From Chiloscyllium plagiosum (taxonomy: Eukaryota): DNA of 64,000 bases. A program made the position numbers and the translations under genes. Where the stretch lies: NCBI RefSeq assembly GCF_004010195.1, contig NC_057718.1:60646795-60710794 (forward strand), in the 5' to 3' direction. Position 1 is the first letter of the stretch. Each line of letters begins with the position of its first letter. This document shows, one piece after another, positions 1 to 64,000 of the stretch. A model generated the notes under the pieces. That model saw nothing but the letters and a program-made list of their open reading frames with translations, was not told where the DNA came from and made no database searches.

Positions 1-1398
1 TGGCTGGAAATCACTACCAGGGTCAGTGCCCAGTCGAGGGTTCAGAGGACCTGGCAGCAGTACCAAACAAAAAAGTCTGTGTCCTTCCAGTGATGGGGTA
101 TACAATGAATGCCAATTATATCATGTGAGATCAGGATTGGCAAAGCTTGTACATGGCATTGACTCATTCTGAAACCAAAGACCTCCCATTGCACACTGTT
201 CAGCTGGCTATATGCATGGGAGTATCAAGCACAGGCAGTTCCCCAGTAACGACAGTGCAAGGAACGTACAACACACAGTGAGGGTCAATGCTGCATGATG
301 GTCAGGAAGTACACAGCCTGCACGCTGGTGTTGTGACCATGTCACATGTGCAATACCTACATTCAGCCCCTGTGAACATCCAGTGACCTGTTGTTGATGC
401 AATCCCCAAAACTCATACCTCACTCCCCAATATCATCCTTTCTTCCATAGGTTCCCAAACCCTACCAGCTTCATATCCCACAGCCGAAGAAAAGCATTTA
501 AACTTGCCTCACCACTGGCATGGCACTTCCAGAGTCAAAGGACTGACCATGACCCACTCCATAAAGCGTAAAAGTACAGACCTCTTCTGCAAAGCTTCGC
601 TGGCCAGATGCCTGACTGTGGCCAAGCCCAGGACCGGCAAGGGAGACTGTCCTTGACTAGCCACTCTAGGAGCCCCTCGAACTGACTGGAATTGGGAGTG
701 GATGCTGCCATCACATGGTACAGTTCCCAGCCTGACATTGCGCAGTGACATACACAAAGATGTAGGCAGCCTCACCTGAGAACTGTTGCATAACACAGCC
801 ACCTACTTGATGGTGCAACTGTAAGAATTACCACTGCCAGGCCTAGATGCCTCTCCCTTAGAGAAAAGCTGATGCAGCTATGCATGCCTGCTTGCTGGCA
901 TGGTCCGCTAAACAAGTGTGAATGTGCAGAGCACAATGTCGGGGCATTTCCTAGATGTCAGGATGTAGTGACAGCTCCTTGAATGGCAGCTGCTAATGTC
1001 TGTGGTTCAAGGGTGTATGTGGCTGGTTCTCTTGGATGGTGCCCTGCTCTGTATTTTGCCATGAGCAACGTGGAGATCTCTTGGAGTAAGCAGTGAGCTA
1101 TACCCCGCAGGTACCCACTCCGTTTTTACCCGATAGGTAGTTTGTAAAGTGCTGCCTGTGGTAGGTCATCTGTTAACAAGCCCGTTAACAAACTGGTTAA
1201 TAAGCTAGTTAACAAACCTGTCAACAAGCAATGATGAGCAACAATTGGGAATCTCACATTCCCTCGAAGAATCTTACCACTTGAACAGAGCGGGGAAGCT
1301 ACAGCAAGATTATCTTGAGATCATGACTACCATCTTGCCCAATTCTACCACTCATCTCGCCAAGCACACCTCTCTCAGTTGTTTATTCAAGATTCAGC
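1..1398 (+). mobile_element. Harbinger/PIF-derived remnant with Myb/SANT-like fragment and putative right terminus
   Basis: Bases 1-90 translate WLEITTRVSAQSRVQRTWQQYQTKK, resembling the Myb/SANT-like partner protein of Harbinger elements. The element ends in AAGATTCAGCC, similar to a GGCWGAAT-type terminus. Confidence 0.5.
1172..1231. repeat. Tandem array of five 12-bp units built on GTTAACAA
   Basis: gttaacaagccc gttaacaaactg gttaataagcta gttaacaaacct gtcaacaagcaa. Confidence 0.9.
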
Positions 1399-1899
1399 CT
1401 GAAGTCCAGGTTTTGTGCCTTTATTACTGCTTCATTACATATACATTACTTACAGATCGAACACATTATACTGTCTCCATTTCATTGTGCAGGGAAAGAT
1501 TGAAAATGAAGAACTTTATGCGAGAGCATCACGTGTTACTGCCTGTGTGGTCTGGAATCTCTGCAATAATGCAACAGAAAGGTCTTAGGCAGAACAACCT
1601 CATGATAAAAATCAAAATTCAAAAGTTCATTTTACCACTATTGTAACATCACCCCACCACAATAGAACAAACCTGAACAATATTTCTTTCTTTTTGTTCA
1701 TGCTGAGCATTCCATTACAAGGTCAATGCGCAATTACAGTACAAAAACTGGAACGATAACACACAGGCAGCCTACATTCACTCTTTGTCCTGATCTGGCC
1801 TCAAAATCTGCTTTGGAGTAAGGAGCTGCATTTGTTCCCTGTGTTATGCTATCTTCTCAAGTATTAACCCTTCACTTACCCACTTCTGTAATCCCAATA

Positions 1900-2430
1900 C
1901 CAAAATCAGTCATGGTTACAAACTTGACCTCAAGATGGGTGATAAACAGAGGATTGCCTCCTGTCTGGGCTTTCATCCTGAACCTCATTCCCATGCAGCA
2001 TTACATCATCATGATTAGACCAGTTTGATTTTGAGATGTGTTTCTGTTCCCTGGGTTCCCTTCTGGGTAACTACGTTTTAGCTCATGGTGTGCTCCAACC
2101 ATAGTGTCTATTGTGGGCATCTTACCTTCTACGTTCCCATTTGTCTTGGGCTTGGATCTTCCCCCAACCTATCCTATTTTACGTGGAACACTCCCACCAC
2201 TGGCTGGATGTTCATCTTCTGCTATTGTTCCCAGTGACTCTTCCATTAAGTGATGATTCACCTTCAGTATCTCCGGGCCTGTCTGAGAACTCCTCAGGTC
2301 CCTCTCTAAGTTAACCATGAAGATATCTATCAATCTGATCTCAGGTTCTAGCCTGTCATCTATTCTCACTTTCTTTGGCCCTTGCCTTTTATTTTTATTT
2401 GCTCAATTTCTCTGGCTTTGGTTCTGTCTC
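1900..2430 (-). mobile_element. Degenerate L1/Tx1-like ORF1 remnant
   Basis: Minus-strand fragments GNNSRR and VGAHHE resemble the L1 ORF1 motifs ENRSRRNN and IERAHR; frames are broken. Confidence 0.3.
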
Positions 2431-2654
2431 TTTTTGATCATGCTGGCCTGTCCTCAACTTTATTTAACTGAAGTGTCCATTCCTGAGTTATACCAAACCA
2501 TGCAAGCTTTACTGCTCCTAGTAATGCTTCTGAATTTCTCTCAGCTGAAAGGATGTCTCCTCTCATGGGAGAGTCTATGATCAAAGAGCATAGTCTCAGA
2601 ATAAAGGGGTGAAAATTTAAGACTGAAATGAGGAGGAATTTCTTCTCGATTCGT

Positions 2655-3440
2655 AGATTCATTCGGCACAGAAAAGACTTTTAGGCTTATCAAATCTGTA
2701 TCAATATAGCTACCACTAAAAGTGTGCTAATCCCAATTTCCTGCACTTGTCCCATATCATTGAATGTCAAGATATTTAGAGTACTCATCTAAATATTTTT
2801 TAAAGGTTGTAAGATTTCCAGCTTCTACTACCTTCCCAGACAATACATCCCAGATTTCTACTACGCACTGAGAGAAAACATTTTTTTTCCCAAATCCCCT
2901 CTGAATCTCCTGTCCCTTTTCCCAAAACTATGTCCCCTCGTGATTGACTCCTCAACTAAGGGGAACAGCAGTTCTCTATTCACACTGTCCATATGCCTCA
3001 TAATCTTATTCACTTTAACCATGTCCTCCATCAGCCTTCTCTGCACTAAAGGAAACAAGCCAAGCCTGTCTAGTCTCTACTCATAGCTCAATTTCACCAT
3101 CCCAGGCAACATGTGGTGAACTTCCTCTGAGCTCTCTGGAATGCTATTACACCCTTCCTGTAGTAAGGTAACCAGTACTACACACAGTACTCCAGTTGTG
3201 ACCTAACCAGTGTTCTGTATAACTTCAAGATTTTCTCCTTGCTCTTATAATCTATGCTATGACTGATGAAAGCAAGTGTCCCAAATGCCTTCTTAAATAT
3301 TCTATTCACATGCTCTGCTGATTTCAGAGATTTGTAAATAATTACCCAAAGGTCCATCTACTGCCCTAAGCTACCCTGTGTCCTGTCATTCATTAAATAC
3401 TCCCTCACCTTGTTTCTTCTTCCAAACTACATCACTTTAT
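2655..3440 (-). mobile_element. CR1-type LINE 3' fragment (a short + strand CR1 tail piece lies at about 2545-2650)
   Basis: ORF 2861-3058 LFPLVEESITRGHSF is a typical CR1 ORF2 C-terminus. Confidence 0.85.
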
Positions 3441-4850
3441 CCTTTGATCTCTCCTTGTGTCTCTTTAGTCTGTGACTTTCCTAAGTCTGTGTGACTGTGT
3501 GATCACTTATAGTTGTCAGCCAGAACTACTATTTGCACTGTGCTAGACTTTTCTTCTGTATGTATCTGGATTGGAAAGAATTTGAACTCTTTGAGGAGAA
3601 TTGCCTCACAACGTTTCTTGTAGTGGTGACAGATTTAAGTACCTGCAGTCGCTGGTCAAAAGTGAGCTGTTCAAGCTTTCAGGTTCAAACTATGTCTGGT
3701 CAGCCTATTTCTTAAGGATACAGAACATCTGGCACTAATTGATGCCCACTTAAAATTGCCTATTTTATTCCCGATTTACTCCCATTCCTGATGAAGGGCT
3801 TATGCCTGAAATGACAACTCTCCTGACCTGGATTGCTTTTCCAGATCACACTTTTCAACTCTGACTCCTTCGTTGTCATTGACATGCTCCTTAGGCTTGA
3901 CAAAGTCAGCTCTGTGAGTTTTCCATGTCAACCTATTCTGCAAACAGCAGTGTCCATTGCAGACTAACCACTTTCACTAATGTGCTTATCTTTCAAAGTA
4001 GCTAAATAATGCATCTACCTCTTACACATCAAATTTATGGATTAAATGGACAAATCTAAATATTTTGGCCATTAAATCAGTTCGGTGTGATTTCCTCCCT
4101 GTTCTCCCTTCTCAACTAAAATTCTCCCTTTCGCTTCCTGTCTCTCTCCCTCTATTCCCTGCTCCTGAAATTCCAGTTCTAATCCTAGCTGTTCCATTTC
4201 TAAGTTATCTGTGTCACTATCCTCTGTTTCCACCTCTCGTAGCTTCATCACCATGTTGCATTCTGAGTGATTCCTAGCTTTATCTCTGAACTCCACCTCT
4301 AACTGCCAAGCTATGCTTTTTAATTCCGCAAAGGGCAAAGCCTTTAACTTTTCCACTTTCTTTGTCCTGTATGAAAGTACTAACATCAACTGTGTACATT
4401 CAGCATATTTAATGTTACAGACTCAGTTTCTTGCTTACAAAAAAAGCCTTCAAAGAAACAATTTATTTCCTCCATTACAATTCTATTGTTTGTCTATGAC
4501 AGTACATTGGCTGAGCCTGAACATTTGCCATGACCAGGTGAGGAGCAGTAATTCATCTCCCCACTTTTTAATTCCTTTTTGGTTGGTTGCAACAACATTT
4601 TTTTTTTAATATGCAGCTATGTCACTCAAGTGACAGAAGGAAAAAAAATGTTATTACCTAATTACACAAGAAAAAAATAATAATGATACAGCATCAAACA
4701 CACACCGCAAACATTGGCAACAATGTTTGGTACTGACAGAGAGAGTAAAAATAATGCAGTTTAAAAGTTCTTAGGGCCCTTGAGGGATAAGACTTCTAAA
4801 CAAAGACCAATTGCTTTAATTGTAGACTGGTCTTCTCAGCAGTGGTGACA
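3440..4850 (-). mobile_element. Gypsy-type LTR retrotransposon remnant (gag plus probable 5' LTR part)
   Basis: Acidic coiled-coil gag N-terminus in ORF 4072-4389; ILSGHQLVPD and TFDQR near 3650-3755 match the gag motif IL.AYELVPEAY...FDRW seen in the copy at 9050. Confidence 0.65.
3784..3868 (+). mobile_element. Truncated hammerhead-bearing short element, degenerate core
   Basis: attcCTGATGAagggcttatgcctGAAAtgac followed by the family tail. Confidence 0.75.
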
Positions 4851-4863
4851 TTTATAGATGTTT

Positions 4864-5460
4864 TTGGAAGCACTGGCTTTCGGAGCGCTGCTCTTTCATC
4901 AGGTGGTTGTGGAGTATAAGATTGTAAGACAGAATTTATAGCAAAGGTTTACAGTATGATGTAACTGAAATAATATATTGAAAAATACCTTGATTGTTTG
5001 TTAAGTCTCTCATCTGCTTGAATCTATGTAAGATTCTGTTTATTCATTTTTTTAGATTAGAATCAGTTTAAACATTATGGCACAGACAGCAGCACAGAGG
5101 GGTGCTAATTCCCAATGCATTGTCTGGGCTAACACCAATTGTTAAAGTTCATTTGAGAATGTAACTTTTAAAAAAATGTTTAGTGAGTTACATATGAAAG
5201 AAGTGAAACTAACATGGTCATTCTAACAGATGAGAGACTTAACAAACAATCAAGGTATTTTTCAATGTATAATTTCAGTTACATCATACTGTAAACTTTT
5301 GCTATAAATTCTGTGTCTTACAATCTTATACTTCACAACCACCTGATGAAAGAGCAGCACTCCGAAAGCTAGTATTTCCAATTAAACCTGTGGACTATAA
5401 CCTGGTGTTGTGTGATTTTTAAACTATGTACACTCCAGTCCAACACCGGCATCTCCATAT
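4864..5460 (+). mobile_element. Penelope-like pseudo-LTR in inverted arrangement with hammerhead motif in each arm
   Basis: Inverted arms of about 153 bp at 4864-5016 and 5227-5381; cores cacCTGATGAaagagcagcactccGAAAgcta on + (5343-5367) and the mirror copy on - (4878-4902). Confidence 0.8.
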
Positions 5461-5469
5461 CTTGCATTC

Positions 5470-6010
5470 TCAGTGAATGCTTGCTGCTCCAATTTACTTT
5501 ATCATCAGGCATTGTTTTCAAGGATGATGAGAAATTATAGAGAGAGATGTCTTTTAATCCAGTTGTTACCAATTCATATTCTTTTCTTCCCCCTGGCTCA
5601 GCTGTTCAAAAACAACAGTGAAAATATAGTTCTGTGCATATTCCTAAGTCTGGCTCCATTGCCTTTCCAAATTGACTAACTAGCAGACAAAGTTTTGATC
5701 TCTGAATGTATGAAGTATATCTAAACAAAGGTGTGAAAAAACATAGATGTGAAATTGTTGACATTGACTCAGTTGCCTTGTTTTGATAACTTAAATAAAA
5801 AACATGTAACTTACATGCAGACTATCTTGTCATTTCATATGGTCCTGATGAATCTTGACTCTCTCTGTGGTCAGCTGACAATGACAGCAATTTTAGGTCC
5901 ATGTTTCTTCTTTTTTAATATCCATTTTCATCTGTAAAACATCTCAGATATCAGAATTAAATGATGGATGATAAAATTTGATAGTCCAGAAAACCAATGT
6001 CGTAACAATT
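5470..6010 (-). mobile_element. Ancient RTE-like LINE endonuclease/linker remnant
   Basis: Broken minus frame FLDYQIL...SADH...NLERQWSQ; visibly homologous to about 48580-49050. Confidence 0.5.
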
Positions 6011-7279
6011 TTCAGTACCAAGTTTTAGTTACATAGTGTTTCATGGGGTTATCTTGGAATATATGATCACACAGCAGTAGTGTAATGATATTGCTGGCCA
6101 CTGCTTAAAATACGTGCAATTAGTCAGGGTATTTTCTGATATGCTTCATCAATTAGCCTGCAATTAGAAATATCCATGTAGAAATACTTGTGGCTTTTTT
6201 TTGACATCCCTTCACAATTTCTCATAAAATCATTATGAAGCAAACAAAATCTATAAATTTGTGAGTCTGTTTCTTTAAAAAAATGACCTTAAAAGTTCAG
6301 AAAATTGTGATTCCAGTTTTAAGACCTGATACATAATCATTACATTCATTTGAATATAAAGTAACATGGTTTAGATTAGTAATTTCTACAGACATTTATA
6401 CAACAGCAATCTTTGATTTTCAATGGAGTTGGTTGCCAATGTCCCTATCCACCAAGTAGCTCCTGTTATATTATCAATCAACTTCTTCAGATATGTTATA
6501 AGATGTCTCTAGAGCAGGTGGGGCTTGAACTCAGGCAGTCTGACCCAGAGGTAGGGAGACTATACTACACAAGAGCCACAAAGTGGTTTCAGAATACCTG
6601 AATATCAAACATCATCAGGTGATGTGTCGAGTGAACTGATCAACCCATTCAAACTGTTTCTAGACTAATGAGCCAAGACACATTTCCATATAATTCGAAG
6701 CTATTCTGACAAATCAAGAATGCCATGTTAGATTAAATTAGTTTATGGGCCATAAGTGTAAAAATGATTTTGTACACTTGCATGTAAAATAACTTGCTAG
6801 TCAAATACGTATGTAAATATTGTTATTACTGGAAGCCAAGTGTTTATCTCTTCTAATCAGTTTGCATCAGCACAAAACAATCGGCATGGGCTGTTGCTTT
6901 GTTTAGGTTAGTGGAAATTTTAATAATTAATTCTCATTGCAAACATTTATATTTATGCAGCATGTTACCATGAAAACAAAATCCGGTTAAGTTTTACAGA
7001 GGCATGATGAGGCAAAAATGAACAATGATATTTGGAGAGGAGGAGGACGGTCAAGGAACCGCAGTTCAAAGACAGTGTTAGAGGAAGGTAGGGTGCTGGA
7101 GCAATGGGAAGGTAAGGAATTTCCTGATAAGGGCTGAGACAATGGCTGTCAAAAGTGTGCACAATACACAGAAGTCAGCCAGAGGCAGAAGAATTATAGA
7201 GATAGAAAGACATACAGAAATAGGGAGAGCCGAGTATTTGATGAGATTTAAATTGAAGTTGAGAATTTTAAATGTGTGA

Positions 7280-7610
7280 AAAATTGCTCTCCTGATTACT
7301 ATTTACTGTCATTCTTCAATCTCAATTGATGGATTGATATTTCTCCAAGTTGAATACAACCTGATTTAGACAATAATGTTAGTGATGGAACAGAACATAC
7401 CCTTAATGGGGGACTTCAGTCTCCATCAACAATAGTAATACCTGGTGGCCGGACTTGGGAATGGAACCTGCTTGATCGACGCCTCACGCATCCTCAGATG
7501 AAAACCATCCCCAGTGTATTTCCCATGTATTGGAGAGATGGGATTTGTGCGCTTATAAAGCAACGGATATGGCAGCATTTCAGGTTGGCTGTATGGAAGA
7601 TGATAACCAG
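7280..7610 (+). mobile_element. Old L2/CR1-group endonuclease remnant
   Basis: QNIPLMGDFSLH, NLLDRRLTHP and RWDL...TDMAA follow the APE motifs GDFN and NLLDL.LTN. Confidence 0.55.
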
Positions 7611-8040
7611 AATGGGACAGAGATGTGCAGAGTGCTCAAACATAGAAAAAACAGCAGTAAATGGTGTCAAAGGAGGGGAAAATGGTTAAAAGATAAAATG
7701 AATGACTCTTTACTTGAATGTACGTGGTTTTTGGAATAATATTATCAAATTAATGGCTCAAATAGTAATTAATGGGCATTTTCTTATTCCTATTTCAGAG
7801 ACATAGTTACAAGAATGTCAAAGCTGAGAACTAAATATTTCTGGGTATGTAACTTTTCTAAAGAACAAGCAAGAAAGAAATGGTGATGGTACTTTGATAG
7901 TGTGGGGTAGAATAAGTATGATAGCAAAAAATAATATTGGATTGGAATTTGTAGTATCTAGATGGGTAGAGGTAAGAAATAACAAGGGAAAGAGACAATG
8001 TCAGTAGTCTAAAGGCCCCCCCCCCTCACAGTTTCTATAA

Positions 8041-8415
8041 ATGATGTGGAGGTGCCGATGTTGGACTGGGGTAGACTAAGTTAACAATCACAAAACACCA
8101 GATTATAATCCAACAGATTTATTTGGAAGTACTAGCTTTCAGAGCGCTGCTCCTTCCAGGTAGCTGTGGAGCAGGATCATAAGACACAGTATTTATAGCA
8201 AAAGATTACAGTGTCATGCAACTGAAACAATATATTGAACAACTCTAGATTGCTGTTAAGTCTTTCATCTTTTAAAATGGGTTGCAGGTTTCAGTTCATT
8301 AATATGTAAATCCCAGAACTTCTTTTGAGACACATTCTTGAGTTAACTTAAGGTTTTAGACAGAAAGGTGACAACTCAGACAATGCATTAAAGTTGTGAG
8401 GTTAGAGTTTGTTTG
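8041..8415 (-). mobile_element. Penelope-like pseudo-LTR copy related to 4864-5460, core carries a deletion
   Basis: Minus strand reads acCTGGAAggagcagcgctctGAAAgctagtac with the same downstream tail as 5370-5460. Confidence 0.75.
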
Positions 8416-8617
8416 TTTCCTTACACTGCAACAGGGAATAAACCAGGAATTAATGAAAACATGTAAAAAGGGTAGTACTTTAATCATGAGTGACTTTACT
8501 CTTCATGTAGATCACAAAAATCTGATTGACAGATGTACAATGAGGAAATATTCACAGAATATATATGGAACATTCTCCTCAAACGATATTTTGTGGATCT
8601 AAGCAGGGGTAAGTCGA

Positions 8618-8710
8618 ATCTCCTGTTCCCTGGATGCTGCCTGACCTGCTGTGCTGTTCCAGCAATAAAGTTTCAACTTTGATCTCCAGCATCTGCAGAC
8701 CTTTCTCCTT
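8618..8710 (+). mobile_element. 5'-truncated copy of the hammerhead-bearing short element
   Basis: gtcgaatctcctg...ggatgctgcctgacctgctgtgc...ctccagcatctgcag. Confidence 0.8.
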
Positions 8711-9049
8711 TAAGGCTATTTTACATCTGGTACTGTGTAATGAGTTAAGTTTAATAAAAAAAGATATCGGAGTAAAATATCCCCATGCAAACAGTGATCA
8801 TAACATAATAGAATTTAGCATTCAGTTTGAGAAAGAGAAACTTGGGCCAGGAACAGCAGCTAAACGAAATAAGGGCAATTGGAAAGGAATGCAGGCAGAG
8901 GTTGCTGGAATGGACTGGGAATAGAGCTTAGCAGTGAAGACAGTTGAGGATCAATGCAAACATTTCAGAAAATAGCTCATGACCCATAACAAAGTTATTT
9001 CACCTCAGTTGAGAATGTAGTTAGACCAATGAAGTGGCTAAAAGACGTT

Positions 9050-10530
9050 AGACCTTCGGGTATAGATTGCTATGACAAGCAAAACCATGACTGTGTATAC
9101 CAATTTGTCAGAAGAATGATCTGAAGTTTATGAAACTGTTGAAAAGACAATCCTCAATATTTCTGAGCTTTGTCCCTGAAGCTTATCAATTAAAATTTAG
9201 AACATCAAGAAAGGAGCCTAACCAGACATTTGTAGAACTCATAAGGCAAAACACAATTTTGGAGGATTAGTGGTTTCAATAAGATAATATAAGAGAAAAT
9301 GTATTGTGAAAGGATTCTGAAATAAATCTATAAAAATAATTTATTTGTGTGTCCAGCATCAAAGTTCAGAGAAGCAGAGGTTCTGGCAGATAACTGTGAT
9401 ATCCCTTAAAGACTGTCACAAGTGATAAAATCATTACATTACAAAAGGAAGTTGAATGAGACACTAGCTTTAGAGATCAGACAGATGGATATGAAGTAGT
9501 AAAGGAGAAATGGCTAGAACAAAAGAAAATGCTGCCACTTTAATAGGACTGGACATACCAAAACCCATTAGACTTTTAATGGGAGACAAATTAAAGTTCT
9601 GGTACTACCAATGAAATATCAGCTTTTGTAACACAAGGCTGACTTTATCAATGCAAAGATATGCATTTGTTTGGAATGGAAAAAAACAGCGTTCCAATGA
9701 GTGACTCAAACAATCCTTGAAGGGTTATGTAGCTGCCTGGTTTACTTCAATGGCATGATTGTTTCCAAAAAAGGTTAGAAAGCACATTTGTGCCACTTGA
9801 CTGGATTAGTTGATCAACTTCAAAAAATAAACAATTTGATTGTAAATCTGGCCAAAAGTGAATTTGCCAATGCTGAAGTGAATTATTTGGGCCACACAAT
9901 GGATAATTGCCACATAATACATAATAAAGTGAAAGGAAGGGCTCTTTTGGATTTTCCCATCCAGAGCACAAAATGCAAAACTTTGCAACATTGTTTACAT
10001 GAGTAGGTTTATCAGAATTTATTCTGAACTTCTGTACTGTGTTGGCTCCTTTAACAAATTTGCTCAAGAACGGCAGGATATTTGAATAGATGCAAGAATG
10101 TATTTAACAACTTGAATGTGCACTTTCAATTTTAGAAGTGCCACGTCATGAGAAGCCATTTAAACTAGCTGTTGCTACCAGTGACATCAATGTAGCTCTG
10201 TTTTACCACAAAATTAAGAGATGGAGATTAAATAGTTTGTAAGTTATTTTTCGAAGGAACTGACTAGATATGATTACAAATAAGGTCATTGATGTGAAGA
10301 AGGAGGTATTTGGTCTTGTGTTGATTTTCCATCATTTTGAAATATACATCTCCCACCTTGTGAAAGAAATTGTTATTATTCAGGTCACAATAATTTAATA
10401 GTTTTGGAATAATTTCCAGGCAAAAAACTTACAATTTTTTTTCAGTGGAATTTGAACATCTGATTACAATTGAAAACTATTCATATGCCTGGAAAACAAA
10501 ATATTATAGTGAATAGTTTATCAAGAGCAC
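9050..10530 (+). mobile_element. Internally deleted Gypsy gag-RT-RNaseH
   Basis: VPEAYQLKFR (gag), EISAFVT, NLAKSEFANAEVNYLGH (RT), KPFKLAV, SYFSK, PGKQNIIVNSLSR (RNase H). Confidence 0.85.
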
Positions 10531-10739
10531 ATCTGAAAGACACTAGGTTATATGATGCATATTGACTAATGCAAAGTCTGGTTGCCATATACGTCATTAT
10601 ATGTTTAATATATATTTTAATACTGTTAATATGACTTAGCAATAGCACTGTAAAGGACTTTTATAGGGAAATGGAAATGCCTCCTGAAGATACAATTTCA
10701 TTCATCTTTGGGAGAAGGTGTAACAAAAGATATTGCTGT

Positions 10740-12550
10740 TTAATGGATTCATTATGGTGACCTACATCAAGATACAGTGAAAAGTGCTGTTTTGCTTGCA
10801 ATACGGGCAGATCATACCATACAAAATGCATCAAGAAATCAGAACAGGGTGTAAAGTACAGTGTTACAACCATACAGAAGGTGCAGAGAGAGAGAGAGAG
10901 ATATCAAAATTAACATTTGAGAGGACCGTTCAAAAGTCTAATAGCAGTAGGGAAGAAGCTGTTCTTGAATCTATTTGGACATGCATTCATAAATTTATAT
11001 CTTCTGTCTGATGTAAGAGGGTGGAAGAATATGACCAGGATGGGAGGTATCTTTGATCATGTTGATTGCTTTCCCGAGGCAGTGGAAAGTACAGCTGGAG
11101 TCAATGGATGGAAGACTGGATTGTGTGATGGACTAGGCTGTGTTCTCGACTCTCTGTCGTTTCTTGATGCCTTGGGAAGAGTAGTTACCATACCATGCTG
11201 TGAGGCATCCAGATAGGATGCTTTCCATAAAAATTGGGAAGAGTCATTGTGGACATGTTGAATTCCATTAGCCTCTTGAGCGAGTAGAAATGTTGTTGTG
11301 GTTTGTTGATTGTCATGTTAACGTGGGAGGTCCAGGATTATCATCACTTCCTGGAACTTGATGGTCTTCACCATTTCCACTTCAACACTATTGATTGGGA
11401 GGGGGGGGGTGTGGAGGTGTGTCATGGAGAGGTACAGCATGGAAACAGACCCTTTGGTCCGACTTATCCATGCCGACCAGATATCCCAACCCAATCTAGA
11501 CCCACATGCCAGCACCCAGCCCATATCCCTCCAAGCCCTTCCTATTCATATACCCATCTAAATGCCTCTTAAATGTTGCAATTGTACCAGCCTCCACCAC
11601 TTCCTCTGGTAGCTCATTCCATACACATACTACCCTCTGTGTGAAAAAGTTGCCCCTTAGGTCTCTTTTATATCTTTCCCCTCTCACCCTAAAGCTATGC
11701 CCTCTAGTTCTGGACTCCCTGACCCCAGGGAAAAGACTTTGCCTACTTACCCTATCCATGCCCCTCATAATTTTGTAAACCTCTATAAGGTCACCCCTCA
11801 GCTTCCGACGCTCCAGGGAAAACAAACTCAGCCTGTTCAGCCTCTCCCTAAATCTCAAATTCTCCATCCTTGTAAATCTTTTCTGGATCCCTTTAAGTTT
11901 CACAACATCTTTCCTATAGGAAGGAGACCAGAATTGCACACAATATTCCAACAGTGGCCTAACCAATGTCCTGTACAGCACAACAAGACCTCCCAACTCC
12001 TGTACTCAATACTCTGACCAATAAAGGAAAGCATACCAACCACCTTCTTCGCTATCGTATCTACCTGCGACTCCACTTTCAAGAAGCTATGAACCTGCAC
12101 TCCAAGGTCTCTTTGTTCAGCAACACTCCCTAGGACCTTACCATTAAGTGTGTAAGTCCTGCTAAGATTTGCTTTCCCAAAATGTAGCACCTTGCATTTA
12201 TCTGAATTAAACTCCACCTGCCACTTCTCAGTCCATTGGCCCATCTGGTCAAAGTCCCATTGTAATCCCAGGTAACCTTCTTCTCTGTCCACCACACTTC
12301 CAATTTTGGTGTCATCTGCAAACTTACTAACTGTACCTCTTCTGCTCGCATCCAAATCATTTATATAAATGACAAAAAGTAGAGAACCCAGCACCGATCC
12401 TTGTGGCTCTCCACTGGTCATAGGCCTCCAGTCTGAAAAACAACCCTCCACCACCACGTGTGATCTCAACTCCACTTCCTGAAGTCAATGACCAGCTTCT
12501 TTGTTCGCTAACATTAATGGAGAGATTGTTACCTTTACACCATGCTGTTA
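10740..12550 (-). mobile_element. Rex1/Babar-like LINE 3' part, split by a CR1
   Basis: LVIDFRKWS (12470-12510) continues as PINSVEVEMVKTIKF (11345-11400). Confidence 0.7.
11421..12457 (-). mobile_element. Young 5'-truncated CR1 LINE (RT C-terminal half and 3' tail)
   Basis: PQGSVLG, KFADDTK, QRDLGV, RPLLEYCVQFWSP, FFTQRVV. Confidence 0.95.
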
Positions 12551-12982
12551 AGCATATGGTTTATATATATTTTAGCATCTTTTTTTTGAAGTTTGAATTT
12601 TAGAAGAATTGCATATGGGTGTAGTCCTTCTTTGATGAAGGGGTTTAAACATTAACCAGATCTTTCTGGAACCATGATTTGAAACTTACATAGTCCTCCT
12701 GGAGTTTTCATAGACTTTTATTTATACTAGGAGTGCTTCCAACTGGAGAGAAAACGCATCAAGCTAATTGCTTAGCAGAATTGGGGATGAGCTTTTCATT
12801 TGAATTTAGTTCAAAAGCTTTTGGATAGTTCAAAGGAGACTTGACTGAAGTCAGAAGCAAATATAGGAAAAGGAGAATGTTTCAACCAGCAAAGAAAACA
12901 CATTACTTTCTTGAAAAGTGTAATTTGGGAAACCTACAGACCATGAGGGTTTGGTTGGAACTCGACAGTGTATGAAAAGATT

Positions 12983-13086
12983 GAGAAGGTCTAAGCTGCC
13001 ACTTTTGTGAGTAGCTAAGGGAATAGGTTATGAAAGCCCAGAGAAGGTCTAAGCTGCCACTTTTGTGAGTAGCTAAGGGAATAGGT
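12983..13086. repeat. Perfect 46-bp direct repeat with 58-bp period
   Basis: gagaaggtctaagctgccacttttgtgagtagctaagggaataggt at 12983-13028 and 13041-13086. Confidence 0.95.
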
Positions 13087-13193
13087 CTTACAGCTGACAG
13101 GATTGGAAATGAGAAGAGGCAGTTAAGTCAGACCTACACATTCGATAGAGAAGGAATTTGTTTGGAATTTTGAAGGGATGGTATTGGGGAATA

Positions 13194-13430
13194 AAACGAG
13201 GTAAAAACAATAACTGCAGATGCTGGAAGCCAGACTCTGGATCAGTGGTGCTGGAAGAGCACAGCAGTTCAGGCAGCATCCGAGGAGCTTCGAAATCGAC
13301 GTTTTGGGCAAAAGCCCTTCATCAGGAATAAAACTTTATTCCTGATGAAGGGCTTTTGCCCGAAACGTCGATTTCGAAGCTCCTCGGATGCTGCCTGAAC
13401 TGCTGTGCTCTTCCAGCACCACTGATCCAG
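13194..13430 (-). mobile_element. Young palindromic hammerhead-bearing retroelement with 13-bp TSD
   Basis: 96-bp arms at 13237-13332 and 13335-13430 with one mismatch; TSD gtattggggaata at 13181-13193 and 13431-13443. Confidence 0.9.
13338..13373 (+). ncRNA. Minimal type-I hammerhead ribozyme motif with intact core
   Basis: CTGATGA (13342-13348), extra A, GGGC-TTTT-GCCC stem II, GAAA (13362-13365), ACGT palindrome, GTC cleavage triplet (13367-13369). Confidence 0.75.
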
Positions 13431-13977
13431 GTATTGGGGAATAGATGAGTTTTTGTTCTGAAATCTTTCAAACTGTATTGTACATAAATAGGTTGGTTTA
13501 TTTTGTTTTGTTTCTATTTCTTTTATGTAATGAACTTGTGTCTTAACGTTAAAATGATATTTGCAGCCTCATGCTTATGTTCCAGTAAAAGACCACCACA
13601 TTAAGTTACAAGGACCAAAATATGCTCTATCAGGCTGGGATCTGACTTGTCCAGTAGCGATGTTAGTTGGAATCATAGCAATACTCTCTACAGAATACAC
13701 AGAGCCAAGTCATCAAGGCCTCTTCTGCAGCCTCTCCCAAACTCTCAAGAAATTTGAAGAAGAAATTGACATTGGAATTCAGACAGTAATTTGTAAGGAC
13801 AATAGTCAAGGGATTAAATTTTTATTCTGAGTCAGTAACACAGAGTAAACCCAATGTGGGTGAAAGTGCCCTGAATGGTCAGATTTGTATTCTGGGGAGT
13901 GGTTGCTAAATGGAGTCAATCCCTGCCAGAAAGAATTTTGTTTATTAAAAAGGCATTTTAAAAAAAGCATCCCTTGT

Positions 13978-14267
13978 GGGCGGCACGGTGGCACAGTGGT
14001 TAGCACTGCTGCCTCACAGCGCCGGAGACCCGGGTTCAATTCCCACCTCAGGTGACTGACTGTGTGGAGTTTGCACGTTCGCCCCGTGTCTCCGGTTGCT
14101 CCGGTTTCCTCCCACAGTCCAAAGATGTGCAGGTCAGGTGAATTGGCCATGCTAAATTGCCCATAGTGTTAGGTTAGGGGTATGGGTGGGTTGCGCTTCA
14201 GCGGGTCGGTGTGGACTTGTTGGGCCGAAGGGCCTGTTTCTGTAATGTAATCTAATCTAATCTAATC
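13978..14267 (+). mobile_element. HE1-like tRNA-derived SINE
   Basis: A box TGGCACAGTGG, B box GGTTCAATTCC, core tgtgtggagtttgcac, CR1-like tail and (TCTAA)n. Confidence 0.9.
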
Positions 14268-14902
14268 TTGTACCCCCACAAACATCACCTCCATTCACTT
14301 TTCATGACCCCTCCATACTCTTCATATCAATGCAGTGCCAACTAATGCAGACAGATGAAGCCTCATATATCCCAAGGCCCTTTGCAGCCCCTATGCTTAT
14401 TAAGTGCCAAAACCTTTGCCAACTCATGCCCCCACTGACCATACTTTGAATTTATACTGTCCATATGCCATGATCACAGGTCATACACCCAAAACACTAC
14501 GGATATTTTTAACTTTAAATTGCAAAATGTGTTTATTAAAAGAGGACTGGTACAGTCAAAAATGTTATTTAACAGGTTGCCTGGGGAGAGAGAGGCATAC
14601 ACATAGAATGTCACGCCGAGGCAATGGGAACTTTAGACAATAGCCCTTCAAAGAAGGAAGCGTTAAATCAATCAGTTTGGATTGTGATCTCTTGTAAGAA
14701 CAAAGCATAAGTTAATTTGAGGCTGGAAGAAGGGTATCCATAAGGGAAGTGATCTGTGGTTAAATTAACCTTGTTGTGGTCAACTGACAGGGGTGGGAGA
14801 AAAAAGAACCTGCACCAGTAAAATCCTACCTCATCAGAGAGTTTAACATTTTGGAATATCCAATCTGGAACTATAACAAATTGGGAACCTCACCCAGGAA
14901 AT

Positions 14903-15000
14903 CAGAAACAAAAACAGGAAATGCTGGGAAAACTCAGCAGGTCTGGCAGCATCTATGGAGAGAAAACAGAATTAGTGTTTCAGGTCCAATCGCCCTTCCA
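14903..15000 (-). mobile_element. Short element related to the hammerhead families (ccagacctgctgagttttcccagcatt tail)
   Basis: Shares sequence with 31195-31305, 32660-32770 and 46610-46820. Confidence 0.65.
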
Positions 15001-15181
15001 CAGTCTTAGTAATCAAGTTGCAACGTACAAGAGAGACTGACTGAGGGACTGTGTTCCATTCCTATTGTATTTCCTAAACCTTTTCAGCTTTTTGGTTCTT
15101 ACACTGCTCAAAAGAAGAAGCTGGTTAGTTGAGTATCTGGGAAGTTATTAAGATTTTTCTTTTCTTAATGTTCAAATTAGT

Positions 15182-15525
15182 GAGGCAACATGGTGGCTCA
15201 ATGATTAGCACTGCTGCCCCATAGCACTAGGGATCCAGGTTCATTTCCAAGCTTGGGCGACTGTCTGTGTGGAGTTTGCATATACTCCCTGTGAGTTTCC
15301 TCCGGGCCATCTGGCTTCTTCTCACAGGCCAAAGGTGTACAGGTTTAGTGGATTGGACTGCTGAGTTGCCCATTGTGTCCAGGGATATGTAGGCTATTAG
15401 GATTGGCCATGGGGAATGCAGGGATAGGGTAAGGATCATGTGCATGGATGGGATACTCTTCAGTGGTTTAGTGTAGATTTGATTGGCTGAATAAATTGTT
15501 TCAACTCTGTAGGGGTTTTATAATA
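15182..15525 (+). mobile_element. Older HE1-like SINE
   Basis: Degenerate A and B boxes and the same core as the 13978 copy. Confidence 0.85.
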
Positions 15526-15639
15526 ATACAGCAGCTTAGTAAGTTTAATAATTATGGTAAGGCAAATATGACATTTTTAAAAAGATAGAAAATTTGACTA
15601 CAATAATGAAGTAGTTTATGAGAACACATTAAGGCTGGC

Positions 15640-17700
15640 AGGACAGATGATATTTCAAAGTTTCAGTATGTGGGAGTTCCTAACTATTAGTTTTATGCAA
15701 ACATGTTCGTTGTAAATGTTGGAGTTCAAATAGTTATGTCTCAGAGTCCACGAGCTGCAGGCCGAACCACAGACAGTATGATGCATCAGGGAGGGCAAAG
15801 TTATCCTGATTCTTTGTACCAATTGGCAATCATACCTCTTGGAACTGGATTGCTCAAGTTTGGTCAGTGTTCAGGGACATGAGAATATGACTGTATATGA
15901 GACAACTGAGAAAATCCAGAGAACATGGTAGTCTTTACAATTATCCAACATGTTTGAAGTTATTTTGCCTTGTCTGGATGAGAGTGAGAGCTGCAGTGGG
16001 GTTGAGCAAACTGACATGACACCATGGTACAGGAAGCCATTCAAGACTAAGTACTAAGAGGGAATGCAGTGCTAGTAGCGGACAGTATAGGATGGATTGA
16101 CACTTTTCTCTGCAGCAAAGAGCATGAGTCCACATAGTTTGTTGTTCGCCCAGTTTGAGGGGTCAAGGCCTTTGCCCAAAATGTCGATTTTCCTGCTCCT
16201 TGGATGCTGCCTGACCTGCTGTGCTTTTCCAGCACCATTCTAAGGTAGACTCTGATCTCCAGCATCTCAAGTCCTCACTTTTGCCCGGTCAGGACATCTG
16301 CTCAAGGCTAGAGAAGAACTTGCAGTGTGGGTGGGAGATTCCAGTGATTGTTGGCTGTGTGGATACTAACAACAAAGACATGACAAGGAAGGAGGTTCTA
16401 CTTATTAGGTTGAGGATCAAGATACCAAATTAAGAAACAAAACCTCAATGATCATAGTCTCTACAGCTTTATGCATGCCATGTGCAAATTGCTGTTGGAT
16501 AAAATGAATTAGCGAGCTGAAGGCATGGCTTAAAAATAACATGGCTGAGTCCTGATAGACTTTACCATAGGGTCTTTTAAAAATTGGCTAGTGAGTTAGT
16601 TAAAGCATTCACTTTAATTATCCAAAACTCCCTTGAATTGGAGGTAGTCTCAATGGATTGGAATGCGACAAGTATAACTCCTTTCTCCAAGAACAGAGAG
16701 AGGGAAAAAAGCAGAGAACTACAGCTTAACATCTGTTATAGGAGGAAAATGTTAAAAACTATTATTGCAGATAACTGAAACAGAGCACTTGGATAAGTAC
16801 AAGATAATCGTGTAATGTGTTTTTGAAAAGGCAATCATGTTTTAGAGTTCTTATCTCTTAGAGTTCTTTAAAGAGGTAATTCCTGCTATAGTTAAAGGGG
16901 AACTAGTGAATGTGCTGGACTTAGATTTCTAGAAGGCATTTGAAAAGGTGCCACATCATAGGTTATTATGGAAAATAAAACTCATAGTGCAGCAAATAGC
17001 AGAATGTTGCCAGGAATGGAGGGTTTGAGATATAAAAATAGTCTGGGTAGGCGGGGACCTTTTTCCACAGGAGCATAGGAGGTTGAGGGGTGACCTTAGA
17101 GAAGTTTATAGAATTATGAGGGGTACAAATAACATGAATAGCAAAGGTGTTTTCCCGAGGGTGGGGGAGTTCAAAACTAGGGAGCATGTTTTTAAGATAA
17201 GAGGAGAAAGGTTTAAAAAGCATCTGAAGGTCAACTTTTTTACACAGAGAGTGGCTCATGTGTAGAATGACCTGCCAGATGAGTGATGGATGCAGGTACA
17301 ATCATAACGTTTAAAAGATATGATAAGTACATGAATAGGAAAGCTTTGGTGGGATATGGGCCTAACACAGACAAGTGGGACTAGTTTAGTTTGGGAACAT
17401 GTTCAACAGGGACTAGTTGGACTGAACAGTCTGTTTCTATGATGGACGACTCTATGATTCTATATTAAATACAGAGGGACCTTGACAAAGTAGATGTGAA
17501 GAAGATGTTCCCTTTTGAGGGAGAATCTACGATTAGGGATCACTGTTTAAAAATCAAGTGTTTCTCATTTAAAATTGAGATAAGGCAGTTTTTTTCTCTC
17601 TCTCTCAGATGGCCATGAGTCTTTGGAAGTATCTTCTTGAGAAGATGGTGGAAGCAGAGTCCTTGAATAGCTTTAAGACAGAAAGGATAGATTTTCAAGT
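15640..17700 (+). mobile_element. Degenerate CR1 with ORF1 (zinc finger/leucine zipper and esterase) and ORF2 pieces; nested CR1 tail at about 17003-17462
   Basis: DICSRLEKNL...PVIVGCVDTN (esterase), LDF*KAFEKVPH, RGDLREVYRIMRG. Confidence 0.8.
16165..16284 (+). mobile_element. 5'-truncated hammerhead-family short element inserted in CR1 ORF1
   Basis: ggcctttgcccaaaatgtcgattttcctgctcc...gtcctcacttttgcc. Confidence 0.85.
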
Positions 17701-19003
17701 ATTAGTTCTTTGTATAAACAAACATTTCCTTCAATTACTTAGTCATTACAAAAACCAATACTAATTTACAGTATTCAGTCCTTTAACAAAAATTGCATTC
17801 ATAGCCCCACATCAGAAGCAGATCATTCCTTTATAACTTTTGTGAGTTGTTAACTAATTCATAAACTTAAAAACCAACCTGCTGTGATAATGATACAGTG
17901 TGGTAGCAGCCAACTAGCACATAGGTCAACAAACATCTATTGAAAATGCAAGAGCTTTCTTTTTTCAACTATAGACAGGCTAATTATTTTCAAAACTTAA
18001 CCATTCCTTCTGGGCTATTGGATTTCATTCCAATAATTACAGTGAATTGAGACCTTTCCCTCATATGTCCAAGTCCACCATTTCATTTTCAGGAATATAA
18101 GTTGTCTTCACTGCTTCTGTTTGAAGGCTGTTGGAATGTTGCACTATGCTTCTGCCTTGAGAACTGTAGATGTATGAACACATTCAGCTTTTTGTCTTTC
18201 CCCAACATCAGTGAAAATGGTGGATCCTGAGTTCAGACATCATTTAGACCAAGGTGCAGAATGCTTCAATTTTCCAAAATTAGCGTGAAAGTTAGATTAT
18301 TCAAGGAGAGCATAATGATAGCGATTTTGGAAAGATGTTAACTGAGGCAAGAAAAGCACAAGGCATGAATTGAAGTTTACTCTTTAATTGATGTCATGTG
18401 TTTAAAGATGCAGAAATTATCTCTGTTGCTATTAGCAAACACTTAATGCATTCATATAACAATCCTATGTGTGTCAGATTATTGCAGATTTAAATCATTT
18501 AAGTTAAATGGACTAATATTTCTGCTGAATTAATAAACAGTGGAACATCATGCAAACTTGTTCTGTTTCTTGAATTGTTTCTTCTAACAAGGTATTGGTG
18601 ACTGACTAAAAATCAAGTTGCCAATGTGCCTCAAGACCTTGAGAATGTTCCAACATACTCATATGTTGCAGATATAAGTGGGAAGTTTAGATAACTACTT
18701 GTCGATTTCACCTTGCCTGGGATGCAACACGATACCCTATGATAGTGGTAAGAGGTTATGATAATCGTGCAGATTTGATCTGAAATATATTCATCCTGTT
18801 TTTAAATACAGATTTATTTAGAGCTCTTCAGAGCGTTCGGAAGGAAGAGCCAGGGGTTATGGTCTGTAGTGAGGCCAGTGACAGAGGAAGAAAGAGATGG
18901 GGTCCAGCAAGCTGACTTTAGAGACTGAAGTTGGAAATTGTTGAGCAAGATTTCAAGGTTAGTAATCTCCAGATTACTCCCGGTGACTCACAGTCATGAG
19001 TAC

Positions 19004-22000
19004 AATAGAACATAAGAACATAAGGGCTGGGAGCAGGAGTAGGCCCTCCGGCCCTTCGAGCCTGCTCCACCACTCAATAAAATCATGGCTGATCTTTTTG
19101 TGGACTCAGCTCCACTTACTCGCATTTTCACCATATCTCTTAATTCCTTTATTTTTCAAAAAAGTATCTACCTTAGCTTTAAAAGCGATTACTGAAATAG
19201 TGTCAATTACTTCCCTGGGCAAGGAGTTCCATAGATTAACAACCCTCTGGGTGAAGAAGTTCCTTCTCAGTTCAGTTCTAAACCTACTTCCTCTAATCTT
19301 GAGGCCATGCCCTCTTGTCCTTGTCTCACCCACCAGTGGAAACATCCTACCTATTTCAATTTTATCGATTCCCTTCATAATTTGATATGTTTCAATAAAA
19401 TCCCCCCCTCATTCTTCTGAATTCCAATGAATATAATCCCAGTCTACTCAGTCTTTCCTCATAAGCCAACTCTGGAATCAATCTAGTGAACCTCCTCTAC
19501 ACCTCCTCCAGTGCCAATGCATCTTTTCTCAAGTAAGGAAACCAAAACTGCATGCAGTATTCCAGGTGTGGCCTCACTAGCATCTTGTACAACTGTAACA
19601 TTACCTCTCTGCTTTTAAACTCAACCCTTTAGCAACGAAGGACAAAATTCCATTTGCCTTCCAAGTTACTTGTTGTACCTGCAGACCAACCTTCTGTGAT
19701 TCATGCACAAGGACACCCAGGTCCCTCTGCAAATCAGCATGCTGCAACATTTTCCCATTCAAGAAATAATCTCCTTTGCTGTTACTCCTACCAAAATGCA
19801 TGACTTCACATTTACTAACACTGTATTCATTAACCAGACCTTTACCCACTCACTCAATGTTCCGCTGCAAAGTTTCACAGTCCTCTGCAGACTTTGCTCT
19901 GCCACTCATCTTAGTGTCATCAGAAAATTTTGACACTGTACACGTGGCCCCAACTCCAAATCATCTAAATAAATTGTGAATTATTACAGTCCTAACACTG
20001 ATCCCTGAGGCACACCATTAGTCACTGATTGCCAGCCAGAGTAGCACTCATTTGTCCCCGGTCTCCTCTTCCTGTCAGTCAACCAATCCTCTATCCATGC
20101 TAATGCTCTACCCCTAACACCATGCAGCCTTATCTTATGCAGCAACCTCATGTGCGGCACATTGTCAAAGGCCTTTTGGAAATCTAGGTACACTACATCC
20201 ACTGGGTCCCCGTTGTCCACCTTGTTTGAAATGTCTTCATAGAATTCCAAAAGATTTGTGAAGCATGACCTGCCCTTCATGAACCCATGCTGTGTTTGTA
20301 CAATGGGACAATTTCTTTCAGATTGCCCTATTTCTTCCTTGATAATAAACTCAAGCATTTTCCCCACTACAGAGATTAAGTGCACTGGTCTATAATTCCC
20401 CATCTTTTGTCTACTTCCCTTTTTAAACAGTGGTGCCACATTTACTGTTTTCCAATCTGCTGGGACTGCCCCAGAGTCCAGCAAATTTTGAAAAATTATC
20501 ACCCACCTGCTATTTCTCCAGCTATCTCTTTTAGTCCCCAGGGATTCATTCCAATTTGAGCCAAGAGTCTTATCTATCCTTAGCTCCATTATCTTACCCA
20601 ACACTAACTCTTCTATAATAATAATTGTTTCCAGTTCCTCATCTACCTTCGTCTCTTTGTCACTTACTGGCATGTTATTAGTATCCTCCACTGTGAAGAC
20701 TGATGCAGAGTACCTGCTCAATGCTTCAGCCATTTCATCATAACTAAATGCCCCTTCTCATCCTCTAAAGGACCAACATTTACTTTAGCCACTCTTTTTC
20801 ATTTTATATATTTGTAGAAACTTTTGCTATTTGTCTTTATATTCTGTGCTACATTTTTTCTCGTACTCTATCTTACTTTTCTTTATAGCTTTTTTTTGTG
20901 GCTTTCTATTGACATTTAAACTTTTCCCATTGTTATAGGTTCCTGCTGTTTTTGGCCACTTTGAATGGTTCTCTTTCACTTTGGTAGCCTGCCTTATTTC
21001 CTTACACACCCATGGCAGATTACCCCATTTCCTACAGTCCTTCCTTCTCACTGGAATATATTTTTGCTGAACTCTTTGAAACATTTCTTTGAAGGTACTC
21101 CACTGCTTGTCATAAAGTCTCTCTTTCCAGTCTACATTAGCCAGGTCCTCCCTCATTCTATCATAATCCTCCTTATTCAAGCACAGGACCCTGGTATTGG
21201 ATTTTATCTTCGCACTATCCAGCTGGATTTTAAATTCAACCATATTATGATCACTCCTTCCAAGAGGATCCCTGACTATGATGTCATTAATTATTCCTGT
21301 CTCATTACACAAGATCAGATCTCAGATAGCTTGCTCCCTCATCGGTTCCATTACATACTGTTAGAAAGCTATCATGGATACACTCAACGGTCTCCTCCTC
21401 AAGGCTACCCTGACCGAACTGATTCGACCAATCTACATGCAGATTAAAATCCCCCATGATAATAGCCATACCATTTTTGCAGGCATTAGTTATTTCTTTG
21501 GTTATTGCCCACTTCAATGTAATGTGATTATTTGGTGGCCTATAGACTATACCTATCAGTGAATCTTTATTCTTTGAATTCCTAATTTCCACCCAAATCG
21601 ATTCGACCTCATGCTCCATGGAACCGATGTCAGCTCTCAGCACTGCTCTGAAGTCGTCCTTGAATATCAGAGCTACACCACCTCCCTTACCTTGCTGTCT
21701 GTCCTTCCAAATAGTCTGGTACACCTGGATACTTAATTCTCAGTCATGACCATTCTGCAACCATGTATCCATGATGGTTACCAAATCATATTCATTCACA
21801 ATGATTTATGCCGTTAACTCATCAACTTTGTTACGAATGCTACAAGTATTCAGGTAAAGTGCCTTTCTTTTAATTTTCTTACCATCATGATTCACAACAC
21901 CTCTAACATCTCCTGAGTTATCCTTCATTTTTGGTTCTTTCATAGTCTGCCCTGAACTTAAACCATCCTGCATACATACTAACCTGCTGCTTACCTTTTC

Positions 22001-22309
22001 ATTTATCACCATAGTTTCTGTTGCTTTCCCTTTCCCTTCCCTCTCCCCCTGACTCACAAGTTTAAAGTCCTGGTGACCACCTTATTTATCCTTTTCGCTA
22101 GAACACTGGTTCCAAATTGGTTCAGGTGGAGACAATCTTATCAGTATAGATCTCCCGTTCCAAAACTGATGCCAATGCCCCATGAAATGGAACCCCTCTT
22201 TCCAACATCATTCCCTAGCTACATGTTTACTTTCTTAATTTTCTTGTCCCTAAGTCAATTTGCACATGGCTCAGGCAGTAATCCAAAGATTATGACTCTT
22301 AAGGATCCT
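19004..22309 (-). mobile_element. 3.3-kb CR1 LINE with ORF1 end, endonuclease, RT and tail; frameshifted
   Basis: GGGVAL, YRPP, GDFN, SDHN, NYRPV, QHGF, LDFQKAFD, GVPQGSVLG; flanked by tgagta on both sides. Confidence 0.95.
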
Positions 22310-23598
22310 TGAGTAGGACAAAGCAACTGAATGTGTAGCTGGAGAGATGGTGGAGGAGGGTGGACTTTAGATTCCTGAGGCACTGGGAGTGTTACTGAGA
22401 GGTAGGATGTATACAAGATGGATGGCTTCCATCTGGACAGGAATGGAACCAACATCCTTGCAAAGTGGCTTGCTAGCTGATGCTCTTGGTGTTGATATAA
22501 CCTGAATTAGATTAGGATTCTGACAAACAATTCAGAGCGGAGAGAAGCTGCAATGGAACTCGAAGAAGGTGAGTCCAAAACTAGAGGAAACATAGACTAG
22601 ATAAGAAAGAAGTGAGTTTAGCAAAGGTAAATGGAATACAATTGTAAAGAGTCTAACAAATAAGACAGAGAAGCTGAGTATGCATGTTATGCATGTGGGA
22701 TTATGAGAGCTATGACAGATGTTTGGCTGAAAGATGCGCAAGGTTGGCAGCTCAACATTCCTGATCATAAGATATTCAGGTAAGATCAAGGCGGGGGGTT
22801 AAAGCAAGGTGGGTGGTCACAATATTGATCATGGAATCGATCATAGCAGCAAAATACTTAAAAGACATCCAGAATAACTTTTTAATCCAGTATATACAAT
22901 TCCCAATAAGGGAGGAACGGTTCTGGACCTAATATTTGCATATGAGCCAAAAAAGATAGAAGGCAAATCATTAGTAGAGGAATTTGAAGTATTCTTGCGA
23001 GTAATGCATTTGCTATGGTATACGTGGACTTTAGCAAGGCTTTTGGTCAAGTTGCAGATTAACCAGATCAGCAAGAGCCCATGGGAATCAAGGAAAAGTG
23101 GCACATTGGATCCAAAGGTGGTTGAGAGGCAGGAAGCAGAAGGTGGTTTTTCAGGAATGTTTCTGTGACTGGAAGTCTGTTTCCAGTGGGTTTCTGCAGG
23201 GCTCAGTGCTGGGGCTCTTGCTGTTCATGTTGTACAGTAGTAATTTGGACTTGAATACAGGGCGTATAATCGAAATATTTGTGAATGACATGAAAATTGT
23301 GGGTTGGTAAGGAATTAGGATAGCTGTAAATTGAAGGAGGATATCAACAGACCTATTAGGAGTGGCAAATGGAATCCATCTGGGAAAAGTGTGAGGTAAT
23401 ACACTTAAGGAGCAGTAACAAGACAAAGGAATATACGATGAATTGTGTTCCCCTGGAAAGTACAAAACATCAAAGGGACCTTGCTGTGGATATCTACTGA
23501 TCCTGGAAGATAGCAGGGCAGGTATGTAAGGCTGTTAAGAAGGCAAATGGGATATCTACCTGTAATAGCTGAGATGTAGAACATAAAAGCAGGGAGGG

Positions 23599-24035
23599 TG
23601 TATTGAATGGGCTGAAGTGCTACCACTGCTAATGATATTCAACAGCTATATGACCTTGAACTAATCCTGTGAACATTCCTGTCCGTGCCAAAGATGGCAT
23701 AATCAATGTTGCTTTCTGTACTTGCTCAGCTGGCTTTCAGTGTAACTGGCTGCTTGTTACACTGTATAAGAGAGAGAGTTTCGTTCTGAGGTTTTGGACT
23801 TCACCTCAGCTCGGGATCGTGAGCGGTGTCAGGAACAAGCCGAAGCCTCCAGAGCAACCTTCGATTGACAGGTCTCTAACAGACAGGCTAATCGCTTTCT
23901 TTTCCTTCCTTATTGTCTTTATTTATTGCTTAATAAATGTTCATATTTAAGCAAATTGCTATTGCTGAGTCATCTCTTAACTACATTAAACAGATCTGAA
24001 AAGAACTGTTTGGACATACTCTGTGATCCAAGACA
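23599..24035 (+). mobile_element. Probable solo LTR
   Basis: TG...CA ends, internal TATAAG and AATAAA; interrupts CR1 sequence with imperfect gaggg/gagat flanks. Confidence 0.45.
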
Positions 24036-25176
24036 GAGATTGTGTTGGAATTTTATAAAATGCTTGTTAAGTCACAGCTGGAGTACTGTAAGCCGTGCTG
24101 GGTATCACATTACAGAGAGGATGCAATTGCACTCTAGAGGGTGAAGAGGAGATTTCACAAGATGTTGAGTGGGCTGGAGGGTCTGAGCTATAAGTAAAGT
24201 TTGGATAGGCTGGGGTTGTTTTCCTTGGAGCAATGAAGGTTAGTCATAGCCCTGACAGAGCTGTATAAAATTATAAAAGGCAAAGATTTTAATGCATTAG
24301 CAGAGAGGACCATAACCAGGACACATAGATTTCAGATAAGTGATAGAAAACTAAGAGGAGAATTATGGGAGATTTTTTTCACACAGAGGGTGTAAAGAGT
24401 CTAGAATTCATTGCCTGAAAGTGTGTTTGAGGCAGAAATATTTAAGCAGAGTTTAGATATTCACTTGCATTACCATCGCCTCCAGGGTTAGGGACAAAGA
24501 GCTAGAAAATGTTACAGTATTGTCATATTTTTCTGTCCAGCGTTGATATGATGGGTTAATTAACCACCTTCTGCACTGCAAATGCCAGTGAGTCTATGAC
24601 CTTGGCCTAGAAGGTTTAAAGTCTGCTCAGGATTATAGTCAAAGTAAATCACCTTTGTTAAAGCTTAGCACCTTCTTGACAATGCACATCCCCAAAGCTG
24701 TTCATCACCATCACCCACACCCTCAGAATGTTAATCTCCCTCTGATAATATTCACTTTCCTCTCCTGATGGTGTCCAACCTCCCTTTGAACACTGGTCAC
24801 CCACTTAGCTCCCTCCCCACCCACAATATTCATCTCCCTCCCATCAATATTCATCCTCCCCAGGCAATGTTCATCATCTCCCTCTTGGCAGGATCAACAT
24901 TTGGGGTGTTGTTTGGAGGGAGGGAAAATGAGCACTGCTTGGGTTGTGAATGGTGAGAATTGTCAGCCCAGAAGGTAAAACCTGTGTAGAATAAAAATAA
25001 TTGGAATGAGTATACTGGTCATGTTGCAGCTTCATGTTGAGTTATGCAAGATCAATCTGAGTCATTCACCCAGTTTACTGTTTTTACCCTCTGGGAGTGG
25101 CCTTGGCAGGAGATAATGAGCAATGTTCAGGGTGAGGAAGTGTGAATTGTTCAGGGTTAAAGGAGGGTGAGTACAG

Positions 25177-25402
25177 ACTAGAGTGGTGCTGAAAAAGCAC
25201 CGCAGGTCAGGCAGCATCCGAGGAGCAGAAAAATTGACTTTTCGGGCAAAAGCCGTACATCAGGAATGAGGCCATTATGAAGGGCTTTTGCCCAAAACAT
25301 CGATTTTCCTGCTCCTCGGATGCTGCCTGACTTGCTATGCTCTTCCAGCACCACCCTAATCTAGACTCTGATCTTCAGCATCTGCAGTCCTCGCTTTCGC
25401 CT
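25177..25402 (+). mobile_element. Palindromic hammerhead-family element, both cores decayed
   Basis: Inverted arms; 16-bp TSD aggagggtga(g/t)tacag at 25161-25176 and 25403-25418. Confidence 0.9.
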
Positions 25403-25406
25403 AGGA

Positions 25407-25476
25407 GGGTGATTACAGTCAGGGATAAGTGTGGGTGATTACAGTCAGGGATAAGTGTGGGTGATTACAGTCAGGG
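25407..25476. repeat. 26-bp tandem repeat, about 2.7 units
   Basis: gggtgattacagtcagggataagtgt repeated. Confidence 0.9.
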
Positions 25477-26321
25477 CATAAGGGAGCAAAGGTCAATGAG
25501 TACTGTTGGAGATGTGAGGGAATATGCAATGTCAGGGATGAGCAAATTGGGGGGTTGAGCAGTGTCAAGAGTGAACAAATGAACATTACTGAGGGTAGGC
25601 ATTGTGGGCAGTGTGGGGGACCGTGCATTGTCGAGGAAGAGGGAATAGAGGAAGTGAGTCTTGTCTAGGATTACAAATCTATTTAAAAACTCTGCAGTTC
25701 AATTACCAAAGACAGAAATTAAATGAATGTGTCTTCAGTCGATAAAGAAAAAGAGAATGTAGCTCCATTATTGCCACATTTCAGCACTTGGCTACTTGGA
25801 CTACGCTCATCTCTTGATTCTAACAGGAAATTACTGGAAGTGTGAGCTGATAATAGCACAGTGAGGACAACACAGTACCTTATCTCCTTAACTGAAGAAA
25901 TTTAAGAATTATGAATGAAACAGAGAATTCACAGAGAAGGTTTACTTGGAGACAACAAATTTGAGTTGAATCAGATGCATAACAACACAAAAAGTAAGGG
26001 CAAGAAACATTGAATAGGAGAGAACCACAAAAGTTTTGGAAAATAGATAAAAACTTGCAACATTCTTAGTTGTTTAATAGTTTTAACTTGTAAGAATTGA
26101 CTGCATGCAGGCATGAAACCCAACAGCTTAAATAGTTCCCTTTCTAGGCTGGTGTAAGTTGGCATGGCAGGTACAATTATCCAATTATCGCTTTGTGAGA
26201 AAGGTATTTACATGGTGAATATGAATCCTAACTTACTGCAGACAGTTAAATGGAGAATATTCACATGTAGATCCAATAAGTTCTTATAAGTAACAGGGAG
26301 GTTGAAGGCAAGCTGCTGTTC

Positions 26322-26561
26322 GATCAGATTAAATACCCTACAATATGGAAACAGGCCCTTCGGCCCATCAAGTCCACACTGACCTTCTGAAGACCAACCT
26401 CTAATGCACCTGGTCTGCACATTGTCACATTGCAGGAGGAAACCAGACCATCCAAAGGAAATCCAAAGAGACACAAGGAGAACTTGCAAACACCTCACAG
26501 ACAATCACCCAAGGCAGGAATTGAACTTGGGTCCCTAGCAATGCGAGTCACCATGCCACCC
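26322..26561 (-). mobile_element. HE1-like SINE, internally deleted
   Basis: Reverse complement of the SINE head and ggcccttcggccc tail. Confidence 0.85.
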
Positions 26562-28908
26562 AAAAAGGATGAAACAAAAGCATAGTAGCATTGACTCGCA
26601 GGTCATGGAAATCAGCAGTTTTTGTCTTCACCTGGAATTAATCAGTTGGGCCATTAATTATTTTGTGAGTCAGGAACTTTTGGTTATTTGCCCCAAAAAA
26701 ATTAGTCCTAAATTTTACATCAACAGTATTCGGAGATTATTACGACTAAACCAAGCTCTTAAAGTCAAATGCTAAAGATCTACTTTTGAGGTAAATTGAA
26801 CTTGGTTCAGAAGATTCGATCAGTTAAAAATGTTCACTACAGCTTCCTTCCTGGTACACATGACACACGCACTGTTAATAGAAGCTTGTCAGCATTGCTG
26901 ATGTTCTCTGATGCTTTGTATATTCAGAGCCTTTGAATGAAGGTGAGCTATCACAAGTGAAAAGCTATTTTCTCTGGGAGCATTAACATTTGAAAAGCAT
27001 AAGCATTCTTTTCAATCTATAAATCATCCAGCATAAATCACTTCCTGATTACATTACAACTACCTTGTCATCAGAATGCAGTATCTTGTCTTCATGATCA
27101 TAGCTACAGAATTTGCAGCAATAACTGCTCTTCCCATATTTACACCAGCATTGCCAGATCTATCCTTAGTCCCTCCTTTCCCTTATTTATTTACTGTCTC
27201 TCAGCAGCATTATCCACGAGCATGGAGCAACCTTCCATGTGGCAAACTATTGACACCCAGCTCTAATTCTCTGCCATTTTTCAGGATTAATCAAATGCAT
27301 CTGTACTGTCAGACCATCCCTCACATATTCATTCTTGCACAAGTCACAATATTCTTCAGCAAAGCTTTTGAAAAGACTAAACCTGTTTCTTTTGATCCCC
27401 AACAAGAATTCTCTCCCCTACCAACAAATCAATTTGCCTTTCATGTCACAGTTTCAACTTAAATCAGACTGTTCATAGCTCAGTGCATTTTTCTGGCTAT
27501 AAGCTAAACTTCTGATCCTATATGCTCTGTATGAAAAAGACTACCCACTTCTAACTTTGTAAGGTCACTTGCTTCTGCTTCACCATTGCAATCCTCATCA
27601 ATATTTCTGTCACTTAAAGATCCTATTACCCCAATGCTCTCCTGTCCAGCCCAGTTACAGGACAAAGATCCTGATGCATGCTTTACATGATTGGGAACTA
27701 TCCATTCCAGAGTAAGGGATCTTTAGAAAGGACAAAGAAGTTGATGTAGACAGGTGCTTTGCCATTTAAACACAGTAGGAAGATTTCTAATAAAGATGAT
27801 GAGATAGTAGATGGATAGAGTTAGGGCACAGCAGACATTGGAAGATACTGGTTGTTCTTCACAACTCCTGACAGTAATGGTGATGTTTATATGTACAGAA
27901 AACAGAGAAGAATGTTAATGCAAAGCTATGTTCATCATGAGAGAATTTCACTTTCACATAGATTGGGAAACATGTAACCAGTACAACAGTAAAGGGAATG
28001 ACTTTTTAGATGCTATTGAGATCCACGTTGTAGCACTATTCAGACTTTTAGGTCATCGGTTAGCAGAGCTTGCTGGTTGGTCCTTAATCCAACCATCCCC
28101 ATTCAGGTTTGATCCAATGTCTAGATCCAGGCCTTTGGGCGTCATACTCTCAAGTTAATAGATTCTGCAGAAAGATGCAATTGGAATAGGAGAGGGATGT
28201 TTCAATGATAATAACATTACAACTCAGCAATTACTACAATAAGTGAATGTTAAGTCTTTATTTTGTTTTCTATTTGTGAAACAGGTCCTCACCAAAAAAA
28301 ACAACACAACGTTTAAGCAGTTCAGAAGAGGACATGGCTTTGAACAGGTCCAAAAATCACACACAGCAATAGGTTCATTAACTCCATAGATGGAATGTTC
28401 TTTTGAGAGAACCATTTAACCCTTAACATTCCTCACATTATACTTGGAAGTAATGCAGGCAATCTCAGCTCTGGGGAATTCACATCTCCATCTGTATCTT
28501 ACAGTGTACACCAGGTACTCATGTACTGTGCTACTGTCTCTGAATTCTTCTCTCCTGCTGGAGGAGAATAGGCAAAATAAATACAGACGTGTCCATTTGT
28601 GGATCGAAAGGGCGGTGACTACATAAGGCTCCTCATCCACTTCAAACAACAGACCACAGAGCTGGCAGGAGATGAAGGGGGATATGTGCTTACTGATGGG
28701 GATATGTAGGGATATGTGAGGGCATATATGGGGATATAGGGAGATTGGATATCAACAGCCAGCTAGTGTGAAAACCTTCAGTTATTCCCAGTTGCATATG
28801 CAGCAGCAATCTTGGATGGTTCATGGTTTCTGATAGGACTAAATCTTCTCATTTTACTTTTCAGCCTCCAGATCCCATTCCCCAAACCCAGACAAAGAGG
28901 TTTATTGT

Positions 28909-29126
28909 TGAGAGTGTGGTGCTGAAAAAGCACAGCAGGTCAGGCAGCATCTGAGGAGCAGGAGAATTGACATTTCGGGCAAAAGCCCTTCAGCGATCGT
29001 TCCTGATTAAGTGCTTTTGCCTGAAACATCAATTCTCCTGCTCCTTGGATGCTGCCTGACCTGCTGTGCTTTTCCATAATCACATTCTCGACTCTAATCT
29101 CCAGCATCTGCAGGCCTCACTTTGGC
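28909..29126 (+). mobile_element. Palindromic hammerhead-family element, decayed cores
   Basis: Inverted arms; 16-bp TSD with two mismatches at 28893-28908 and 29127-29142. Confidence 0.9.
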
Positions 29127-29963
29127 CAAAGAAGCTTATTGTCCCAGGCATCGTCAGCTTTTTCATCATGCCCCCATCTTCCAAAGGGGTGAGGGAGATA
29201 CCATTAGGCACTGACTGTGAGGGAATGGAACATTGGCACCAGGGACTCATGTCAGGACCCTTCTGAAGTGCCCTGCAACACCAAGGTCCAATCACGATGC
29301 AGTGGCAGTAAATGAAAACAACATTGAAGTCCTTCTTGGCTATTGTCCTACTAAACAACCCTCAGTACTATATTACTTTAGTCCATTTTAATCTGTTAAT
29401 ATATCTGACTGTTCATGTTTTCCTTGTAGAATGCTTTGAGGGGCAATAATGACCCTGGATACTTGTGTGAGCAGCAGTGTAAAGAGCATTGAATCTCTCA
29501 TTCATTGCTATCCTCTGAGAGAAACATAACTTCCGAAAAGTGGGAAGTTAAAGATACATGCTTCATGTTATGACAGTCAGTTAGCATTTTTCTACCACTC
29601 CATGAGTGTTGATACCCCTTTCAAATACAGGCTTGAAGCATGGTCTTCATTTAAGTTTGCAGATTGCCATTCTGATCCCCTGGCCAGGAAGCTGAACAAG
29701 AGATTGTTGGTGCAAAGGGAGCCAATTCAATTACAATCATTGACAATCACAGTATCTTAATGTTTGACATTTACAAAGCAAGCCTTTCCTTGAGGGAAGA
29801 AACAGCTCTGTACCACAATTAGTTAATGCCTCTGATTGTCCACATATGTTAATGCAAAGAAATTTGCCTCAAATCAAGCTGCTGTCAGGCTATCACGAGC
29901 CTGTCTGCTTCATTTCAGTATTGCATTGGTTTCCTCAGCATTTCCGTTGATCTCCCCTCTTCC

Positions 29964-31165
29964 TTATCTGAGGAGGCATACGGCTGGTCCAGCTTCCTCA
30001 TCTTCTAAGTTCTCAATCTTGCCAATTGAATTAAGTTGTGTGGGATGCAGCAAACAATCACTACCCTGTCCACCAAGTGCTAAAGAGCTTTCCCCTGAGC
30101 ATTTCAGATACCAGAAGCATATCTTCAGAAGATAAATTGTCTGTTCAGTGATTAACATTGGTGGGTGTATCGCAGTCTGAGGGTTGTACACAGGGCTCAT
30201 TAAGCATGATTCTGGAGTATTCCTTGTCACTCATAAGTCAATCTTGGAGATGATGCAGAATTGTAAACATGCAGGAGTCTGGCAGTTAGGAACCTCAGGA
30301 GGCTCAGGAAATTTGACACATCCACAAGGATTCTGATCAATTTTTATAGGTGCACCACAGAAAGCATCCTTTCTGAATGGATAACAGTGTGGTTTGACAA
30401 CTGCTCTTTCCAAGACCACTAGAAACTACAGAGAGTCATGAAGATAGCCCAGTCCATCACACAAACCAGCCATTAACTCTATCAATACTTCCTGCCACCT
30501 CAGGAAAGTGACCGATATAATCAAAGACCCCTCTCACCCTGGTTATACTGTCTTCCATCCTGTTTTGTTGGAGGTTTGTCTACGCATATGAATAGATTCA
30601 AGAACAGCTTCATTGTTGTCAGATTCTTGAACGGACCTCTCAGTTAATGCAGATCTTTCTTTCTGCATCTTTGCTGTGGTTGTAACACTGTATTCTATAC
30701 TCTGTTCTGCTACCCTGATGCACTTTATTACAGTCTGTCTGTATAACACACAAAACAACACTTCTCACTGTATGTCAATACATGTGACCACAGTAAGTCA
30801 ATCAATAAATCAATTAGTTGTGCAAAATGTAAATATCATCACAGTAACCTAGATAGTAGAGTGCACACCGATAGAAATTATTGCTTGTGGTCATAAATGA
30901 GCTGGACCTTGAGGAGTGAAATCCCTCTCCGTTCATGCGTAATGATGCTGTAGAGTTTGAGTGCACCATATGTGTCACTGCTGGCCCCTTGTACCTGAGG
31001 GAAACCAGTGATGGCTGCTAATCCCACAGCTCAGGGAAGTTCACTGTCTTGGCCTATGCTGAATTGGACAAATTGCCCTCCCAAATGTGCATTCATGAGT
31101 TCACTAATGTCCTTCATACAAAAGCATTACAGTGCTGCTGTGATCTTCAGTGCTGCAAACAGTTG
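29964..31165 (-). mobile_element. Harbinger (HARBI1-like) DDE transposase relic, split by a LINE tail
   Basis: GFPQVQGA, KVQLIYDH, LMSDKEY, LMSPVYNPQT, EQTIYLLKICFWYL follow the HARBI1 motif order. Confidence 0.8.
30299..30812 (+). mobile_element. Rex1/Babar-like LINE 3' fragment
   Basis: Same family as 10740-11400 in the opposite orientation; ends in a (TCAA)-like tail. Confidence 0.75.
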
Positions 31166-31194
31166 TGCTGCCTCCCAAGCTGTATATTTACAAA

Positions 31195-31305
31195 ATAAAT
31201 GACAGAAAGAGCTGGAGAAACTCAGCAGGTTTGGCAGCATCTGTAGAGAGAGAGAAAAACAGAGTTAATATTTCAAGTTTGATATGGCTATTCTTCAGAA
31301 CTGAT
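31195..31305 (-). mobile_element. Short element with CTGAAGA-type hammerhead-like core
   Basis: Minus strand reads agttCTGAAGAatagccatatcaaacttGAAAtattaact. Confidence 0.6.
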
Positions 31306-32417
31306 CTTATGAACTGTGTGCTTGCTAATGTAATGTTTGTACATAAACTAGCTCCTAGTTTCTGTGGTGCAAGAAATAATACATGTCGTCATGTTTGGAT
31401 TTTGGAACACATATGGTTCCCATTTTTGAATAACAAAGTTGTGTCAGTGAATGTAATTCAAGCAAGTTATGTTGTTAATGAATACTCATGCCATGCTGAT
31501 AAATGTTAAAGAGCTGCCTGGACCATGAGGATTGGTAAAGTCAACCAGTCTGAAAGTTTCTGAGAATTTAAAAGCAAAATTATAATCTGCTGTTGGACAA
31601 GTGAAGTTTTACCTTACTGCCTCATAACATTCCCCTGCCTGCCTGTCAGAACTTTCTCGGAGACCCTGGAAAAGTTTGCTGCATGTGTAAAGATGCCCTT
31701 CAAACAGTTTATACTATGTTTGGAAGGATAGCAACTGTATGATTGGCTGCTAGGTAACAAAACTGCTTGAGGGTATGACAGTTTGGCCAGAAGCTATCAT
31801 ACTTCCACAGTAAAAAGAAACCTCAAACCTGAAAAAAGCCAATTAGTTTACCTGTATCAGTTGCAGTGAGCTGTGATTCTTAATCAACAAGTCAGACACT
31901 TCATAAGTGTGAACTAGTTATTCTGTGCCTCATGAAAACAAACAAAAGTAACTGAAGAAAGAAGAATGAGGAGCAGCAATTCAAAAAGATCATGAAGCCT
32001 GGTTTCTCTGCAGTGTCCCAAGAAGAAAGTTCGGGGATCCTGTTTGGGGCTCCTCTTTCCTAAGAGTGCCTGCTGGGATCACCCTGTTTCCCTGGCATGA
32101 AGTAGAGGTGTCTCATCTTCTTCTTGCCTTACCACTAATTCTAAGAGAGTGCTGAACCTGAGTCTCCATGACGATTGCCAACCTCTTCATAGACACAGCC
32201 AGATGCATTCAGTTCAGAGCCTCTCATTGTGGACTGTCTCATTCGTCTTACTGACTGCCTGATATTCCTGTGAGTATCTATGCATTTTGGCAAAATCATT
32301 AAATGGTGAGACCATGTAAACAACTTCTGCCAGGGACTAACCTGTGATTTTGGCCATTCTCTGAATGCTGGAGACCTGGGGACTTTCTTTCTCGACAAGC
32401 ACAGAGACATGTTGGTG

Positions 32418-32476
32418 TTTTTCCAGCACTACATTTTTCAACTCTGGTCTCCACCATCTGCAGTCCTCACTTTCTC
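32418..32476 (+). mobile_element. Tail-only copy of the hammerhead family with 22-bp TSD
   Basis: caagcacagagacatgttggtg at 32396-32417 and 32477-32498. Confidence 0.9.
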
Positions 32477-32889
32477 CAAGCACAGAGACATGTTGGTGAA
32501 GCGCTCACCAGATTGTGAGCTACACAAAGAGCATCCACTGAGGTGGAAGTTTTGAACTGATGAGAGGTGCAGGTGAATACTAATGGCTTCTACTTCAGAG
32601 ATGAATCAGAGGGTCTTCAGCTACTTTGGGATGGAGGTTCGCTGGGTGCTGCTAAGTCAGTTCTGAAAAACACTCGTACTGATCTCAACCTGTACTCTGC
32701 TTTTCTCTCTCTCCACAGATACTGCCAGGCACATTGAGTTTCTCCAGCATTCTCTGTGTTTTGTTTTTAATCAAAGGTAGTCTGATTTCTTTAGTTGGAG
32801 GTCTTGGGGAGATTTTGTCTCTTGACCCCAGTGGTCATAGAAGTGTCAGAGTGAATACTGAGATGATGGATGAACATAGTAGTCCATTT

Positions 32890-33298
32890 CTATTCTGTTC
32901 GTTGGAGAGTAGGAGGTTGATGGCTGACCTTATAGAGGTTTATAAAATACAGGAGGTTAAGATAGGGTAAATGGTAGGTGTCTTTTCCCTAGTTGGGTGA
33001 TTTCAAGACTAAGCACAACATTATTGAGGTGAGAGGAGAAATATTTAAAAACAAACATGAGGCACAAATCTTTTACATAGACGGTGCCTCGCATGGAGAA
33101 AGAACTTCCTGAAGATGTGCTGGATGTGGGCATAGTTACAACGTTTAAAAGACATTTGGTAAATACATGAATGGGAAAGATTTTGAGGGATATGGGCCAG
33201 GGGCAGGCAGATGGAGCTAGTTTAGTTTGGGATTATGTTAGGCATGGCCTGATTGGACTGAATGGTCTGTTTCCATGCTGTATAACTCTATGACTCTA
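32890..33298 (+). mobile_element. CR1 3' fragment
   Basis: SLESRRLMADLIEVYKI and ctctatgactcta tail. Confidence 0.9.
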
Positions 33299-33779
33299 GG
33301 TCAGTGAATCCTGTGGACGGAGACCACCTTCCCAGTCTTTCTTTCCATCCATACCATTCATGTAGTTTTGTCTCTGCGTGTATGTGTGTGGTGAGAGAGT
33401 TTCATCATGTGGAAGTTTTAACTCTTAGTAAAATGTCAATGGTTAATAATTGCTCATTTGTAGCAAGAATCTATTTATTTGTAATAAATAACAGTCATTG
33501 TTACATAGAGAAACCTGATCTCGGTCTTCTGTCAACTTGGCTCTGAAAGACAAGGGAAATTTGGGAATTGTGAGGTCTATTCTGAAATCTTTTACTTTTT
33601 GATGATGCCAAAAATAATGAGACATAGTTTCCAGTGTGTTACGAAGAAGGCACAATAAATTCCAAGTGATCAATGAGCTCACATATACACTGCATGCTGG
33701 AACTATGCGCAGCACTGACTCTGCTTGGTCAAAATATGGCCTACCCTGAAATGTTTTGAGATCGGAGCTATAATCTGCT

Positions 33780-34120
33780 GATTAAATGGTCAGTAATTAG
33801 GGGTCACAATTTCAAGATAGTCAGCGAGAGAGCTAAGAGTGAGATGAGGAGAAACCACAATACTGAGAGAGTTATTAGGATTTGGAATGCACTGCCTGGG
33901 AGAGGGATGGGGACAGATTCCATGGGAGGTTTCAAAAGAGAGTTGGATATATATATATGAAAGTGATTAATTTAGGGGGGCTATGGAGATAGGGCTGAAG
34001 AATGTGATTAGGTAGGTAACTCTTTCAAGAGCCAGTACTGACACGATGACTCAAATGGCCTCTTTCTCCACTGTTAAAATAATATGATTGATTACTTACG
34101 ATGAATGAATGAATGAATCA
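33780..34120 (+). mobile_element. CR1 3' fragment with (ATGA)n end
   Basis: RGHNFKI and WNALP motifs. Confidence 0.75.
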
Positions 34121-35329
34121 TAATTATCTTGACATGGTAAAAATAAGCAAAGCACTTTGGTTTTTGATTATGACAGTGAGAACTATATCATGCGATTGCT
34201 ATAGGTGCACATGATTTCAATCTCTACCACTGATGGAGATATTTCTGTAGGTCAGTCGGCTTTCAGATGTACTCAGTGCTGACACCAGCCTGAGGTTCTC
34301 AAATGTAATATAAAGTAGCACATGTTGGATCTGTACAATTAATATCAATTGCTGTTTATGAGAAAGTGCTAAATTGTAATTATAGTCAGGAGGTCATGAA
34401 GAGAATGGAAAAGATTTGGATAAATCCCAGGGACTGAAAAGCTGAACATTCGCTAGTGTCTAAGTGTTTAAATCAATCCATGAATGTAAGCAGCACCTGC
34501 TCATATAATTATCAATTCATCAATTAAAATATTTATACTTTTTGGTCAGACAGACAGAAGATATTTCCTTGCATATCTTTTATTGTGTTAATGACAATTA
34601 TCATTTAGAATAGTGTTCTTAAATAGATTTCCACCAATGGTGTCTGGCAGACTGATTAATATATTCTATCGGGAAATTTTTAAGTTATATTGAAGATGCA
34701 TTAGTGAATCACGAGTAAGATTTGAATAACAATTTTTGCTCACATTGTCTACATGCTAAAAATATAGCATTTGAACCTCATGCAAAGACACTTGGTCTGG
34801 AAATAACTTACATACGTTATCCCTTAAAGATGAACATTTTGGCAAGATAACATTGTGACTCTGTTATGAATGGTTTCTCTGCAGTTGACGAGAGTTCAAG
34901 ATGTGCAAAATATTTTCACCTTTTGGGTGTTAATTGTTGTGGAAGGAATGACAAAAGAGCAACTGGAGAATTAAAGATTTTATTTTGCCCATTCTTGTAA
35001 GTGCTGAGACGAGTAATCCAGAGTGTCAGACTGGCTATATACTGTGAAATACCTTTAACCGCAGGGTCACAAATTTTTAGTGAAGATCAAGATAACTACT
35101 GAAATACAGTCACTAACAGGACAATTACTGTTGTAAAATATTATCATTTTCCCTCAATCCTGGGGCACAAAAGCCAGGAAGAATGAAAATGGTCAGACAT
35201 TGTTGGGGCTCACCATTTAGCAATTAACTGGAAATTTTAAAGTTTTACAGAGAATCCGTAGCTTCAATAGAAACACAGGCCAGATCAAATAATATTTCTC
35301 ACCTCCTGCTTTATTTCTTAAGAATACAG

Positions 35330-36870
35330 TGCACAGTTCTGGTCTCCATTCTACAAAACTGCCAAATAAATACTGATGGAAGTGCAAATAAGATTTTTAA
35401 GGATAGCACCAGAGCTAAGAGATTACAATGATCAGGAAAGATTTGAAAGGTTAGAGCATTTTATCTATAGATGAGAGAAGACTTGGAGGTGACCTAATTT
35501 GCTCTTTAAAATAGTGACTGAGCTGGTCAAGTTAGGTGAAGAGGGAATGCTGTCCCCAGGAAATAGCAAGCTGTGATCTGTGTTTAAGTTTTGGAATGAA
35601 GGATAGTAGATTGTGGAATTCTCCAAGGGTCAGAAACTGGGATCACTTTTTGGTTTGATTCATTTGAATGAGTTGACAATTTGAATATGGAATAAAATTT
35701 CAAACTTTTCTGATGATAACAAATTGGTTGAATGGCAAATAGCAAAAATAATACAAATTGACTGCAAAAGGACATCAATTGGCTTTCAGAACAAGCAGCC
35801 AAGGGGCAAATTGGATTTAATGAAGATGGATGTGAGGTGTTGCATTTAGGCAGGAGTGAGTGAAGAAAACTGCTGGTTCAGAAGAGAATGCAGGACAAAG
35901 GGATTCGTGGTTCATGTGAATAGATTTTCACAGGCAGCGGAATGATTTGAGAGAATAATTAGTCTGATAAATAGAAGCATTCGGACAAAAGCAGAGCAGT
36001 TATATTGTATCTTCGCAATTCTCTAGCTAGGCCAAGGCTATTATTCTAGGAGAAAATGAGGACTACAGATGCTGGAGATCAGAGTCGAGAGTGTGGTGCT
36101 TAAAAAGCACAGAAGGTCAAGCAGCATCTGAGGAGCAGGAAAATCGATGTTTTGGGCATAAGCCCTTCAACAAGAGTTCCTGATGAAGGCTTTTGCCCGA
36201 AATATTGATTCTCCTGCTCTCCGGATGCTGCCTGACCTGATGAGCTTTTCCAGCACCATACTCTTGACTAAGATTATTATTCTACCTCCCATGTATCTAG
36301 GAATCAGTGGATAATTATGGAAATCCTTCTATTATCTCCATCCCACTTCCTTTAGAGACCTGGGATGCAATAATCAGGACCAAGTCACTTTACCACTTCA
36401 GAAAGGAGGGTCTTTGAGAGGGTGATGAGGAGATTTGACTGGTTTCTGAGGTGATGGATTTTGGCTACCATGTTAGTTTGGAGAAGCTATGATTCCTCAG
36501 AGCCAAGAAGATTGTGATGGAGATCTGATAGAGATGCATCAGGTTATGACAAGCTTAAGTAATGTCTTTCTATTGCCTGATGCTACAAGGCAGCACAGAT
36601 CGAAGGTTTTGGGCAAGAGGTAGATGGAAGATGTGAGGAAGATTAGTTTTTCTGCAATGAGTTGTAATGATCTGGAACTTACTGGCTCTGAGCATGGTAG
36701 AAGTAGAATTGATCAATGATTCAAAGATAAATTGCATAGACATGAGGAAAGTTAACACATAAGATTAGGAGCATTTAGCAGAGGGATAGGATTGATTGGA
36801 TTGCTTTACAGAGATTTAACATGGTCTCAAAAGCTGCATTCCTTTTATGTGTATTGTATTAACTCCATGG
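35330..36870 (+). mobile_element. Degenerate CR1 ORF2 fragments
   Basis: GILQGS, CEVLHL, GDLI and WNL motifs in broken frames. Confidence 0.65.
36049..36269 (-). mobile_element. Palindromic hammerhead-family element
   Basis: CTGATGA at 36180-36186 and GAAA; 15-bp TSD with two mismatches at 36034-36048 and 36270-36284. Confidence 0.9.
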
Positions 36871-37429
36871 TTTAAGTTATACTTTGCTCAAAGGAAGTTG
36901 AACATGTTTGTTAGAGGTTCATCACCTGAACTACAGAACATCACTGCAGGGGTTTGTCAGGTACTGAGCTAAACACATTTAGTTGCTTCATCAATGATCT
37001 TTTCTCCAACATAAGATGACAGATAGGGATGCTGACTGATGATTGCACAGAAAGACCTGGATAACATTCAGTATAGGGCTCATTGTGGCAAATATCATTA
37101 ATGATGGACAACTGTAAAACAATAACCACAACAAGATGAAATATAGCCATCTCTCCTTGATGTTCAATGGCATTGCCATTGCCAGATCCTTCACAATCAT
37201 ACAAGACATGGAGTTGTGGAGTACTGGCTTAATACCTTTAGACTCAGAACAGCTACTGAACATGAGCCCCCAAAAGGAACAATGTCATCGTGATGTCAGA
37301 TCACGTGAAACTGGGTCCTCCATCAGTAGGTCCATAATGATGTCCTACCTTGCCAGCTTCTATATAATTCAATATTCAATAATTCTCACTCATTAATGCT
37401 CACTCACATTAATGTCGAAATGACCTTAC

Positions 37430-38180
37430 CATCTATGTTTTCACACAGTGAATAGTTAGGATCGGGAATGCACTGACTGAAATTGTGTTGGAGGCGGATC
37501 TGATTGTGGTTTTCAAAAAACATTTGGATAAGTATCTGAAGAGGATAACCAGGCCTTATGGAGAATACAATTACTTTATCCCATAAACTATAACTTTTCT
37601 ATGTTTCTATGATATACACATCTTGTCATAGATGCACCATTAGCTTTGAGAATACAACTAAAATCTAACAGCCAGACTTAGCTTTTTACTCATCTTTGAT
37701 TTTTTTTTACCACTTCTAGGTGTTTTGTTCTCAGCACTAAGTCTTAAGAAGGATATAATATGTTGGAGGGGGTGCAATAAAGCTTCACTAGATTATTATC
37801 TGAACCCTAGGTTGCCTGAACTAGGCTTGTATTGCTTCAAGTATACAAGATGAGGCACTGATCTAATTGATACCTTTCTTTAAGATGATTAAAGGTAAAG
37901 GAGTTAAAGAGAAGCAATTCCAGAACATGGAGGAATAAGTTTAAAGGTAGAACTAGGCAGTTCAGCAATATTATCAGGAAGCACTTCTTCCACGAAAAAA
38001 AACTGTTGAGTTAAGGTCAATTTATCTGTTCAGAATATAGATTGATGTATTTTTGTTACGGATGGGTATTAAAGGATATACAACCAAGGCAACAGAGGGA
38101 TTTAAGATACTGATCAGCCAGGATCTAACATAATGGCAGTACAGACATGAGGGTTTGAATGGCCGACACCTGCTTCTATG
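37430..38180 (+). mobile_element. CR1 3' fragments
   Basis: ttcacacagtgaatagttagg and gatcagcca...ggtttgaatggcc tail sequences. Confidence 0.65.
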
Positions 38181-38798
38181 ATCCTCTCTTTGTTCCCAAT
38201 TCACAAAATAAATAGCTTATTGTTTTTGGTAATGAAAAACAGACAAAGGAATTTCATAGTGCTGCATTTAACTGTTCATACTAATGCTGCACAGCAGGTT
38301 TTCACCCCATAAATGTTTAAAATAGAAGATAGAATTGTGAAGCAATATCTACTTAATTGGCTGCTTATAAGATTTGCTATTATAAATATTGCAGACTGGC
38401 CTTCCAAATAAACATTATTGTGTCCCACTTCAGTTATTAAGATTTTGATTCACATTTTAAGGCAGTCTCATTCCTGTGAGATTCATATCTCTGCCAAACC
38501 TTGATGCCACAGCACATAAATTCAACTGATGACATCAGATATAATTATAACACTTTCTTTTAAACTAATGAAGATCTTACGCAATGGCCACCTTGGGGCT
38601 GATGTGCTGTGGCAGAAAGAAGGCCATCTCAACAGTCAGATGATGGACTAAAGCATTCTTCACATTAAGTAAGGGGACTATATACAACACTCAGATGAAG
38701 AAAAAAGATTCAGAAACATGCTCACAAACTCTGATTGTTAACTATTGTGAAATTGTTTGCAAAGAATAAAGCTTCAATACAATTACAGCTGTTTCAAT

Positions 38799-38966
38799 TG
38801 AAGAAAGTGAGGACTATAGATGCTGGAGCTCAGAGTCAAGAGTGTAGTGCTGGAAAAACACAGCAGGTCAGACCCTGATGAAGGGCTGGCTTATGCCTGA
38901 AACGCCGATTCTCCCGCTCCTTGGATGCTGCCTGACCTGCTGTGCTTTTCCAACACTACACTCTCA
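38799..38966 (-). mobile_element. Hammerhead-family element with short inverted arms
   Basis: CTGATGA at 38875-38881 and GAAACGCC; 14-bp TSD with two mismatches at 38785-38798 and 38967-38980. Confidence 0.9.
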
Positions 38967-40211
38967 ACAGTTGTTCCAATATTCTATTTTATATTTACCA
39001 CAGAAAAATCAATTGTTAATTGACTTCAATTGTTAACTGATTCTAGTCAAGTCAAACAGCATGGCTCATTCCAAATAAAGGTTACAAAACATAATCTGAC
39101 AACTTGAAATTTATGAAGGACAAGAAATGGCAGTAAGGAAAGTAGAGCTTTAGGGTGCTGAGGTTTGAAAATCATGACAACAGGATAAGTGTCTCATCAG
39201 CACGGGTAGAGACAGTAAAGAGCAGAAGGACCAATGTTGTGGAAATGATTTAGTGACAAATAGAATATGGAGATTAAAGAGAACAGAACTCCAAGATTTT
39301 GGAGTCTGATTCAGCCTGAAAGAGGTGTCTGTGGAGTCACTTAATTTCTAATGGCAAATTACATGTGAACAAGTTAACATATTTTGGGATCTGGGTTGGA
39401 AATGAGGGAAACTGCAATGCTGTATACCGGAAAGTCAAACAAAAAGTGCTGTGAATTTAAGATTTGACCATGAGGAATTCACAATCATATCAGTATAATC
39501 ACACCTGAACTATGAAATGACTTTTTAAGTTTGGAATTAACGCTTTGAAATAATTCCAATAATTTTCTGAATGACATTTAAAATTTAATGCTAGTGAGGG
39601 GGCTATCTGTTTCCTTGGCTCATTACTAATATTTGAGGTTTCATTGACAATAAGACACAATGAAGCTGGCCAACACCTGGTGAATGAGCATAAAATCAAC
39701 AATACAACTCAGTGCTTTCAAAATTTAACCCTACCCAAAAGCAACTGCTTCTCAGGTACCTTTCCACAGAATTGTTCCATCTTACTGCAATTGTTCCACT
39801 TCAGGGTAGAGGATTTGAAGTCCAAAATGTTTCTTGCTAACAATTGCATCTGCTTAGCTCCTTTACCAGGGCACTTCTCAGGAGTGTTGCCAGGCAAAAT
39901 TTAATGCTGATCCACATAAGTAGATACGAAGTCAGGTGACCTTAGAGCTTATTGATAATTGTTTATAGGGAATCTAGATCTTTCAGTAATAGCATCTGGA
40001 TCTTTCAGGATTCAGTCTGAATCTCTGAAGAGTGGAGTCTGAATCTTTGAAGAGTGGAGTGTAGGCCTTTGAAGGATTGAGTTGGGATTTTTGAGGAGAG
40101 AAGTATAGATCAAAGGAACATCCTGATTCCACAGATGTTTTGAATGATCTGGAGATTGAATTTTCAGATAAGAACTCCAATGATGTTGCAGCGGCTGCCA
40201 ATCATGTGTAT

Positions 40212-40900
40212 GGGCCTGATATTTGTCAAGGGGTGTGGCACTGGTGGGTGTAGCAAGTGGTGGTTGGCAGAGAGAGCAGATCAGTCAGAGTAGTGAGTTG
40301 GCAGTGTCACCTGTTGTGCTTGGAGGACGCACTGCAACTCCTCATGGTCCACAAGCAATATTGGAACTGAGCAGTTTTATCTGCCATGTTAGATTTTATT
40401 CTCGCTCGCTGCTGGGTTCAAAGATGAAGGTCTACATTTAAAAACAGATTGGTGACTGTCTGCCCATTTAGAAGTCCACACCATCCCTGTATGCAATATT
40501 TAAAAAAAGGCCTACCTGCCTTTGGAAGGGGAACTACCTCATGTGACAAGCATGGAAGCTTTAGCTGTGTAAGGTAAGGAGGTCCTCCAGCCCATCAGAG
40601 GCAATCCCCAATCCCCTTTAAACTTCTCTAGCCCTTTCTTGACTCCAGCCCTCCTCACTCCTGCCTCTCCCCATTCATTGGGCTACTTTGGCAGAGCCCA
40701 ATGCTTCCTGACCCTAAACTTAGCTGGGCTCCTCAGCTATCTGCAGTACTGTGAAGAGAGAGTTAGAAGACTCACCTTAAAATAAGTAAAGTTGCTGCCA
40801 GTATTAAACTGCTTCAAGATGGTCATAAGGTTCATGGTGGGCTCCCTGTCAACTGCTTAGGTAGGGTGCAGGGACCATGGTTCCTGTAAACTCTAGGCCC
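40212..40900. mobile_element. Possible Harbinger-type MITE
   Basis: Imperfect termini GGGCCTGATATTT and AAACTCTAGGCCC. Confidence 0.35.
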
Positions 40901-43900
40901 ATGGATTCAACCCTTCTGGCCTTCTTTAAGTTGCTGAGATGCCAAGGCCCGGAAAACCCAACCTAATGTGGTCAAGAACGGAATGCACATTAAAATGAAA
41001 ACCCTATGACACTTAAAAGACCAGCCTACTTCCTGCAGTCCAGCTTGTTATCTGTCCTTGGAGCTGCCTTATTTAAATCTAAAGCTGACAAGTCGGGTCA
41101 AGTGGATTTGGTTCATGTTTCAATTTTGCACTTTAATGTCTAACATTAGCTCAGTGCAGCCAACTTTGTAAGTTACCACTCAGCATATTTATTTAAGAAA
41201 AAAGAATTGTTGCACATTTATTACTAAACCAATCACTAGCTAACATGCAATTAAAGTAAAGAGGGCTCTCTAAGAGGCTATAAGATCATTGTTGCACACA
41301 AGGCTATCTTGTACTCCACAATCTCCGCAGTTAATTTCTCCTTGCCCACTCCCTCCTGCAATAGAAGCACATTAAACTCTTAAATATACTCAACACCTAA
41401 AATCAAGTCATAGACATTTAAAACATGTTAAATTATAAATCTAAATTAAACCTAAATCCACATGATTATAAGCAAAATAGTCTTCTTTGGCACAACTCAT
41501 ATTTGATAGTTGAATCATTAGTCATAATAGATCTCCTTAATTTTCATTGTTACTGTTTTACAAGCAAAAGAAAATTTTTTTGCAACATGGTCTACTTATT
41601 TTGGATTATAAGAAGAATGATTGGAAACTTGTATTGCTAATGTAAACTGATTAGAGATGATAAGACTTGATTTGTACTGATTTGCCCTTTTCACTCAATG
41701 ATTTAACAGGCAATGGGATGGAAAGAACAGAATCTAATTTGATTTTAACTGACCATGAATTGAAGTTAATCATTGAGAGGATTTTAGGCATTCTTTGATT
41801 GTGGCATCACAGGATGTTCCAGTCTCTAGGATCGTCTCTGTATTTAATATTTCAAACATACCACTGTGGGAACGTAACAGGCAGTTTATTGAGATGAAGA
41901 ATTTCTTTTCTGTTCTCGAATTTTGAATCTTGTGGAAATCCACATGCAGTACTGAAAAATCCTCAGTCTAATCATTACACTGAAATTTCAAAGAACTAAA
42001 GATCAAGTAACACTTTACATTAATGCATTTTGCTTTTTAATTGATTTATTTTTCATATATCTTCATGTTTCAGTTGTACACTATTTAAAAGCTCACAGCT
42101 TCAGTATTTTGAAGTGTTTTTTGTTTTATATTTGTCAGAATGCTGCATGCTTTCTGTTCAGAGCTAGAGTATGTAAATATGTAGCTTGGATCTTAAACTC
42201 TGAAATTAAAAGATATGTCATCTCTCTTTGAAATTCATGAACCATTTGAACTCCACGGCAGTATTTCTGCATCAGGTTGACGATGGTAATCAGGTTTATA
42301 TTTATATTATTGTTGTTAATGCAAATAAAATTGTGAAATAAAACATGGCTTGTCATTTAAATTTATCTCTCTACTTTCAGTGTCTTGCCCCACTGGCAGC
42401 GATAGTTAAATGCATGCAGAACGTACAGATGCAACAAGTGAAGGGGAGTGGTTAATTCAGATTCCATGGCTGGACTGACCATGCATTTATTGACTCTCTC
42501 TGTTAAACCATGAGATTCCAGAAACTGAAAAGGACATTCATTCCCAGGGCTATCAACAAGGAGGGAGATAACATCTTTGCAATTTTTTATGGATAACAGT
42601 ATATATACAAGAACCTGGAAAGGCACACTACAGCACCCCTTTTCTTTGGTTTTTATTATCCTGATTATACATTTCGTTCATTTTTTTCCAAAAAAATTGT
42701 CTTTCATGTCTTGAGCACAGTTTGAGTTGTATTCAGTACCAGTATGCTCCAGTACAGCAGACAGATTTATGTGCCTCCCATTCTTGACTTACAACAGTCT
42801 TGTAGATTAACCCTTGGGACCTAAGGAGATCAGCCAGCAAAACCATTTGTTAATATGCAAAATATGCTTTATGAATTCATCCTAGCTATGGCTTTCTATC
42901 CCCTTTCCAAATCTCTCTATTTGTAGTCAGTGTTCGAAGTAGACTTTTCCTGAGAAAAAAATAGATCCTGCAAATTAGCCAGTGCTAAGTAATCAGCCCA
43001 TCCTTCACACTGTGTGAAGCTTAACATTAATTGCACCTGTTTGCTTTATGTTACAAAGGAAAACTATTACATTCTATTTATCACTGTGTGGTCCCTTTCT
43101 TCATTGAGTTCTTCAATTTATTTATTAATTCTTTACCGCACAACAAATCTGCAAAGGATTAAAGGTTTTTTAAAATAAATTAAATAAACAAAGAAAAAAT
43201 CGCAAGGCTGTATTCTGTGGTACTCAAGCTCATGGAGTAATTCTATGAAGGGAAAGTGCAGAGTAGCAGCACACTGACCTGAAGAATCTCAGTGCTGCAC
43301 TCACACTGGCAAAGTGTCACGTTTTCAAGCACTCCATCACAAAAACAGCCTTCCTTTCTCTGAGTCGAAACCACTGACGACGTGGAGCACGCGGATCAGA
43401 GGGTCATTAAAAACCATCAAAGGAGGCAGCTTCATGATGGTAATAAGGTGGTTGCAGGGAAATAAAGTGGGCATTGATCGCAGTATTGAGTGTGACATTT
43501 TAACCGAACTAGGAGCCAGGACAGCTCCAGCCTTGCTCTATTCATCTGCCTGCCTATTTTAGTAAATTACCTTTTTCTCAACCACTGGTCTCAGAGGTCA
43601 GACCATATTAGCTATCTTGTTAATACTGAGAGGATCAATACTTAATCAACAAGTAATGGGATTTTGCAGTCATCCCATATGATCTTTCAATAAAGCCCCA
43701 AATCTATCTGCACTGTTTCTGCAGCTGACTAAAAAATGTACAATGCTATAGAGCAGGGATTTGATGCTCTGATGCTCTTAGACTCATCTGCATCTGATTA
43801 AGACACTGTGCTGCTGCTGCCCTTCACCCCTTTGTTCCTTTATCCTCATGTAATGGAGCATTGCATAGAAATTCAACATCTTTGCTTTACACTACAACTA

Positions 43901-44519
43901 AATGAATTAATATTAACTCAGTGAAATCTGATTCAGAATGTTCAAGGCCCATTCGTAAAGTAAAATGCAACTGCAACAATGCTGGATCTAAAAATCACAC
44001 ATCTAAAAAAAGTAGTAATATATCTTTTTGAAGGATATTTTTTAGGATCATGTGAATCATAATTTATTTGTATTTTTGTTCAATGGGGCTGTCAAGGAAT
44101 GATTGAATTGTAGGCTTGACTTTGGCTCCCCCTGGGGCTAAAGGGTGGAGAGCGTGGGCTGTTCAAATGGAGCAAAGAGCATCCCACCATGCTCCAACCT
44201 GTTTGAGTACAACTTTAAATTGCAGGCAACAGGGACACCAACCTACTTATCCTGGGGTAGGGGAGAATTGGGCAGATTGGTCTCCGCTGCTGTCTTTGAG
44301 ACCCAAAGCACCATTTCAACCTGAGAACTGAGGAGGGAGCACATGATTATGAACCAAGAGGAGCAGGACTGTTGTTTGGGTTGGCATAAGGAAACTATGA
44401 GGTTGTCTTGCCCTGCCTATTTTCCAACTAATACTACCTCCAGAAGCACTGACCTGGGGAACCATACAGGTGTTTATCCATGGCCTAATGCTATTACACA
44501 GAGCTAATTCACTGAATGC

Positions 44520-44900
44520 AATATGGTTGTTGAAAAGACACTGACCTTCCATTCAAGAGATTGTGGAATACTCATACCAGGACAGGCTCTGCCCCTAGAA
44601 GGTCCAATTTTGAATTGCATAAGTGTCCAGGGGCCTGGGATGGCATGCATATACTGGTAGACTGATGGTTCTCAGGGAATGAATGCTATCATCCCAAGAG
44701 ACGATGACAGAGTGGTGTACCATGTTGCCACTTTCACAGGATCAGCACCTCAAGATCCCTGAAGATACATTAGAATAGATTGTTGAACCTGCAGATCCTG
44801 TCGAAGAAGACAACAAGCTGAGCTTCCTCTGCAGCATTCAAACAGTGTGGAGTTGCTGCTTATTCATGCTGTAATGGAAGCTTTTCTGTTTCACTGGATA
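44520..44900 (+). mobile_element. Possible second Harbinger transposase relic
   Basis: WFSGNECYHPKRR resembles the WLLGDKGYPL motif. Confidence 0.35.
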
Positions 44901-46051
44901 TCAAGACTGTTAGTCCGAGAGTTGTCATAAATTTGTTCTAAATAATTTTATCAAAGTTCACAGTGTTCAATTTACCTGTCAGATAGACTCAGTATAACGG
45001 AAAGCACGGGCCTTGTTTCTACACTTTACAAGAACTGCCATTTATTATAAATAAGTAGATTTAACCAGAGTTAAATAATTATGAGCTGTCAACATTTAAC
45101 TCTACCATTTGAAAAACTAACCCCTTCCTAAAACCTTCCTACACTCACATAAAGACAAATAAACTGGTGTTATGGATGGAGGGAACAAAATCCTGGAGAA
45201 ACAGTTTAGTGGAGCCAGTTCTCAGGATTCAACAAAGGGTTTCTTTTCATTTCCCCAAGTTCTTTACTTTCCTAAGCTTTTCCATCAGGTGCTTTCACTT
45301 CTATCTTCTTTACAGGAAGCAGTGAGCAACTCACAAATAATAAAATGAATTAGGGATTAAAAGCAATAGGATGTAGTAACTGGTGGGAGAAAATGACCGG
45401 CTTTCTTTAACTTTGGATATTTTACTGGAGAAGGTGAGAGACCCAACAATTCCAAAGATCCAAGAGCTTCTCACACCTACAAACTGCTCAGCTACCCAGG
45501 AACTAAACAGAGATTTGTCATCAGGTTGATGATCTTTGACACCAATTGGTCACAATTCCACAAACCAATCAGCAATATCTTACTAGCTGAATACATAGCT
45601 CAATGTAGGCTGCTCCTCTTGCACCCTTCCCCATTACTTATGAAGATACAGTGCAAACACAACTTAAAATGAGTTCCAGTATTTTGCTTTGACAACTACA
45701 GCAATTCCTTCCCCAATGTTTGGTGTGAATCAGACCTTTTCTCAATTCAGTCTACAATCAAATTAAAAGTAAAATAAAAAGATACAGCCTTTGCAGAGTG
45801 GAGACTTCAGCCATTAGATGCTACATTACGGGTGGATCTGCAAATGATTGAATTGACTTGGCCACCAATTCCATGCTGGGAAGGATGGGTTTCATACTCT
45901 GCACAGAAATCTCTGTGTCAAGTTTGCGCTAAACTCTGACATCCTTCTTGACATTGAGCAGCGAATTAATCAGCCTTTTTATGTCCCGTCAAAGTGCTTG
46001 CTTAATTCCTCTGCAGGGCAATTCATGTATATCTTTACCCTCATAGAACTT

Positions 46052-46420
46052 AAGGGAGAGGGAGACGGTGACGGGGGTTTGGGGGAGTGTGATGATGATG
46101 GGCAGAAAGGGATTGTGATGGGGAGAGGGTAGCAATGATGGGGAAGAGGGTGATAGTGATGGAGAGAGGGGCATGGTGATGGGGCGAGGAGGGTGGTGAT
46201 GGAGAAGTAGGTAACAGTGATGGGATAGAGGGAGCTGGTGATGGGAAAGAGGGAGATGGCAGAGAAGGGGCCAGTGATACGGAGGGTGTGACAATGATGG
46301 GGGAGAGGGGTTTGTTGGTGGGGAGAAGCAGTTGGTGATGAGGAGAGAGAATTGGTGATGGGGACAGAGGATGACAATGAAGCATGAAGGGAAGAGTGGA
46401 TGATGCTGAGTGCAAGAAGA
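46052..46420 (+). repeat. Purine-rich degenerate repeat of GTGATGGGGAGAG-like units
   Basis: Strong G/A strand bias, which explains three overlapping low-complexity minus ORFs. Confidence 0.9.
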
Positions 46421-46609
46421 AGACAGTTATCATGCCCATGTGGTATCGGTGATGTCAGCAAACAGGACTCAGCTCCTAATTCATTTTTAAAATTTACTTT
46501 TAAAAAATCTTAACATTAGTTTTTGTGAGCCTAGCTCCATTAACAAATTGTTGATGTAAGTGGTCAAAATTCAAACATTTCAGAATATTTCTAACTGCCA
46601 CAAGAAAAC

Positions 46610-46820
46610 CAATACAAGGGCTAAATACTGCAGGTGCTGGAAATCTGAATTAAAACTGAGATCATCGGAAATATTCCACAGATCTGACAGAAACCTCTTC
46701 TCATAGTTCGAATTCAAGGTCATCAGCTTGAAACGTTCACACTGTTTAAGTCAAATCAAATCAAATCAAATCAGATGTTGTCAGACCTGCTGATTATTTC
46801 CCATATTTTCAGTGTTTATT
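46610..46820. mobile_element. Old inverted-repeat short element related to the hammerhead families, with internal (TCAAA)n
   Basis: aaatactgcaggtgctggaaatctgaa...ttGAAAcgtt...cagacctgctgattatttcc. Confidence 0.55.
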
Positions 46821-47094
46821 TTACGAGTTTGGATCTGACTTAGATGCTCTCTAAGATATAATGCTAATTCCCCCGTAAATAGTGTGGCTTTTCACATTCA
46901 CAGAATATATAATTATATGACAATGTAACACTGAGTCCATTCCAAACTGATCTCGATGTTTTGTTCCTCACAGGTTCTCTGGTCTGTTCAGTTCAAGTGG
47001 AAGAACTAAAAGATTTCTAGCATGAGCTGAGGTGTGATATGGAAAATCTTCCTTTACATTTGATCAGTGAAGAATTGGATTTACGATTTTGAGA

Positions 47095-49700
47095 TCAAGT
47101 AAACATATTTTTAAAAAACTGTATTATTCTTTTTGGCTGGATCACTCCATGTTTTTCTTGATTCTGAATTTTTGTGGACTTAAGATAAGTGAATTTTCGC
47201 TCACTAGTCCAGGCATACTTCCCAGACCGATCTGGTGACAGATTTTCACTAACTCCTTTGGAATGTTTTGTTTCTTTTGCACTCCCAGATTGTAGAAAGG
47301 GTGTTCTCCCAGTTGTTTTCCCCAGAATGTTTTTTAACATGGTTCCATACACAAAACCATTAGCCCTCGAGAGTGAGTCCACTGAAGATAGCCTTCTTAT
47401 TCTTAAATAAATGGAGACAATTTTGGTTTAATGGGGAGCAATTTCCACTTTTATCACATGGACAATAACCCAGCACAGCAAATCCGTCATAAATTGAAAG
47501 AGGTGCTTGGGGTCTTGAGTGGGTTGCAAGTAGAAAATAGAATGGTGTTGCATCTTTGTGTTGCACACTACATTGAAAAGGGTTGAAGTGTTGAGGGGAC
47601 CAAGATGGGATGTGGCTGAAGGAGGGGCACCTTTAGAAAGCTGATAAAGGGAAGGCAGTGGAGGAGGGAGGGAGGACGTGTTTGGTGATGAGAGCTCATG
47701 TTAGGATGGCCAAGATGGTGCAGAGAGTATGTAGACTAGTGGAAGATGTGGACAAGAGGTAACCAGTTTTGATTTTGGGAGATGTGGAAGGGCTAATGTG
47801 TAATAGCTGCAATGACATGATATCTATCAATCACTGCAGACGGAAATCCCCAGTTACAGGAGAAGGGAGGCATATTGAAGCACAGGTGTGAACTTTGAAA
47901 CAGATGTGTTGGAAACAGGGAAACAGAGAATGGAAACAGACTGGGAGCAATTGTAATGAAGGCAACTGCGGGTTTGAAGTAGCCCATCTGTTGTAGAACC
48001 CTTCCCCACTTTCATTCCATTGCAAACCAAAATACAGGCAGTTCTCTCAGCCAGATTACCACCTGTAAAATGAAGAAGAGAATTTACTCCATGTATTCCT
48101 TTGCAGGAAGTCATTTGACTTTTGTTGTATGAATTTGAAGTAGTCTGTGAGCAAAATCAGCCATGCAGATTTATACACAGCATAGTAGTCTAACTCAGTA
48201 AAATCTAAATTCCTATTTGCATCAGCACATGATGCTAGAAGGAGTACTACAACAACATTAGGAAGGGTGAACTGATTCCCATCTTTGCAATTCCCCTGGT
48301 TGGGCACAACAAAGATTTTAAAAGAAATTCTTTTAGAATGAAGCTATATCACATTTTAATTAAAATGGTGTAAAATGTAAGAAAGGGAGAGTGGCTAGTA
48401 CACAAAGGAAGATTAAGAACAGGAATTTTGAAAAGGTTCCTGGAGTCCTTGAGTTGTTATGGTTGAACCTGAAACCATGGTTGTTTAAATGATGTCGCAA
48501 ATCCACAGCCGTAGGGAAATTTATAGAGTCCTTGAGTTCTCTGTAAATAGATGTTTCTCTGATTATTTTTGTCACCAGTGCTAGTTTTTGAGTTGATGGT
48601 GAGGAAGTAAAGAAAAATAGAGTCTTCTAGTCCCCAATTTTACTGGTCCATTTTCTTTCTCTCTGCTATTCTGACAGACAGCTACTAAAATGTAGTTCAT
48701 TTGTGCATTCTCAAGTCTGGCTCAACTGTCTTTCCAAGCTGGATACTGGCAGGGAACCTTTTCATGTCTAATATATGCAACTTCTCATACAAGTGTAAAT
48801 TAGAACAGGGTCATTCTCAATGCCTGACTCAGTTAATTGGTTTAACTTACTGTAGATAAAATGTTAATTTCAGTTCAGATAATTTCATTTATTCCATAAT
48901 GGTATCCTGACCTTGCAGCAACCTGTGGTCAGATGATTGTTGCAATCATATTGGGTCTATGATTCTTCCTTTTTAAAACAATTCCAATCCATGGAGGTTT
49001 TAAAATCAAATGAAAGAGGTTGAAAATTGATAGTCCATAATTTACCATGATCAGGACTGGACCTTGCCTGAATCCACTTTAAAATATTGAAAATCAGTGA
49101 GGTGCAGTGAAAAAATGATTGAACTTCTTTGATTTGATGAATGAGAGGAAAGATGAAATTTCAGAATAGTTATTCTCCTCAAGCCAAAGAGAACGGTGAT
49201 GGGTAATACAACAAAAGGTTTTATCTTAAGCTTTTTTTTGGTTAAACAGTAGTTGAATTGCACTTTTAGAGTTATTTTATGGTAAGTTTTCTTGTCATAT
49301 CTTACCAAATGCATTGTATCAATTACTTACCATGCCGCCAAGTCATCCATATTGTTTAATTTTAGTCCCATTTTACCATGCACCATTCCCAGAACAACTC
49401 ACCACTACCAAGTTATCCTGGAATTGAACACAGCTCCTGGGGTAGCAACATCTTTAAAAGTCTGTTGTGCAGTTGGACAAGCATGTCCGGCTAGAGCTGT
49501 GCTGCACAGCTCCTGATATTTGTCTCAGACATGGCAAACAAGAGAAATTTGATACTTTGCATATTGGTAAGACCCTGGAGATCCTGCTGGATGCACAGGC
49601 ACCAGCAGAGCAGGCTATGATATCGTAGAAATCCAGTGTGGTTTGAGGTTGCCACCAAGTTTATTGCAGACTCAGCCTTTCTCAATGAATGCCCCTCACT
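47095..49700 (-). mobile_element. Ancient, internally deleted RTE-like LINE
   Basis: Motif order TNIRS...LPQE (EN start), MDYQ...SDH (EN end), then RRLSSVDSLSR...GKTTGRTP...PDRS (RTE-type C-terminus). Confidence 0.55.
47590..48000 (-). mobile_element. Penelope-like element coding remnant (RT thumb/linker)
   Basis: PFSVSL...NMPPFSCNWGFPSAVIDR resembles IPFSQFLR...RGFP..VVDRA. Confidence 0.6.
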
Positions 49701-50029
49701 ATAGGAAGAAAAAGGTTTTTCACTAGTCCATTGAAAGCTAGGGGCCATGCTTAGGGACAGAGCGGCCATGTTCCGCAAAGCAATAGTTGAATCTGCATTT
49801 TTAGAATTTATTCACAGGATGATCATTTATTCCCCACTCCAAATTGCTCAGAGGGCAGTTAACAGTCAACCATATTGCTGTGGGTCTGCAGTCATATGTA
49901 GGCCAGATCAGGGAAGTTAACCGGATGGGTTTTTCTGACAATCAACAATGGATTCATGGTCATGATTAGACTCTTAATTCCAGATTTTTAAAAATTGAAT
50001 ACAAATTCCACAATGGGGAGGAAACCATA

Positions 50030-50145
50030 GTAAGCAGTAAACAGAGTATATTATATTTAAAGAATTGAATGTAAATTGCTGCTTCACTTGGAAACAGTGT
50101 TTGGGTCAATGGAGTTGAGGGGAGAGAAGGTAAAAGGGCAGATGT
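50030..50145 (-). mobile_element. Penelope-like GIY-YIG endonuclease N-terminal remnant
   Basis: FQVKQQFTFNSLNIIYSVYC resembles FQVRQRFTC.S.N.VYCI.C. Confidence 0.6.
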
Positions 50146-50149
50146 TATA

Positions 50150-50310
50150 TAGAACATGGAACAGTACAGCAAAGAAACAGGCCCTTTGGCCCACCATGTC
50201 TGTGCCAATCATGATGCAATTCTAAACTAATCACATTTGTCTGTATATGGTTCATATCCCTTTATTCCTTGCCTGTTCATGTGTCTGTCTAAATGCCTGT
50301 TACACATTGT
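50150..50310 (-). mobile_element. CR1 3' tail
   Basis: aaacaggccctttggcccacc and gtctaaatgcct tail motifs. Confidence 0.8.
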
Positions 50311-51423
50311 GGTTCTGTAGAAGTGTAATACAGATGGGACAGGAGTGTAGTAGGTGATTGGTGTCCCAAAATGTGACACAATTTTCTTTCACTTTCTCAA
50401 ATGCAAATAATCTCTTTTGTTCAGTCAGAATACATTTTCTGAGGTAAAATCTCTAAAAAAAATTTGCTGCTAACTATGAACAATTGGGCAATAAGGAAGG
50501 CTCACCTAATCCTTACAGTGAACAACCTATCACATTTTCTTTTAACTGTTTGATCTGAAAGAAATCTTGCTTTTTGTAAGCAGTTCCACAGTGATTTATT
50601 TTCTATACCAGTTTTATCCAGCTTTCCTTTGAATGAATTGAAGAACTAATTTCTTGTGAACAGAAGTGCCTTGATGAAAATCCTACAAAGTAATGTTGTT
50701 ATCTGAAATGAAAACCTTAATTTTGAAGAAAAAGAAGATTGCTGTTTTGAGCATTCAATGCAAAATTCCAAGCATCAATGCGAGTGTTTCAAAGATTGGT
50801 TCTGGTGCTAATCAATAGATTTGATAACTTAGGTTATTTCTCAGGGGGAGGAACTGCCTGTTTATTTTGTTCAGTCACATAATTTTCTTTCTGCCAATTG
50901 ATTACTGGAAAACAAAATATTCCAGGTGGAGAGGCTAGGGTTGGGGGTGACAGGGTGGTGCTGGATGCCATGGGAGGTGTTGGGGTCTGTAACCATATTA
51001 CCCAAATAAAGCAATTCATTTCAATTTTACCAGGTTTCCATTGCAACAAATGGTGAAGAAGAGTTCACAAGACAGCTTCCTCCTGCAGTGAACAAAATAT
51101 AATGTAGGTTCCCTCATAGCTTAGCTGATTAAATGGATGGGGAGGTGAGCTGAGTGCACCATGAAGGGCCAGGGGTTCACTTCTTGATGTGTGTATTTTT
51201 TAAAAACTGATTTCCATCAAGGACTGCTCCAATTGGCCTTATTACCCTTTCCAAACCAACAAGAACTGTCGCTGATTACAAATGGCAAGTGTGCCTGGGT
51301 AAAGACTGGATGAGAGCAAAATCTGTGTGGGCTTGTGGTGCAACTGCAGTGCGTCTGACTACAGATTGGAAGGTTGCGTGTTCAAATCATGTTAGGCTCA
51401 CTGAAGCTCAATTTCCTGCATTT

Positions 51424-51737
51424 GGGGTGGCATGGTGGCTCAGTGGTTAGCACTGCTGCCTCACAGCACCAAGGTCCCAGGTTCGATCCCAGCCTCAGAC
51501 GACTATGTGGAGTTTGCACATTCTCCCGTGTCTGCGTGGGTTTCCTCTGGGTGCTTGCTTTTCCTCCCACAGTCCAAAGATGTGCAGGTCAGGTGAATTG
51601 GCCATGCTAAGTTGCCCATAGCGCTGGGTGCGTTAGTCAGAGGGAAATGGGTCTGGGTGGGTTACTCTTCGGAGGGTCGGTATGGACTGGTTGGGCCGAA
51701 AGGCCTGTTTCCACACTGTAGGGAATCTAACCTAATC
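51424..51737 (+). mobile_element. Full-length HE1-like SINE
   Basis: A box TGGCTCAGTGG, B box GGTTCGATCCC, conserved core and CR1-like tail. Confidence 0.92.
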
Positions 51738-54649
51738 AAAAAATATCTGATTCAGCCATCACGCTATCTATAATTGAATAGCTTACAAACATGCTGTCTA
51801 TGTTCATAGATATGTCATAGCTGTTTGGATAATATAGTGGAGGGTGATTAGTGCTGTCGAGAACAATCTTTCACAGAGTGTCAACAGAGTAGGAATTCTA
51901 ACTGTATAATGGAACTTTTCCTGGTTCTACAAATCTGCCACTTGCCATGAGATTATCCCAAGTCCTGACAATGGGGCATTTTCAAGAGTGGGGCAGCAAA
52001 ACAGACAGCAGCATTGCGGGCTGTTACTCAGCAAAGCTTTGGTAATTTCAAGAAGGTTAGGGCTGGGCAACAAAATACTAGTGATACTACCTTCCCACCA
52101 AGACAAACTCAAAAATTCCATTGAAGAGAATCAAAGGCTGTTTTACGAAAGGTTTAGATAATTGTCACCATCAGTCTTCGTTACACGTTTTATAGTGAGT
52201 CTAGTGGACTCGATCACCACCTGATTACTTCCTAAAGGGGCCCACTTATGCTTGTGTGGGGCAAATGTTTTTAATAATCATTCACAGGATGAGGGCATTA
52301 TTAACTGGGCCAGCACTGATTGTCCAGGTCAGAGTGCAGTTAAGAATCAACCACATTGCTTTGGGCCTGGAGTCACATGTAGCCAGACCAGGTAAGGATG
52401 GCACTTTCCTTTCCTTATTTTTTGAACAGCACACCTACATTCGGTAGTGGGATCTTTTATTCTTTTCTTCAACATCATACTTTTTCAATTGTTAGTTTCC
52501 CTTTTTAAGATTTATTTCTGTTCTTTTCCATTTCAGACTGTAAGACTCTACACATCCCAGTTGGATGATAGAATTATAGCCAGATCTTCATCAACCTGTG
52601 TTATAGCCTGCCACTTGAAGATGAATGGAAGCAACCGAGAGAGCTTGCATCTTTGGATTTTCCTCTCTGTGCATGTGGTAATGCCTTACTCCACTGCTCC
52701 ACTCTGTCTGAAACTAAATGTGCAAAAGCATTATTCTTTTGTTAGACTTTTGCTCCCTCCATATAACAGTTATTGATTTAAATGCTAGAATTGTTCATCA
52801 CTTGAAAACGCCTGGTCTCAGAATTTTATCATCCAAGCCACTAGATGGTAGCTAACTCAGACAAAAAAAAACACTTAGCCTGTGTTTGTCTCACTTAAAT
52901 TACCAGTTAATCAGAAAGCAGCACTAATAGTTCTTCCAGAGAAGTCTGCAACCAAAATCATTTTTTCTTTTCTAGATTAAAAATGAATCCCTTGCTACTT
53001 TAAAAGATGAAGGTGAACAATGGTAGGACGTGAAAGCAAATCTCTCAATCATAATTTTAAAACAACAGGAGTTAAGGATAAAAACACTTAAAAAAGGGAT
53101 TGCTCAGCATTTGCTGTCTTGATTGTATTTTGTTGTTTTACCTGCCACTCTTTGTAGTTCAGCAGTGCAACACATGTGGCACTGCACAAATATACAAACA
53201 ACTCCAAATAATGGCAATCCTGTGGTTTCAAATTCCTTACAAAATGTAATTTTTTGTCAATTGTGTAATATTTGTGAACAAAATAAATGTAATTAATTCA
53301 CAAAAAAATGAGATGCATAATAAAGCATTTTTACATTATGAAATGAAACACTCGGAAACTTGTCATAGTCTGGTCAAAACAGCTGCAACGCAAGTAGTAA
53401 ATAATATGGGTTCTCTCCAACAGTTTGTGGGATTAATAGGTTGCTACTGAACAGGTATAAAACTTATCATCTTTGGTTTATTTATCTTCAGTAAAAGAAG
53501 GCCCATCAATCTAAAAATGCCTTCAAATAGTAGCAACTACACCGCAGGCAATACATTTAACATGACCTTGGTCACTGCCAGCTGGCCAAGCTCTTTAGAA
53601 GGGCATGTTCCTTGCACTGTCCTCTTTATCTTCACATTCCAATGATAGAGACACACATCTGGTTGCTGAGACCCAAGAGGGGAAACTGCGAATGGGCAGA
53701 AAGTATTTTTATCTGTAACCAGAGATGGTCACTTTATTAAGCAAGTCAGTCAGAAAAGTCAAGGACTCTGTCAGTTGTGTCTAACAGTATGACATGTCTG
53801 GACTAAGCAGACACATTCATTCTGACCCAGCTAGAAATTCTTCCCCACTATTAGACAGGCAGAACTGTAAATTGGCAAGTGATGTACTGACCTGTGTTAA
53901 GGACATGTTGATACTAGCCTGTTATGACAGCTTTTAGCTCCAAAGAAAATAGCTTTGTCTTCTGTTGTATACTATTTCATCAGTGTTGATCTATCTATGA
54001 TTATGTATGTGTTACTTGAGTTTGCGACACATATGTGCAGGGCTGAGGAACCTGTTCATGCATTGCTTCTTTTCCATTAAACAGGATTTTCTGGTTCCTT
54101 GCCATTCTTGCGTGCCTGAAATTCCAGTGTACACATAGATGTCAGCACCATGCCTGCTGTATATAGTATGGGAATGGATATCTGATTCTGAGCTCTGAGA
54201 AACACAGTGCACTGTGTCTTATGCTTGCTGCATTATAGCATATTAAAAGTGGTACAGAAAGCTGTTCACACCTCAGTTTCGCAGTTTGTCTCAGAGACAG
54301 CCAGATTCAAATAAAATCATCACTTTGTGAATAATATTACTCTACTTGATTACCTTATGGGAAACATTTTGTGCTATTGAGTAAGTTGATGACCCCAGTC
54401 ATTTCAAAGCTGCACAGCCACAGTGAAACTATACACCACTCTTGCATGCCAATTTACCCACCAGAGTGGCAAGTGAAAATAAATGTTCAAAGGTTGTCAT
54501 TTATATAGCTACAGACTTGACCTCTAGCTGCCTTTAAATGCCTCACATACTTAAAGGTACATTACTAGGCCACACACTAATTCGTACTGAAGGCTAAAGT
54601 GCTCCATGAATGTCACAAGAGACCATACGCCCTGAAGGATCCTTTAGTG

Positions 54650-55000
54650 TGGTGTATGCGGACAATTAGACATTATTCCATTTAAACTTTATATTGGTGG
54701 CAGTTGATAAGTCTGTTCCAGACTGAAGGAGAGGAATTAGCATATTGTTTTGATGTGGCTCTGTTAAATGCTTCCATATGCCAGCGAGGCCTGGAACATG
54801 TACTGTATAGATTGTTTCACGGCTGGGTGCCCCCATTCAAAATAATACTATAAAAATAATGGCTGACTTACTAGGGAAATTCCAGACCATCCTCTATTTT
54901 GCCCCATTTAGTAAAACTGTAATTAATTGGAATGGTCGAAGATGCAGAGTAATAGAAGACTGTTTTACCCTTGATCATTTTTATCGATGCACATTTTCAA
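54650..55000 (+). mobile_element. RTE-like LINE C-terminal remnant
   Basis: LPYASEAWNMY resembles LLYGSETWT.Y. Confidence 0.4.
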
Positions 55001-56164
55001 ACAGCATCTGGAGAGTTCCACTGAAAGCTTTTAATTGAAATGTATCTGAAGGATTAATAAAGAGCACATATGTTGCCAAGGCAAAAAACAGGTCTGTCCA
55101 GCTTGGATTTGAGCACTCTCTAATTTTCGTTGAAGCCTGTGGTAAACACTGGGTGAAAGGTAACAATTCATATCTGTCAGGCTGGCTCTGTGTGGTTCAG
55201 TGTATAATCACTGATTATTCTGTGAGATCGAACTGTGCATAAAATGGCTGCTATGTGATGCAGCTTTTAGCAACAGTGAGTTAGTATCTACAGGTCACTT
55301 ATTGTATCTGGAGTGTTGTGAGATGTTTTTGAGAGACAGGGTAAAATGTGATTAAAAGCATCCGCTTCATGGTTAATCGCACTCTGACCTCTGAGTTCAA
55401 GCTATACTTCAGATTCGGACACAATGCGGTCCATTACATCTCATTCATTGGACAAGATATTCACCCAGGTGTTTGTTTTTGCCTGTTTTGATGGTTCATG
55501 TGGATGCTAAATATTATTTAAAGAAGAACACATTGAGGCAGTGGTGGCATCGTGGTATTGTCACTGGACTATGAATCTAGAGCTCCAGACGAATACTGTG
55601 AAGGCATTTGTCTCAATAATTTGAATTCAATAAAATCAGGAATTTGAGACGGCTAGTCTGCAATGACCATTTTGCGAATTTTCCCAGACTGTTAATGATG
55701 TGGGCAATGGCAAGTCAGTTGGGAAAATATGGTGGTATTGGAAAAATTACAGTCTCAACACCGAGGAAATAAAGTCTGATTTTCCACCAAGATTTTAGCG
55801 GCAAGTTTAAAATCTCGCTTGCAAGGGGACAACATGCATGCTTTAAAATCCCATCATTATGTCAGATATCCTCATTTTAATATGATCTGACAGTCTGAGG
55901 AGGTACCTGGCAGCCACAGGTACTAGAGTCTTCACTGAGCGTCCATCTTGGCCAGCATTTCCCAATGCTTCAGGATGGGTGCTCTCTGTCCATGGGGTTT
56001 GGTGTAGGACAAACACCAGCATCACCAACATCATCATGGATTATCTCAGACTCATTTATAATACACTTCAGCACTTCAATATTGCACTTTGGAACTCACC
56101 AGAACCTTTCATTTTGATATACTACCAGCCATCTTTGCACACAAAAACAAGCACCAATCTCATG

Positions 56165-56780
56165 GAATCATAAGTCATAGAGTCACACATCACGGAAACA
56201 GGCAGTCCTATCCAAATTAGTTCATGCCAAACATAACCCAAAATAAACTAGTCCCACCTGCCTGCTCTTGGCCCATATCCCACAAATCTTTCCTATTCAT
56301 GTACGCATCCAAAATCTTTTAAATGTTGTAACTGTGCCCATATTCATACTTCCTCAGGAAGTTCATTCCACACATGAACTTTATACTTTGTGGAAAAAAT
56401 TTTTCTCTCACGTCATTTTTAAATCTTCCTCCTCTCACCTTAAAATTATGCCCTCTAGTCTTAAAATCCCACATCTCAGGGAAAATATACCTCCCATTAA
56501 CCCTATCTATATTCCTTATATTAATATAAACCACTATATGGTCACCTCTCAAACTTCCACACTCCAGTGAAAACAGGTCCCAGTCTATCCAGCCTTTCTT
56601 TATGACTCAAACCCTCCCGAGCCAGCAACAAGCTGGTAAACCTCTTCTGAACACACTCCAGCTTAATAATATGCTTCCTATAACAACACGATCAGAACCG
56701 AAAGCAGTTCTCCAGAATAGGACTCACCAATGGCCTGTACAATCTGAACATGAATTTTCAATTCTTATACTCAAAGGACT
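56165..56780 (-). mobile_element. CR1 3' fragment
   Basis: KTRGHNFKVRGGRFK...FFPQ. Confidence 0.9.
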
Positions 56781-57169
56781 GAGACCATGCATCAGGACAG
56801 GCTGTGTCTCAGGGCTCCTAGCTTCCTCTCTCAGCGCTCACTCACTTTGTGCTGTCTTCGTGGCCCAGAGCATCTCTACTCTGCCTTGTCTTGACATTTA
56901 GCGCAGTCAGATAAGCAGGCAGCATATCATGTTTGGCAGCAATGGACAATCAAGGTGGACTATGATCAGTTGGTAAAGCTAGTAAGTGGCCTGAGCAGAC
57001 AGTAGAAAACACAGGGCAGAAAGGGTTAGAAGATTGAAGAGAACCATTGAGGGACTGTGCTGCATGTAATATTGAGAGTGGCAGACTCTGAGTCTTGGTG
57101 GGAGGTGGATGTAATAACAGACTTAGGGTGAGTGTGAGGTTGTAGAGAAGGGAGGTGCTGCTAATTTGT

Positions 57170-57300
57170 GCAGAGCAAACGAGGTCATCAATATTCCTGT
57201 GGTACTGCTGTGTATTCCTTTAGACCATGGAAGCCATGCTAATACAGGAGGATAACTCCAGACCAAGACAGCACCTTTTGACATTGTGTGCAGCTGAGGT
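57170..57300 (-). mobile_element. Harbinger Myb/SANT-like remnant
   Basis: LELSSCISMASMV*RNTQQYHRNIDDL parallels the fragment at 1-90. Confidence 0.45.
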
Positions 57301-57496
57301 TTAAATATGCGAGATGCAACAAGAACCAAAAATGGTCAGCTGACAAGCTTTCCAGTGCTTCTGAGCACAATGCAACATGAGAGTCTTCTGTCAGTGTGGT
57401 GCATATTTAATGAGGTGACCAGCATAAATTTGCATATAAATGTTAGTAGGACTCACGGAGGGATATCCTCCATGAAACTCACCAGAATTTACACTT

Positions 57497-59095
57497 AGAG
57501 TCATAGAGTCATAGTGATGTATAGCATGGTCCAACTCGTCCATGCCGAACAGATATCCCAAACCAATCTAGTCGCACTGTCAGCACCCAGCCCATATCCC
57601 TCCAAACCCTTCCTATTCATATACCCATTCAGATGTCTTTTAAATGTAGTAATTGTACCAGCCTCCACCACTTCCTCTGGCAGTTCATTCCATACACGTA
57701 CCACCCTCTCCGTGAAAAAGTTGCTCCTTAGGTCTCCTTTATATCTTACCCCACTCACCCTAAACCTATGCCCTCTAGTTCTGAACTCCTCTCTCCCTTG
57801 TCTATTTATCCTATCCATGCCCCTCATGATTTTATAAGTCTCTATAAGGTCACCCCTCAGCCTCCGACACTCCAGGGAAAACAGCCCTAGCCTATTCAAT
57901 GGCTCCTTATAGCTCAAATCCTCCAACCCTGGCAACATCCTTGTAAACCTTTTCTGAACCCTTTCAAGTTTCACAACATTCTTCTGGTAGGAAGGAGACG
58001 AGAATTGCATGCAATATTCCAACAGTGGTCTGACCAATGTCCTGTACAGCCGCAACATGTCCTCCCAACTCCTGTACTCAATACTCTGGCCAGTAAATGA
58101 AAGCATACCAAACGCCGCCTTCACTATCCTATCTACCTGCAACTCTACTTTCAAAGAGCAATGAACCTGCACTCCAAGGTCTCTTTGTTCAGCAACATTC
58201 CCTAGGACCTTACCATTAAGGGTATAAGTCCTGCTAAGATTTGCTTTCCTAAAATGCAGCACCTCGCATTTATCTAAATTAAACTCCATCTCCACTTCTC
58301 AGCCCATTGGCCATTTGAACAAGATCCCATTATAATCTGAGGTAACCCTCTTCGCTGTCCACTACACCTCCAATTTTGGTGTCATCTGCAAACTTACTAA
58401 CTATGCTTCTTAAGCTCACATCCAAATCATTTATATAAATTTTGAAAAGTAATGGACCCAGTACTGATCCTTGTGAAACTCCACTGGTCACAGGCCTCCA
58501 ATCTGAAAAACAACCCTCCATCACCACTTTCTGTCTTCTATCTTTGAGCCAGTTCTGTATCCAATGGCTAGTTCTCCCTGTATTCCATAAGATTTAACCT
58601 TGCTAACCAAATTTCCATGGGGAACCTTGTTGAACGCGTTACTGAAGTCCATATAGATCACATCTACCACTCTGCCTCATCAATCCTCTTTGCTACTTCT
58701 TCAAAAAACTCAATCAAGTTTGTGAGACATGATTTCCCATGCACAAAGCCATGTTGACTATCCCTAATCAGACCTTGCCTTTCCAAATACATGTAAATCC
58801 TGTCCCTCAGGATTCCCTCCAACAACCTGCCCACCACCAATGTCAGGCTCACTGGTCTATATTTCCTTGGCTTGTCCTTACCACCTTTCTTATATAGTGG
58901 CATCACGTTAGCCAACCTCCAGTCTTCCGGCAACTCACTTGTGACTATCAATGATACAAATATCTCAGCAAGAGGCCCAGCAATCACTTCCCTAGCTTCC
59001 CACAGAGTTTTAGGGTACACCTGATCAGTTCCTGGGGATTTATCTACTTTTATGCATTTCAAGACATCCAGCACTTCCTCCTCTGTAATATGGAT
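57497..59095 (-). mobile_element. Young 5'-truncated CR1 with nearly complete RT, same subfamily as 11421-12457
   Basis: YRPVSLT, QHGF, QGSVLGP, KFADDTK, FFTERVV; (ATAGAGTC)n tail. Confidence 0.95.
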
Positions 59096-59494
59096 TAGCT
59101 GATCACTAATGGAAAATTTAGCCCAATGTAAAGGCACCATAGGTCTACTAGAGCATAAGTCTTCTCTTTCATTAGACAGAGATGATTTATGGTGATTTAA
59201 CGTCAGGATCACCGCACCTCAGATGAGGGGACAGCTCTTCATGGTAACCTCAGCTGGTGCACGATTTGAATCCACGCCGTTGGCATCATTCTGAATTGCA
59301 GAATAGTTGTTCAGCTAACTGAACTAACCAGTTCCCAAGACCCATGTAACCATTATCAGTTTTCATATAAATTAATCAGGTTCACAATTCTCCTTTTAGG
59401 AAGAAAGTCTGTCATTTTTACCCATGACTCCAGATGCGCAGAAATGTGGTTGATTCTGGAATAGCCTCGAGAGCCAATGAGCTTAAGAGCAATT

Positions 59495-59935
59495 AGACTA
59501 TAAGATCAGAAAATGTAGGAGCACAGATAGGCTATTCGACCCATCGAGTCTGCTGTACCATTCAATGAAATCATGGTTGCTTTGATATTCTTCATCTTCA
59601 CTTTCCTGCCTTTTTCCTATAACCTTTGATTCCCTTATTGAATAAAAATCTGTCTATCTCAGCTTTGAATAGACTTAATGACCCAGTCTCAACAGACATC
59701 TGTGGTAAAGAATTCCAAAAATTAACTACTCTCTGAGTAATTGTACATTTAATTAGGTTGCATCTCACTCTTCTACATTCCATTCTCAACCTCACCTCAT
59801 AAGATAGTGTCTCTCTTTTAGAATCATCCAGTGAACTTCTCTGGACTGCCCCCAATGCTAGTATATCTATCCTTAAACAAAGGGAAAACTGTTTCCTAAA
59901 CTGTTCACAGGTTCCAACTGTAGTCTAACTAGTGA
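59495..59935 (-). mobile_element. CR1 3' fragment
   Basis: TQRVVNFWNSLPQ...FKAEIDRFL. Confidence 0.9.
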
Positions 59936-61379
59936 CTTAGTAATAGGGCTGGGTAACAAATAGCAGCTTTGCTAGTGACACTAACATACCATGTAATAAT
60001 GAAAGAAAGAGAAGTTCTCCAGGTATTCTGCTTAAAAAACCAACTACACCAAGAACGGATAGACAGGTCATTTACAACATTGTGAATTGAGGAACTGTGT
60101 GGTAATCACAGCAGTGTTTACCGACATAGGAAGCAACTGCACAATGCATTAATTTTATATAAACATCGTGGAATGTTTCTGAGATGTTGTGCAAAGGAAA
60201 GCTTTTACTTCCTATAGATACATGTCTCACCAATGTACTAATGTATTAATATGCATGTATGGAAATTGTGCGTTTATTTAAGCAGAGGATCCATTACCTG
60301 ATCGTGGGCAAGCTGCTGAGGAGCATAAGTACAATATTTGTTTGTATAAAATGCCTACTTATCCTTTGCAGAAATGGTGTACACCTCTCCTCGCTCACAT
60401 GTAATGTCAGTATCAAGGGTACAAATACAAGAAACATAAAAGTACAAAGAAGTAGTGAATAGTTCTGCTGTTGTGTTAATGAGGAAACCACAATTGTCTA
60501 ACAATTTGATGCAAACTCTCCTTTATATTTTCAAGGATGCAAATGGTAGTTTCTCAGAAAATTACTCTTAAATGTCATCTTTATATCTGACTATAGTAAG
60601 GATATGTCTGAAATATTACAAGTAATATGTGTAATAGCAGCCACAAAATGCACACAGACACTTACAGCCAAGGTGGAGGTTACATGACAACAACAAGACA
60701 GCCAGGACAGTAATGTACAATCACATTCCTCCAAATATCCCCCTTTCATTCATAATAAAGAAAAATAAATGTACTCTTCTTTCCACTCCTTGCCAATCCC
60801 ATCAGTTCTAAGCTTCTATATATTCTCAAACAACTCTGTCATTTAAGTCTTTATCTCCCAAAATTAGTCTGAAGTGCTGACCCTTGAGCTTAGTCATGCT
60901 AACCATCATGCTGCACTGTCCTCCCATCAGAGCAAAGATGGCTTTGACCATTGATGACTCTCCATCCTACAGTAACCAATGCATCATTTTGACCCAACCA
61001 CAATAGAGGAGAGATGATGTATTTTCAAAATGGGGTGGTGGTGTCTTGAAGGGGAACTTACAGATGGTGGTGTTCCCATGTGTCGCCTACTCTTGTCTTT
61101 CTAGATAGAACTGGTCTTAGTTTTCAAAGGTGCTGTCTAAGGATCTCCCCTGCTTATGTATTAAGTTTCTCTCCTTCACAATTATTGGTCCCTCTGCATC
61201 CCAGCATGCAACTTTGCAACCTCCTTATCTGAGCAGTGGCCCTCCCAGTGGCCCTCCATTGACATGCCTGCTAGGACTCACTGTGGCTCAACCTCCTGAT
61301 CCATGTGGACTGACAGCCCAAACTAATCTATTATTGGGTCTGTTTATAGCTCCCTGGCTGAAAAACCATGAATTCCAGA

Positions 61380-61720
61380 CTTATTAAACTGGAACTGCAC
61401 GGCTTACCGAGAACGGTCTGACACTCCCTGGACTGTAGCAAACAGACTTCTTCATCATGACAACCCCTAGCGGTGAACCAACTGTGTGTCTAAGCCCTTG
61501 GAATAAAATTGGAAAATGCCCTTAATTGCTGTGCCAGGACCACTGACAGAAGACTTTGCCCCTTGCTCAATGATTACCCATTTGGTCTTTGAGATGTTGC
61601 CATTTGTTTGAAGCACATTCATGTTGTCAACTGATTCTTGTGGAAGGTGTGACATAGATATGACACAGTTTCATCCAGAAACTTGTCTATAATCCCTAAT
61701 TTAACACTGCCTACAAGTAT
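61380..61720 (-). mobile_element. Degenerate Gypsy RT remnant
   Basis: ETVSYLCHT, FSNFIP, ECQTV. Confidence 0.4.
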
Positions 61721-62149
61721 GAAAAGCTGCCTAGCTTTGTCTGTATTAAAAGGCAAGGCAAGACAGAAGTACTATGAGTCTTTAAGCTCTGGCTGAGGGA
61801 ATAAAGCACACAATGGCAAGGCAAGGTAGAGATGCTGTGTGCATCCAAATCGGGGGGTATTATGCACCAGCACCGGCCATCCATCCTGTCCTGAAGTTTG
61901 AAGCCTATTTGCCAAGGTGAAGGCCCAATGGAGCAAACAGTGAGCTGGAGCACCCCCCCACCCCCACTCCAGTATCTGTTCTGATGTTTGTATCAGGGAA
62001 GCATTGCCCTCTGGTTTGTCTTTAGTGCATGGGATAATTGGAATGTATACATAAAGGAGGTGTTTTATGTATAAACAGCATGCAAATGAATGCCAGTTGG
62101 ACAAGCACTACTCACTAGCAAGATCTTCACTTGCTGTTCAAATATTGGT

Positions 62150-62266
62150 TTCAGCGTCAGACTATTTTATCTTAGTATCGAGAATTACATTCCTGCCAAT
62201 CTCACCATATTTTCCCAATTTACTCGGCATTGCCCACTTCACCCAGGGCATGAGAAGATTCTGCCT
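62150..62266 (-). mobile_element. Harbinger-like terminus shared with about 55670-55790 (+)
   Basis: Both read g(g)c(a)gaat.ttc...gtgggcaatg.c.agt.a.ttgggaaaatatggtg. Confidence 0.5.
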
Positions 62267-64000
62267 TAGATTTTTCTTGCACCTTGCACTTTCTTCGGTT
62301 CAGTCAAACATTTTGAGCAGACGATCTGCAAGCAATCTCTGTTATCACATGCAGATTTGACCTGTACCACAGAGGAGTTAAAACCAGTCCAGCCTTTTTA
62401 ACATTGCTGTGAAAACATGATGGACTCCCTATGCCTTATTATATCTCAGTGCTTACTTTTATGGTAGTTACTTCAAAACACTTTCAAATTACTATCACAT
62501 TTTTCATAATACAGATGGTTTCAAATTTTAACAGCAGGGAGGGAAGACAGGGAAAAAGAGATCGCCATTCACCAGAAAAGGGCTGATTGGAAGTAACTGG
62601 CTTGCAAAATGGCCACATTGTTTTCTGAATAGTGTGTAGCTAGGAAATTGCCATAAATAATAGGTGCATTGTGTAGAGCCTGAAAGAGGAGTGCCATTTG
62701 CAGGTGATTGTTTTTACTGATATTGCTTTGGGCAAAAAAATTGGCTCAGGATACCTGCTGTGAGACAAGTGAGACAAAAATGAACTCTTTTATTTAAATA
62801 CTATATATATAATATGCTATTATTTCTTGAAGTGCATTGGTCATGGAAAACATGTTTTAGCATTGTACCCTTGAAAAGTAAATATATCTGTTCAGTAAAT
62901 GGAAAAATTAAACTTTGAAAAGAAAATCTATATCTCTGTATACAATGTTTTCATATGCTGTGGTATTGGGTTTGAGATTATTTCAACATTTTTTCATCAT
63001 ACAGTTGCTGCATAGGCATTTATTAATCTCTCAGAAAGACTGTTGTTTAAATACTAAAAAATTTATTTTCTTAAACCCTTTGCTTCAGGTGGTCAATATA
63101 TATTGAACATTTTGGAACAGAACCTGGTTTGTAACAAAATAACACAGCCTTTAAACGGATTATGGACCAGCTACGATTATGTGGTTTAGGGAAAATATAT
63201 TGCTTGGTTATAAATGCATAAGGGACTTCTTTTCATATTCATTGTCAGCATCAGACATTCCCAGAACAGGCTCAGGAAGGCCAGCCACACAACAAAATTC
63301 CTTTTACTCCAACTCGTCAATGGGCAAATCTCAAATGAGTATCCCCCTGTGGGTTAAGCATAAACTTGTCCAGCTGCCCTCATTGCCAACCTGACTAAGA
63401 TAATGATTTTTCATGCCAATTTGTACTCAATTACAGGATTTTCTGTGTGGACTTGTGCCAAGCTAAACTGGGCTGAGGTTGCCCAAACGTATTTGAGTTA
63501 GAACTTGATGAGCTGTCAGGAGGAAGAAGCATCATTCTGTTGGACTGCATTGGATCCAAGCCAGGTTTGAGAAAGGTGCAGTGAGAGTAAGTCAATCCAC
63601 TAAAAAGATTGATTTAAGGAATGCTAAGATTAACTGGTACTCAAACTCTCCAGATTCTTCAGTTTCAGAAACTCCTCACTTGGGCTTGTACCAGCTAATC
63701 CGGGCTGCAGCTGTATCTCATAAATCATAGCCTGAGTCACACTGAGCATATTGGGAATGTTGCAGGAAAGAAACTGGATGCTGCAGGTATTGAAGTGAAA
63801 GCACTTGGATCTTGTGGGAGGATCAGAGAGGGGTGACAGTGGGGGTGGTGAAAAGTATGAAGAAACTCTAGGAATATGATTTAATGATGTAAAGGAGACA
63901 GAAATGGCTCCTATCCAATTTTTTTGTCCAAAAAATGTCTGGTCTTGTATGCACATGTTAATATGCAGGAAATAGCAAGGAAATTCACATACAGTGCCTT

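What the first reader, a model, noticed from the sequence alone, without database searches (positions are those of the whole stretch)
13194..13430. Young palindromic retroelement carrying an intact minimal hammerhead ribozyme
Seen: a 237-bp insertion with a 13-bp TSD, 96-bp inverted arms with one mismatch and a 2-nt loop. The + strand reads attc-CTGATGA-A-GGGCttttGCCC-GAAA-CGTC-gatt. Established: CUGANGA/GAAA/NUH is the hammerhead core. Penelope-like elements and metazoan retrozymes carry minimal type-I hammerheads whose stem III is only a short palindrome (here ACGU) and which cleave as dimers. An extra A after the core A9 is tolerated in a natural viroid hammerhead. Inference: this is a non-coding, ribozyme-bearing retroelement mobilised in trans, which could be overlooked as an ordinary SINE or MITE. 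Stem I is weak in this copy (one U-U mismatch).
Basis: partly seen in the sequence, partly recalled or inferred. Interest (0 to 1): 0.75.

Follow-up and report, generated by a model that had tools for sequence, protein, structure and literature searches.

The report
Head-to-head Penelope stub with hammerhead, shark
This 237-base mirror-image insertion is real and carries a letter-perfect small hammerhead motif, but it is likely a short landing product of a very common Penelope-like jumping gene in a shark-like genome, with the motif predicted to be locked shut inside the hairpin, so it is an ordinary example of a known class.

Summary
Observation confirmed: 13/14-bp target-site duplication, 96-bp arms with one mismatch, intact minimal type-I hammerhead on the + strand. 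Five of nine family loci in the window share this layout (long arm with tail, short arm, TSD-like repeat), each with a different centre. That is the published anatomy of Penelope-like element (PLE) insertions, and minimal hammerheads are published PLE features. The family is very abundant (33,601-38,948 contigs laid per DNA run). Longer copies continue upstream, so the unit is the end of a longer element. Both arms keep the cut site, so the template was likely uncut RNA; the 96-bp hairpin is predicted to hide the motif. I could not link the unit to a PLE reading frame, so PLE membership rests on anatomy. A self-propagating palindromic retroelement is not supported. The scan has noted this on other DNA many times (132 notes, at least 17 genomes).

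The parts
13180..13193 (+). left target-site duplication (14 bp; 13 bp if G13430 belongs to the element)
   Evidence: 100% identical to 13430-13443
13194..13236 (-). 43-nt one-sided tail: 3' continuation of the unit present on the long arm only
   Evidence: aligns with the tails of the long arms at 25180, 28906, 36050, 38800 loci
13237..13332 (-). long (left) arm, 96 nt, unit read on the - strand
13294..13329 (-). second minimal hammerhead, G12 changed to A at 13305 (CpG-type change); predicted inactive
13333..13334 (.). centre joint AC; C13334 likely belongs to the unit, leaving about one untemplated base (inferred)
   Evidence: loose ends attach before 13334
13335..13430 (+). short (right) arm, 96 nt, unit without tail
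13338..13373 (+). intact minimal type-I hammerhead motif: stem I AUUC/GAUU with U-U, core CUGAUGA, extra A, 4-bp stem II, GAAA, palindrome ACGU, predicted cut after C13369
   Evidence: features match PMC4209133
13430..13443 (+). right target-site duplication
25161..25418 (.). older sister locus, short arm left, long arm right, 15/16 TSD-like repeat
28893..29142 (.). older sister locus, short arm left, long arm right, 14/16 TSD-like repeat
36034..36284 (.). older sister locus, long arm left, short arm right, 13/15 TSD-like repeat
38785..38980 (.). older sister locus, long arm cut back to +53, short arm with hammerhead start, 12/14 TSD-like repeat

Best explanation
The insertion is two back-to-back copies of one 139-base repeat end, one with and one without a 43-base tail, and it is likely a dead, very short insertion of an endonuclease-bearing Penelope-like element, likely built during landing when the element's protein cut both target strands 13-14 bases apart and each cut end primed reverse transcription on uncut element RNA. 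Shown: two arms with outward-facing 3' ends, one-sided tail, TSD, intact motif on one arm, same layout at four sister loci with different centres, high abundance, longer copies upstream. Inferred: the parent is a PLE; the two outer ends are two fixed start sites of reverse transcription (as measured for the anole element PAc); both cDNAs stopped near the front edge of the hammerhead and were joined with about one untemplated base; the hammerhead is inherited cargo from the parent's terminal repeat. Predicted: in any read-through RNA the arms pair over 96 bp and the hammerhead cannot fold; even the lone arm prefers a fold that buries the core; cleavage would need a dimer through ACGU and probably the element's protein.
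For: Layout: (5 of 9 loci two-armed; 5 of those 5 have one long arm, one short arm and a 14-16-nt flanking repeat at 12/14 to 14/14 identity; 3 of the 4 one-arm loci gave no such repeat). Short arms end in alignment columns 114-121 and long arms in 154-161 (read against the TSDs), i.e. two fixed ends about 35-43 nt apart; in the DNA runs 149 contigs leave the unit at 13236 in run X13. PLE insertions have an adjacent inverted truncated copy and a 30-40-bp one-sided tail (PMC8557442, PMC3846280; passages). PAc cuts and extends both strands, starts reverse transcription at two sites that bound the tail, uses uncut RNA, and its hammerhead cuts only with protein (PMC11167929; parts 1-2 of 4). Motif features (extra base after A9, G10.1-C11.1, palindromic 15.2-16.2, short stem I) are those of PLE minimal hammerheads (PMC4209133; parts 1-2 of 4). 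Uncut template: 11 of 14 arms start 5' of the cut site. Against simple fold-back: at 25180 and 38800 the short arm holds 5' sequence that the long arm lacks and the long arm holds the tail. Upstream continuation: 71-91 contigs in 3 of 4 DNA runs go on before 13334 with a shared consensus that ends in a pyrimidine tract and CAG|G, 17 nt before C3; in D. virilis Penelope the intron ends at the 5' side of helix I (PMC4209133). Folding: -202.8 kcal/mol hairpin, stem II pairing probability about 7e-15; lone arm -11.4 for the core-burying fold against -5.7 for the stem I + stem II skeleton.
Against: No RT or GIY-YIG frame was tied to this unit in any of my calls (34, 39, 49, 52, 61; no relatives in the viral, metagenome or GTDB collections), so the parent is not shown. 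The tail is 43 nt, slightly above the published 30-40. Stem II is 4 bp, shorter than the 7-8 bp given for Schistosoma PLE motifs. Central deletions after insertion could also explain why centres differ and why a long arm lacks 5' sequence. Arkhipova et al. (PMC3846280, passage) explain inverted junctions by self-priming instead. The clustering of 5' ends at -7 to +9 (11 of 14 arms) is not explained by random truncation and fits a short dedicated RNA as well. The two arms of this copy differ only by one CpG change, so this copy says nothing on one versus two templates. Excess conservation of the core is only suggestive (1 of 30 versus 15 of 100 positions with a non-CpG variant, one-sided Fisher p=0.07; mapping bias not excluded).
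Confidence: 0.72

Rival explanations
1. The 139-nt unit is a dedicated non-autonomous, SINE-like derivative of a PLE: it is transcribed as a short RNA that begins at the hammerhead's front edge and is inserted in trans, sometimes twice head to head.
For: 11 of 14 arms start at -7 to +9 from C3; 174-206 contigs per DNA run leave the unit at 13338 into unlike flanks (agreement 0.33-0.34); stubs far outnumber long copies in the rows shown; vertebrate retrozymes are proposed to be non-autonomous PLE derivatives (10.64898/2026.07.22.740005; parts 1 and 3 of 5).
Against: No exact Pol III B box in the element (0 of the 10 window matches fall in it), no poly(A) or repeat tail; copies with a shared upstream continuation exist; family RNA reads are in both orientations with no pile-up of starts (a poly(A) single-cell library that may not show them).
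Confidence: 0.15
2. One cDNA was made from the tail end, folded back on itself and copied itself (self-priming), giving the mirror arm; the short end was then joined to the target.
For: Arms of this copy are identical but for one CpG change; self-priming is the published proposal for PLE inverted junctions (PMC3846280, passage); the 28906 locus fits it.
Against: At 25180 and 38800 each arm holds sequence the other lacks; short arms end at a fixed place, which fold-back does not predict.
Confidence: 0.08
3. One reading: the palindrome is itself a young mobile element whose active hammerhead processes its RNA.
For: Perfect TSD, 95/96 arm identity, intact core on one arm; two-arm form is common (5 of 9 loci).
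Against: Five different centres in five loci; hairpin predicted to hide both motifs; both arms keep sequence 5' of the cut site; minimal PLE hammerheads showed no monomer activity and low dimer activity (PMC4209133), and 8 of 9 Xenopus dimers did not cut (10.64898/2026.07.22.740005).
Confidence: 0.04

Closest known systems
Endonuclease-bearing Penelope-like element insertions with inverted truncated pseudo-LTR and one-sided tail (Adineta vaga Pen2a_Av, PMC3846280; general scheme, PMC8557442; passages read)
   Same: Head-to-head inverted terminal repeats, 3' ends outward, tail on one side only, TSD around the whole unit, hammerhead in the repeat.
   Different: No reading frame between the arms; whole insertion only 237 bp; tail 43 nt; TSD 13-14 bp against 8-10 bp in the rotifer examples.
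Minimal hammerheads (min-HHR) of metazoan PLEs (Cervera and de la Pena 2014, PMC4209133; parts 1-2 of 4 read)
   Same: Type I, no helix III beyond a palindrome, extra base between A9 and G10.1, G10.1-C11.1 pair, short helix I; the paper also notes pairs on opposite strands 100-700 bp apart and many solo copies.
   Different: Helix II is 4 bp; helix I has a family-wide U-U mismatch; the parts read do not mention sharks.
PAc (Poseidon of Anolis carolinensis; Frangieh et al. 2024, PMC11167929; parts 1-2 of 4 read)
   Same: Two fixed ends downstream of the hammerhead with the tail between them; uncut RNA as template; AT-containing target.
   Different: In PAc the frame starts inside the hammerhead; here the ATG in the core closes after 17 codons and no frame is kept across subfamilies. 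The clade of the shark element was not determined.
Non-LTR retrozymes (PMC7229834, passages; 10.64898/2026.07.22.740005, parts 1 and 3 of 5)
   Same: Non-coding, type-I hammerhead, related to PLE terminal repeats.
   Different: Retrozymes are head-to-tail tandem arrays giving circular RNA; this is head-to-head, and Tandem Repeats Finder lists no array of this unit in the window.
MITEs (recalled, no call)
   Same: Short, non-coding, inverted repeats, TSD.
   Different: The inverted repeats are not terminal on both sides (43-nt tail), centres vary, one-arm copies exist, TSDs vary in length and sequence.

Membership tests
EN+ Penelope-like element | Single frame with PLE-type reverse transcriptase and GIY-YIG endonuclease upstream of the terminal repeat | tested here: inconclusive
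   None in the window next to any copy (motif scan; one candidate at about 60237 gave no Pfam hit); protein searches with the unit's translation found no fusion; no whole genome held.
EN+ Penelope-like element | Adjacent inverted, 5'-truncated copy of the terminal repeat | tested here: met
   5 of 9 loci
EN+ Penelope-like element | 30-40-bp tail on one end only | tested here: met
   43 nt here; about 35-42 nt at the four sister loci
EN+ Penelope-like element | Target-site duplication around the whole unit | tested here: met
   14/14 here; 12/14 to 15/16 at four sister loci
EN+ Penelope-like element | Hammerhead motif inside the terminal repeat | tested here: met
EN+ Penelope-like element | Partial-tandem arrangement, internal promoter and intron in the pseudo-LTR | tested here: inconclusive
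   Only an acceptor-like pyrimidine tract + CAG|G in a 30-letter loose-end consensus of agreement about 0.5
Minimal type-I hammerhead (PLE min-HHR) | CUGANGA, GAAA and UH cores in order around a paired stem II | tested here: met
   + strand arm; not met on the - strand arm (G12A)
Minimal type-I hammerhead (PLE min-HHR) | Extra base after A9, G10.1-C11.1 pair, palindromic 15-16 positions | tested here: met
   A13349; G13350-C13361; ACGU 13365-13368
Minimal type-I hammerhead (PLE min-HHR) | Mg-dependent cleavage after H17, as a dimer | not testable with these tools
   RNA reads show no pile-up of ends and no fall in depth at the site, but most come from other, older copies and the library is not suited to see cut ends
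Minimal type-I hammerhead (PLE min-HHR) | Core conserved above flanks | tested here: inconclusive
   1/30 versus 15/100 variant positions, p=0.07; only 1 of the 14 arms in the window passes the descriptor
Non-LTR retrozyme | Head-to-tail tandem units each with a hammerhead | tested here: not met
   no tandem array of the unit in this window
Non-LTR retrozyme | Accumulating circular RNA | not testable with these tools
   only a poly(A) library was available
tRNA-derived SINE | Internal Pol III B box and A-rich or repeat 3' end | tested here: not met
   no exact B box in 13194-13430; no tRNA or 5S family by Rfam; 3' end is U-rich
MITE | Terminal inverted repeats at both ends and fixed-length TSD | tested here: not met
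   one-sided tail, variable centres, TSD-like repeats of 14-21 nt

The most novel reading that the evidence does not exclude
In shark PLEs the hammerhead is not used as scissors during transposition but marks where copying ends: the folded or protein-bound motif, just downstream of a 5'-UTR splice acceptor, stops both reverse transcriptases, and the two cDNAs primed from opposite target strands on separate RNAs are joined there. The very many short head-to-head stubs would then be a genomic record that answers two open questions at once: how PLE inverted ends arise and what PLE hammerheads do.
Probability: 0.15. Interest if true: 0.6.

Novelty: new member of a known kind. Interest (0 to 1): 0.2.

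Why it matters
As a single locus it is a dead insertion. Its value is as a clean, young example for two questions that the cited papers leave open: how Penelope-like elements make inverted ends with a one-sided tail, and whether their minimal hammerheads cut at all in vivo. With several such stubs per 64 kb, a shark genome offers enough junctions to test double priming against fold-back by counting alone. Read-through of such stubs would also give long perfect double-stranded RNA (predicted, not tested).

Tried and rejected
Rfam: only a tRNA-like match at 51329-51400 at gathering score; around the element 20 sub-threshold matches, mostly microRNA precursors that score the long hairpin, no hammerhead family. 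Collection scans: 0 matches in viral contigs and in the first metagenome scan; the 14 metagenome and 10 GTDB matches to a 21-mer do not extend beyond about 27 bases and are chance. Parent frame: no convincing GIY-YIG or PLE-RT motif in six frames of the window by short recalled patterns; the best candidate near 60237 had no Pfam match; a full six-frame Pfam scan of the window was not done. Searches with the unit's 46-codon open frame: 1 hit among 44 candidates, none at near length, none among cluster representatives. No RNA holder was listed for the locus. Run X22 laid 0 of 8,328,510 reads, no test. Empty site: no joint skipping the insertion among the 15 of 397 joints shown, so presence or absence in other individuals and in organism B is untested; one contig of run X4 spans the left junction 31 bases into the element with no difference. 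Bacterial promoter and terminator scan: nothing, and not relevant. Luense et al. on dimer cleavage of PLE hammerheads is not held; I saw it only as a citation in PMC6765202 (passages). A cap-derived G at arm starts, suggested by earlier notes, could not be judged from 14 arms. No paper describing this shark family appeared in the listings of searches; Repbase and Dfam could not be searched, and supplements (including those of the 2026 bioRxiv preprint, which sampled one cartilaginous fish) were not seen, so the family may already be catalogued.

Full report
Observation. The coordinates hold. Inverted arms of 96 nt lie at 13237-13332 and 13335-13430 with 2 nt between them, and a 14-nt direct repeat lies at 13180-13193 and 13430-13443; G13430 can be counted to either side, so the TSD is 13 or 14 bp. 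On the + strand the right arm reads as a type-I minimal hammerhead with C3 at 13342 and C17 at 13369. It is the only hit of a loose descriptor in the window, but that descriptor also hit 10 of 40 simulated windows; a tighter descriptor written after seeing the motif is expected 2e-4 times per window. Rfam does not recognise it. The stronger reason to accept the motif is that it is the front part of a repeat family: a relaxed pattern finds 9 sites in the window, all in family copies.

The single arm mismatch, at 13305, changes G12 of the - strand hammerhead to A. It is a CpG-type change; 435 of 575 family RNA reads in run X21 have the G. The U-U pair in stem I is a family trait, not a defect of this copy. 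The 43 bases at 13194-13236 continue the left arm: together they are one 139-nt unit on the - strand, and the right arm is the same unit without its last 43 bases.

The family. BLAST finds the unit at 9 loci in the window (weaker matches at 14922 left aside as a probable sister family). Five are two-armed, and all five have one long arm with the tail, one short arm, and a flanking direct repeat (14/14, 15/16, 14/16, 13/15, 12/14); of the four one-arm loci one has a 21/21 repeat and three have none. Short arms end in columns 114-121 and long arms in columns 154-161 of the alignment (one search read). The centres differ at every locus: arm starts relative to C3 are -7/-7, -4/+3, +4/-3, -2/-3 and +53/-1. 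Eleven of 14 arms start 5' of the cut site (+27); one starts near it (+32) and two far beyond. In four public DNA runs of two organisms 33,601-38,948 contigs lay on the stretch, almost all on the element, against depth of about 10-30 on the flanks; this shows great abundance but is not a copy number. In the same-206 contigs per run leave the unit at 13338 into unlike sequence, 149 contigs of run X13 leave at 13236, and 71-91 contigs in 3 of 4 runs continue before 13334 with a shared consensus that ends in a pyrimidine tract and CAG|G 17 nt before C3. So the unit is the end of a longer element. The unit's translation matches the first 35 residues of a predicted Chiloscyllium punctatum CEP57-like isoform at 83%, which places the same subfamily in a bamboo shark; the window's other repeats look like CR1-type LINE pieces (family name recalled).

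RNA. In one single-cell poly(A) run 1,307 of 12,955,460 reads lay on the unit, only 38 of them at 99% or more, in both orientations, with no pile-up of starts or ends and no fall in depth across the cut site; a second run of the same sample laid none. This fits read-through of many dispersed copies and is no test of cleavage.

Folding. The whole insertion folds into one hairpin of -202.8 kcal/mol in which the hammerhead's stem II has a pairing probability near 7e-15. The lone motif prefers a fold that pairs the core with the CGUCG stretch (-11.4) over the stem I + stem II skeleton (-5.7), and the ACGU self-duplex is worth only about -2 to -3 kcal/mol. No arm folds clearly better than shuffles (z -0.5 to -1.4).

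Comparison with what is known. Penelope-like insertions often carry an inverted 5'-truncated copy and a 30-40-bp tail at one end (PMC8557442, PMC3846280; passages). Their terminal repeats hold minimal hammerheads with the very features seen here, with no monomer activity and low dimer activity; pairs on opposite strands 100-700 bp apart were noted (PMC4209133; parts 1-2 of 4). The anole element PAc cuts and extends both target strands, starts reverse transcription at two sites that bound the tail, uses uncut RNA, and its hammerhead needs the protein (PMC11167929; parts 1-2 of 4). In D. virilis Penelope a 75-bp intron lies in the promoter region (PMC2377424; passages) and ends at the 5' side of helix I, which parallels the acceptor-like motif here. 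Retrozymes differ in being head-to-tail arrays. The defining RT + GIY-YIG frame was not found for this unit in my calls (34, 39, 49, 52, 61), so 'works like the end of a PLE' is well supported and 'is a PLE' rests on four anatomical features; earlier notes of this scan report the frame upstream of such hammerheads in the same genome, which I could not check.

Mechanism. Both outer ends are 3' ends of the unit and each abuts a TSD copy, the geometry expected if each target strand primed a cDNA. Two fixed ends about 40 nt apart match the two PAc start sites. At 25180 and 38800 each arm has sequence the other lacks, which a single cDNA folding back cannot give unless bases were later deleted at the centre. 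I therefore favour double priming on uncut RNA, with both cDNAs ending near the hammerhead's front edge. I read this idea in earlier notes of the scan before testing it on these five loci. Why copying ends there is unexplained: a capped RNA start, a stop at the folded motif, and a short dedicated RNA all remain possible.

Verdict. A real, young-looking, intact-motif example of a known kind. The scan has recorded the same thing in 132 notes from at least 17 genomes. I found no paper on this shark family in searches, but repeat libraries and supplements were not seen. Interest 0.2.

Noticed in passing
window 12971-13086: 58-bp tandem duplication about 100 bp left of the insertion. Contigs of runs X4 and X5 cross the place with one copy only and depth is near zero over 12987-13044: an allele difference, or a collapse or assembly effect.
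   Followed up: partly
window 25403-25482: A 26-bp unit repeated about three times starts inside the right TSD-like repeat of the sister locus at 25180.
   Followed up: no
window 32397-32498: A one-arm, heavily shortened family copy (starts +63 from C3, no hammerhead) between perfect 21-bp direct repeats.
   Followed up: partly
window 36045-36270: The two arms differ at two places that also vary among family copies (loop II UUAU versus UUUU; base after the cut site), a weak hint of two templates.
   Followed up: partly
window 8613-8700: The only copy that starts near the predicted cut site; it has GAAU after GUC, which would pair fully in stem I.
   Followed up: no
protein P0001: A predicted Chiloscyllium punctatum CEP57-like isoform begins with 35 residues read from this repeat, starting at an ATG that falls on the hammerhead's ACGU palindrome; exonisation or a prediction artefact.
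   Followed up: partly
window 13978-14265, 15189-15378, 26319-26399, 51425-51740: Another dispersed repeat with B-box matches at 14034, 26518 and 51481, likely a tRNA-derived shark SINE (name recalled: HE1-like); Rfam gives a tRNA-like match at 51329-51400 next to one copy.
   Followed up: no
window 14914-14985, 31192-31278, 32694-32767: A related but distinct short repeat family sharing the middle of the unit; not analysed.
   Followed up: no
window 10772-12484, 17001-17462, 19984-21739, 56174-59218: Broken LINE-type reverse-transcriptase and endonuclease pieces, CR1-like by recall.
   Followed up: no
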